DNA of 47,096 bases, from NCBI GenBank assembly GCA_044344255.1, contig JBIJDH010000041.1, positions 1 through 47,096 of the forward strand, written 5' to 3'. Origin of the DNA: Myxococcota bacterium. Lineage in GTDB: Bacteria > Myxococcota_A > UBA796 > UBA2385. A model generated the notes under the pieces. It worked only from the letters and a program-made list of their open reading frames with translations. It ran no database searches and was not told the origin of the DNA. Positions 1 to 47,096 of this stretch are shown here, piece by piece. The translations under genes and the position numbers were made by a program. Positions within the stretch are counted from its first letter, which is position 1. Each line of letters starts with the position of its first letter.

Positions 1-376
1 AGGCCGCGATGCGCTTCTGGCGCCATCCTCGGCGGACCCACACCGCGCGCCCTGCCGTTCGTCAGCAGCGGTAGGGGGCGGCGCCGCCGTCCAGTCCCTC
101 ACGGGAAGGGTTTCTTCCCAGGGATCCCAATTAACATTTGGGTTCGGTGGGCGAAGGTCGCCCCACCCCCCCTCCCCGCCCGTCTCACCGGGCAGTCGGC
201 AGGATCGAGGAGCTGGACGGGGGCGAGCGCGATAGCGCGCCAGCAGCACGATAGGGTCCACTCCGGCAGACCGCATCCTGCGAGCACCGGCGAGCAGCCC
301 CGAGGCATCGCTGCCTTGCTCGAACGTGGGTCGACGGCTGGGTTCGCGCCCGGCGACCAGGCGTTAGGCCTTGGAG

Positions 377-1290
377 ATGCGAAGGCACTCTCTGCCGTGG
401 GCGCTCTGCCTACCTGCCCTTTTCCACGGGGCCCTCCTCCAGGGGTGCGGAGGGAGCGCGTCGGAGCCGCCCACCTCGCCCACCCCAGCGCCCGCTCCAC
501 GACGGCCCTCCTACCGGATCATCCCAAATGAGGCCCCGAGCGCGGAGGCGCTCGCCTGCACGGGCTTCCCCTTCGCCCCGGACGACACGGTGTCGCGCTG
601 TGCGGCTTCCACGGCCACAGACGGCGTGGCGGTGGAGAAGGCGTGGGTGCGCGTTCCGGGTCGCCGGAAGGGGCGGCCGATGACGCCGGATGATCCCGAC
701 ACCTGGCAGGTCGAGTGGACCCTGCTGTTCCAGAGCCCGACGGGGTGGGCGCGCTATCCGCTCCGCCGGCTGTTCTGCGGCGGCGAGGTGCCGCTGGGCT
801 GCAGCCACGCCAAGATGTTCGGGCGCATGCGTACCGACGACCGGTGGGCGGCCGAGCAGCTCATCCGGCCGAGCTGCGCGCCGCATCTGGCCAGCCCCAC
901 CGAAATACGAACGCTCGATCTGCCCCAAGCCTGTGTCTCCGCGCTGGCGCGCTGCGGTCTCGAGGTGGACGTTCCGCTCGCGGTCAGCAGCTACCGGCGC
1001 TCGGAGCGCACGAACGCCGTGGTGCTCGGCGTTGCGCCGCCGCTCCTCCTCGAGCCGGAGTTCTCTCCGTTCGGGTTCGTGGTGGCCGATCCCGCGATCT
1101 TCGCCCCGATGCCTGGTGCGGGCCGGAGTCCGGGCTTCGGAGCCGCACCGCGGTCGTGTGGCTGGGCGCCGGGCCGGTGAGGTGCGACCAGGCGGAGGCG
1201 CCGTTGGTGATCGTGCCGGAGCCCATCGACGGGAGAAGGCCGGCCGCGGGGACCTGCCACATCCCCGCCAACGCCTGCCCCGCGCCCTGA
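377..1290 (+). pseudogene. Hypothetical Cys-rich lipoprotein, probably frameshifted near 1120 (intact frame stops at 1180)
   Basis: ATG at 377, signal peptide ending LLQG|C with a Pro-rich linker. After ~1120 the GC3-rich, protein-like reading (RTAVVWLGAGPVRCDQAEAPLVIVPEP...) moves to the frame of ORF 715..1290. Confidence 0.45.
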
Positions 1291-1342
1291 TCGCCGCTGG
1301 GCACCGGGTGGAGCGTGCGGGGGCGACCCCGCCTCGGCGTCC

Positions 1343-1356
1343 GACCTGTACAGGTC
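1343..1356. promoter_or_regulatory. Perfect 14-bp palindrome GACCTGTACAGGTC, possible operator
   Basis: Self-complementary sequence in the intergenic region 1291-1708. Function is inferred only. Confidence 0.3.
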
Positions 1357-1708
1357 AGGCCGGCTCGAAGCCCCTCACCCCGGGCCACGCCTGCCGAACT
1401 GGACTCCGCCAACCGGCTCGGAGACCCCGCGCCGCCGGGTCCGCTCCGACTCCCAACTCTGAACGGTGCTGAACAGCCGCTGCCCCAGCGGGTCGCTGGG
1501 CGGCCGGGCTCACCCGATGGGGCGCAATTCTGGCGCTCTCCCCGAGGTCCCGTTTGGCTGAGGTCAGCGCGCAAGGCTGGCACGGCGCTTGCTCTACCTT
1601 CCAGAGCGGTGGCCGACCGTCACCATCGTCGGCCAACGCCGCGCGGCGCCTGGCGTGCCCCGCATTTTGCCCTCTCTTCCTATCCGGCACACGGATTGAG
1701 GTGGTCCC

Positions 1709-2278
1709 ATGACACTGCTGCGCACCCTCACGACATGCATCCTTGGTTTTGTCCTCTCCGTGGCGACCATTCGGCCCGCGGCCGCAGCCCAGCCGCCGAG
1801 CCTCTCCACGGCGGAGGGCGTTGACGACGTCTGCGAAGTGATCGGCGGGGTTGTCTTTCCATCCGCCAGGGTCCTCAGGATGAACCTCATTCCAACTGTC
1901 ATTGTGGTTCGCGGGGACACCGCCTACCTGCAACACCTGATCAGGCGAGAGACACCCGTGATTGACTGGCAGACCGCCCATCAGGGGCAGGGCGAGCTGA
2001 GCTGGGCCTGGCGGACCAGAATTCGCGTGAAGGATGGTCAGATGCAGATGAGGGGTCTCCTTTTCTGGCATGACCTGGACATTGACCGCGAGTCTGGCGC
2101 ACTGCGTCGCGGCGGGTTCCTGAAGGTAGCCACATTTGAAGGAAACTGTACAAAGCGCGACATCGCGCTGGGCTATCTGACCCTACTGCAACTCGAAGAG
2201 GAGCCCGTGTTCCTCAAGATCGGTCGGGCGCTGGACGGCGACAATTCCGAGCTCGAAGGCTGGGACAGCGGGGCGTAG
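1709..2278 (+). CDS. Hypothetical secreted protein (189 aa), visibly lower GC
   Basis: GAGGTGG RBS upstream, Sec-like signal peptide (..RPAAAA|Q), many A/T-ending codons, no family recognised. Confidence 0.65.
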   Translation: MTLLRTLTTCILGFVLSVATIRPAAAAQPPSLSTAEGVDDVCEVIGGVVFPSARVLRMNLIPTVIVVRGDTAYLQHLIRRETPVIDWQTAHQGQGELSWAWRTRIRVKDGQMQMRGLLFWHDLDIDRESGALRRGGFLKVATFEGNCTKRDIALGYLTLLQLEEEPVFLKIGRALDGDNSELEGWDSGA

Positions 2279-2416
2279 GCTGAGTCGGTGGGGCCGGCGT
2301 GGTTGCCCAGTCTTCCGGACATCCCATCGACCTGTCCGTCCCCGTTGAGCGATGGTCCGAAAGATGTTGCCAAAGCTCCGAAGGGTGCTCGAGAGGGTCA
2401 TTCGACGGGGGCGGGC

Positions 2417-2446
2417 TTGCAAGCTACCGTTCCCCGGGAATAGAGT
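2417..2446 (+). promoter_or_regulatory. Putative sigma70-type promoter for the MFS gene
   Basis: TTGCAA (2417-2422), 18-nt spacer, TAGAGT (2441-2446), then a GGGAGG RBS and ATG at 2465. Confidence 0.35.
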
Positions 2447-2464
2447 GGGCGCTTGGGAGGGTCC

Positions 2465-3643
2465 ATGGTCCCCATCACCGCGGCCCTGACCCTCCTCCAG
2501 CTCTTGCTGGTCTGGACCTGGACCCTCTACGCCGCCTTCCTGCCGCAGCTCCTGGCGAGCGCCGGGCTCGACAAGTCCTGGGTGCCCCTGATCCTGCTCG
2601 TGGATCAGGTCCTGTTCCTCGTGCTCGATCCCCTGATGGGCTTCTTCACAGACCTTGTCGGCCCCTGGCTCCGGCGGCTCGGGCCGGTCCTCTTGCTGGT
2701 CTCTCTCCTGAGCGCGGGCTGTTTTGCCGTGCTGCCGCTGGTGAGTGGTCTCGGCTCCCTCGCCCTCCTCGTGCCCCTGTTCTGCTGGGCAGCCAGCGCC
2801 ACGGCCCTGCGCGCGCCGATGATGGTGCTCCTCCACCGGCATGTCCCCCAGCCTCGGGCGCCCGGGCCTCTCGTGCTCGCCCTCGTGGGAATGGGGATCG
2901 GGAGCGCGCTCTCTCCCTCCCTCACCACGGCCTTGGCAGACTGGAAGCCGCTGATCCCCTTCTTACTCGCTTCGGCCTCCACCGTGGCGGGCGTCCTCGT
3001 CCTCCTCGTGGCCGAGGCGCTGGCGCCCCCTGCGGACACGAGCCCCCGAGGCGCCTGGACCCTCCCCCGATTCCTGATCCTCGGCCTCCTCGTGTTCGGC
3101 CTCGGGCTGGCGACTACGGCGATGCAGCTCCATACCGGGCTCCGGCAGGGGGCCATCCTCAAGGCCGGCCTCCGGGCGGGGCTCCTGCCCTGGGTTCAGC
3201 CCCTCTTCGGGATCGGCATGGCGGGGGCCATGGTCCTGTGGAGGCCATTGCTCGGCGGCCTCTTCCCCTGGGTGGGGATGGCGCTTGGGGCGCTGGCCTT
3301 CGGGCTCAGCGCCGGGTTGAGCGCCGTCTCCTCGTTGGAGGCCGTGCTCGTGGGCACCACCCTGCTCTCCGGCGCCGCTTGGGGTGGCCTGTTCAGCTCG
3401 GGCATCGGCGCGGCCCTCTCCACCGCCCCGGAGCGGCGCGCGGGGCTGGCGCTGGGCCTCTTCTTCTCCACCCTCGCCGCGGGCTCGGTGATCCGGCTGA
3501 CCGGAGTGACCACGACGCTCTGGGCGGCGATGCCGCCCGTGGCCATCGATCTGCTGGTGGTGGGCCTCGCCTCCTTGTCCGCTGTCTTCCTGGCCCTGGG
3601 AGGGTGGATGGTCTGGTTGAGGCCGACACTCACGAAGCCTTAG
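2465..3643 (+). CDS. MFS transporter
   Basis: About 392 aa with ~12 hydrophobic segments, motif A-like DPLMGFFTDLVG, and loop APERRAGLALGLF. GGGAGG RBS precedes ATG 2465. Confidence 0.8.
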   Translation: MVPITAALTLLQLLLVWTWTLYAAFLPQLLASAGLDKSWVPLILLVDQVLFLVLDPLMGFFTDLVGPWLRRLGPVLLLVSLLSAGCFAVLPLVSGLGSLALLVPLFCWAASATALRAPMMVLLHRHVPQPRAPGPLVLALVGMGIGSALSPSLTTALADWKPLIPFLLASASTVAGVLVLLVAEALAPPADTSPRGAWTLPRFLILGLLVFGLGLATTAMQLHTGLRQGAILKAGLRAGLLPWVQPLFGIGMAGAMVLWRPLLGGLFPWVGMALGALAFGLSAGLSAVSSLEAVLVGTTLLSGAAWGGLFSSGIGAALSTAPERRAGLALGLFFSTLAAGSVIRLTGVTTTLWAAMPPVAIDLLVVGLASLSAVFLALGGWMVWLRPTLTKP

Positions 3644-3670
3644 ACGAATCGAATCGGTGCCAGGCATGGA

Positions 3671-3900
3671 GGGTCGGACGGTGTGCAGTCGGTCGTGACC
3701 CAGCGCTGGCCCGAGGCCATCTTCCTCCCCATCGAGACCACCGGCGACGGCGCGGTCAACGTCGACAGCCGCGTCCAGATGATGCTCTTCAAGGCCCGCA
3801 ACAAGGCCCGCGCTGAGTTCGATGCCGCCCTCAAGGAGTCCGGCGTGGACGAGGAGACCTTCAAGAAGCGGGCCGCCTCCAGCCGACGCCTGCACCCCCA
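3671..3900 (+). pseudogene. C-terminal remnant of a 2-hydroxyacyl-CoA dehydratase/CoA-activase-associated protein
   Basis: SDGVQSVVTQRWPEAIFLPIETTGDGAVNVDSRVQMMLFKAR resembles, from memory, the conserved C-terminus of that family. There is no N-terminal part, and the ORF runs into the convergent gene. Confidence 0.6.
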
Positions 3901-3953
3901 GGCAGGCCGCCCGAGCGGGCCAGACGATCGTGCTCCGAGAGATCGCGCTCCGA

Positions 3954-5702
3954 CTACTCTTCCGGGCAGAAGCCGCGCATCTGCGGGGTGGCCAGGATGA
4001 GCCGGAGGTCCTGGTCTGGATCCTTGCCGAACTTGTAGGTGTCGGCGTCGAGGGAGGCCACGCCCCCCCAGTCGAGCGGGACGTCCTCGGTGCGGATGTG
4101 ATCGGGCACGTACTGGTGGGGCCAGGTGCAGTTGTCCCAATTCGGGTTCGCCAGGGCGGCTGTCCCCGCCATGTGGGGGGTGAAGCCGCCGGGCATGAGG
4201 TCGTCGGGCAGGCCGGTGGAGCCGAGCGTGGCCAGCGACTCCACCAGCACCATGCTCGCGCTGTAGGTGAGGACGTGGTTGTCCTCGAACCAGCCCAGCG
4301 CGGGGCCTCCGTTCTGGGTGCAGGTCCAGGAGCCGTCGTCGTGCGGGCCGGCCCACTCGAGGCAGCGACTGTGGTTGATGTTGTTGATCGGCACGCCGTC
4401 GCGGGTGGTCGACATCTTCGTGGCCACGGCGGCGAGCCAGTCCCGGGCGTACGTGTCGTCGAGGTTGGTGGGATCCGTGCCGTCCGGGCGCAGCTCCCTC
4501 GGCCCGAACCCATAGCCGCCGTGCCCGAAGCCCCAGTCGTCGTCGTCGATGTCACCGTCCCCGTCGTGGTCTTCGGTGTAGAGCGGGGCCGATATCTGCC
4601 CGGTGCCCCCAAAGCTGAGCAGCATCTGGCTCGTGGTGGTGCCATCGAGGAAGGAGAGTCGCTGGCTGTAGATGACGCGGTCGGCGTGGGGCGTGGCCGT
4701 GTCCCCGACCTCGCGGAGATAGTCGAAGCGGCCGATCAGGCCGTCGGCGTACCCGTCTGTGATGTCGCTGTACCCGTCGCCGTCGGGGACACAGGTGCGC
4801 TCGATCTCGCCGGTGTCCGGGTCTCGGATCCCGAAACACAGGTAGGGCCAGTCCGTCTGGTTCCAGGCCTCCGGCACGACCCCCTCGTCGGTGATGGCGT
4901 TCGAGGCGAGATAGACCTTCATGCGGACGTCCGGCGCACAAGCGAGGACGGTCGACTCGGCCCAGCGGTACCAGCGCCGCGCGTACTGGGCGACCGCCGG
5001 GGCCTCCGGCAGGCACTCCCCGGAGGACAGGCAGTCCGACGTGCTCACCCCCCCCTCCACGCAAGCGAGGCAAGCCTCGTTTCGGGTGAAGAAGGCCTCC
5101 TCCTCTTCCTCGGAGCAGGTGCCGGCCGCCACCGCGGCCCCGACATCACCTCCCTCCGCGGTCACCCCGTCGGCGCAGGTGTCGGAGAGCTCCATGAACA
5201 TCGCCTGAACCGGGGCGACAAGCTGGAGGAAGGCGTACATGTGGATACGCGCCTCCCAGTCGACGTCGCCATCGGAGAAGGAGAAGAAGGCGTGGGGGTC
5301 GGTGCAGAGGGGACCGTCCCCCGCGAAATCTCCCGTACCGAGCAGGCGGTCGAGCGGGAAGAGGCCGGCCCCCCAGGCGTCGACCTCCGCAGGGTCTTCG
5401 AGGGAGAGGGCTTCGCTCATCGCCACCCCTTCTCCCTCGTCGAAGGTCCCGCCCTCCACGGCCGCACCGAGGGGATCGAGGGAGCCGTCGGAGGGAGGCG
5501 GGGGCGGGCCGGGGCGGGCGCTCCGCCAGGCCGCGGGGAAGGGCTCATGGGTCGCCCCGCGAAAGGCGACCGCAGGATCGAGCGGGGGTGACCCCACCAC
5601 GCGCGGAGCGGAGGGCACCGAGTGGGTGCAGCCCAGCAGGAAGACCAAGGCCGCGACCCGATCGGGCCGGCGACGGGAGAGCGGGGGCAGGGTTCGATGC
5701 AT
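3954..5702 (-). CDS. Hypothetical Cys-rich acidic lipoprotein (~582 aa)
   Basis: Start reassigned to ATG 5702 (MHRTLPP...). Lipobox FLLG|C, Pro-rich linker, EF-hand-like DHDGDGDIDDDD loop and multiple Cys. Confidence 0.75.
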   Translation of the reverse strand: MHRTLPPLSRRRPDRVAALVFLLGCTHSVPSAPRVVGSPPLDPAVAFRGATHEPFPAAWRSARPGPPPPPSDGSLDPLGAAVEGGTFDEGEGVAMSEALSLEDPAEVDAWGAGLFPLDRLLGTGDFAGDGPLCTDPHAFFSFSDGDVDWEARIHMYAFLQLVAPVQAMFMELSDTCADGVTAEGGDVGAAVAAGTCSEEEEEAFFTRNEACLACVEGGVSTSDCLSSGECLPEAPAVAQYARRWYRWAESTVLACAPDVRMKVYLASNAITDEGVVPEAWNQTDWPYLCFGIRDPDTGEIERTCVPDGDGYSDITDGYADGLIGRFDYLREVGDTATPHADRVIYSQRLSFLDGTTTSQMLLSFGGTGQISAPLYTEDHDGDGDIDDDDWGFGHGGYGFGPRELRPDGTDPTNLDDTYARDWLAAVATKMSTTRDGVPINNINHSRCLEWAGPHDDGSWTCTQNGGPALGWFEDNHVLTYSASMVLVESLATLGSTGLPDDLMPGGFTPHMAGTAALANPNWDNCTWPHQYVPDHIRTEDVPLDWGGVASLDADTYKFGKDPDQDLRLILATPQMRGFCPEE

Positions 5703-5771
5703 GCGGCTCCACCAATTCGAGCGCCCAGGATAGCCTGTCGCCCCGACCCCGACCTGCCCCCGGAGCCCTCC

Positions 5772-6704
5772 ATGTCTCGCCCTCGTGCCCCGCTCCTCAG
5801 CTTGTTCGTCCTCCTCGCCTGCGGGGGAGACGGTGGGGCCAAGGGAGGCGGAGGCGGCGCGACGGACGGGGCCGGCGACGACGGCGGCGACGACGGCGAC
5901 GACGGCGGCGCGCCGGTCGAACCCGCTCCGGTCTGTCCGGCGGCCTCGGGTGCAGGGGATGTCGCGATGGGGGACGCCAACTGGGACGGAGAGACCGACA
6001 TCGCCGACGGCGTCTGGACGCTGCGCAGCCTGCTCGACGGCGGGGCGACCTACGCCTGCGAGGACGCCCAGGACTTCATTCGCGACGACCTCATCGACAT
6101 CGCCGACGCGCTGGCCATCTTCTACGCCCTGTTCACCGATCAGGCCAAGGTGCCCACCCGCAGCCCGAGCTGCGCCACCCCGACGGCGATCCCCGAGGCC
6201 CCCTGCGGCGTGCTCGTGCTGAGCGTGGACGCCGAGCCCCAGGTGAACGGCCCCGCCGGACAGCCCCTCCCCTTCACCGTCGGCGTGCAGCTTCAGTCCC
6301 CCAGCCTGGAGGTGCAGGCCTGGAGCTACGGCCTCTCCGCGGTGGGCTGCAGCGTGTCGAGCTTCGAAGAGGCGGGGAGCGTCGTGGCCGACCGCCGTCT
6401 CGATCCGGAGGGCCACCGCGACGACGGCTTCGTCCGCACCGACGTGATCCCGGGCGGCGTGACGGGGGCCGCGGTCCTGTCCTGGAAGCGCGACGTCACC
6501 CTCGCCGCCCAAGGCGATCCCTGGCGCGTCCTCAACGTCGGGGTAGAGGCCACGGTCCCCGCATCGGGCTGTTCGTCCTGCACCCTCACGTTCTCGGACA
6601 CCCTCGCCGGAGGGGGAGCGCCCGTCGCGCTGGTCGTCTCTGCGGGAGGGCGCAGCTACCGGCCGGACACGACCCCTTCGGTCATCCAGATCTGCGCCGA
6701 CTGA
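5772..6704 (+). CDS. Lipoprotein with dockerin-type double Ca-binding repeat and a C-terminal cohesin-like beta domain
   Basis: GGAG RBS, ATG 5772, lipobox LLA|C, Gly/Asp linker. GDANWDGETDIADG...C.DA.D...DDLIDIADAL is the dockerin pattern; a VQAWSYGL beta-sandwich follows. Confidence 0.75.
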   Translation: MSRPRAPLLSLFVLLACGGDGGAKGGGGGATDGAGDDGGDDGDDGGAPVEPAPVCPAASGAGDVAMGDANWDGETDIADGVWTLRSLLDGGATYACEDAQDFIRDDLIDIADALAIFYALFTDQAKVPTRSPSCATPTAIPEAPCGVLVLSVDAEPQVNGPAGQPLPFTVGVQLQSPSLEVQAWSYGLSAVGCSVSSFEEAGSVVADRRLDPEGHRDDGFVRTDVIPGGVTGAAVLSWKRDVTLAAQGDPWRVLNVGVEATVPASGCSSCTLTFSDTLAGGGAPVALVVSAGGRSYRPDTTPSVIQICAD

Positions 6705-6719
6705 ACCCGCGTCACCTCA

Positions 6720-6783
6720 CGGGTCGACGTTTCGGAGCCGGGCGTCGACCCGACCGACGGACGACCCGACCGACGGTCGACCC
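6720..6783. repeat. 10-bp inverted repeat plus 15-nt tandem direct repeat in the his leader region
   Basis: CGGGTCGACG (6720-6729) pairs with CGTCGACCCG (6743-6752). CGACCCGACCGACGG occurs at 6746-6760 and 6762-6776, with an extra GTCGACCC at 6776-6783. Confidence 0.8.
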
Positions 6784-6867
6784 ACCAGCGGGCTCTGGGT
6801 TTGGTGCCTCGCGGACCCGGGAACGCCCGCCCCAGGATAGTCCGCCCGGCCGAACGGAGCTCCCCCC

Positions 6868-7731
6868 ATGACCGCCCCGATGCACCTCGCCATCCCGAAG
6901 GGACGCATGTACGACTCGGTGCTCCGCCTCCTCGCGGACGCCAGCGTCGAGCTCAAGGTGGGCGCACGCGCCTACCGCCCCGTCCTCAGCCTGGCGGGCT
7001 TCGAGACGAAGATCCTCAAGCCCCAGACCATCGTGGAGATGCTGCACCATGGCACCCGCGACGTCGGCTTCGCCGGCGCCGACTGGGTGGCCGAGAAGGG
7101 CGCGGACCTCGTGGAGGTGCTGGACCTCCGCCTCGACCCCGTGCGCCTCGTCGCCGCGGCCCCCCGCGAGCTCCTCGTGGACGGCCGCCTCCCGCCCGGG
7201 CGCCGCTGGACCGTCGCGAGTGAGTACGAGGCGCTCACCCGCGCGTGGATCGACCGGATGGGGCTCCAGGCCGAGGTCGTCCGCAGCTATGGCGCCACCG
7301 AGGTGTTCCCGCCGGAAGACGCCGACTTCATCATCGACAACACGTCCACCGGCTCCACCCTCGTCGCCAACGGCCTCGAGATCTTCGACACGCTCCTGCA
7401 CAGCAGCACCCGCCTCTGGGCGCACCCCGCCGCCTGGGCCGACCCCGCCCGTCGCGAGCGTATCGAGCACCTCGCCATGCTCCTCCGCTCCGTGATGGAC
7501 GCCCGCAGCCGCGTCATCCTCGAGCTCAACGTGGGCGCCGCGGACCTCGAGCGCCTCGTCGCCATCCTCCCCTGCATGAAGACGCCGACCGTCTCCCCGC
7601 TGCACGGGGGCAGCGGGTTCGCGGTGAAGGTCGCGGTGCCCCGGAAGCTCGTCCCCGAGCTGATCCCGGTGATCCGACGGAACGGTGGTTCGGACATCCT
7701 CGTCACCGAGCCCACCCAGATCATCCCGTGA
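6868..7731 (+). CDS. hisG: ATP phosphoribosyltransferase, long form
   Basis: LAIPKGR, DVGFAGADW, VASEY, SYGATE, ADFIIDNTSTGSTLVANGL. C-terminal regulatory domain (LPCMKTPTVSPL) is present. Confidence 0.97.
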   Translation: MTAPMHLAIPKGRMYDSVLRLLADASVELKVGARAYRPVLSLAGFETKILKPQTIVEMLHHGTRDVGFAGADWVAEKGADLVEVLDLRLDPVRLVAAAPRELLVDGRLPPGRRWTVASEYEALTRAWIDRMGLQAEVVRSYGATEVFPPEDADFIIDNTSTGSTLVANGLEIFDTLLHSSTRLWAHPAAWADPARRERIEHLAMLLRSVMDARSRVILELNVGAADLERLVAILPCMKTPTVSPLHGGSGFAVKVAVPRKLVPELIPVIRRNGGSDILVTEPTQIIP

Positions 7732-9467
7732 GCGCGCTCCCGCCCACCGCCCCCGCGATCGCCGGGATGACGGCGTACCACGTGCCCCGGCACCCGGCGC
7801 CGCTCGACCTGCTGCTGGACGGCATCGGCGGCCTGCCGGCCCCCTCGGATCTCTTCGACCGCCTGCGCGACGCCGACCCCGACCGCCTCGTCCGCGGCTA
7901 CCCGGACGCCCGCCCCTTCGCCGCCACCCTCGCGGCCATCCATGGCCTGCCCGCCGAGCGTGTCCTCGTCACCGCAGGCGGCGACGACGCCCTCGATCGC
8001 GCCTGCCGCGCCTACCTCGCCCCCGGCCGCTCGATCGTCCTGCCCACGCCCACCTTCGAGATGATCGCCCGCTACGCGACCTGGGCCGGCGCCACCGTCC
8101 ACGAGGTGCCCTGGCCGGGCGGCCCCTGGCCCGTGGACGCTGTGCTCGCCGCCGTCCGCCCGGACACCACCGTCGTCGCCGTCGTCAGCCCAAACAACCC
8201 CACCGGGCAGGTGATCGACGCCGACACGCTCCGCCGCCTCTCCGCCGCCCTCCCCGGCGTGCTCCTCCTCGTGGACCTCGCCTACGTCGAGTTCGCCGAC
8301 GAGGACCTCACCGCCGTCGTCGCCGAGCTCCCGAACGCCGTCGCCTTCCGGACGCTGTCCAAGGCCTGGGGCCTCGCCGGGCTCCGGGTCGGCTACGCCG
8401 TGGGCCCGCGCCAGGCGATCGACGCGCTCCGCGTGGCCGGGAACCCCTACGCCGTGTCCGGGCCGAGCCTGCACCTCGCGGAGCGCCGGTTGACGAGCGA
8501 CGGCGAGGCCTCCGCCGCCTACATCGCCCAGGTCCGCGCCGACCGGGACGCCCTCACCGACGCGCTGCGCGCGCTCGGCCTCGACGCGCAGCGCAGCCAG
8601 GCCAACTTCGTCTTCGCCCGCACCCCCCGCGCCGCCTGGGTCCAGGACGGCCTCGCCGGGCTCGGCATCGGCGTACGCGGCTGGCCGGGGCACCGCACGC
8701 TCGGGGACGCCCTGCGCATCAACGTCCCCGGGGAGCCGGTCGCGACCGCGCGGCTGCACGCCGGGCTGCGAGCGGTGCTGGCGCCCGAGGCGATCCTGTT
8801 CGACGTGGACGGCGTGCTCGTGGACGTCTCCGGGAGCTACCGCGAGGCCATCCGGGTGACCGCCGCGAGCTTCGGGGTGCCTGTGACGGCCGACGACATC
8901 GCCCGCGCCAAGGCCCGCGGCCACGCCAACAACGACTGGCTCCTCACGGCTGCGCTGCTCGCCGAGCGCGGCGTCACCGTCTCGCTCGACGAGGTGACCG
9001 CCCGCTTCGAGCGCGCCTACCAGGGGCACGACGGAGCGCCCGGCCTCAAGTCCACCGAGCGCGCCCGCATCGACCGGGCCACGCTGGAGCGCCTCCGCGC
9101 CCGTTACACGCTCGCCCTCGTCACCGGCCGCCCCTACCGCGACGCCATGGAGCTCCTCGAGCGTGAGGGCTGGCGCGACCTGTTCGACGCCGCCGTCGTC
9201 ATGGGCGAGACCGCCGCCAAGCCGGACCCGGCTCCGGTGCGCGCGGCGATGGAGCGCCTCGGCGTCCGCCACGCCTGGATGCTGGGGGACACGGTCGACG
9301 ACATCCGCGCCGCCCGCGCCGCCGGCGTCGTCCCCATCGGCGTCCACGCGCCGGACCCCGCCGCCCCGCTCGACGTCGACCTCGCCCGCGCCACCGACCT
9401 CCTCCTCCGCGCCGGCGCCGCCCGGGTCTTGTCCACCCCCCTCCACCTCGAGGCGCTGCTGCCATGA
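7728..9467 (+). CDS. hisC: Histidinol-phosphate aminotransferase fused to a C-terminal HAD phosphatase
   Basis: GTG overlaps the hisG stop. HisC motifs: SPNNPTG, VDLAYVEF, RTLSKAWGLAGLRVGY (PLP lysine). From ~8790, HAD motifs FDVDGVLVD, VTGRP, KPDP, GDTVDD. Confidence 0.92.
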   Translation: MSALPPTAPAIAGMTAYHVPRHPAPLDLLLDGIGGLPAPSDLFDRLRDADPDRLVRGYPDARPFAATLAAIHGLPAERVLVTAGGDDALDRACRAYLAPGRSIVLPTPTFEMIARYATWAGATVHEVPWPGGPWPVDAVLAAVRPDTTVVAVVSPNNPTGQVIDADTLRRLSAALPGVLLLVDLAYVEFADEDLTAVVAELPNAVAFRTLSKAWGLAGLRVGYAVGPRQAIDALRVAGNPYAVSGPSLHLAERRLTSDGEASAAYIAQVRADRDALTDALRALGLDAQRSQANFVFARTPRAAWVQDGLAGLGIGVRGWPGHRTLGDALRINVPGEPVATARLHAGLRAVLAPEAILFDVDGVLVDVSGSYREAIRVTAASFGVPVTADDIARAKARGHANNDWLLTAALLAERGVTVSLDEVTARFERAYQGHDGAPGLKSTERARIDRATLERLRARYTLALVTGRPYRDAMELLEREGWRDLFDAAVVMGETAAKPDPAPVRAAMERLGVRHAWMLGDTVDDIRAARAAGVVPIGVHAPDPAAPLDVDLARATDLLLRAGAARVLSTPLHLEALLP

Positions 9468-10054
9468 CCCCCCGCACCGCCACCGTCCGCCGAACCACCG
9501 CCGAGACTGACGTCGCCCTCACCCTGACCGTCGACGGCACCGGCGCCGCCTCCGTCCGCACCGGCCTCGGCTTCTACGACCACATGCTCACCGCCCTCAC
9601 GAAGCACGCCCGCTTCGACCTCGAGGTGACCTGCACCGGCGACCTGCACGTGGACGACCACCACACGGTCGAGGACGTCGCCCTCGCGCTCGGGGAGGCG
9701 CTCGCGGCCGCGCTCGGGGACCGCCGCGGGCTTCGTCGGTTCGGTTCCGCCTACGCGCCGCTCGACGAGGCCCTGGCCCGCGCCGTCGTGGACCTCTCGG
9801 GCCGCCCCTGGCCCGAGGTCGACCTGGGGCTGCGCCGCGAGCGCATCGGCGACGTCGCAGCCGAGAACCTCGGCCACGCGCTGCGCTCCCTGGCGATGGC
9901 CGCGAAGATGACCCTTCACGTGGACGTTCTCAAGGGCGAGAACGACCACCACCGCGCCGAGGCCGCCTACAAGGCCGTCGCCCTCGCGCTGCGGGCCGCG
10001 GTCGCGCGCGATGGGCACGCGGACGTGCCGAGCACGAAGGGGGTGCTCGCGTGA
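9464..10054 (+). CDS. hisB: Imidazoleglycerol-phosphate dehydratase (monofunctional)
   Basis: RTTAETD, TGLGFYDHML, GDLHVDDHHTVED, PLDEAL, GENDHHRAEA, PSTKG. Confidence 0.97.
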   Translation: MTPRTATVRRTTAETDVALTLTVDGTGAASVRTGLGFYDHMLTALTKHARFDLEVTCTGDLHVDDHHTVEDVALALGEALAAALGDRRGLRRFGSAYAPLDEALARAVVDLSGRPWPEVDLGLRRERIGDVAAENLGHALRSLAMAAKMTLHVDVLKGENDHHRAEAAYKAVALALRAAVARDGHADVPSTKGVLA

Positions 10055-10647
10055 AGGTCCACGTCGTCCGCACCGGGGTCGCCAACCTCGCCTCGGTGCT
10101 CGCCGGGCTCGAGCGCGTGGGCGCAGAGCCGATCCTCACGACAGACGCCGACGAGGCGTGGAGCGCCGACCGGCTGGTCCTCCCGGGCGTCGGGGCCTTC
10201 GGTGCTGCCATGGCAGAGCTGCGCCGCCTCGGGCTCACCGCTGTGCTCCGGGAGCGCTTCGCCGGCGGTCGCCCGACCCTGACCGTGTGCCTGGGGCTCC
10301 AGCTCCTCGCCCTGTCCAGCGAGGAGTCGCCGGGCGAGGCCGGGCTCGGTGTCGTGGACGCCCCGGTCACCCGGTTCACCGGAGACGTGCGGGTGCCCCA
10401 GATGGGCTGGAACGAGGTGAGCCCGATGCCGGGATCGCGCTGGGTGGAGCCGGGCTTCGCCTACTTCGCCAACACTTACAAGCTCGACCGAATCCCGCCG
10501 GGCTGGACCGGCGCGACGGCCGACCACGGCGGCTCCTTCGTGGCCGCCCTGGAGCGTGGCGACGCGCTTGCCTGCCAGTTCCACCCCGAGCTCTCCGGCG
10601 CCTGGGGCGCGGCCCTGGTGCGGCGCTGGGTGGAGGCCCGATGCTGA
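10051..10647 (+). CDS. hisH: Imidazole glycerol phosphate synthase glutaminase subunit
   Basis: LPGVGAF, CLGLQ (catalytic Cys), PQMGWN, QFHPE. Confidence 0.96.
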   Translation: MKVHVVRTGVANLASVLAGLERVGAEPILTTDADEAWSADRLVLPGVGAFGAAMAELRRLGLTAVLRERFAGGRPTLTVCLGLQLLALSSEESPGEAGLGVVDAPVTRFTGDVRVPQMGWNEVSPMPGSRWVEPGFAYFANTYKLDRIPPGWTGATADHGGSFVAALERGDALACQFHPELSGAWGAALVRRWVEARC

Positions 10648-11399
10648 CCATCCGCGTCATCCCCTGCCTCGACGTGCGCGACGGCCGCGTGGTGAAGGGC
10701 GTGCAGTTTCAGGGCCTCCGCGACGCCGGCGATCCCGTCGAGCGCGCCGCGGCCTACGAGGCCGGCGGTGGCGATGAGCTCGTGATCCTCGACGTGTCCG
10801 CCACCCCCGAGGGCCGCGGCAACGCCGTCGAGACCACCCGCGCCGTCCGCCGCGCGCTGGGCATCCCGTTGACCGTGGGCGGGGGCGTGCGCGCCGCCGA
10901 CGACGCCGGCCGGCTGCTGGACGCCGGCGCCGACAAGGTGGGCGTCAACACCGCCGCCGTCCAGGACCCGAGCCTCCTCACGAGCATCGCCGCCCGCTAT
11001 GGCGCGCAGTGCACCGTGCTCGCGCTGGACGCGGCGCGCAGGCTCGACGGCGATGGCTGGGAGGTGGTCGTACGCTCGGGCAAAGAGCGCACCGGTCGCG
11101 ACGCGGTGGCCTGGGCGGTCGAGGCCGCGCGCCGCGGCGCCGGTGAGATCCTGCTCACGAGCTGGGACCAGGACGGCACGCGCGGCGGCTACGACCTCGC
11201 CCTGATCCGGGCGGTGCGGGCAGCCGTGGGCGTGCCCATCATCGCCTCCGGAGGCGCGGCCCACGCAGGCCACCTGCTCGCGGCCGTGGAGGCCGGCGCC
11301 GACGCGCTCCTGGCGGCGAGCATCTTCCACGACGGGGAGACCACCCCGGACACCCTCAAGACGACGCTGGCGGCTGCTGGCGTGCCGGTGCGGCGATGA
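10641..11399 (+). CDS. hisF: Imidazole glycerol phosphate synthase cyclase subunit
   Basis: ATG 10641. [51 protein letters not shown]. Confidence 0.97.
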
Positions 11400-12652
11400 T
11401 CGTCCCTTCGATCGACCTCCAGGGCGGCCAGACCGTCCAGCTCATCGGCGGGGAGGCCCTGGCCATCGAGGCCGGCGACCCCCGCCCCATCGCCGCCCGC
11501 TTCGCGCGCGTGGGCGAGATCGCGGTGATCGACCTCGACGCCGCGCTCGGCCGCGGGTCGAACGCCCCCCTCATCGCCGACCTCTGCGCCCGCCACGACT
11601 GCCGCGTGGGCGGCGGCATCCGCGACGAGGCGACCGCCCGCCGCTGGCTCGACGCCGGCGCCGCCCGCATCATCCTCGGCACCGCGGCCACCCCTGAGCT
11701 GCTCGGTCGCCTGCCCCGCGAGCGCCTCGTCGCCGCCCTCGACGCCCGCGACGGCGAGGTCGTCACCCACGGCTGGACCACCCGCACGGGCGCCCGCATC
11801 GACGACCGCATCCGCGAGCTGTCCCCCTACGTCGCCGGCTTCCTCATCACCTTCGTGGAGAAGGAGGGGCGCCTCGGGGGCACCGCCATGGACCGCGTGC
11901 GCCCCCTCATCGAGGCCGCAGGCGCCTCCCGCATCACCTTCGCGGGCGGGGTGACGACGGCCGACGAGGTCGCCGAGCTCGACCACCTCGGCGCGGACGC
12001 CCAGGTCGGCATGGCCCTCTACACCGGGCGCCTCGCCCTCGCGGACGCCTTCGCCGCCCCCCTCACCAGCGACCGGGCGGACGGGCTGTGGGCGACCGTC
12101 GTGGCCGACGAGCGCGGCCAGGCCCTCGGCCTCTGCTGGTCGAACCGGGAGAGCCTCACCCGAGCCGTGGAGACCGGCCGGGGTGTGTACTGGTCGCGCC
12201 GGCGCGGGCTCTGGGAGAAGGGCCTCGAGAGCGGGCACGTCCAGGAGCTCGTCCGCGTCGAGCTCGACTGCGATCGCGACGCGCTCCGCTTCACGGTGCG
12301 GCAGCACGGCCCGGGCTTCTGCCACCTCGGCTGCGCGACCTGCTGGGGCCCCGCCCGCGGCGTGGACGCCCTCGCCGCCACCCTCGCCGAGCGCGTCCGC
12401 ACCGCCCCCGCCGGCAGCTACTCGCGCCGCCTGCTCGACGACCCCGCCCTCCTCCGCGCCAAGCTCGTGGAGGAGGCCGGGGAGCTGGCCGACGCGACAG
12501 ACCCCGACCACGTCGTCGCCGAAGCCGCCGACAACCTCTACTTCCTGATGGTCGCCCTCGCGCGCGCCGGTCGGTCCTTCGCGGACGTCGAGGCGGTGCT
12601 CGACCGCCGTGCCCGCGTCCTGACCCGTCGCCCGGGAAACGCCAAGCCCTGA
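11396..12652 (+). CDS. hisAIE: Trifunctional HisA-HisI-HisE fusion (ProFAR isomerase, PR-AMP cyclohydrolase, PR-ATP pyrophosphatase)
   Basis: HisA barrel: PSIDL.GG..VQL, IDLDAA, VGGGIR, GA.RIILGT, AGGV. HisI: WSRRRGLWEKG.ESG, DCDRDAL, GFCH....C. HisE: GSYSRRL, KLVEEAGEL, EAAD.LY. Confidence 0.93.
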   Translation: MIVPSIDLQGGQTVQLIGGEALAIEAGDPRPIAARFARVGEIAVIDLDAALGRGSNAPLIADLCARHDCRVGGGIRDEATARRWLDAGAARIILGTAATPELLGRLPRERLVAALDARDGEVVTHGWTTRTGARIDDRIRELSPYVAGFLITFVEKEGRLGGTAMDRVRPLIEAAGASRITFAGGVTTADEVAELDHLGADAQVGMALYTGRLALADAFAAPLTSDRADGLWATVVADERGQALGLCWSNRESLTRAVETGRGVYWSRRRGLWEKGLESGHVQELVRVELDCDRDALRFTVRQHGPGFCHLGCATCWGPARGVDALAATLAERVRTAPAGSYSRRLLDDPALLRAKLVEEAGELADATDPDHVVAEAADNLYFLMVALARAGRSFADVEAVLDRRARVLTRRPGNAKP

Positions 12653-12658
12653 GGCAAG

Positions 12659-13909
12659 ATGCTCCGCCGTGTCGCACCTGCTGCCGTCGAGGCCGCGCAC
12701 CTCTCCCCGGTCGATCCACCCACGCTGGCCGCCGCCCGCGCGATCCTCGACGACGTGCACGCCCACGGGGAGCCCGCCCTGCGTGCCCAGGCCGAGCGCC
12801 TCGGCGACCTCGCCCCCGGCGCCCCCCTCATCCTCGGTCGCGACGCCCTCGCCGCCGCCGCCCGCTCGCTGCCCGCGGCGGACCTGGAGCTCCTCGAGCG
12901 CACCGCCCGTCGCATTCGGGCCTTCGCCGAGGCCCAGCGGGCCGCGTTCCGCGACCTCGACGTGCCTGTCCCCGGCGGTCGGGCCGGCCACACCCTCGCG
13001 CCCGTCGACCGGGCCGGCTGCTACGCGCCCGGGGGCCGCTACCCGCTGCCGTCGAGCGTGCTGATGACGGCGGTGACGGCGCGGGCGGCCGGCGTCGCCG
13101 AGGTGTGGGTGGCCAGCCCGCGCCCAGCGGTGGTGACCCTGGCGGCGGCGTGGGTCGCAGGCGCGGACGCCGTTCTCACGGTCGGCGGGGCGCACGCGGT
13201 CGGGGCGCTCGCGTACGGGGCGGGGTCGGTGCCGCGAGTAGACGTCATCGTCGGGCCGGGGAACCGCTGGGTGACGGCGGCGAAGCAGCTCGTCGCCGGG
13301 CAGGTCGGGATCGACATGCTCGCGGGCCCGAGCGAGCTCGTTGTGCTGGCGGACGCCTCGGCGGATCCCGCCCGCATCGCCGCAGACCTGCTCGGACAGG
13401 CCGAGCACGACCCGGACGCCCGCCCTATCCTCGTCACCTGGGATCCCGCCCTGCCCGCGCGTGTCGACGAGGCCCTCGCCGCCCAGCTCGCCACCCTCCC
13501 CACCGCCGGGGTGGCACGGGAGGCCGTCGCCAACGGCTTCGCCGTCCTCTGCCGCGACGCCGACGAGGCCATCGGGGTCTGCGACCGGCTGGCCCCCGAG
13601 CACCTGGAGGTGCTGACGGACGACGCAGACGCGCACGCCGCCCGGCTCAAGCACTACGGCGGCCTCTTCGTCGGCGGCGCCTCGGCCGAGGTGTTCGGCG
13701 ACTACGGCGTCGGCCCCAACCACGTGCTGCCCACCGGCACCGCGGCGCGCTTCACGGGCGGGCTCAACGTGCTCCACTTCTTGCGCGTGCGGACCTGGCT
13801 GCGGATGGAGCCGGGCGCCGACCTCGCGGAAGTGGTGACGGACGCGGCGCGGCTGGCCCGCCTGGAGGGCCTGGAGGCCCACGCCCGGAGCGCGGAGGAG
13901 CGGCGATAG
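12659..13909 (+). CDS. hisD: Histidinol dehydrogenase
   Basis: GCYAPGG, VGPGNRWVTAAK, IDMLAGPSE, QAEHDP, APEHL, FGDYGVGPNHVLPT. Confidence 0.97.
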   Translation: MLRRVAPAAVEAAHLSPVDPPTLAAARAILDDVHAHGEPALRAQAERLGDLAPGAPLILGRDALAAAARSLPAADLELLERTARRIRAFAEAQRAAFRDLDVPVPGGRAGHTLAPVDRAGCYAPGGRYPLPSSVLMTAVTARAAGVAEVWVASPRPAVVTLAAAWVAGADAVLTVGGAHAVGALAYGAGSVPRVDVIVGPGNRWVTAAKQLVAGQVGIDMLAGPSELVVLADASADPARIAADLLGQAEHDPDARPILVTWDPALPARVDEALAAQLATLPTAGVAREAVANGFAVLCRDADEAIGVCDRLAPEHLEVLTDDADAHAARLKHYGGLFVGGASAEVFGDYGVGPNHVLPTGTAARFTGGLNVLHFLRVRTWLRMEPGADLAEVVTDAARLARLEGLEAHARSAEERR

Positions 13910-13990
13910 GCCGCCGTACAGACCAACGGGGGGCGCTCCAGTCGGGCGGGCGGGAGTGATGGTCGGCGGCGCCCGACCGGCCACCCGACC

Positions 13991-14600
13991 TCACTCCGAC
14001 GGAGGAGCGGCAGAGAAGCCGGCGGCGCGGAAGATCGCCTGCCCCTCTGCGCTCCGGCAGTGGAGGAGGAGGCTCTCCGCGTCCAGTCGATGCGCAGATC
14101 CGCTCGTGACGGCCGCTGGATAGACAATGGGCGGGTGACTGTCGGGTGGAAAGGCGAACGCGCTCTTTACGCGGGGCTCGACCCGCGCGTCCGTCGCGTA
14201 GACCACCCCGGCCTCGGCTTATTCAGTCGCCACCCAGCCGAGCACCGTCCGGACGCTGTCGCCGCTCACCACCCTGCCGTCCACCGCGGCCCAGGCACCG
14301 AGGCTGCCGAGCGCGGCGCGCCGCTTATCTCCCCGCGGGCACGTTTTCGCCCGCGACAGCGAGGTGGTGGACCCCGGGCTGCCCGAGATCTCGGGGCGCT
14401 TGCACAGCGAGCCCGGAGCTGGCCGGCACGACGGCCACGAGCCGATTCCCGAGGAGGTCCGCCCGGGTCTGGGGGTGAATCAGCCCTCGCTGTTCGAGGA
14501 AGTCCATCCACTCTCGGTCGGCGGAGAAGTACGCGTCTACCTGCGCTCCGGCCTCGACCTGCCTGGCGAGGCGGGAGGGCGCGTCGACTCAAGGACGGGC
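13991..14600 (-). pseudogene. modA: Decayed molybdate ABC transporter substrate-binding protein
   Basis: Reconstructed across frames: SRLARQVEAGAQVDAYFSADREWMDFL...LLGNRLVAVVP...VPAGR* then frameshift, RAALGSLGAW...VRTVLGWVATE*AEAGVVYATDA...FPPDSHPPIVYPAAV. TAA stops at 14325-14327 and 14219-14221. Confidence 0.85.
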
Positions 14601-14832
14601 TCCCCAGCGGCGCCGCAGCGGCAGACGGGCGCAGGGAGAGGTCCGCATGGGCCGGCTCTATCTGGAGGAGCGTGGCTGTGTAGGCCCTGACGACGACTGG
14701 AGCGCACCCTCGGGAGCGGCGGCGGCTTTGGTCGGCGCCGGCGGCCGCCGCGAACCTGGGCTTGCGAGGACTCCGCGCGAGTGGATACCCTCGACAATCG
14801 GCCCCATGACACGCGGGCGAAGGAGTCCCGCC

Positions 14833-17800
14833 ATGCGCCGCGCCCTCTCCCTTCCCTTGGTGCTGCTCCTCGGCGCCGCGTCCTGCGCCTCCCCGCGCCC
14901 CTCGGACAGCGCGTCCGCCGAGCCCGCGCCTCCGAGCGCCTTCCGTCCGGAGGGGGCGGGGTGGAGCGCCTCCGTCCCCGCCCTCCGCATGACGGGGAGC
15001 TTTGATCGAGGCGGCGCGCGCTTCCACGACGCGGACGGCGGCGAGCTTCACCTCCGCGCCCTGTCTTGGGGTCGGGCGGGCGCCCTCCGCCCGCTGGCCG
15101 ACGTCGCCCCGCGCTGCGCGCCCGCCGACTGCGACGGCCGCATCGAGCGGGTTGGAGCGGCGGCTACGGAGTGGTGGCGGGCCCACGACGGCGGCTTCTC
15201 TCAGGGTTTCACGCTCACGTCGCCGCCTCCCGGTACGGGCGCGCTCCTGATCACGCTCGAAGCCGCCGCGGAGATCGAGGTGTGGCCGACCGCGGACGGC
15301 GCCGACCTCGTCGCCGAGGACGGGAGCCAGTGGCGGTACGCCGGCCTCCAGGCCTGGGATGCGTCGGGGGCGCCCATCGCCGCTCGAATGACCGCCTCGG
15401 GCGGCCTCCTCATCTTGTCCGTTGACGTAGGGCCCGACGCGGCGTGGCCCATCACCGTCGACCCTGTCGTCACCACCGCCAGCTCCACCCTCACCGGCTC
15501 GTCGAGCGCCTATCTCGGTCAAGCCGTCGAGGGCGCGGACGTCAACAACGACGGATACAGCGACCTCATCGTCAGCGCCTATCGCCTCTCCTCTCGCGGG
15601 GTGGTGTACGTCTACCACGGGTCTGCCAGCGGCATCGGCCTCACGCCGAACACGACGCTCTACCCAGCGACCTCGGGATACGATGGCTTCTTCGGCTGGG
15701 AAGTAAAGGCCGGCGACTTTAACGGGGACGGATACGACGACGTCGTGGTCTCGGAGCCCGAGTACAACAACGGCACGATATACGTGTTCATGGGCTCGTC
15801 CGCCGGTCTGTACACCACGGCGAGCGTGACGATGGCGGGGAGCAGCACCGGGGAGCGGCGTGGTTACGGCCTCGCGGTCGGGGATTGGAACGGTGACCAC
15901 TACGATGACCTCGTGGCCACCAACCTCTATCGGTCCACTTATGGCGGGGCGGACGTCTTTCACGGCAGCGCGTCGGGCCTCTCCACCACCGTCGTCACCA
16001 CCCTCAACGGCGGCTCGGGGCAGTACATGGGCTACTCCGCCGACTCGGCGCGGGACACGGACAACGACGGGTATGACGACTTCGTCGTCAGCCACTATGC
16101 GGCGGGGAGCTATTACGGTAAGGCTTGGGTCTATCGCGGCGCGAGCACGGGCATCTCCGCTTCCCGCGTGACCACGATCACGGGCCCGCTCTACGACACC
16201 TTCTTCGGGCGCGGCTCGGCGGGCCTCGGGGACGTAAACGGCGACGGCTACGACGACATCGGCGTCGGAGCGACCGGGCTCGACGTCCCCTACGGCGACT
16301 CGGGCGGCGTCTACATCTACTACGGCTCGTCGACCGGCGTGGGGACCGCCCCCAGCGCCACCCTCTACGGCCGCTCCTACAGCGATCGTTTCGGCTGGTC
16401 GCTCGATGGGGTCGGAGACACCAACGGGGACGGCTACGATGATGTCGTCATCGGCGCGATCCAAGCGAGCGAAGGTGTGTCTGCGGCAGGGGCGGCCTAC
16501 GTGATCCCCGGCTCGGCCAGCGGGCTGTCCACCGCCGATCAGGACGTGGTCTACGCCGGGAGCACCGCCTATGAGAACTATGGCTCCGAGGTGGCGGGGG
16601 TCGGTGACATTGACGGTGACGGCTTCATGGACGTCGGAGTGGGCCACCCCGGCCGCTCGGCCGGCGTCGGCTCGGCCTACCTCTACCTCGGCACCGACGG
16701 GACCATCGACGACGACGGAGACGGCTACTACTTGACGGGGACCGGCGCCGACTGCGATGACAGTGACCCCGCGGTGCACCCGGGCGCCACAGAGGTCTGT
16801 GACGGGCTGGACCAGGACTGTGACGGGTCAGTCGACGAGGGCGTCCTCACCACCTATTACGCAGACCTGGACAGTGACGGCTACGGGGACCCCTCCGCCA
16901 CGCTCGAGGGCTGCGCGCTGCCCTCCGGCTACGCGGCGAACGGGCTCGACTGCGACGACGGGGACACGTCCGTCTCTCCGGCGGACGCGGAGATCGTGGC
17001 CGACGGGATCGACCAGGACTGCGACGGCGCGGAGCGGTGCTACCTCGACGCCGATCACGACGGCGCCGGCAGACTCAGCACCGTGGTGAGCGCCGACCTC
17101 AGCTGCACCGCCGCCGGCGAGGCCAGCGCTGCCCTGGACTGTGACGACGATTCGAGCGCCGTCCATCCGGGCGCCCCGGAGGTGGTCGCCGACGGGGTGG
17201 ACCAGGACTGCGACGGCGGAGACCTCTGTTACGTGGACGACGACGGAGACGGTCACGGAGCGACCGTCACCCTGTCCAGCCCCGATCTCGACTGCTCCAG
17301 CGCCGGCGAGTCCAACGTGGGGGACGACTGCGACGACAGCGTCCCCTCCACCTTCGCGGGCGCGCCGGAGGCGGTCGCCGACGGGGTCGATCAGGACTGT
17401 GACGGCGAAGAGCTCTGTTACGTGGACGCGGACGGCGACGGCGACGGCGCCGCCCTCACCCTGGAGAGCCCCAACCTCACCTGTGACGGCGCCGGCGAGT
17501 CCACCACCGGCACCGACTGTGATGACGCGGACGCGCTCCGCTGGGCGGGGGCCGAGGAGGTCCCGCTCGACGGCCGGGACAGCGACTGCGACGGGCTCGA
17601 GCGCTGCCTCGCAGACGAAGACGTCGACGGGTTCGGCGCCGAGGTGGAGGCCCTCTCCGCGATCCTCACCTGTGACGTCACCGGCGTGGCGTCGGTCGGG
17701 GGCGACTGCGATGACAGCGACCCGGCCGTGAGCCCCGCTGCGACCGAGGTGGAGGCCGATGGCCTGGACGGTGACTGTGATGGCTTCGAGCTCTGTTGGA

Positions 17801-18324
17801 TCGACGAGGATGGTGATGGTCACGGCCTCACCGCCTCCGTGAGCAGCGAAGCCCTGGACTGTGACGCGGTCGGCCTCTCCCTGCTCGACGATGACTGCGA
17901 TGACACGGTCGCCCTGGTCTACCCCGGGGCCGCCGAGGTCGTCGCCGACGGGGTCGATCAGGACTGCGACGGCGGGGACACCTGTTACGCCGACGCAGAC
18001 GGGGATGGGTACGGCAGCGACGCGACACAAGGCAGCGCAAACCTGTCCTGCGTCGAGGGCGGCGAGGCGAGCTCGAGCGCCGACTGTGACGACGCGAGCG
18101 TCTCCTCCTTCCCCGGCGCCGCCGAGACCTGCAACGAGGAAGACGACAACTGCGACGGCAACGTCGATGAGGGGCTGGACTGCGAGGCCGAGGCGGGCGG
18201 CGGCGACAAGGGAGGCTGTTCGACCGCAGGCACCCCGGGGCGGGCCCTCCCGGCGCTGGTCGGGCTCCTCCTGATCAGCCGGAGTCGTCGGCGCGGCGCC
18301 GGCTCGCCGCCGCGCGTGGGTTAG
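14833..18324 (+). CDS. Large surface protein: N-terminal beta domain, 7 FG-GAP repeats, 8 MopE-type Cys/Asp repeats, MYXO-CTERM-like tail
   Basis: AAGGAG RBS and ATG 14833 with signal peptide. Seven xD(V/F/W/T/I)(N/D)xDGYxD loops; eight DCDD...DCDG-type units; C-terminus GGCSTAG...ALVGLLLISRSRRR. Confidence 0.9.
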   Translation: MRRALSLPLVLLLGAASCASPRPSDSASAEPAPPSAFRPEGAGWSASVPALRMTGSFDRGGARFHDADGGELHLRALSWGRAGALRPLADVAPRCAPADCDGRIERVGAAATEWWRAHDGGFSQGFTLTSPPPGTGALLITLEAAAEIEVWPTADGADLVAEDGSQWRYAGLQAWDASGAPIAARMTASGGLLILSVDVGPDAAWPITVDPVVTTASSTLTGSSSAYLGQAVEGADVNNDGYSDLIVSAYRLSSRGVVYVYHGSASGIGLTPNTTLYPATSGYDGFFGWEVKAGDFNGDGYDDVVVSEPEYNNGTIYVFMGSSAGLYTTASVTMAGSSTGERRGYGLAVGDWNGDHYDDLVATNLYRSTYGGADVFHGSASGLSTTVVTTLNGGSGQYMGYSADSARDTDNDGYDDFVVSHYAAGSYYGKAWVYRGASTGISASRVTTITGPLYDTFFGRGSAGLGDVNGDGYDDIGVGATGLDVPYGDSGGVYIYYGSSTGVGTAPSATLYGRSYSDRFGWSLDGVGDTNGDGYDDVVIGAIQASEGVSAAGAAYVIPGSASGLSTADQDVVYAGSTAYENYGSEVAGVGDIDGDGFMDVGVGHPGRSAGVGSAYLYLGTDGTIDDDGDGYYLTGTGADCDDSDPAVHPGATEVCDGLDQDCDGSVDEGVLTTYYADLDSDGYGDPSATLEGCALPSGYAANGLDCDDGDTSVSPADAEIVADGIDQDCDGAERCYLDADHDGAGRLSTVVSADLSCTAAGEASAALDCDDDSSAVHPGAPEVVADGVDQDCDGGDLCYVDDDGDGHGATVTLSSPDLDCSSAGESNVGDDCDDSVPSTFAGAPEAVADGVDQDCDGEELCYVDADGDGDGAALTLESPNLTCDGAGESTTGTDCDDADALRWAGAEEVPLDGRDSDCDGLERCLADEDVDGFGAEVEALSAILTCDVTGVASVGGDCDDSDPAVSPAATEVEADGLDGDCDGFELCWIDEDGDGHGLTASVSSEALDCDAVGLSLLDDDCDDTVALVYPGAAEVVADGVDQDCDGGDTCYADADGDGYGSDATQGSANLSCVEGGEASSSADCDDASVSSFPGAAETCNEEDDNCDGNVDEGLDCEAEAGGGDKGGCSTAGTPGRALPALVGLLLISRSRRRGAGSPPRVG
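16708..18185 (+). repeat. Eight tandem ~60-aa MopE-type (putative metal-binding) coding repeats
   Basis: Recurring GACTG(C/T)GA(C/T)G... and GACGGGGT(G/C)GA(C/T)CAGGACTG... nucleotide units encoding DCDD..PGA.E..DG.DQDCDG. Confidence 0.85.
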
Positions 18325-18332
18325 GGCGGACC

Positions 18333-18662
18333 ATGTCCGACCCAGACCCCACCAAGCCCGTCGCGCCCCCGAGCCTGTGGGTGCGCAGCCGTGATCGCCT
18401 CGTCGCCCTGCAGCAGGAGTACGGCGGTGTGGCGATCGGCACCTACCTCGTCCTCTACGCCGCCGTCTGGGTCGGCTTCGTCATCGCGCTGCAGCGAGGG
18501 TGGTCCCCGGAGGGCGCCGCAGCTGAGACCGGCCTCTTCGTCGCTGCCTGGGCGGCCGCGAAGGTGACCCAGCCGGCGCGGATCCTGGCCACCGTCGCGC
18601 TCACCCCCCTCGTCGCGCGGGGCCTGAAGCGCGTGCGTGGGTCGCGGACCTCGGCCCGCTGA
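18333..18662 (+). CDS. DUF1279/FAM210-like small membrane protein
   Basis: EYGGVAIGTYLVL ... GLFVAAWAAAKVTQPARILATVALTPLVAR matches the recalled YG..A...Y / A.A..K...P.R...T..LTP pattern. Confidence 0.7.
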   Translation: MSDPDPTKPVAPPSLWVRSRDRLVALQQEYGGVAIGTYLVLYAAVWVGFVIALQRGWSPEGAAAETGLFVAAWAAAKVTQPARILATVALTPLVARGLKRVRGSRTSAR

Positions 18663-18731
18663 CACGAGGCTCCGCGAGGCCGCCCCGCGAGGCGGTAGAC
18701 TGCGCTGACCCTCCTGCCCCGGCGCCCCGCG

Positions 18732-19700
18732 ATGGCTGACCTCGAGCCCACCCCCGCCCAGCGGCCGACGCCTGCGGCGCCCGTGCGCCCTCCTCCCTTC
18801 GCGCTCCAGCCCGCCGCCGGCGGTCGGCCGGGGACCTTTAATTTCGAGCAGCGGGGCGGGCGCCGGCACGCGCTGAATGACCTCTATCACTCGATGCTGG
18901 TCATCCCGTGGAGCCGCTTTTTTGGGGTGCTCACCCTCGCCTACATCGTCGGAAACGCCATCTTCGGCGCCGGTTACCTCGCCTGCGGGGACTGCATCGG
19001 CGCCACGGATCCCACCTCATTCCTGCAGGCATTCTCCTTCTCCGTCCAGACCATGTCGTCGGTGGGCTACGGCGCGATGGCCCCCCGGACGCCGATGGCC
19101 TTCGTCCTGTCCGACATCGAGGCCTTCGTAGGGATGCTCGGGATGGCGGTCGCCACGGGCCTCCTCTTCTCCCGCTTCTCCAAGCCGTCGGCGAAGGTCA
19201 CCTTCTCGGATCGAGCGTTGGTCGTCACCCGAGACGGGGAGCGTTACCTCAGCTTCCGTTTGGCCAATGAGCGCGGGAACCGGATCGTCGAGGCGCGGAT
19301 CCAGGTGGTGCTGCTGTTCGACGAGGTGAGCGCCGAAGGCCAGCACCTCCGGCGCCTCGTCGACTTGACGCTCGAGCGATCTCAAAACCCGGTCTTCGCC
19401 ATGACCTGGACGGTGCTGCACCGCATCGACGAGCGCAGCCCCTTCCGGCACGTGAGCCCGGAGAACATCCAGGACCGAATGGTCAGCCTGCTGGTGTCCC
19501 TCACCGGGACCGATGACACGTTCAACCAGAGCGTCACTGCCCAACACTTCTACGTCCCTGCCGATGTTCGCTGGGGCGCCCGCTTCGGCGATATGCTCGG
19601 CACTGGCGAGTCCGGGAGGATGGTGGTGCACCTCGACCGCATCCACGACGTCATCCTCTCCGACGGCACCATGGACAGACCCAGCACGGAGAGACCGTGA
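18732..19700 (+). CDS. KirBac-type inward rectifier potassium channel
   Basis: DLYHSML.IPW, FSFSVQTMSSVGYG filter region, TGLLFSRFSKP, FRLANERGN, WTVLHRIDERSP, GTDDT. Confidence 0.93.
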   Translation: MADLEPTPAQRPTPAAPVRPPPFALQPAAGGRPGTFNFEQRGGRRHALNDLYHSMLVIPWSRFFGVLTLAYIVGNAIFGAGYLACGDCIGATDPTSFLQAFSFSVQTMSSVGYGAMAPRTPMAFVLSDIEAFVGMLGMAVATGLLFSRFSKPSAKVTFSDRALVVTRDGERYLSFRLANERGNRIVEARIQVVLLFDEVSAEGQHLRRLVDLTLERSQNPVFAMTWTVLHRIDERSPFRHVSPENIQDRMVSLLVSLTGTDDTFNQSVTAQHFYVPADVRWGARFGDMLGTGESGRMVVHLDRIHDVILSDGTMDRPSTERP

Positions 19701-20503
19701 GCAGAACCCGACGACCGCGCCTCTTGGTCGCCACCCTCTGGCTCCTCGCCTGTGCGGGCGGTGGCTCCTCCGAGAAGCAGTACCTGACGCCGTTGGAGGA
19801 CAGCGGCGCCGCGGGCCTGGGCGAGCCCATCCCTGGCGGAGAGCTCACGCTCGTGGGCCAGCTCGTGGAGTGGCCGGGCGGGGCTCCCCTGGCCTCGCCC
19901 CTCTGCGTCTCCGTTCACGACGCCGCCGAGCCCTCGGGGGGCATCGCCGTCGGGCCCATCGACGCGACGGTGGCCGACCTCGACGGCACCTTCCGCCTCG
20001 GCCCCCTCAACCCCGGCTCGAGCGTCGGCCTCGTGCTGAAGGTCGAGGTGTGCGCCGGAGACCTCGCCTTCGTCCCCACCCTGACCCCGGTGTCGCTCGA
20101 GCCGCTGACCCGGCTGCCCGCAGGCGCGGAGGCCCCCGCCCTCGCGGCTTGGGCGATCCCCGCGAGCGCGGCGTCGGAGTGGGCGGTTGGCCTCGCCGAC
20201 GCCGGCTACCCCGCTGATCTGCTGAGCCAAGGCGGCCTCGTCGGGCACCTGCGCTCCGAGGGCGGCGAGCCCTTGGACAGCGCCTGGGTGCCCGTCCCCG
20301 AGGGTGCAGTCCCCTGGTACGACCACGGCGACGCGGGCTGGGAGGCCTACACGCACACCACCGTAGAGGGCGACGGGCTCTACCTCGTGCCCACGGCCCC
20401 CTTCGGGACCTACCTCGCGCGAGCGAGCGGCCTCGACTTCCTGCCCTTCCTCGGCGGGGGTTGGGCGGGGGCCTTCGAGGTCGTCGACTGGACCTCCCTC
20501 TGA
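19697..20503 (+). CDS. Hypothetical lipoprotein with carboxypeptidase-regulatory-like beta domains
   Basis: GTG overlaps the channel stop. Lipobox LLA|C; T..DG.F/Y motifs typical of such beta sandwiches. Confidence 0.65.
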   Translation: MSRTRRPRLLVATLWLLACAGGGSSEKQYLTPLEDSGAAGLGEPIPGGELTLVGQLVEWPGGAPLASPLCVSVHDAAEPSGGIAVGPIDATVADLDGTFRLGPLNPGSSVGLVLKVEVCAGDLAFVPTLTPVSLEPLTRLPAGAEAPALAAWAIPASAASEWAVGLADAGYPADLLSQGGLVGHLRSEGGEPLDSAWVPVPEGAVPWYDHGDAGWEAYTHTTVEGDGLYLVPTAPFGTYLARASGLDFLPFLGGGWAGAFEVVDWTSL

Positions 20504-20521
20504 GGAGGCCGAGACCGGCCT

Positions 20522-22234
20522 TCAGGTCCAGGCGTCGAGGCTGAGATCGGGGAAGACAGGGTCGGACAGCTCGGCCTCTGCCAGCCGCGCCCGCAGCACG
20601 GGATCGGCGCTCCGCCCCTCGAGCACGTCCTGCGTGAGGTTGCAGAGGGAGTCGAAGCGGTCGAGGTGGACACAGAAGCGGCGGAAGCCGTAGTCCACCG
20701 CCCCTCCCGTTCGAATCACGAATTGCCAGTCCGACGCCTGGAGGAGCAGGAGCTCGCGCGCGGCGGTGAGCAGGAGCTTTCGGCTCCGGGCGTGGCCGCG
20801 CTGCTGGACCTGCCAGACGAGGCCGAGGAAGCGGTCCTCACAGCGATAGGCCGCCTCCCACATCCAGCTCGTCTGTTCATTCAACCAGACACGATGATCG
20901 CCGCCGGCGCCCCAGCTCCCCTCCGGCAGCCAGGCCACCTTGTCGGGCGGATGGCTGCGGAGGCGCGCCTCGGCGGTCTGTCCGGCGACGCTCGGGTCGC
21001 CGTGGAGCTGGAGCAGGACCTCGCGGAGGAAGCGAGGGCCCTCGAACCACCAATGACCGAAGAGCTCGGCGTCAAACGCCGCGGTTACACAGCCCTCTCG
21101 GCCGGTGGCGGCCGAATGCCCCTGCAGGCGGTCGCGCACCACGGAGACGAAGTGATGGGCATGGGCCGCGACGACGGCCTGCACGGCGGCGGGCTCATAG
21201 GGGCGCTTGTCTCCGAGGCCGGCCTTTCGGTCGGTCACCCTCCAGTAGCGGAGGCCGTCGCCGTCCTTTCGCTTGTGGAATTCCAGGTAGCTGCCCTCTC
21301 CCGGGTACCCGCCATCGGCCGACCAGACCTGCTCGCTCACGTCAGGGTGACGCGCGAAGGCGGTGATGGTGGCCGGGCCGCCGTGGGTGCCCACCCGGTG
21401 GGGCTCGAGCACGCTGCGCCAGCCTCGGCGGGGATCCCGATCGGCCTCCCCCCAATCGACCTTGTGGAAGCCGTCTGCCAGGGAGAGGCCCTCGCTTCGG
21501 GCTCCTTGGACCAGATGGGCGTCGACGAAGAAGTGGGTGACCCCCTCCTCCTCCAAGATCCGATCGACGCCGGCGCGCAGCCTCTCTTCGCCCTCGAGGA
21601 CAGGCATCTTCCAGGGCGCAGTGGGACGAAAGGAGCACTCGGGCAGCCAGATCCCCTTCGGCCGATAGCCGAGGTGGCGCTCCGAGCTGTCGAGGCCGGC
21701 GCGGAGCTGGGCGCGGATACAGCGATCGTGCTTGAGCAGGGCCGCATATCCGTGGGTGGCGAAGCTCGAGAGGAGCTCGATCTCGCCAGCCCGACCGTGA
21801 TCACCAAAGGCGCCGGGGATGTCTCCTCGGATGTGGTCCCACAGCCCGCGGAGGCGGTCGAAGTGGCCCTCCCAATAGCGGGCGACGGGAGCGAGCTCTG
21901 GGTTGGACTGATCATCGCGGGCGCGACGGAGCCGATCGTCGAGGAAGGTACGAAAGGCCTGCTGGAAAGCCGGGCTGCGGAGCTGCTCCAGCAGGATTGG
22001 CGTCAGGCCGAGGGTGATCGGGGTCTTCACGCCCGAAGAGCGCAGCTCCCGAATGACCTGCAACAGGGGGAGATAGACCTCGAGGGCGGCCTCGAGCAGC
22101 CAGTTCTCCCCGTGGGGCCAACGACCATGGTGCATGACCCAGGGGATGTGGCCGTGGAGCACGATCGCGAGGCTGCCGACCGGCCGGCGGTGGCCCATTC
22201 GATTCGAGCCTGTCGAGGTTCCCTCGTCCGTCAT
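20522..22234 (-). CDS. GH57 1,4-alpha-glucan branching enzyme
   Basis: HGHIP, TPILLEQL, THG, WLPEC (nucleophile), YLEFHK, AFDAELFGHWWFEG (acid/base), SWGAGG, ARELLLLQASDW. Confidence 0.93.
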   Translation of the reverse strand: MTDEGTSTGSNRMGHRRPVGSLAIVLHGHIPWVMHHGRWPHGENWLLEAALEVYLPLLQVIRELRSSGVKTPITLGLTPILLEQLRSPAFQQAFRTFLDDRLRRARDDQSNPELAPVARYWEGHFDRLRGLWDHIRGDIPGAFGDHGRAGEIELLSSFATHGYAALLKHDRCIRAQLRAGLDSSERHLGYRPKGIWLPECSFRPTAPWKMPVLEGEERLRAGVDRILEEEGVTHFFVDAHLVQGARSEGLSLADGFHKVDWGEADRDPRRGWRSVLEPHRVGTHGGPATITAFARHPDVSEQVWSADGGYPGEGSYLEFHKRKDGDGLRYWRVTDRKAGLGDKRPYEPAAVQAVVAAHAHHFVSVVRDRLQGHSAATGREGCVTAAFDAELFGHWWFEGPRFLREVLLQLHGDPSVAGQTAEARLRSHPPDKVAWLPEGSWGAGGDHRVWLNEQTSWMWEAAYRCEDRFLGLVWQVQQRGHARSRKLLLTAARELLLLQASDWQFVIRTGGAVDYGFRRFCVHLDRFDSLCNLTQDVLEGRSADPVLRARLAEAELSDPVFPDLSLDAWT

Positions 22235-24504
22235 CGCAGCACCACCCGCAGCGCGATGTCAATCTTCCTACGCTCTTCTCCCCACAGCTCGAGGCTCCAG
22301 ACGGGCATGAGACAAGAGCCCTGGAAGGCGCTCACGAAGCCCACCTCGGAGCGGTGCGGGACGAAGATCGGGTAGTGAAACAAGGTCGGCTCTCCCGAGA
22401 AGCGCATGCGGACCTGTACCCCGATGTCCGGCATCGCGAGGGCGGCGTCGCTGACCCCCTCCCAGCAGCCCGCGCGGTCGAGCGGCACCAAGGGGAAGCG
22501 CGGGATGATCAGCCCCCGCTCGGCGCTCAGCAAGGAGTCCAGGTTGAGGTTCAGCTCCACACCGAAGCGGGCGCGGATGGGATCCATCGAGCGATTGACC
22601 AGCTCGTAGGAGACGTGGATCAGCGGATCACCTTTGTGGATCCGGAAGTTCTTGACAATCTGCAGCAGGCCATCTCGATTGCCCTGCCGGACGGTGCCCT
22701 CTCGCGACAGGGAGACCCGCAGCTCTCCGTCGTCGGCGCGCTCGGCGCGGTCCACACGATAGCGCCCGTCCGCGAAGTCGCCGATCTCGGGGTGCTGGCC
22801 CCGGCTGAGGTTCTGCAGGGTGGTCTCTGGCCCCAGGAAGCGCTCCACGAAGAGCGCGCGGGACTGCCGGTCGGTCCAGCGGTGATCGCCCGCGCCTTCC
22901 TCGACCACCTCCAGCGGCGGCCGCACGGGCAAGGGCTCTCGGATCCGACCGTCGGTCCGGGTGAAGGAGCCGCTGAGCACAGAGTCCGGGTCTTCGTTGG
23001 CCTGGAGCCTGCGGGGCTTCTCCCCGGAGTCGGTCGGCTCGTCCTCCACGAGCTCGTCGGGCACCAGGACCGGGAGGTCTTCCAGCTCGGGCAGCTCGCC
23101 GTACCAGACGGCCGCGCGGCGCCGCAGCGTGTTGACCAGGTTCCCGACGCCCCAGGGGCACCACTCGGCCACCGTCCCGCCCTGCGCGGGGCGGATCACC
23201 AACGCCCCAGCGGCGGTGGCGCCGAGTAGCTCGGGCTGGCCGTCGCAGTCGTAATCGACCTGCTCGATCGAGGCCTCACTGCCGCGCAGCTCCCAAGCGA
23301 GCTCCAGCGCCGCGAGGATGAGCTTCCAGCTCTTGTGGCGCTGCTCGCCGTCTCGGAGGTAGCCTCCCGCGGCGTCGTGAAGGCAAGCCGCGCCTTGGGC
23401 GCCCGTGAGCTGGAGGAGGACGTCGTCCACGCGCTCGAGCGAGGCTCGGTCCGCGCGGCGTTGGGCCTCGCGGCGCGGCGCCGCTAGTCCGGAGGCGGCC
23501 CGGAGCGCCGCCTTGTGCAGCCGGTTGGCGTCGTCGCTCGCGCTCAGGAAGGCCTCCCAGGGCGGGCCGTTCACCGGCGATGTCAGCGGCTCGTCGAGGG
23601 CCACCCGGGCGGCGTCGAGCAGGTGCCGAGCCTCCTCGACCGGCAGGGCCAGCGCGCCCACCCGCGGCGGAGTGCCGCTCACCGGGTACACCCGGGGTCC
23701 TGCGGGTAGGCGGTCGAAGGCCTGGCAGGGCACGGCCGACTTCAGCCAGGCTCCCTGCCGTTGGAACAACCGAAAGAACCCATAGGTCCACGGCTTGTCA
23801 CCCGCCCAGCACCACCGCCAGCTCTGATCGTCGAGGCCGAGATCGTGGAGGGAGAGGTCGACGGTGAGGGTGACGGTGCCCGACCGCGCGCGGTGGTTCA
23901 GATCCTGGGCCAGCGAGTGGGTCGTCGCCCACGGCATCATCTCGCGCACCCGTCGGTCGAGCGGGAAGACGCCGACCGCCGCCCCCGCCTGCTCCGTCAC
24001 CAGCCAGCCGTTGAGGGCGTCCAGGGGGAGCCCGCCCGCCCGTATGAGGCCGGAGTCTGCGAAGGTGTAGGAGAGCCCCGCCCGCGCGACCACCAGAGGG
24101 ATCGCCGAGCACCAAGCGCCATGGGTGAACCAGGCCCCGCGGATGGGCAGGGCCGTGCGCTCCCGCAGCCAGGTGACATGTCGACTGAGCTGGGCCACGG
24201 CCTCCCGCTCGGGCAGGATCGAGACGGGGGCGCCGCTCCAGGTGCCGGCGAGGAGCTCGACCTGCCCCCGTTGCCCGAGCGCCACCAGCGCCGCGAACAG
24301 CTCCGGCTCCTCTCCGCTCAAGTGCTCGCAGAGCGCGCCGCTGGGGTGGAGCGCCATACGGACAGTAGGATTGTCCTGGAACAGCTCGATCAGGGGCCGA
24401 AGCACCCGGCTCACCAGACGCCGGGCCAGCTCCGGCGGCGGAGAGGGTGGCAGCGCATCGGAGAGGATGGGGAGGAGCGTGAGGACGCGCATGGGCGGTG
24501 GCAC
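22231..24504 (-). CDS. GH57 4-alpha-glucanotransferase-like protein with degenerate catalytic motifs
   Basis: LHPSGAL, GQVELL.G, YPVSG, GPPWEAFL...ANRLHK, and a C-terminal DUF1926-like region (DYDCDGQPE, NTLRRR, EIGDFADG.Y, FGVELNL, FQGSC). Catalytic motifs are altered. Alternative ATG at 24492. Confidence 0.85.
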   Translation of the reverse strand: MPPPMRVLTLLPILSDALPPSPPPELARRLVSRVLRPLIELFQDNPTVRMALHPSGALCEHLSGEEPELFAALVALGQRGQVELLAGTWSGAPVSILPEREAVAQLSRHVTWLRERTALPIRGAWFTHGAWCSAIPLVVARAGLSYTFADSGLIRAGGLPLDALNGWLVTEQAGAAVGVFPLDRRVREMMPWATTHSLAQDLNHRARSGTVTLTVDLSLHDLGLDDQSWRWCWAGDKPWTYGFFRLFQRQGAWLKSAVPCQAFDRLPAGPRVYPVSGTPPRVGALALPVEEARHLLDAARVALDEPLTSPVNGPPWEAFLSASDDANRLHKAALRAASGLAAPRREAQRRADRASLERVDDVLLQLTGAQGAACLHDAAGGYLRDGEQRHKSWKLILAALELAWELRGSEASIEQVDYDCDGQPELLGATAAGALVIRPAQGGTVAEWCPWGVGNLVNTLRRRAAVWYGELPELEDLPVLVPDELVEDEPTDSGEKPRRLQANEDPDSVLSGSFTRTDGRIREPLPVRPPLEVVEEGAGDHRWTDRQSRALFVERFLGPETTLQNLSRGQHPEIGDFADGRYRVDRAERADDGELRVSLSREGTVRQGNRDGLLQIVKNFRIHKGDPLIHVSYELVNRSMDPIRARFGVELNLNLDSLLSAERGLIIPRFPLVPLDRAGCWEGVSDAALAMPDIGVQVRMRFSGEPTLFHYPIFVPHRSEVGFVSAFQGSCLMPVWSLELWGEERRKIDIALRVVLR

Positions 24505-24549
24505 TCAGCGAAGATCGAGGGATAACCGGCGCCGGGAGAGCGTAGGCCC

Positions 24550-26010
24550 TCAGGTGCCCACCGGGCGGGAGAGATGCTCCGGCGGTGTAGAACCGATCGC
24601 GCGCCACCCCGCGGCGAGGTGAGCGCGGAAGAGCCCATCGAAGAGATCGTGCATGTCGGAGTGATGCTCCGGCCCGAACCACCAGAACCAGTCGCTCCCT
24701 TCCGCAGAGCGGATCATCGGCCAGGCACCCTCAGGGCGCCCAGCCGCCTCCCACGCCCGCCGTAGCTCGGCGAGCAGCTTCCAACCGGCGCGATCGGCCT
24801 CGGAGCCGGCCCAGATCGCAAAATTTGCGTTGATCCACGATCCGGAGTGGAGCGCGACAATCCGGCCCTCGGGCATCTCCGGCAGCGCCTCGTCGAGAGA
24901 GAGGGTGCGACCGGACTGGAAGAGGGCCGTGAGGAAGGCGCCGCCCGCGTCGGGGTAAGACTCCCAGGGGTTCTCCCCATCGAGGATCAAGGGGAGGATC
25001 CCCTCCGTGCCCGCGCTCTCGAGGAGGTCGCGCGCCGCCGCCTCCCCCTCCCAGCCGGCATACTCGAAGCCGATGCGGTCCGAGAGGACCCGATCGCGGA
25101 AGAGGAGGTGCAGATCGGTGCCTGCTACCCGCCACTTCCGGCGGGTGTCCGGCGGTCCATTCCGACGGCTCGCCTGAAGCACCCCTTGATCCGTGGCCAG
25201 CCAGCGCAAGCCACAGGCGGAGGCGATGCGGGCGACCTCCGGGCTCACCGAGCCCTCGGATGGCCACATCCCCGTGGGGCGCCGCCCGAAGAGCTGCTCG
25301 ACCCGATCCTGGGCTTCGACGATCTGCCGCCGGGCGTCGTCGCTGTGCTGAAAGTCAACCTCGTCGGGGATCTCGGGCATGGCGCGCTGCGCGTGCCGAA
25401 AGTCCACCAACAACGGGAGGATTGGATGAGTGTACGGCGAGGTGGCGATCCCGGCTTGACGAGCCCAGAGCGGCAACACCCCGGCCACCAGCCGCCGCTG
25501 CTCCGCCATGAGCTCGACGAGCTCCGCGTGAGAGAAGCCACGGTCTCTCTCAATCAGCGCGGCCACGCTCGGGATCCTTCGACCCACCACCCCCATCCAC
25601 GCGAGGTTGCTCCACACCTGCAGGTCTCGAATGTCATCGGGTCGATGCAGCTCGGCGATCCCGCGCTCCAGCTCGCGATATCGCGGCGAGACCGCCCGCA
25701 TCGCGGGGTGACCGTGCACGAAGCGGCGCCGGAGAAAGTCAAGCTCCGTCGGCCCGAAATGCTCGGCAGGTAAGAGCGAGAGCTCCTCCCAACGGTCCGA
25801 GCCCCCTGCGGCGTAGTACTCCAGCTGATCGAGCAGCGAGGGCACCACGTTCATCGTGAAGCGCGCCCCCGCCGCCTCGGCCAGGGCCGGCACATCGGTG
25901 TAGCCCCGGCTGGCGTGGAGGCGGACCCACGGCATCGCCGGGCGCCCCGTCTCGGGGTCGCGGTAGTCTGGCTGGTGCATGTGGAGGAGGAGGGCGACGC
26001 GCGCGGTCAT
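24550..26010 (-). CDS. GH57 amylopullulanase-like glycoside hydrolase (compact)
   Basis: HMHQP, MPWVRLH, HPILPLL, GMWPSEG (nucleophile), LSDRIGFEY, LDGENPWE (acid/base), GSWI, AEGSDWFWW. Confidence 0.93.
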   Translation of the reverse strand: MTARVALLLHMHQPDYRDPETGRPAMPWVRLHASRGYTDVPALAEAAGARFTMNVVPSLLDQLEYYAAGGSDRWEELSLLPAEHFGPTELDFLRRRFVHGHPAMRAVSPRYRELERGIAELHRPDDIRDLQVWSNLAWMGVVGRRIPSVAALIERDRGFSHAELVELMAEQRRLVAGVLPLWARQAGIATSPYTHPILPLLVDFRHAQRAMPEIPDEVDFQHSDDARRQIVEAQDRVEQLFGRRPTGMWPSEGSVSPEVARIASACGLRWLATDQGVLQASRRNGPPDTRRKWRVAGTDLHLLFRDRVLSDRIGFEYAGWEGEAAARDLLESAGTEGILPLILDGENPWESYPDAGGAFLTALFQSGRTLSLDEALPEMPEGRIVALHSGSWINANFAIWAGSEADRAGWKLLAELRRAWEAAGRPEGAWPMIRSAEGSDWFWWFGPEHHSDMHDLFDGLFRAHLAAGWRAIGSTPPEHLSRPVGT

Positions 26011-26073
26011 GGGCGCGTTCTACCACTCGGCGCACCCCATCCGGCTTGTCTGCACCCTCCTGGTCGCATAACC

Positions 26074-27915
26074 ATGGACTCCATGCCCGCTCTGGTCGAC
26101 CAGTTCTGCCCCAACGTCCACGACGCGGCGATCACCGCTGCGGCCTATGATCCGAGCAGCGGCACGATCGCGACGGCCGACGAGCACGGGATGGTCGCCG
26201 TGCAGCGCCCCGGCGAGGCCACACCGGGCCTCGTCTTCCACCCTGGCGGCCCGGTGCACGGGGCGATCGGCCTCATCCGGGGCGGCAGCCTGGTGGCGGT
26301 GGGTGACGAAGACGGCACGGTCGGGGTGTACCGCACCGACAACGGCGAGGCCGTGTTCCTCGAGCAGCGCGAGGGCGCCCGAGGCCGAGTTCGGGCCATG
26401 CGCGGCGTCGCGATCAGCCCCGAGGGGGCCAACGTCGCCGCGATCGCGCGAGACGGCCTGCTGCGGGTCTGGTCGCTCCACCGCGACGAACGAAACGCCT
26501 GGAAGGGCTTCGGCGGCGTGTCGGTGGAGTTCGACTCCCGGGGTGAGCGGCTGCTCGCGATGGACGACACCGGGCAGCCTCGCCTGATGGACCTCCGGAG
26601 CCTGCAGGCCCTCTACATGGACCGCCTGCAGACGAGCGCCGACTACGCGCGCTTCAGCCCCGACGGCACGATGGTGGTGGCGGCGGGCCAGGCTGGGATC
26701 TCGCTCCTCCGCGTCTACGACGGTGCCCTGGTCGGGAGCTTCGCCACCCGCGGCGGATCCGGGATCATCAACCTCTTGCTCTCTCCAGAGGGTGATCAGG
26801 CCGGCGCGGTCTCCCAGCGCAGCGTCCACGTGTTCTCGCTGCCCGACCTCCAGCCGGTCGACAGCCGAAAGCACGGGGCGCCCTCCCCCACCGGGGCCGG
26901 TGTATGGACCCCGCAGGGCATCCGCGTCGCCGGTAACGACGGCCTGCTGCACATGGGGGGCACGGGCTCCGCGGGCCCGGTCACCGTGGTGGGGGGCTTC
27001 GGCGAGGCGCGGCTGGCCGCGCACGGCGACCGTGTCGCCTGGTGGAACGGGCAAAAGCGGGTCCTCGAGCTCACCACCAAGTCTCCGCCGCGAGAGCTCC
27101 ACGTGGAGCGGGACGGCCGCTTCGTGGTCTGCGTGCCGAACAACGGCCCGATCGAGGTCTACAACCTCCAGACGGGCAAGCAGGTCTTCGACGGTGGGCC
27201 CGAGTCCAGCGGCGCTCCCGAGGTGGCAGTGGGCGGCAACATCGTGGCGGTGCGGCAGAAGAGCGGCGGCTGCCGGTGGTGGGATCTCGGTCACAACCGT
27301 GGTTACGAGCTCAAGTGGCCCACGGCGATGGCGCTCTCCAACGGCGGCACCTGGCTCGGCGTGGTCACCCCGCGCGGCGCGGTGAAGATCATCGATCCCA
27401 CCTCCGGGCGCGACGCCGTCCCCGCGCCGAAGCCGCTCGCCGAGGTGCCGATCCGGCTGCTCACCTTCGTGAACCGGCGCCCCGACATGATCGTGCTCGA
27501 TCGGGACGGCGTGCTCTCCCACTATGACCTCTCCGCCTCGGCGCGCTCGAACCAGCCCGCAGAAGGGCGGGACGTGATCACGATCAACGTCGAGGTGGAC
27601 CGCATGTGGGGCATCTCGGGCGGGCAATACTGCGCCCTGCGCCTCCCCGAGGCCGACTCCGCGAGCGTGCTCTTCGTAGACGTCCACGCCTGCGAGGTCG
27701 TGCACGAGGTGACTGGGCTCGCGCGTAACGTCTGGGTAGACGCGGAGAATGGCCTCATCCTCGAGCCCGGCCGCGCCGCCGCCTTGGTCGAGCGCGAGAT
27801 GGACGGCCGCGAGCGACGCGTCCTGCGCGCCCTTCCGGACGGCGAGTGGATCAGCTTCGGCTGGCGCGGCATCCTCGACGCCAGCGCCAACGCGGGCGGG
27901 GTGATGGTGGGATGA
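26074..27915 (+). CDS. WD40-repeat (probable double beta-propeller) protein
   Basis: ATG 26074. HDAAITAAAYD...TADEHG.V, VGDEDGTVGVY, AISPEG...DGLLRVWSL, FSPDG repeats. Confidence 0.8.
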   Translation: MDSMPALVDQFCPNVHDAAITAAAYDPSSGTIATADEHGMVAVQRPGEATPGLVFHPGGPVHGAIGLIRGGSLVAVGDEDGTVGVYRTDNGEAVFLEQREGARGRVRAMRGVAISPEGANVAAIARDGLLRVWSLHRDERNAWKGFGGVSVEFDSRGERLLAMDDTGQPRLMDLRSLQALYMDRLQTSADYARFSPDGTMVVAAGQAGISLLRVYDGALVGSFATRGGSGIINLLLSPEGDQAGAVSQRSVHVFSLPDLQPVDSRKHGAPSPTGAGVWTPQGIRVAGNDGLLHMGGTGSAGPVTVVGGFGEARLAAHGDRVAWWNGQKRVLELTTKSPPRELHVERDGRFVVCVPNNGPIEVYNLQTGKQVFDGGPESSGAPEVAVGGNIVAVRQKSGGCRWWDLGHNRGYELKWPTAMALSNGGTWLGVVTPRGAVKIIDPTSGRDAVPAPKPLAEVPIRLLTFVNRRPDMIVLDRDGVLSHYDLSASARSNQPAEGRDVITINVEVDRMWGISGGQYCALRLPEADSASVLFVDVHACEVVHEVTGLARNVWVDAENGLILEPGRAAALVEREMDGRERRVLRALPDGEWISFGWRGILDASANAGGVMVG

Positions 27916-28718
27916 CCACCTCGGCCCCTCCGGGCGTGGCCCCGGCCGGCCTCGACGGCGCAGGCCTGCAGATCTTGGAGGAGGCAGAGGGTTGGCTGAC
28001 CGTGCTCAAGCCGGCCGGCGTCCCGGTGTTTCCACCGCATGGGGATCCGCTTGGCGACTGCGTTCTCTCCCGTCTGCTCCTCCGCCGCCCGGAGCAGGCC
28101 GGGCCCGACTGGGAGCGCGGCTTTGAGGGCGGGCTCTGCCATCGCCTCGACACGGGCACATCCGGGCTGCTGCTGGTAGCGAGGGCACCCGCGGCGCTGC
28201 GCCGCATCCGAGCCGCCTTCTCGTCGCATGGGCTGGAGAAGCGCTACCTCCTGGTCTCGGCCCGAGCGCCGGCTTGGCGCACCACCGAGATCGATCGGCC
28301 GATCGCCCACGATGCCCGTCGCCCAGATCGGATGATCGTCCAGCGGGGCGTGGACACCCCACACCGAGGGCAGTGGTACCCCGCGCGCACCACCTTCGAG
28401 CGCGCGCCATTCACCGTCGAGGGCGGCACCGTCTGGCAGGCGACGATGCGATCCGGGGTGATGCACCAGATCCGGGCGCACGCGGCCGCCGCTGGCTTGG
28501 CGCTCGCCGGAGACCGCCGCTACGGCGGCGGCGCGCCTCTCCCCTGGTTCGGGCCGCTCGAGCTCTGCCTGCACCACCTTGGGCTGTCCGGCGAGGGCCT
28601 TCACCCGCGGCCGGCGCCCCTGCCGAGCTGGCCGCTCCGCAGCCTGCCCACACAGCGCGCGCCTGTCGAGGGTGTGCCCGTCGAAAATGTGCCGCACGGA
28701 CACGCACGGGCGCGATAG
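27912..28718 (+). CDS. RluA-family pseudouridine synthase (no S4 domain)
   Basis: ATGA overlap with the WD40 gene. KPAG, HRLDTGTSG, KRYL, G.MHQIRAH, GDRRYG. Confidence 0.88.
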   Translation: MTTSAPPGVAPAGLDGAGLQILEEAEGWLTVLKPAGVPVFPPHGDPLGDCVLSRLLLRRPEQAGPDWERGFEGGLCHRLDTGTSGLLLVARAPAALRRIRAAFSSHGLEKRYLLVSARAPAWRTTEIDRPIAHDARRPDRMIVQRGVDTPHRGQWYPARTTFERAPFTVEGGTVWQATMRSGVMHQIRAHAAAAGLALAGDRRYGGGAPLPWFGPLELCLHHLGLSGEGLHPRPAPLPSWPLRSLPTQRAPVEGVPVENVPHGHARAR

Positions 28719-28742
28719 GCGAGTCAAACGCAGGAGCGGTGC

Positions 28743-29075
28743 ATGTCCTCCCTGATCACCTCTTTCGCCAGCATCCCCCAGGTCGCCTCCCTCAACGCGA
28801 CCCAGGGCGTCGCCGCGCCGCGAGGGGTCACCCGGAGCGCTGAGTCCTCCACGGTGACGGCCCCTCGTGGAGACTCCGCTGAGATCAGCAACTCCGCTCG
28901 GGTTCGCGCGATCTTCGGGGGAGACCTCGACTATGACGCAGACGACCGCGTCCTCCCCGCCGACAGCACCGACGTGGTGAAGGGAATCGGCGCCGCGTTG
29001 GCGCCGCGGGCAGACCTCTCCCCTCCCCTTCCCGCGCCCGAACCGTCGCCCGAGCGCCTGAACCGTCGAGCCTGA
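28743..29075 (+). CDS. Hypothetical protein (110 aa, low complexity)
   Basis: AGGAG RBS; Ser/Thr/Ala-rich; contains GDSAEISNSAR. Confidence 0.6.
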   Translation: MSSLITSFASIPQVASLNATQGVAAPRGVTRSAESSTVTAPRGDSAEISNSARVRAIFGGDLDYDADDRVLPADSTDVVKGIGAALAPRADLSPPLPAPEPSPERLNRRA

Positions 29076-29131
29076 GCCGCGAAGGATGCCAAACCCGCGG
29101 CGACTGCATAGGCAGAACAGCCGAGGGTTCA

Positions 29132-31690
29132 ATGCGACTTCCCCTGCTGGCCACCCTGTGTCTCACGCTGGCCTTCAGCGCCTGTAAAGAAGGGGCGACC
29201 TATAGCACCGGGGTGGCCATCATCACGCCAGCGGCGGATGATGCGTCCCGCCTCCAGAACGCGCTCGATCGGCTGAGCGCCGTGTCCTTGAGCTTCGAGG
29301 CCGCCGAGCGCGTGAAGAAGCAGGGCGGCGGTGTCGCCATCGATCGCCCTGCGCTGGTCCAAGGCGTGCCCTCCGGCCTCCCTTCGGTGTCGCTCCTGGA
29401 GGATCCGGCGCTGAAGCCCCTCCTCCTGGGCAATGATGAGGCCGCGCTGGCCAAGGCGCTGACCGAGCGCGGAGTGCAGACCGTCATCCTCCAAGGTCGC
29501 GCCGCCGCGGCCCTCGACCGCGGTCTCAACGTCCAGACCCGCCTCTACAACCACGACCAGCTCACCCACTTCTCGCTGTCGCGCGTCGGAACCGGAGGGC
29601 TGCTGGTCTACCAGGTGCTGAGCGAGCCCGTCACCTTCCCGCCCGAGATCGCCAACCTCTGCGTGCAGTACTTGACCGCTCGCCTCAAGGGCAACCGCGT
29701 GACGGGCTTCCCCACGCTGGAGGATGACGGCACCTGGACGCTGATGGCCACCGTACGCGGGCAGGGGCGCGAGATGGCCACCGCCTTCGCCCTCAACAAG
29801 TCGCTGCAGGGCTCCCTCGAGGAGCTCGTGAGCGACATCGAGCGCACCCATCGGCGGGGCGCCGAGCTCTCGGGCTTCCTCCCGATCAACCAGGCGATCG
29901 ACGACCTGACCATCGAGGTGCACCGTGTCGTGGAGCGGGCCACGATCGAGCCCCGGGATGAGGCCTTCCTCCAAGACTACTGGGAGATGGGCATCGACGG
30001 CGCCTACATCCTCACCACCGTCGAGGGCAAGCGGGAGCGGGCCGCCATCTCCGGCGCCGTCTCCTACACCCGATCTCTGCGCACCGCAGACCACTTCCTC
30101 CGCGAGGCGGCGCAGATCGGCGGCATGACCGAGCGCCGCCCCTGGCGCGCCGAGGGGGCCACGCTCGAGAGCCTCCGCACCCTGCACTACATGAAGATGC
30201 CGAAGGGCCCGCTGTTGCCGATGTACCGCGGCGCGCCGTTGATCAGCACCTCCCTGGTGACCCGAGCGGCCACCCGCGAGACGCTGCTCCGCGCCGGAGA
30301 CTGGTACCTGCAAAACATGGGGCCCGACGGGCAGGTCGTCTACAAATTCTGGCCGACCGAGAACCGCTACTCCGACGAATACAACATCGTCCGGCACACC
30401 CTGGCCACGTGGAACCTCGTCCAGGCCTGGAACCTCGACCAGAGACGGGCCGACTTCCTCGTCGGCGCCGAGGCCAACTTCCAGTTCACTCAGAAGTTCC
30501 TCAAGAAGGAGACCGGGCCGGATGGCAAGCCGATGACGTACTACGTCCATCAGCAGAACATCAAGCTCGGCACCGTGGTGGTCCAGCTCCTCGGCTTGAT
30601 CGACCTCGCGCGCGCGAAGAACGATCATCAGTGGGACGAGCAGATGAAGGAGATGGGTCGCTTCATCCTGTTCATGCAGGAGCCGAGCGGCACCTTCCGC
30701 GGGTACCACGTCCCGAAGGGCCACCCGTACGAGAACCAGAAGAACGACATCATCCCGGGCGAGGCGGCCCTCGCGCTGGCCACCCTGGCCACCTACTTCA
30801 ACGATCCCGCCTGGATCGCCACGTTGCCCCGCTACTGGGACTACTTCTACACGTGGTTTGACGAGCGCGCGGCGAAGCGGAAGGAGGGCATGCCCTGGCC
30901 GGCGCTCATCTACGACAACAATGACCGCCTGGACCTCGTCCAGATGGGCCCGTGGACGGTCATGGCCGCCTACGAGTACTACAAGCACACCCAAGACCCG
31001 AAGGTCGCCGCCTTCGGGCTGCGCATCGCTCGTTGGATGATCGACAGCTACATGTGGGACTCTGCCCGAGCTCCATTCCCCGACTATGTGGGCGGATACT
31101 ACAAGTTCGTCGGAGAGCTGCCCGCCATGCAGGCCTTTTGTTACGGCGAGGGCACCGCGGCCGCGTACAAGCTCGCCCTCGTCGCCAAGCCGGACGAGGC
31201 GGCCTACTTCGAGCAGCACACCCGCGAGATGGTGCGCTTCGGCATGCAGATGTCCTTCGATCCGACCAACACCTACGCCTTCAGCCGGCCCGAGCAGGTC
31301 GACGGCGGCATCCGCTACGCCATGAACGAGCCGAAGGTCCGGATCGACTACGTTTATCACGCGTTCTCGGCCATGTATCAGTGGTACGAGGGCGCGGGCA
31401 CCGACGCCGCGCTCGCCGCCTCGGTGAAGGACGGCCCCCTCCACCCCCTCCAGCTCTGGCGGCTCGACGAAGAGCGCAAGGCGGTCGAGGCTGCAAGGCC
31501 GGAGGGCGCGTCGCCGGAGGGCACCCCTCCTTCAGACGTGGTCTGGCAGCGCAAGAACCGCTTCTTCGTCCCGTATTACCGGCCGGATGTCTCTCGAGAG
31601 CTCATCATGCCGGGTGAAGCCATGAAAGCCCGCGACGGCGCCCGCCCGAGCGGTGATGATGACGAGGCGAAGGAGCCGGCCGAAGAATGA
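29132..31690 (+). CDS. Exported lipoprotein with an AMMECR1-like domain and a C-terminal alpha-helical barrel
   Basis: Lipobox FSA|C. AMMECR1-like segment (TVRGQG...LTIEV...MGIDGAYI). Barrel motifs YNIVRH, IKLG, PGEAALAL, GGIR...RIDYVYHAFSA. Confidence 0.75.
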   Translation: MRLPLLATLCLTLAFSACKEGATYSTGVAIITPAADDASRLQNALDRLSAVSLSFEAAERVKKQGGGVAIDRPALVQGVPSGLPSVSLLEDPALKPLLLGNDEAALAKALTERGVQTVILQGRAAAALDRGLNVQTRLYNHDQLTHFSLSRVGTGGLLVYQVLSEPVTFPPEIANLCVQYLTARLKGNRVTGFPTLEDDGTWTLMATVRGQGREMATAFALNKSLQGSLEELVSDIERTHRRGAELSGFLPINQAIDDLTIEVHRVVERATIEPRDEAFLQDYWEMGIDGAYILTTVEGKRERAAISGAVSYTRSLRTADHFLREAAQIGGMTERRPWRAEGATLESLRTLHYMKMPKGPLLPMYRGAPLISTSLVTRAATRETLLRAGDWYLQNMGPDGQVVYKFWPTENRYSDEYNIVRHTLATWNLVQAWNLDQRRADFLVGAEANFQFTQKFLKKETGPDGKPMTYYVHQQNIKLGTVVVQLLGLIDLARAKNDHQWDEQMKEMGRFILFMQEPSGTFRGYHVPKGHPYENQKNDIIPGEAALALATLATYFNDPAWIATLPRYWDYFYTWFDERAAKRKEGMPWPALIYDNNDRLDLVQMGPWTVMAAYEYYKHTQDPKVAAFGLRIARWMIDSYMWDSARAPFPDYVGGYYKFVGELPAMQAFCYGEGTAAAYKLALVAKPDEAAYFEQHTREMVRFGMQMSFDPTNTYAFSRPEQVDGGIRYAMNEPKVRIDYVYHAFSAMYQWYEGAGTDAALAASVKDGPLHPLQLWRLDEERKAVEAARPEGASPEGTPPSDVVWQRKNRFFVPYYRPDVSRELIMPGEAMKARDGARPSGDDDEAKEPAEE

Positions 31691-31817
31691 CGCGCCGGCT
31701 GCGTCGGACACGGTTGGGGGCGGAGCCCCTCCGCGACCGCGCGGGCCTCCCCTCGCCGCCAAACGGGTCCTAACCCCCGCTCTCTCACGATAAACCTTCC
31801 CTGAAGATGGAGCTCAC

Positions 31818-32612
31818 ATGCGCATGTCCCCGATGGTGATCGCCCTCGCTCTCCTCGCCGCCTGCAGCGGCAAGAACCCCCTCGAGTCTGATCCGCAGAC
31901 CTCCTACTGCGAGGCCGTGTGCCAGGACGCCGCCGACTGCGCCGCCGCCGAGCGGGGAGCCGACGCGGCCGCCCTCTACGAAGAGTGCCTCGCCGCCACG
32001 CACGCCGTGGACTCCTCCTGCGAGGAGGCCGAGTCTGGCGGCCTCGATCCTGCGTCCAGCGAGGCGCTGTCCGCCTGCACTGACGCTGTGGAAGGGGACG
32101 CGAGCTGCGACGACTACACCGGCTCCTACACCGAGCAGGAGAGCGGCACCCCGCCCGCCGAGTGTGCCAGCCAGGGCACCGACGCCAACGGCGTCTACGA
32201 CGCGGCCCAGGATTCGACCGAAGAGACCAACGACGAGCTCTGTGAGCGCTTCACGGACACGTTCTGCGAGCAGCTGACCGGCTGCATCGCCGAGACCCTC
32301 GGGGACGGCTACCAGGCCGCCGTGGACGCGATCGGCGTCGAGCCGGTCGAGCGCTGCACCACCTCGGTCTCTTCCCAGACCGAGTCCTGCAAGGCCGACG
32401 AGCTCTACGCTCCCGGCGAGAGCGCCACCGACCCCAACACCGCGCGCGAAGGCGCCCGCGAGTGCCTCACCGACTTCGCGGCCCTCACCTGCGAGCAGCT
32501 CTACGCAGGCGACCTCCCCGCCACCTGCGCCGCTGCGTTCACCGACACCGAGACCGCCACCGCCTTCGCCACCGCGATCGCGGGCGTCGCCACCGAGTAC
32601 ACGGGCGGCTGA
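31818..32612 (+). CDS. Cys-rich, highly acidic lipoprotein
   Basis: GGAG RBS, lipobox LAA|C, many Cys in CxxxC-type helical patterns, Asp/Glu/Thr-rich. Confidence 0.75.
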   Translation: MRMSPMVIALALLAACSGKNPLESDPQTSYCEAVCQDAADCAAAERGADAAALYEECLAATHAVDSSCEEAESGGLDPASSEALSACTDAVEGDASCDDYTGSYTEQESGTPPAECASQGTDANGVYDAAQDSTEETNDELCERFTDTFCEQLTGCIAETLGDGYQAAVDAIGVEPVERCTTSVSSQTESCKADELYAPGESATDPNTAREGARECLTDFAALTCEQLYAGDLPATCAAAFTDTETATAFATAIAGVATEYTGG

Positions 32613-32633
32613 GCCCCTGCCCGCGGGCAGGGC

Positions 32634-32906
32634 CTACAGGCTGCGCTTCATGAAGCCGTCGGCGTCCCGCTCGGGAGCCGGCGGCGCTTCGTTTGGGGGG
32701 GAGCCGCCGGGCGAGGCGCTCGGCCCGGCTCGTTGGGCGTCCCCCGGCTCCGGCTCCCCACGCGCCGGCCGACGTCGCGGCAAGACGGCCTCGGCGTCAC
32801 GCAGCTCGGCGTCGAGGGCGGCCTCTCGGGCGCCCCCCTCCCGGCTCTGGCTGCTCACCCGCACGCCCCCCTTGACGAGGTTGGCGATCCTGCCGAAGAA
32901 GCTCAT
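32634..32906 (-). CDS. Small hypothetical protein with a PspA-like N-terminal amphipathic helix
   Basis: GGAG RBS; MSFFGRIANLVKG, a short helix, then a Pro-rich tail. Confidence 0.6.
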   Translation of the reverse strand: MSFFGRIANLVKGGVRVSSQSREGGAREAALDAELRDAEAVLPRRRPARGEPEPGDAQRAGPSASPGGSPPNEAPPAPERDADGFMKRSL

Positions 32907-32939
32907 GGGGACTCCGTTCCACCAAGGTACGAGATCAAG

Positions 32940-33677
32940 CTACGGGATCGGCGCCCTCGGGGCAAGCGCCGACGGCGCCGCGCCCACCGCCGGGGCCGGA
33001 GCGGGGTGGAGCCCGTCCAGCGATGCCTGGAGCCCGGGATCGAGGGCCTCGGCGGGGCGACCGCGCAAGAGCAGCCAGTCGCCGCTCGGCCAAGCGGGGA
33101 GGCCGAGCAGCACATGGTCGAGGTAGAAGCTGCCAGGACCCCCACCGTAGGCCTCGTCTCCCGTCAGGGGGAGCCCGCGACCGGAGAGCAGCGCCCGGAT
33201 CTGATGTCGACGCCCGGTGAGCAGGCGGATGAGGAGGTGGAGCTCCCCCCGCCGCCCGGGGGCCGGGGCCGCGGCGAGGAGGTCCATGTGCGCGGCCTTA
33301 CCGCCCGACCGGACGAGCTCGACCCGCCCGCCGGCCTCGCGCAGGTAGCCGGAGATCCGCCCGAGCTCGACGCCCTCCGCAGGTGCCCTCACGCGCGCGA
33401 GGTAATGTTTGGCCCAGCGTCGCGCGGTGATCTGCGCCCCGTGAAAGGCGGCGCTCTCTCGGCTGAGCCCCACGACCAGCAGGCCCTGGGTGCCGCGGTC
33501 GAGGCGGTGGCAGAGGCGCGCGCCCGCGTGCCCCTGACGCCTCAGCCAGCCGATGAGCGAGGCGCCGTGCGGATCCGTGGTGAGCTCGGAGGCCATCCCC
33601 GGGGGCTTCCAGACCACCAGATCACCGGGCCCCTCTCGGAGGATCATGGGGGCGGGCGGCGGCGGGTGGCTGCGCAT
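32940..33677 (-). CDS. RluA-family pseudouridine synthase (no S4 domain)
   Basis: WKPPG, HRLDRGTQG, KHYLA, TGRRHQIRA, GDEAYG. Alternative start at ATG 33647. Confidence 0.88.
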   Translation of the reverse strand: MRSHPPPPAPMILREGPGDLVVWKPPGMASELTTDPHGASLIGWLRRQGHAGARLCHRLDRGTQGLLVVGLSRESAAFHGAQITARRWAKHYLARVRAPAEGVELGRISGYLREAGGRVELVRSGGKAAHMDLLAAAPAPGRRGELHLLIRLLTGRRHQIRALLSGRGLPLTGDEAYGGGPGSFYLDHVLLGLPAWPSGDWLLLRGRPAEALDPGLQASLDGLHPAPAPAVGAAPSALAPRAPIP

Positions 33678-33700
33678 CGGGGCCGGGCTTATCGGTTGGC

Positions 33701-34384
33701 ATGTCCCTCGACATCCTGCTCCAGGACAACCACCTGCTCGTGGTGGACAAGCCCGCGGGCTGTCCGGTCGTGCCCGATGACAGCGGTGACCTTTCGCTCC
33801 TCGATCTGGCGAGAGCGTGGATCCGCGAGGTCGCCCAGAAGCCTGGCAACGTCTTCGTCGGCGTGGTCCACCGCCTGGACCGGCCGGTGTCCGGCATTGT
33901 GCTCTTTGCCCGCACCAGCAAGGCCGCGGAGCGCCTGAGCGCCCAGCTCCGGGAGCACCAGTTCAAGAAGCTCTACCTCGCCCAGGCCCGCGGGAGCCTC
34001 CCGCGTTCGGAGGGCGAGGTGGTGCAGTGGCTGCGGAAAGATGAGGCCACCAACACCGTGCACGTGCTGCGCGGGCCGGCGCCGGGGGCGAAGCAGGCCA
34101 TCACCCGCTACCGGGTGCGCTCTCAGGTGGGGGACCTCTATGAGCTCGAGCTCGAGCCGGTGACCGGACGCTCCCATCAGCTCCGCGTGGCGATGGCCAG
34201 CCTGGGCGCGCCCCTGCTGGGCGATCTCAAGTACGGCGCCCTCGCCGCCCTTCCGGGCCGTAACATTGCGTTACACGCTACTTTATTGCAGTTCAAACAT
34301 CCAACGCTCGGAGAGGACGTCGTCGTGCGCTCCCCGCCTCCGTGGGCGCCCCGCGAGGAGGCGATCAGGGGATCGGCGCGCTGA
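33701..34384 (+). CDS. RluA-family pseudouridine synthase (no S4 domain)
   Basis: DNHLLVVDKPAG, VHRLDRPVSG, KLYLA, TGRSHQLRV, GDLKYG, LHA..L.F.HP. Confidence 0.93.
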   Translation: MSLDILLQDNHLLVVDKPAGCPVVPDDSGDLSLLDLARAWIREVAQKPGNVFVGVVHRLDRPVSGIVLFARTSKAAERLSAQLREHQFKKLYLAQARGSLPRSEGEVVQWLRKDEATNTVHVLRGPAPGAKQAITRYRVRSQVGDLYELELEPVTGRSHQLRVAMASLGAPLLGDLKYGALAALPGRNIALHATLLQFKHPTLGEDVVVRSPPPWAPREEAIRGSAR

Positions 34385-35447
34385 CGACCAGGCGCGGCGG
34401 GCCGCCACCGTCGGCGACGAACCAGGCCTCGAGCGTGCTGCCCACGGGCGGGGCCGGGAGGAGCAGGCGGCCTTGGAGGCTGAAGCGGGCCGCGGCGTCA
34501 GTCGACCAGCCCACGCGCTCGAGGCTGCCCGCGGCCACGGCGGCCTCTAACCAGGGCCGCTGCCCAGGATCGAGGACGCGCACCCAGGTCCATCCCGGGG
34601 CCCCAGGGTTGAGGCGGCCGCGGAGCTCGAGCTCCCCGTCGACCATCTTGGCGCTCAGCGTCGGCGGCCCGCCGGAGGGCTCGCCGCGGAGGGGCGGCCC
34701 GGGGGCCACGGTGCCGCTCGCGTAGGCGCGGATCAGGGGGGGCAAGTCGCGGACCGCGGCGGCGGTCTCCTGCAGGTCGAGCTCCGGGGAGAGCTCGTGG
34801 ACCTCGAGGCTCCCGCTCGGGCCGTCGATCACCAGCGCCGAACAAGACCAGCCCTTCAGCGGGCCCGAAGAGAGCGGCCAGGCGAGGCCCTCCACCCGGC
34901 TCGACGGCGCGCCGTGGATGATCAGGTTCGGGTTGAGCCACACGTCTCCCGCCGGACGTGGATCGAAGCGGAGGCCGACCCGGGACCGACGCTGTCCGGG
35001 GGCACCGCGGTAGCCCGAGGCCGAGAGCGTCCACCCGTCCGGGCCCTGCTCTCGGTAGAGGGCGGTGGTGCCGGTCTCCCAGCGGGTCACCCGCCAACGG
35101 GGATCGGCGGCGAGGCGGTCAAGGAGCGCGGCCTCGTGGGCCGCATCGAGGAGGCCGACGCCGCTCGAGTCGGCCTCGAGGCCGAAGCGGGTGCGGGCGC
35201 GGGTGAATTCCCGGAGATCGTCGGTGCTGACTGGCGGCTGGAGCAGCGGCGCACCGGCCTCGGCGCCGTTCGGCGGCGGCGCCGAGAGCGGCGAGGCCGG
35301 CGGCGGCGGGCCCGTAGGAGGGGGTGGCGGCGGCGGTGTCACCACCTCCGCGGCCTTCTTCTCCTTCTTCGGCTTGGCTGCGAGCGTGCCAGGGCCGACC
35401 AGCAGGCCGAAGCAGAGGGGGGCGAGCAGCCAGCGGCGGAGGGTCAA
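34365..35447 (-). CDS. Hypothetical exported protein with Lys-rich start and poly-Pro linker
   Basis: TTG start after GGAG, signal peptide (..GTLA|AKPKKEKK), PPPPPPPTGPPPP linker, high GC3. Confidence 0.65.
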   Translation of the reverse strand: MTLRRWLLAPLCFGLLVGPGTLAAKPKKEKKAAEVVTPPPPPPPTGPPPPASPLSAPPPNGAEAGAPLLQPPVSTDDLREFTRARTRFGLEADSSGVGLLDAAHEAALLDRLAADPRWRVTRWETGTTALYREQGPDGWTLSASGYRGAPGQRRSRVGLRFDPRPAGDVWLNPNLIIHGAPSSRVEGLAWPLSSGPLKGWSCSALVIDGPSGSLEVHELSPELDLQETAAAVRDLPPLIRAYASGTVAPGPPLRGEPSGGPPTLSAKMVDGELELRGRLNPGAPGWTWVRVLDPGQRPWLEAAVAAGSLERVGWSTDAAARFSLQGRLLLPAPPVGSTLEAWFVADGGGPPRLVVSAPIP

Positions 35448-35499
35448 GCGGTCTCCCGAGGGCGGCGGGAGTGTACCAACCGCCGAGGGTCCGCGCGGC

Positions 35500-37551
35500 T
35501 CAGCTCCCGAAGTGGCGCAGGACCTCGGCGGGGGTGGTCCAGCCCTCTGTGAGCAGCAGCGCGCTGTACCGCTTGAAGGAGACGATGATCCGGTCCTGTT
35601 CGGCGATCTGCCGGAGGGTGGCCCCGAGGTCGCGGGCCCCGATCGACTCCCGCAGCCGGTCGTTGACCTGCAGGAACTCGTAGGCGGCGACCCGACCTTG
35701 AAAGCCGGTGCCCTTACAGGCGGTGCAGCCCGAGGAGGCCCAGAGCTGCCGGCTCTCGGCGAGGGGGAGGATGTCGGCCTCGGCGAGGTGGGCGCGGGTC
35801 GCTTCTCCGACCGGCGCCGAGTGGCGACAGAGCGGGCAGAGGCGCCGCAGCAGCCGCTGGCCCACCACGAGCGAGAGGGCGCTGGCCACGAGGTACGGCC
35901 GACAGCCCATCTCGATCAGGCGCACCGCCGCCTCGCCGGTGCTGTTGGCGTGCACGGTGCTGAGCACGAGGTGACCGGTGAGCGAGGCCTCGAGCGCGAT
36001 CTGGGCCGTGACCTCGTCGCGCATCTCCCCCACGAGGATCACATCGGGATCCTGGCGAAGCATCGAGCGGAGAACGAGCGGGAAGGTGAGGCCGGCGGCC
36101 TCGTTCACGCCCGTCTGGGTGATGCCGGAGAGCGTGTATTCGACCGGGTTCTCAATCGTGCTCACGCTGACGTCCGGCCGGGCCGCGACGAGCTCGCGCA
36201 AGGCCGAGTAGAGCGTCGTGGTCTTGCCGGACCCCGTCGGTCCGCAGACGATGAGGCAGCCCGAGGTCCCGAGCAGCGTGCGGCGGAGGGTGCCGAGCAT
36301 GGCCGGAGAGAGGATGAGCTGGTTCAAGGGGCGGAGCCCGGCCGCGGAGTCGAGGATGCGCAGCACCGCCTTCTCTCCGTAGACGGAGGGCATGGTGCTC
36401 ACGCGCAGCTCGACGTTCCGGTCGCGCACCTTCAGGCTCGCTCGCCCGTCCTGGGGGAGTCGCTTCTCCGAGATGTCGAGGCCGGCCGCCACCTTGATGC
36501 GAGACACCAACGGCACCACGAGGCCCATCTCCGCGCGCTGGTAGGTCTCGAGGGCGCCGTTGACGCGGAGGCGGATGAGCGCGCGGTCCTCGCCGGGCTC
36601 GATGTGGATGTCGGAGGCCCCCTGGTTCACCGCCGTGGCGAGGAGCGTGTTGAGGGCCTCCACCACACGATCTCCAGCGACCAGCGCGCGCGGGGCCACC
36701 TCGTCGAGGCTGAAGGCGGTGAGGCGCACCTCGGAGGGGCGCAGGTCGCGGAGCTCGGCCTCGACCCGCCGCACCACCGGCCGCCGCTCGAGGGTTGGTG
36801 TGATGACAAAGCGCTCGTAACGGTCGTAATCCTCGGCCGTGCACGCGTGAGGCCGGAAGCGGAGCCCGGGGGCGGCCTCCTTCAGGGCGACGAAGATGCC
36901 GGGGTCGGCGGGGCGGGTCATCGCGAGGAGCACGGTGGTGCCCTCTCGCCCGAAGGGGACGACTTGGTGGCGGAGGAGCAGGCGCCGGGGGAAGAGATCG
37001 TAGACCTCTGGCTCAAAGGGGAGATCGCGCAGGCGGACCGCCTTGACGGGGCTCTGCCGCCCCCGATCCTGGAGGAGGCGGGCGAGGTTTTGGGCCGTGA
37101 CGAGGGCGATCGCGGCCTCGTCCAACAAGAGCGCGTTGAACTCGTTCCGCCCCAGCACCGCACAGTCAACCGGCTCGGTGGCCTGAACGGTGGCCGTGCG
37201 GGGCTCGGCGAGCAGGATGCCCACCTCACCCACCGGATCGCCGGCCCCGACCTCGCCCACGTCGAGCTGGACCCCGGTGCCCGCCTCTTCGACGAGGACC
37301 CGAGCGCGCCCGCGGACCACGAGCAAGAAGGTGTCGCTCGGGCTCCCCTGGGCGACGAGCACCTGACCTGCCTCGAAGCGGGCCAGCACCATGCGGGAGG
37401 CGATCCGCTGTTGCTGCTCTCGGCTGAGGCCAGCGAAGAGCGTGGTCGTGGCGAGGTGATCGGCGAGCGAGGCGAACACCGCCTCGGTGAGGCCGTTGGT
37501 GCCGGCATCGGGAGCGGGCTCGGGCGCGGCCCCGTTCAAGGATTTGTTCAC
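35500..37551 (-). CDS. GspE/PilB-family secretion/pilus ATPase with an N-terminal cyclic nucleotide-binding domain
   Basis: CNB: LFAGL...F.AG..L..QG...G.GD.VGE...PRTATV. Then a T2SSE N-domain (VVPF...LLAM..P), ASDIHIEP, LDISEKRLPQDG, GPTGSGKTTTLY, TIENPVEY, LRQDPDVILVGEMRD, TGHLVLSTVHAN, CPLC...CTAC. Confidence 0.93.
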   Translation of the reverse strand: MNKSLNGAAPEPAPDAGTNGLTEAVFASLADHLATTTLFAGLSREQQQRIASRMVLARFEAGQVLVAQGSPSDTFLLVVRGRARVLVEEAGTGVQLDVGEVGAGDPVGEVGILLAEPRTATVQATEPVDCAVLGRNEFNALLLDEAAIALVTAQNLARLLQDRGRQSPVKAVRLRDLPFEPEVYDLFPRRLLLRHQVVPFGREGTTVLLAMTRPADPGIFVALKEAAPGLRFRPHACTAEDYDRYERFVITPTLERRPVVRRVEAELRDLRPSEVRLTAFSLDEVAPRALVAGDRVVEALNTLLATAVNQGASDIHIEPGEDRALIRLRVNGALETYQRAEMGLVVPLVSRIKVAAGLDISEKRLPQDGRASLKVRDRNVELRVSTMPSVYGEKAVLRILDSAAGLRPLNQLILSPAMLGTLRRTLLGTSGCLIVCGPTGSGKTTTLYSALRELVAARPDVSVSTIENPVEYTLSGITQTGVNEAAGLTFPLVLRSMLRQDPDVILVGEMRDEVTAQIALEASLTGHLVLSTVHANSTGEAAVRLIEMGCRPYLVASALSLVVGQRLLRRLCPLCRHSAPVGEATRAHLAEADILPLAESRQLWASSGCTACKGTGFQGRVAAYEFLQVNDRLRESIGARDLGATLRQIAEQDRIIVSFKRYSALLLTEGWTTPAEVLRHFGS

Positions 37552-37631
37552 GGGGGCTCCAGAACGTGAGGTTCAGCCTCTAACGAGGCAGCACGCCAGA
37601 GCTGGACTCCCCACTGGCGGGGACGCTCAGC

Positions 37632-40600
37632 TCACCCCCGCAGGCGCTCGCCGAGGGACCCGATCTGCAGCGCCAGCTCAGCCTCGGGCTGGAGGCGGAG
37701 GCGGGCGCCGATGTCCTCGGCCTCGGACCAGCGGCGGAGCGCGGCCTCACGATCGCCCCCGTCGAGCGAGAGGCCGCCGGCGAGGCAGAGGAGCTTGCCG
37801 AGCTCCCCCGCGTCTCCCGCCTCACGGAGGCGGGCCTCCCCAAGCTCAATGCGCGCGAAGCCGCCGACCCGGTCACCGCCTCGCACCTCGATCGCCCCCA
37901 GAGAGCCCAGCGCGGCGCCCTCCGTGAGGCGATCCCCGGTGCTGCGGGCGAGGCGAAGGACACCGTGCAGGCGCTCCCGGGCGGCGTCGATGTCACCCAG
38001 CCGGAGGAGCAGCTCGGCGTAATTCACGCTGTGGAAGGTCTCGTGGACGAGATCTCCGACGGATCCCGAGGTCTCGAGCGCACGCTCAAAGGCCTCCTGC
38101 GCGGCGAGGTGGTCGCCACACAGGAGGTGAATGTTGGCGATCATCCCCTGGCAAAGCCCCTCGGTGCGGCGATCCCCGAGGCGGGCGGCGAGCTCCCTCG
38201 CGGCCTCGTAGGCGGCTCGTCCCGCCAGGAGGTCCCCGTTCACGCAGTAGAGCGCCCCCAGATGGCTCCGGCAGTGCGCCTCACCCGCCTGGTCGCCGGT
38301 GCGGATCTGGAGCTCCAAGGACTCGTCCAGGAAGGCCCGGCCCGCTGCAAAGTCTCCCCCGCGTATGCCCACGACGTGACCGAGCTCGGCGAGGGTTCGC
38401 GCCTCGCCCCGCTGGTCGCCGCTGCGGCGAAACAGGGGCAGGGCGGCGGAGAGCTGCCCTCGGGCCACGTCGAGGTCCCCGCGCACGAGCGCGAGCTCTC
38501 CGAGGCCCAGGCGCGCCGAAGCCTCGACGCCGGCCTCTCCCCGCGCCGCGGCCTCCGCCTGGGCCGCCTCCAACAAGGGCGCGGCCCGCTCGGTCTGTCC
38601 GGCGCGGGTGCGGAGCTGGGCGAGGGCGATGGAGACCCGGTGGCGGAGCGACCAGCTTGGGCCCGCGTCGAGGGTGAGGCTGGCCAGGGACTCGCCGACG
38701 TCGGGCGGCGCCCGCCCCTCGAGGCAGGCGAGGGCGGCGAGGGCGGCGCGGGCGGCGACATCAGCGGCCTCCGCGGCCGCGGCGCGGCGCACCGCGGCGC
38801 TCAGGTTCTCGAGCTCGAGCGTGGCGCGGGCCCGAAGCACGGCGCCGTCCCGCCCATGGAAGGCGGCGACCTGATCGACCAGCCCTGCAAAATGTTCCGC
38901 GTGGCGCGCCTCGATCGACCGCCGCGCAGGGGGGCCGCTCCAGGCTTCGCCGCTCGCCGCCGGGATGGCCGAGGGGTCGACCAGCTTCTCGAGCGCATAC
39001 TCCTGGATCGAGCGAAACAAGGTGAAGCGAGTGTCTCCTTCAGAGTTGGCGGCGGACCGGAGCAGGCTCTGGTCGACCAGCGACTCGAGGATGTCCGTTG
39101 CCCAAGGCGCGTCGGGCCAGTCCGACAGATCGAGGACCGCCTCTGCGGCCTCCAGATCGAAGCCCCCTTCGAAGACCGCGCACTGGGCGAGGGCGGCGCG
39201 CTCCACCGCGGAGAGGAGGCCCCAAGACCAGTCGATGGCCCCGCGGAGCGTGCTCTGGCGCGCCGATCCGGCCCCGCGCTGCCCCGCGAGGAGGTCAAAT
39301 CGACGCCCCATGCGCTCGAGGATGCGCTTCGGCGGCAGCACCCGCACCCGCGCCGCGGCGAGCTCAATCGCCAGGGGGAGGCCGTCGAGCAGCCGCACGA
39401 GGCGGGCCACGTCCCGCGCGTTCTCGGCGGTGATGGAGAAGGTGGGCAGGACCGCGCGCGCCCGGCTCTGGAACAGGGCGGCCGCGGGGTTCTGCGCGAG
39501 CAGCGAGGCCGGGGCCTGCTCGTCGGGGAGCGGCAGCGGCTCGACGTAGACGAGGCGCTCCTGGCGCAGCGCGAGGCGCTGGCGGCTCGTCACCAGCCAG
39601 CCCACCCGAGGGGCGACCTCCGACCAGCGACGGAGCAGCTCTCCCATCACCTGGATGAGCTGCTCGCAGGTGTCGAGGACGACGAGGAGGTCTCCCCGGT
39701 GGGAGAGCGCCTCGCCGAGGGTGAGCACAGCGTCGCCCTGATCGAGGGGGACGTTGAGCACCCGACCGAGGGCCACCGCGACCGCGGTGGCGGAGCGAGC
39801 CTCCGAGAGATCGACGAACCAGGCGCCGGCCGTCCAGGAGACCAGGAAGGTGCTCGCGTATCGGATGGCGAGCAGGCTCTTGCCGGCCCCGCCGGAGCCG
39901 CAGAGCGTGACGACCCGATCACCGGATTGGAAGGCGTCGGCGATCGCGCGGAGCTCCACCTCGCGCCCGTGAAAGCTGCCATTGCTGCTCGGGAGCGAGC
40001 TCGGGATCTCTCGGGCCGGGCGCCAGCCGTCGCCCACCCGCACCACGGCCATCACCTTGCCGCTGTCTGGGGGCGGCTGGAGCGGCGCCACACCGAGGGC
40101 TCCGCCTTCCCAGACCTCGCTCGGCTCGGCCACCCCCTTCATCTGGAACCAGCCGTGGCGGACGAGGCGGATGCCCGCCTCCATCGACAGGGCGGCGCCG
40201 AGGGCGGCCATCGCCGCCGAGCTCAGCAGCGTCTGGCCCGGGCCGGCGAGGGTCATGATGCGCGCCGCGGTCGCCTTGGCGATGCCCTCGACCTCGAGCG
40301 GCTTGGCGCCGCGGGCGACGTCTTCGGCCGAATTGCTGATCAGCCGGACCTCGCCGGTGTGGAGACCGGCCCGCGCCGAGAGTTGTACGTCGAGCGTCCA
40401 GGAAAGCTCTCGGAGCGCGTTGTGGTACGCGAGGGCGTATCGAAGGCCGTCCTCCACCTGCTCGAACAGGAAGAGGAAGCCGTCCGACTTGTCGATCTCC
40501 CTCCCACCATGCGCCGCCAGGAGGTCTCGCGCGGCCCGATCGTGGCGGGTCATCACCAGAGCGGCCCGCTCGTCGCCGAGCTCGCTGACCATCTTCGTGC

Positions 40601-40664
40601 TGTCCACCAGGTCGGTGAGCAGCAGGCTGCGGATGACCGGACGCTCCGTAGACTCCAACATCAC
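37632..40664 (-). CDS. Class III nucleotidyl cyclase-like domain, STAND NTPase and TPR repeats
   Basis: Cyclase: LLLTDLVDST, DKSDGF, ARAGLHTGEV, AARIM..A.PGQ.LLS, G.F.MKG. STAND: GSGGAGKS, VVLDTCEQ, TSR, GLPLAIELAA. C-terminal TPR helices. Confidence 0.9.
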   Translation of the reverse strand: MMLESTERPVIRSLLLTDLVDSTKMVSELGDERAALVMTRHDRAARDLLAAHGGREIDKSDGFLFLFEQVEDGLRYALAYHNALRELSWTLDVQLSARAGLHTGEVRLISNSAEDVARGAKPLEVEGIAKATAARIMTLAGPGQTLLSSAAMAALGAALSMEAGIRLVRHGWFQMKGVAEPSEVWEGGALGVAPLQPPPDSGKVMAVVRVGDGWRPAREIPSSLPSSNGSFHGREVELRAIADAFQSGDRVVTLCGSGGAGKSLLAIRYASTFLVSWTAGAWFVDLSEARSATAVAVALGRVLNVPLDQGDAVLTLGEALSHRGDLLVVLDTCEQLIQVMGELLRRWSEVAPRVGWLVTSRQRLALRQERLVYVEPLPLPDEQAPASLLAQNPAAALFQSRARAVLPTFSITAENARDVARLVRLLDGLPLAIELAAARVRVLPPKRILERMGRRFDLLAGQRGAGSARQSTLRGAIDWSWGLLSAVERAALAQCAVFEGGFDLEAAEAVLDLSDWPDAPWATDILESLVDQSLLRSAANSEGDTRFTLFRSIQEYALEKLVDPSAIPAASGEAWSGPPARRSIEARHAEHFAGLVDQVAAFHGRDGAVLRARATLELENLSAAVRRAAAAEAADVAARAALAALACLEGRAPPDVGESLASLTLDAGPSWSLRHRVSIALAQLRTRAGQTERAAPLLEAAQAEAAARGEAGVEASARLGLGELALVRGDLDVARGQLSAALPLFRRSGDQRGEARTLAELGHVVGIRGGDFAAGRAFLDESLELQIRTGDQAGEAHCRSHLGALYCVNGDLLAGRAAYEAARELAARLGDRRTEGLCQGMIANIHLLCGDHLAAQEAFERALETSGSVGDLVHETFHSVNYAELLLRLGDIDAARERLHGVLRLARSTGDRLTEGAALGSLGAIEVRGGDRVGGFARIELGEARLREAGDAGELGKLLCLAGGLSLDGGDREAALRRWSEAEDIGARLRLQPEAELALQIGSLGERLRG

Positions 40665-40757
40665 GCGCTCGACCCCCGCTTTCGAACCACCGGATAAGAC
40701 CGATCCGCCCGCGCCGCCCCACCTGGACCTTGGTTCACCCCAATCCGGAGCAAGACC

Positions 40758-42566
40758 ATGAGGCTGACCCTACGCCGCCCCGTGCTAACCGCGATCGCCC
40801 TCTTTGGATGTGCCCTCGGGGGGCTGTCGCTCGGCGGCTGCGCGTCTACCAAGGACACAGCGGGCTCTTCGGCCGCCGACGAGTCCGGTACCCAAGGAGA
40901 CGGCGTCATCTTCAAGGGGCCGATGTCGACCGGCGCCACCGTCACGGTCGAGCCCTTTCACGACGACCTCTCTCCCGCTGGCGACCCCGTGACGAGCAGC
41001 GTCAGCGACAATTCGGGCGCCTACGCCTTTGACATCGCTCACCGCGGCATCGTGCGCGTGACCGCCGAAGGGACGGTCTTCGACGAATCACAGGGGGCGA
41101 CTGGCACCAAGACGATCAAGATGATCGCGTGGGGCTCCCTCGACGCCGACGAGGAGACTGTCCAGGTCAACATCCTCACCGACCTCACGAGCTTGCGGGT
41201 GGAGGCCCTCCTCGGGCAGGGTGCGACCATCGACGACGCCATCGCGCAGGCCGAGCAGGAGCTACACGAGGCGATCTCGATCGGCGCCGGCGCGCGGCCC
41301 GAGGGGAACGGCGAGGCGCTCGATCCGTACAGCGAGGGCGCGGACGCCTCGTGGTTGTTCGCGGCGAGCTCGGTGATCGCGCAGACCGGCCAGGACATGG
41401 AGCTCGCGGGGACCGGCGATCTGGGCCTCGTCCTCGACAGCCTCCGCGGGGATCTGGCCGAAGATGGAGCCGTAAACGCCTCGCTGACCGGCGCCCTCTC
41501 GATGGGGGAGCGCCACCTCGATCCCGATCTCGCGGTCTGGGGCCTCGCCCGCCTCTTCGGAGAGGCGCCGCCGCCCGGCAGCTTGCCAGACCCTCACCCC
41601 GCCCTCGACTCCGACCAGGACGGGCTCCCGAACGATCGTGATAACTGTCGTTACACCGCAAATCCTGACCAGACTGACTCCGAAGGGCGAGGTTTCGGGG
41701 ATGACTGCGACCTTCGTTTGAGCGCCATCTCCACCACCGACGCCTGGGGCTGCGGCCTCCTGGCGCGTGATGGGCACCTGACCTGCTGGGAGGTCCAGGC
41801 GGCCCCCACCGGCGGCGCCCCGCCACGCCCCGACAGCTACCCGGCGCATCCGAACGCCCCCTGGGGGGAGGCCGCGGTGCTCACGGGCGCCTACCAGGAC
41901 GTCGTGGTGGTCGAAAGCAAGGTCTGTGTGCTCGATCTCGGGGGCACGATGTCCTGCTGGGTGGAGGACCTCGAGGCGGTCACCGAGGCGCTCGGGGTCT
42001 TCTCGGAGATGGTGATCAACCGCGGGCAGATCTGCGGCCTCGACGTGGACGGTGCGCTGATCTGCGCCGACCAGGCCGGCGTGCCTACCTACACCGCCAC
42101 CGGTCCCTTCCGCTCTGCGGCCCCCTTCGGGGAGGCGGCGATCTGCGCCGTCAACGAGTCAGGGGAGCTCGAGTGTTTCGATAATGCAGGCTACACCCTG
42201 GATATCCCTGGAACCCCGGCCGGGCCCTTCGTGTCGGTGCGCGGCGGCCCTTCGGGGGATGCCTGGGGCTGCGCGATCTCGGAGGTCGGAGAGCTCTCCT
42301 GGTTCGGCGGAAACTCCCTCATCGGCGGCGGGCCCAGCACCGGCACCTGGGAGGACGTCGCCCTCGGCGCCTCGGCGGCCTGCGCGACCTCCAGCTCAGG
42401 CGAGCTCTTCTGCTGGCGAGATGAAGAGCTCTGTCCCGCCTACGTGGCAGATCCGCCGCGCGGACGGATGCCCTCGGTGAGCAGCTGCGAGGCGTGTGTG
42501 GTCGACGACGCGGGCCTCGGCGTCTGCTGGCCCCGATATTGGGACCAGCAGGGCGAGGCGCCCTGA
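40758..42566 (+). CDS. Lipoprotein with a Fibrobacter-type N-domain, a TSP3-like Ca-binding repeat and an RCC1-like propeller
   Basis: Lipobox LGG|C; KGP..GATV...VNILT..RV..L..G...AE.EL; DSDQDGLPNDRDNC...NPDQTD...GDDCD; seven C...G...C(W/F)-type blades. Confidence 0.75.
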   Translation: MRLTLRRPVLTAIALFGCALGGLSLGGCASTKDTAGSSAADESGTQGDGVIFKGPMSTGATVTVEPFHDDLSPAGDPVTSSVSDNSGAYAFDIAHRGIVRVTAEGTVFDESQGATGTKTIKMIAWGSLDADEETVQVNILTDLTSLRVEALLGQGATIDDAIAQAEQELHEAISIGAGARPEGNGEALDPYSEGADASWLFAASSVIAQTGQDMELAGTGDLGLVLDSLRGDLAEDGAVNASLTGALSMGERHLDPDLAVWGLARLFGEAPPPGSLPDPHPALDSDQDGLPNDRDNCRYTANPDQTDSEGRGFGDDCDLRLSAISTTDAWGCGLLARDGHLTCWEVQAAPTGGAPPRPDSYPAHPNAPWGEAAVLTGAYQDVVVVESKVCVLDLGGTMSCWVEDLEAVTEALGVFSEMVINRGQICGLDVDGALICADQAGVPTYTATGPFRSAAPFGEAAICAVNESGELECFDNAGYTLDIPGTPAGPFVSVRGGPSGDAWGCAISEVGELSWFGGNSLIGGGPSTGTWEDVALGASAACATSSSGELFCWRDEELCPAYVADPPRGRMPSVSSCEACVVDDAGLGVCWPRYWDQQGEAP

Positions 42567-42620
42567 GCGCGCTTGGCAGGCGGCTCCCCCGCAGGTAGGG
42601 AGGCCCTCCCCGGAGCGCCG

Positions 42621-44576
42621 ATGCCCCCGTTCATGCCCATGACCCGCGAAGAGGCCGGCCCCGAGCCCCTCGATGTCATCCTGGTCACCGGGGACGCCTA
42701 CGTTGACCACCCGAGCTGGGGGGTGGCGGCGATCGGCCGCTGGCTGGAGGCCCACGGCTTCTCGGTGGGCATCATCGCGCAGCCCGACTGGCGGAGCCCC
42801 GAGGGTTTCACCCTGCTCGGGCGGCCGCGCCTGTTCTTCGGCGTGACCGCTGGGAACATGGACACCATGGTCAACAAGATGACCGCGGCCCGGAAGATCC
42901 GCTCGAAGGACGCCTACTCTCCCGGAGGCGAGGCCGGCCTCCGCCCCGATCGGGCGACCATCCCCTACACCTCGCGCATCAAGCAAGCCTACCCCGGGGT
43001 GCCGGTGGTGGTGGGGGGGATCGAGGCCTCGCTCCGCCGCTTCGTTCACTTCGACTTCTGGCAGGAGCGGATCCGGGGCTCGATCCTGCTGGAGGCCAAG
43101 GCGGACCTCCTCGTGTACGGCATGGGCGAGCGACAGGTGGTGGCGATCGCCGAGCGACTCGCCGCCGGCGCGGGGGTGCTGGCCTGTCGGGACATCCCCG
43201 GCGTGTCCTACGCCCTCGGCGCCAAGGAGCCCGCTCCGGCGGGCGCCAGCGTCCTCGAGATGCCCACCCTCGAGGAGTGTCGGGCCGATCCCCTCGCCTT
43301 CAACAAGGCGACCAAGATGATGTACGTGGAGAGCAACCCCCACTGCGGGCACGTGCTCATCCAGCGCCACGAGGGCCGCGTGGTCGTTCAGAATCCCCCT
43401 GCCCTGCCGCTCACCACGGCAGAGCTCGACCGCCTGCACGAGCTCCCCTACGCCTTCACCGCCCACCCCTGCTACCGTGAGCCGGTGCCAGCGCTCGCCA
43501 GTATTCAAGGGTCTATCGCCGTCAATCGCGGCTGCTCGGGTGGGTGCTCCTTCTGCGCGCTCACCATCCACCAGGGCAAGGACGTCACCTCCCGCTCCGC
43601 CGAGAGCGTGGTGCGCGAGGTGGAGCGGATGCGGAGTCAGCCCGGATTTAACGGCATCATCACCGATCTCGGCGGGCCGACGGCCAACATGTTCCACATG
43701 GCCTGCACCTCAGAGGAGGCCAACAAGGTCTGCCGGCGAGTGAGCTGCCTCCACCCCGTGCGCTGTAAACACTACGGCACCGATCACAAGCCCTACATCC
43801 GCCTCCTGCGCACCGTGCGGGAGATGGAGGGTATCCGCCGCGTCTACGTGAACTCGGGGATCCGCTACGATCTGGCCTCGCTCGACGACGAGTTCGTCGA
43901 GGAGCTGGCTCGCCACCACACGCAGGGACAGCTCTCCGTGGCGCCCGAGCACGCGTCCGAGGCCTCGCTGGCGATGATGAAGAAGCCGCACATCGGCTAC
44001 TTCACCGCGTTCATGGAGCGCTTCAAGAAGGCCAGCCGTGAGGCCGGAAAGGAGCAGTTCCTCGTCCCCTACTTCCAGTGTGCCCACCCCGGCACCGGGC
44101 CCCAGGAGAGCATCGAGCTCGCCCTGTACATGAAGAGCCAAGACCTCCGGCCGCGGCAGGTCCAGATGTTCATGCCGACGCCCGCCACCCTCGCGACCGC
44201 GATGTACGTCTCGGGGGTCGATCCCCAGTCCGGCGTGGCCGTCCCCGTGGCGCGCGGTGGCCGCGAGCGGGCGAGACAGCGGGCGCTGCTCTTCTATTGG
44301 AAGAAGGAAGAGTGGCCCCATGTGCGCGAGGCCCTGCTGAGCTGGGGCCGCCCCGACCTCATCGGCGTGGGCAAGCAGTGCCTCGTGCCCCCCGGGCCCA
44401 CCTTTGGCTCCTGGGCCGGTGAAGGCGCCGCCTCTGCCGCCAGCGGCCGCGGGGGAGAGGGCAGCAACCGCTACGACACCCACATGGGCCTCGCGGTCAC
44501 TCGGGCCAGCCGGGACGAAGAGCGAGAGGAGACCTGGGAGAGCGTCGCCATGGAGGGAGAAGGAGCTCAACGATGA
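42621..44576 (+). CDS. ygiQ: YgiQ family radical SAM protein
   Basis: [50 protein letters not shown] (CxxxCxxC), [31 protein letters not shown]. Confidence 0.95.
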
Positions 44577-45046
44577 TCACCTTCACCGGCCAGGTCACCA
44601 CCACCCTCCCCCTCCGGCGGGCCCCCGGCGCCGCCGCCGCGGGCTGGGTCGAGCTCGACCGCCAGGCCCGCTGCCGCAGCGAGGCCGCCTCGGCGGAGCC
44701 CGCCGGGCCGCTCCGCCTGAGCGTGCGCCTCAAGGAGATGAACCACGGCTCCGTCAAGTTTTCCGGGCGTTACACCCTTCTCTTCACCGTTGACGCGGCC
44801 GTGGCCGAAGGCGCCCGGGTGAGCTGGCGGAGCGAGGCCGGCTCCGATGTGGCGGTGGAGGGAGAGGCCCGCTTCCGCCCCGCGGCTGGTGGCTGCACCG
44901 TCACCTGCACCGAGCGGGTGACCGTGCCGATGGAGCTCAACGCCCTCATCGGCCGCGCCCTCCGCCCGATCGTGGAGGCGATGATAGAGCGCGGCAGCCG
45001 GGGCTTCGTCGAGCGGATGGTAGCCTCGCTCGACGGAGGGGCCTGA
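44573..45046 (+). CDS. SRPBCC/START-like (CoxG-like) protein
   Basis: ATGA overlap with ygiQ; beta-rich core (VSWRS...VEGEARF...TVT) and a long C-terminal helix. Confidence 0.55.
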
Positions 45047-45095
45047 GCCCGCCCACTTTGGGGTGGAGGAGGGGACCTCGAAGCAGGAGCCCCCG

Positions 45096-45689
45096 ATGTC
45101 GTACGCAGACACCCTCCGGCGCGTGATGGACGCCGATTATGCCGATGCCAGCGCAGAGGACAAGGCAAACGCCTGCCGCGAGCTGGTCACGGTCTGCAGC
45201 GTCGCGGCGGGCGCCGTGGCCCTCCAGCCCATCCCGCTGCTCGACGCCGCGATCGTGCTGCCCATCCAGATCGGCATGGTGCAGGGTGTGGGGCGGGTGC
45301 ATGGGTACACCCTCGATCGAAAGAGCGTGATCGAGATCCTCGGCACCTTCGGGGCGGGGCTCGTGGCCCAGAACATCATGATGGCCACCGCGAAGATGAT
45401 CCCCTTCTTCGGTTGGATCGCGTCGGCCGCGATGTCCTATGCGCTGACCTGGGCCATCGGCGAGGTGGCCGAGCACTACTTCCGGAGCGGCAGGGGCATG
45501 TCCCAGGACGACCTCCGCTCCATGTTCAAGAAGACCTACGCCGAGAAGCGGGCGGAGCGGGAGCAGGCGCTCAAGCGGGCCCCCTCGCTCAAGGAGCGCC
45601 TGGAGCAGCTTGAAGAGGCGAAGAAGGCGGGGCTGATCGACGAAGAAGAGTACCTCGCCAAGAAACAAGCCATCCTCGCCGCACTTTAG
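45096..45689 (+). CDS. DUF697/YcjF-like membrane protein with C-terminal SHOCT domain
   Basis: AGGAG RBS, ATG 45096. PIPLLD...IQIGMV..VG..HG and K.IP..G...A.TWAIG, then RLEQLEE...GLIDEEEY..KK..IL. Confidence 0.8.
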   Translation: MSYADTLRRVMDADYADASAEDKANACRELVTVCSVAAGAVALQPIPLLDAAIVLPIQIGMVQGVGRVHGYTLDRKSVIEILGTFGAGLVAQNIMMATAKMIPFFGWIASAAMSYALTWAIGEVAEHYFRSGRGMSQDDLRSMFKKTYAEKRAEREQALKRAPSLKERLEQLEEAKKAGLIDEEEYLAKKQAILAAL

Positions 45690-45709
45690 CGACCCGCTCG
45701 GAGATAGCC

Positions 45710-47077
45710 ATGACCGCCCCATCCCGCGCCGCCCTCCTCCTCCTCCTCTCCGCCTGCAAGGGAGATCCGGGCAAGGGCCGCGGTGGTGAGGGAGAGGGCG
45801 AAGGTGAAGGCGAAGGGGAAGGCGAGGCCCCGGCCGGCCAGGACCTCGTCCACGCCCACCTCGCGCTCGACCTCGAGGGCCTCACCGGGACGACGACGAT
45901 AGCGGCCCGCCCCGACGCCGCCACCGGCAGCCTGCGCCTGGACGTGGCCGGGCTCGAGGTCTCCCGGGTGACGGTGGACGGCGGCGAGGTGGAGACGAGG
46001 CTGGAGGGCGGCCAGCTCGTCGTCCCCGCCACGGGCGAGGCGGTCGAGGTCGCGGTCGACTACGCCTTCTCCGCCCGCTCACCCGCCACCTTCGACGGTT
46101 GGATGCCCGCGTTGAACGTGAGCTTCGTCTGGCCCTACTACTGCTCCAACCTCTTTCCCTGCGACCCTTCGCTGAGCGACGGCATCGCCTACTCCATGGA
46201 GGTGAGCGGCTACGACGCGTCGCTCACCGCGGTCTTTCCGACCGAGACCTGGACGGACGGGCCCGCCTACATGGCCGGCCTGACGGTCGGTGACTACGTC
46301 GAGCTCAACCTCGGCGAGACCGCCGCCGGCACGGCGATCAAGGCCTGGTACTTCGACGGCCCGAAGGGCGACGAGGCCGCGCGGAAGGGCACCGAGCACC
46401 TCGTCGCCGCCTTTGACTATTTCGAGCGGGTCTACGGCCCCTACGCCTTCGGCCCGGAGTACGGCAGCGTGGAGGTGGACTGGGGCGCCGACTCCTGGGG
46501 CGGCATGGAGCACCACCCCTACTCCCACATCGGTACCTTCGACATGAACGACGAGGAGGCGCACGTCCACGAGGCCGGCCACGGCTGGTTCGGCGACGGC
46601 GTGCGCATCGCCTGCTGGGAGGACTTCGTGCTGTCGGAGGGCACGAACAGCTACATCACCGCGCGGGCCCTCGAGCAGGCGGGCGGGCCGAGCCAGTGGG
46701 CCTACTACGTCGACGGCTTCCTCACGCCGGCCTGCCGCGGGATGGACGTCAACACCGTCGTCTTGCCGAGCACCTGCGGCGAGATCGACTTCGTAAACGA
46801 CAACCTGTGGTCGCTCGTCACCTACATGAAGGGCGCCTGCTTCTACGAAGACGTGGCCGACCTGATCGGCGCAGACCTCCTCGACGAGATCATCGGCGAC
46901 TTCTACAAAGAGAACGTGAACCAGGCCCGGCGGATGAACGACATGCTCGACGCCATCCGCGCTCGCACGGACGCCGCCGACCAGGCCGAGCTCGAGACCC
47001 TGATCACCGAGTGGCTGTTGACCAAGGAGTGCCCGGAGGACTACGCGGCGCGCTGCAAGGAGCACGTGCCGCGGTGA
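45710..47077 (+). CDS. M1 family metalloaminopeptidase lipoprotein
   Basis: Lipobox LSA|C, FPC.P, GGMEH, HEAGHGWFG plus SEG (HEXXH...E), YMKG. Confidence 0.92.
   Translation: MTAPSRAALLLLLSACKGDPGKGRGGEGEGEGEGEGEGEAPAGQDLVHAHLALDLEGLTGTTTIAARPDAATGSLRLDVAGLEVSRVTVDGGEVETRLEGGQLVVPATGEAVEVAVDYAFSARSPATFDGWMPALNVSFVWPYYCSNLFPCDPSLSDGIAYSMEVSGYDASLTAVFPTETWTDGPAYMAGLTVGDYVELNLGETAAGTAIKAWYFDGPKGDEAARKGTEHLVAAFDYFERVYGPYAFGPEYGSVEVDWGADSWGGMEHHPYSHIGTFDMNDEEAHVHEAGHGWFGDGVRIACWEDFVLSEGTNSYITARALEQAGGPSQWAYYVDGFLTPACRGMDVNTVVLPSTCGEIDFVNDNLWSLVTYMKGACFYEDVADLIGADLLDEIIGDFYKENVNQARRMNDMLDAIRARTDAADQAELETLITEWLLTKECPEDYAARCKEHVPR
45785..45826 (+). repeat. (Gly-Glu)x7 coding linker with synonymous codon variation
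   Basis: GGT GAG GGA GAG GGC GAA GGT GAA GGC GAA GGG GAA GGC GAG. Confidence 0.9.
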
Positions 47078-47096
47078 CGGGCCCGGTCGCGTAGCC

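What the first reader, a model, noticed from the sequence alone, without database searches (positions are those of the whole stretch)
35500..40664. Candidate new signalling module: cyclase-STAND-TPR sensor upstream of a cNMP-gated GspE/PilB ATPase
Seen: a class III cyclase-STAND-TPR gene lies 80 bp upstream of, and co-oriented with, a secretion/pilus ATPase that starts with an intact cNMP-binding domain (GE...PRTA). Established: STAND-TPR proteins typically oligomerise on ligand binding and switch on an N-terminal effector, class III cyclases work as dimers, and CNB domains are allosteric switches. Inference: a self-contained circuit in which the TPR senses a ligand (phage, prey or contact), the cyclase makes a cyclic nucleotide, and the ATPase motor is turned on or off directly. 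I know of no characterised writer-reader pair of this kind.
Basis: partly seen in the sequence, partly recalled or inferred. Interest (0 to 1): 0.82.

Follow-up and report, generated by a model that had tools for sequence, protein, structure and literature searches.

The report
cGMP-type cyclase beside nucleotide-sensing pilus motor
A sensor gene whose enzyme likely makes cyclic GMP sits next to a pilus-motor ATPase that carries a cyclic-nucleotide-binding domain in place of its usual c-di-GMP sensor; the pair is not conserved in close relatives, but this cyclase family often lies beside such binding domains, so the motor is likely one of its interchangeable readers.

Summary
Both genes and the 80-bp gap are real. 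Gene A is a class III cyclase–STAND–TPR protein. Its cyclase domain is 49–50% identical to TIGR04510 cyclases, very likely the family of the reported guanylyl cyclase XC_0250, and has an acid at the purine-selecting position, so cGMP is the likeliest product. Gene B is an extra PilB paralogue in which a CNB domain with an intact binding cassette replaces the c-di-GMP-binding MshEN_N bundle; this scan found that family before on other DNA.

The pair is not a fixed module. None of 90 other CNB-ATPase loci carries this cyclase, and none of the six closest gene A orthologues has the ATPase nearby. Their conserved partner is the divergent lipoprotein at 40758–42566.

It is probably not pure chance either. 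A CNB gene adjoins this cyclase family in 21 of 127 other loci (about 0.5% expected), with varied readers, including a CNB-PilT in an unrelated contig (L319).

Best reading (about 0.45): a cGMP writer with an interchangeable CNB reader, here a pilus motor that must borrow its machine from elsewhere in the genome. Nothing is shown biochemically.

The parts
37632..40664 (-). Gene A: class III cyclase (XC_0250/TIGR04510-type domain) - STAND NTPase - TPR, 1010 aa (start may be ATG at 40661)
40053..40643 (-). Cyclase domain (aa 8-204): metal Asp D18 and D61 and R135 invariant; D58 at the purine-selecting Lys position, E124 at the second position, A131 for the usual Asn
38985..40001 (-). STAND NTPase region (aa about 222-560): Walker A 256-263, Walker B 326-334, VTSR 357-361, GLPL 427-438; weak AfsR and HaaT matches
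37665..38636 (-). TPR superhelix (aa about 677-1000), predicted sensor
37552..37631 (-). 80-bp intergenic gap with GGAG at 37557-37560; no terminator-like match
35500..37551 (-). Gene B: CNB - MshEN_C - PilB/GspE-type ATPase, 683 aa, an extra paralogue
37057..37476 (-). CNB domain (aa 26-165) with intact cassette G108-E109...R118-T119-A120 and a long C-helix (146-165)
36820..37041 (-). MshEN_C alpha/beta subdomain (aa 171-244); the c-di-GMP-binding MshEN_N bundle is absent
35518..36666 (-). T2SSE ATPase core (aa 296-678): Walker A, Asp-box E467 (followed by N468 for D), catalytic E509, His box, R383/R398, tetra-Cys zinc motif
40758..42566 (+). Divergent Cys-rich predicted lipoprotein (602 aa, one TSP3 repeat), 93 bp from gene A; the conserved partner of gene A

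Best explanation
Gene A is a STAND-TPR receptor whose cyclase domain likely makes cGMP, and gene B is a PilB-type motor ATPase that carries a cyclic-nucleotide-binding domain where relatives carry a c-di-GMP sensor and is likely one of several interchangeable readers of that signal. Steps: (1) an unknown ligand at the TPR opens and oligomerises the STAND domain (inferred from the family; motifs shown intact); (2) this pairs the cyclase domains, which make cGMP (inferred from homology and residues); (3) cGMP binds the CNB cassette of gene B and moves the C-helix that runs straight into MshEN_C, the subdomain thought to dock PilB/GspE on the membrane stator (anatomy shown, coupling inferred); (4) the paralogue is thereby recruited to, or kept off, a pilus or type II secretion machine encoded elsewhere in the genome (inferred; direction unknown). 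The stable inherited unit is gene A plus the divergent lipoprotein (shown); the ATPase was joined to it in this lineage only (shown for the genomes searched). The link would not be exclusive, because the nucleotide diffuses and the genome has 15 other cyclase genes.
For: Cyclase domain 49-50% identical to full TIGR04510 members (845-867 bits, cut-off 400) that lie directly behind CNB-GGDEF genes whose best PDB match for the CNB is 5H5O (E 1.4e-22); the residues printed for 5H5O fit those named for XC_0249 in PMC3770947 (my count). That paper reports the neighbour XC_0250 as a guanylyl cyclase. Acid at the Lys position in 121 of 121 subfamily sequences; Lys-to-Glu shifts Ma1120 towards GTP, and Ma1120 is active with Ala for the usual Asn (PMC4215837). 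CNB has RT, as in the cGMP receptor CgrA (PMC10187061). A CNB gene lies within 450 bp of this cyclase in 2 of 36 own-phylum loci, 16 of 80 metagenome loci (7 of 71 after removing 8 CNB-GGDEF loci of one type and 1 duplicate; P 9e-8 at a 0.5% chance rate) and 3 of 11 loci of a second phylum. L319 has GAF-PilB, CNB-MshEN_C-PilT and this cyclase in a row, 52 bp apart. G007 has two CNB genes directly behind the orthologue of gene A. Other class III cyclases lie near 6 of 90 CNB-ATPase loci against 1.0-1.7 expected, all 6 with an intact cassette against 41 of 84 others (Fisher P 0.027).
Against: 0 of 90 plus 0 of 9 CNB-ATPase loci found from the ATPase side have this cyclase subfamily. The closest ATPase homologue (G003, 62% identity over the N-terminal part) follows an MFS gene, and its gene A orthologue lies on another contig. 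5 of the 6 closest gene A orthologues are in genomes (87-92% complete) where no CNB-MshEN_C match was found. Genome-level co-occurrence is at chance. In this genome one cyclase-CNB pair within 8 kb is about what chance gives (16 cyclases, 17 CNB genes). The chance rate comes from one genome, kin are not independent, and signalling genes cluster for other reasons. The cyclase has acid at both specificity positions, matching neither the canonical adenylyl nor guanylyl pattern. The guanylyl activity rests on one paper, whose residue assignment seems shifted (it calls the Arg substituted, while the family Arg is invariant), and a 2022 review table of cNMP-sensing c-di-GMP enzymes does not list XC_0249. 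RT/RS cassettes also bind cAMP. D468N in the Asp box is of unknown effect.
Confidence: 0.45

Rival explanations
1. Incidental neighbours. Gene A works with the divergent lipoprotein; gene B is an independent CNB-gated motor paralogue that reads the general cAMP or cGMP pool made by other cyclases.
For: Pair not conserved from either side; co-occurrence 3 versus 3.75 expected; lipoprotein divergent from gene A in 6 of 6 closest orthologues; canonical Lys-type cyclases exist in the genome; neighbours of gene B homologues vary freely.
Against: Direct CNB neighbours of this cyclase family are 10- to 40-fold above the chance rate; an independent cyclase/CNB-PilT adjacency exists (L319).
Confidence: 0.3
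2. Same wiring, different or no product: the cyclase makes cAMP or a pyrimidine cNMP, or is inactive and serves only as a dimerisation domain.
For: Non-canonical active site (Asp/Glu at the two specificity positions, one-residue deletion in the beta2-beta3 loop, no Asn); no Pfam PF00211 hit; closest solved structures are adenylyl cyclases LipJ and Ma1120.
Against: Both metal Asp and the Arg are invariant across the subfamily; reported GTP-only activity of XC_0250; frequent CNB neighbours argue for an active enzyme.
Confidence: 0.13
3. A dedicated, conserved, self-contained two-gene circuit.
For: Co-orientation, short gap, intact motifs, pair present in other samples of the same population.
Against: Not found in any other genome searched; no pilus or secretion parts seen nearby; many other writers and readers in the genome.
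Confidence: 0.06
4. Anti-phage system: the STAND-TPR detects a phage protein (Avs-like) and the cNMP shuts down pilus assembly to hide a phage receptor (Pycsar-like logic).
For: STAND-TPR architecture; CNB resembles PycTIR CNB models (E 1e-11 to 1e-13, generic); pili are phage receptors (own knowledge).
Against: No Avs or PycC model hits the cyclase-STAND protein beyond generic TPR; neighbours are housekeeping genes, GC equals the window average, no defence genes were recognised among the neighbours scanned.
Confidence: 0.06

Closest known systems
Xanthomonas campestris XC_0250 (cyclase-TPR, reported guanylyl cyclase) and XC_0249 (CNB-GGDEF, PDB 5H5O); PMC3770947; NCBIfam TIGR04510
   Same: Very likely the same cyclase subfamily (49-50% identity to TIGR04510 members that neighbour XC_0249-like genes); TPR sensor; adjacent, co-oriented CNB reader.
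MshE / PilB / PilF extension ATPases gated by c-di-GMP through MshEN (PMC5013675, PMC11656802)
   Same: PilB/GspE core with zinc motif, MshEN_C subdomain, an N-terminal nucleotide sensor in the same position.
   Different: The MshEN_N bundle and its motif are absent and a CRP/PKA-type CNB stands there; orphan paralogue beside four to five ordinary PilB/GspE genes.
MshEN-T2SSE-cNMPbind of Desulfotalea psychrophila DP2226 (Supplementary Table 4 of PMC5013675)
   Same: CNB fused to a PilB-type ATPase; listed in print, with no test shown in the part read.
   Different: There the CNB is C-terminal and MshEN is retained; the N-terminal CNB-MshEN_C form, and its PilT version, are not in that table.
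Mycobacterial cyclases LipJ/Rv1900c and Ma1120; cyclase-NB-ARC proteins such as Rv0386 (the latter recalled, not read)
   Same: Closest solved folds; active without the canonical Asn; cyclase-STAND fusion is a known architecture.
   Different: Those are adenylyl cyclases; gene A has Asp at the Lys position and no DNA-binding HTH was detected.
cAMP-Vfr control of type IV pili in Pseudomonas (PMC11656802)
   Same: A class III cyclase signal ends at the pilus motor.
   Different: There control is transcriptional; here it would be allosteric on the ATPase.

Membership tests
Class III nucleotidyl cyclase | Class III fold | tested here: met
   Model pLDDT 90; Foldseek best hits LipJ, Ma1120, Cya2, E 1e-13 to 1e-15
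Class III nucleotidyl cyclase | Two metal-binding Asp and transition-state Arg | tested here: met
   D18, D61, R135 invariant
Class III nucleotidyl cyclase | Canonical specificity pair (Lys+Asp/Thr or Glu+Cys/Gly) and Asn | tested here: not met
   D58, E124, A131; Ma1120 is active with Ala
Class III nucleotidyl cyclase | Catalytic activity and product | not testable with these tools
   needs enzyme assay
TIGR04510 / XC_0250 cyclase | Cyclase domain of this subfamily | tested here: met
   E 1e-57 over model 2-202; 49-50% identity to full members
TIGR04510 / XC_0250 cyclase | Whole-protein score over cut-off | tested here: not met
   196 versus 400 bits; a STAND domain replaces the middle part
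TIGR04510 / XC_0250 cyclase | Neighbouring peptide precursor, SagB-type enzyme or CNB-GGDEF | tested here: not met
   none among the called neighbours
STAND NTPase (AfsR/NB-ARC-like) | Effector - NOD - repeat architecture with Walker A/B, sensor Arg, GxP | tested here: met
STAND NTPase (AfsR/NB-ARC-like) | Ligand-induced oligomerisation | not testable with these tools
   inferred from the family
PilB/GspE extension ATPase | Walker A, Asp-box Glu, catalytic Glu, His box, Arg fingers, tetra-Cys | tested here: met
   K443, E467, E509, H527/H534, R383/R398, C572/575/609/612; D468N is not among the residues the paper lists as fully conserved
PilB/GspE extension ATPase | Equivalog cut-off for PilB or GspE | tested here: not met
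   392 versus 676 and 428 versus 630 bits
PilB/GspE extension ATPase | Encoded with platform, pilin or secretin genes | tested here: not met
   none seen in the window; prepilin motif near 3 of 94 family loci; ordinary pilB-pilC and gsp loci lie on C23 and C59 (read from N-terminal sequences)
c-di-GMP-binding MshEN ATPase | MshEN_N bundle with the 24-residue motif | tested here: not met
   homology starts at MshE 66 / PilB 47-77; the relaxed motif is absent, but the same pattern also missed the genome's other PilB proteins
CNB domain (CRP/PKA type) | Phosphate-binding cassette G-E-x(6-9)-R-x-A | tested here: met
   aligns to PKA RI-alpha, E 1e-24
CNB domain (CRP/PKA type) | Binding and nucleotide preference | not testable with these tools
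   RT motif is suggestive only
Avs / Pycsar defence | Match to Avs or PycC models | tested here: not met
   only generic TPR and CNB hits
Conserved two-gene module | Pair recurs in relatives | tested here: not met
   0 of 90, 0 of 36, 0 of 9; one looser analogue, L319

The most novel reading that the evidence does not exclude
An NLR-like STAND receptor makes cGMP that acts directly on a pilus motor. CNB-MshEN_C is a swappable sensor-and-docking head that has been put on extension (PilB), retraction (PilT) and Tad (CpaF-like) ATPases, on catalytically dead pseudo-ATPases, and on nothing at all (stand-alone decoys), giving these bacteria direct cAMP/cGMP control of which motor occupies the pilus machine.
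Probability: 0.3. Interest if true: 0.8.

Novelty: new variant of a known kind. Interest (0 to 1): 0.57.

Why it matters
In the review passages read, second messengers act on pilus motors directly only through c-di-GMP, while cAMP acts through transcription (PMC11656802). A motor family with a built-in cAMP/cGMP site, present in at least 75 of 400 sampled genomes of this phylum, makes direct cyclic-mononucleotide control testable with one soluble 230-residue fragment. Bacterial cGMP signalling has few known writers and readers. This locus ties a large cyclase subfamily (at least 1965 proteins at E<=1e-20), which Pfam misses in gene A, to the one reported Xanthomonas guanylyl cyclase and shows it recruiting many different CNB readers. 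The locus itself is one local pairing, not a new conserved system.

Tried and rejected
Conserved dedicated pair: rejected (see counts). Assembly artefact: rejected. Anti-phage assignment: no specific PADLOC match. Genome-level co-inheritance: at chance. A scan of named genomes with the ATPase alignment returned only ordinary PilB/GspE from 1/64 of the collection; it served only as a weak control (0 cyclase and 0 CNB genes in 80 loci of other phyla). My STAND profile missed AAA_16-type STANDs; Pfam then showed cyclase-AAA_16-TPR genes of other subfamilies near 2 of 90 loci (L110, L121, both convergent), so 'no STAND nearby' was wrong and is corrected here. The word-index protein search found only one homologue of gene B and under-reports the family. 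The ATPase tree puts CNB-PilB proteins (except L128) apart from ordinary PilB with weak support (0.43) and CNB-PilT inside PilT; no origin or order of events is claimed. The lipoprotein has no named family. No RNA holder was listed, so co-transcription is untested. A homodimer prediction for CNB-MshEN_C was not run. Plasmid search for the cyclase gave only weak hits. PMC2447327 held no usable main text. Literature searches for an N-terminal CNB-PilB/PilT found no description; the library lacks most subscription papers, and of the supplements only those of PMC5013675 were searched.
Full report
Observation. The window is contig C49 of an 8.18-Mb, 71% GC genome. I infer a Myxococcota lineage from homologue labels; no call names it. 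The stretch occurs in lake and river metagenomes of 16 studies. Both ORFs, their order and the 80-bp gap are as described, and independent contigs span the junction.

Gene B. Domains are CNB (58-142), MshEN (171-244) and T2SSE (296-678). The middle part aligns to M. xanthus PilB 47-106, Geobacter PilB 77-129 and, weakly (E 0.55), V. cholerae MshE 66-144. That is MshEN_C; c-di-GMP is bound by MshEN_N, residues 1-62 (PMC5013675, section 12). So the CNB stands where the c-di-GMP sensor usually is. The model (pLDDT 86, pTM 0.65) shows the CNB C-helix 146-165 running into MshEN_C, then a flexible linker to a PilB/PilF-like core. The residues listed as fully conserved in this family (PMC5424180, passages) are present; the Asp after the Asp-box Glu is Asn, as in 3 other homologues, while the closest homologue has Asp. 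The genome has four to five other PilB/GspE genes, with pilC or gsp genes beside those on C23 and C59.

The family of gene B. A CNB+MshEN_C profile over 401 genomes of the phylum gave full-span matches in 80 other genomes among the 150 rows listed (only 7 candidates per genome were scored, so this is a lower bound). I fetched 80 of 84 new loci (4 at contig edges left out) plus 14 earlier ones. Of these 94, 90 loci in 78 genomes hold ATPase fusions (31 PilB-type, 58 PilT-type, 1 CpaF-like, 1 cut short) and 4 hold stand-alone CNB-MshEN_C. Nine more are in 301 genomes of a second phylum. About half keep an intact cassette (47 of 90 genes). Among 26 aligned PilB-like proteins, 16 have lost ATPase motifs and 15 of those keep the cassette Glu and Arg. 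Earlier notes of this scan had found the family (e1-7065797, e1-9972169). One says it never lies beside pilus genes; I found prepilin motifs near 3 of 94 loci.

Gene A. The N-terminal domain has a class III fold with D18, D61 and R135 invariant. Against Ma1120, D58 aligns with K101, E124 with D157 and A131 with A164. Ma1120 is active with that Ala, and K101E shifts it towards GTP (PMC4215837, passages). The first position is acidic in 121 of 121 subfamily sequences. The domain is 49-50% identical to cyclases that pass TIGR04510. These lie directly behind CNB-GGDEF genes whose CNB matches PDB 5H5O best. Counting along the printed 5H5O stretch reproduces F73, E90, L91, H98, V142, N145 and E146, the residues named for XC_0249 (PMC3770947, first 10,000 characters and passages). 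I therefore infer that XC_0250, reported there as a GTP-only cyclase with TPRs, belongs to this subfamily; I could not fetch XC_0250 itself. Caution: the paper says the catalytic Arg is substituted, but its L157 and A161 fit the positions just after the invariant Arg; a review table does not list XC_0249 (PMC8846402, passages); I recall, without a source, concerns about papers from that group, while the held text carries no retraction notice. STAND motifs are intact.

Is the pair conserved? From the ATPase side: 0 of 90 loci (0.96 Mb of flank) have this cyclase subfamily, and 0 of 9 in the second phylum. Six of 90 have another class III cyclase within about 7 kb against 1.0-1.7 expected from per-genome counts (P 6e-4 to 7e-3, kin not independent, profiles differ). 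Two of the six are cyclase-AAA_16-TPR proteins, and all six have intact cassettes. From the cyclase side: 0 of 36 own-phylum loci have a T2SSE ATPase, while the six closest orthologues (52-54% full-length identity for the four aligned) all have the divergent lipoprotein, 34-46% identical for the five aligned. Only 1 of those six genomes showed a CNB-PilB. Across the 400 sampled genomes, 20 have the cyclase, 75 the ATPase fusion and 3 both, against 3.75 expected.

Is it chance? In this genome alone it could be: 16 cyclase and 17 CNB genes give one pair within 8 kb. But a CNB gene lies within 450 bp of this cyclase subfamily in 2 of 36, 16 of 80 and 3 of 11 loci of three samples, against about 0.5% by chance. 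After removing the 8 CNB-GGDEF loci of one type and one duplicate, 7 of 71 remain. Readers differ: CNB-GGDEF, TPR-CNB, SulP-STAS-CNB, redoxin-CNB, tandem small CNB proteins. In L319 a GAF-PilB, a CNB-MshEN_C-PilT and a cyclase-kinase-TPR of this subfamily (53% identical in the cyclase) form one run. That is a second, independent pairing with a CNB motor, with different ATPase type, sensor architecture and order. L302 has a T2SSE-REC-TPR fusion without CNB upstream of the cyclase.

Mechanism and verdict. Shown: the domains, intact motifs, non-conservation of the pair, conservation with the lipoprotein, excess of CNB neighbours. Inferred: ligand-driven oligomerisation, cGMP as product, binding by gene B, and an effect on motor docking; N1D contact with the stator is itself inferred in the literature from type II secretion homologues (PMC11656802, passages). 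I give 0.45 to a non-exclusive cGMP writer-reader link, 0.30 to incidental neighbours, 0.13 to another or no product, 0.06 to a dedicated module and 0.06 to defence. A C-terminal CNB-PilB fusion is listed in print (Supplementary Table 4 of PMC5013675); five searches found no description of the N-terminal form or of its link to this cyclase. M. xanthus PilT paralogues are described without such a domain in the passages seen (PMC13584747).

Noticed in passing
proteins P0023, P0026, P0034, P0035, P0041, P0047, P0052, P0053, P0057, P0066, P0069, P0083, P0116, P0118, P0138 (alignment A2): A clade of CNB-MshEN_C-PilB pseudo-ATPases: Walker A/B, Asp and His boxes decayed, zinc motif and CNB cassette kept. 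One is labelled Armatimonadota. Possible nucleotide-gated inhibitors or scaffolds.
   Followed up: partly
L033:8631-9362, L140:7791-9341, L144:7808-9772, L156:7669-8457: Stand-alone CNB-MshEN_C proteins without ATPase; two lie head-to-head with Cache-HAMP cyclases that have Glu at the purine-selecting position (guanylyl-like).
   Followed up: partly
L319:1146-7645: Run of GAF-MshEN-PilB, CNB-MshEN_C-PilT and cyclase-kinase-TPR; a better candidate for a complete motor-control operon than the window's pair. Contig ends inside the cyclase gene.
   Followed up: partly
L368:4181-10165: Metallo-beta-lactamase-HisKA-REC-cyclase fusion followed by CNB-MshEN_C-PilT-PDZ and a CNB gene: possible writer, eraser and reader in one run.
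   Followed up: partly
L022:7031-11664 (G011): CNB-PilT and CNB-PilB in tandem, facing a prepilin gene.
   Followed up: partly
L161:6151-8607: CNB-MshEN_C-FHA fused to a CpaF/TadA-like ATPase.
   Followed up: no
L065:1-12027 (G011) and L067:5911-9219 (G001): This cyclase subfamily preceded by a 62-64 aa peptide with a late Gly-Gly; in G011 also two CNB proteins and a CNB-C39-peptidase ABC exporter with HlyD.
   Followed up: no
window 40758-42566; paralogue on G000 C28:18521-20194: Unnamed Cys-rich lipoprotein family conserved head-to-head with gene A in 7 genomes.
   Followed up: partly
window 34365-35447 (-): 360-aa ORF with a signal-like start and Pro-rich stretch, 52 bp behind the ATPase; no family hit and no homologue in any fetched locus.
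   Followed up: partly
G000 C81:67082-71220: Two more genes with this cyclase type in tandem; the upstream one appears to lack the first metal Asp.
   Followed up: no
window 20522-26010, 27846-34384, 6868-13909, 14647-18324: Three GH57 glycoside hydrolase genes; three RluA-type pseudouridine synthases within 7 kb; a his operon; a MopE/FG-GAP repeat protein.
   Followed up: no
L139:3858-5978: CNB-PilT interrupted by a TGA inside the CNB domain.
   Followed up: no
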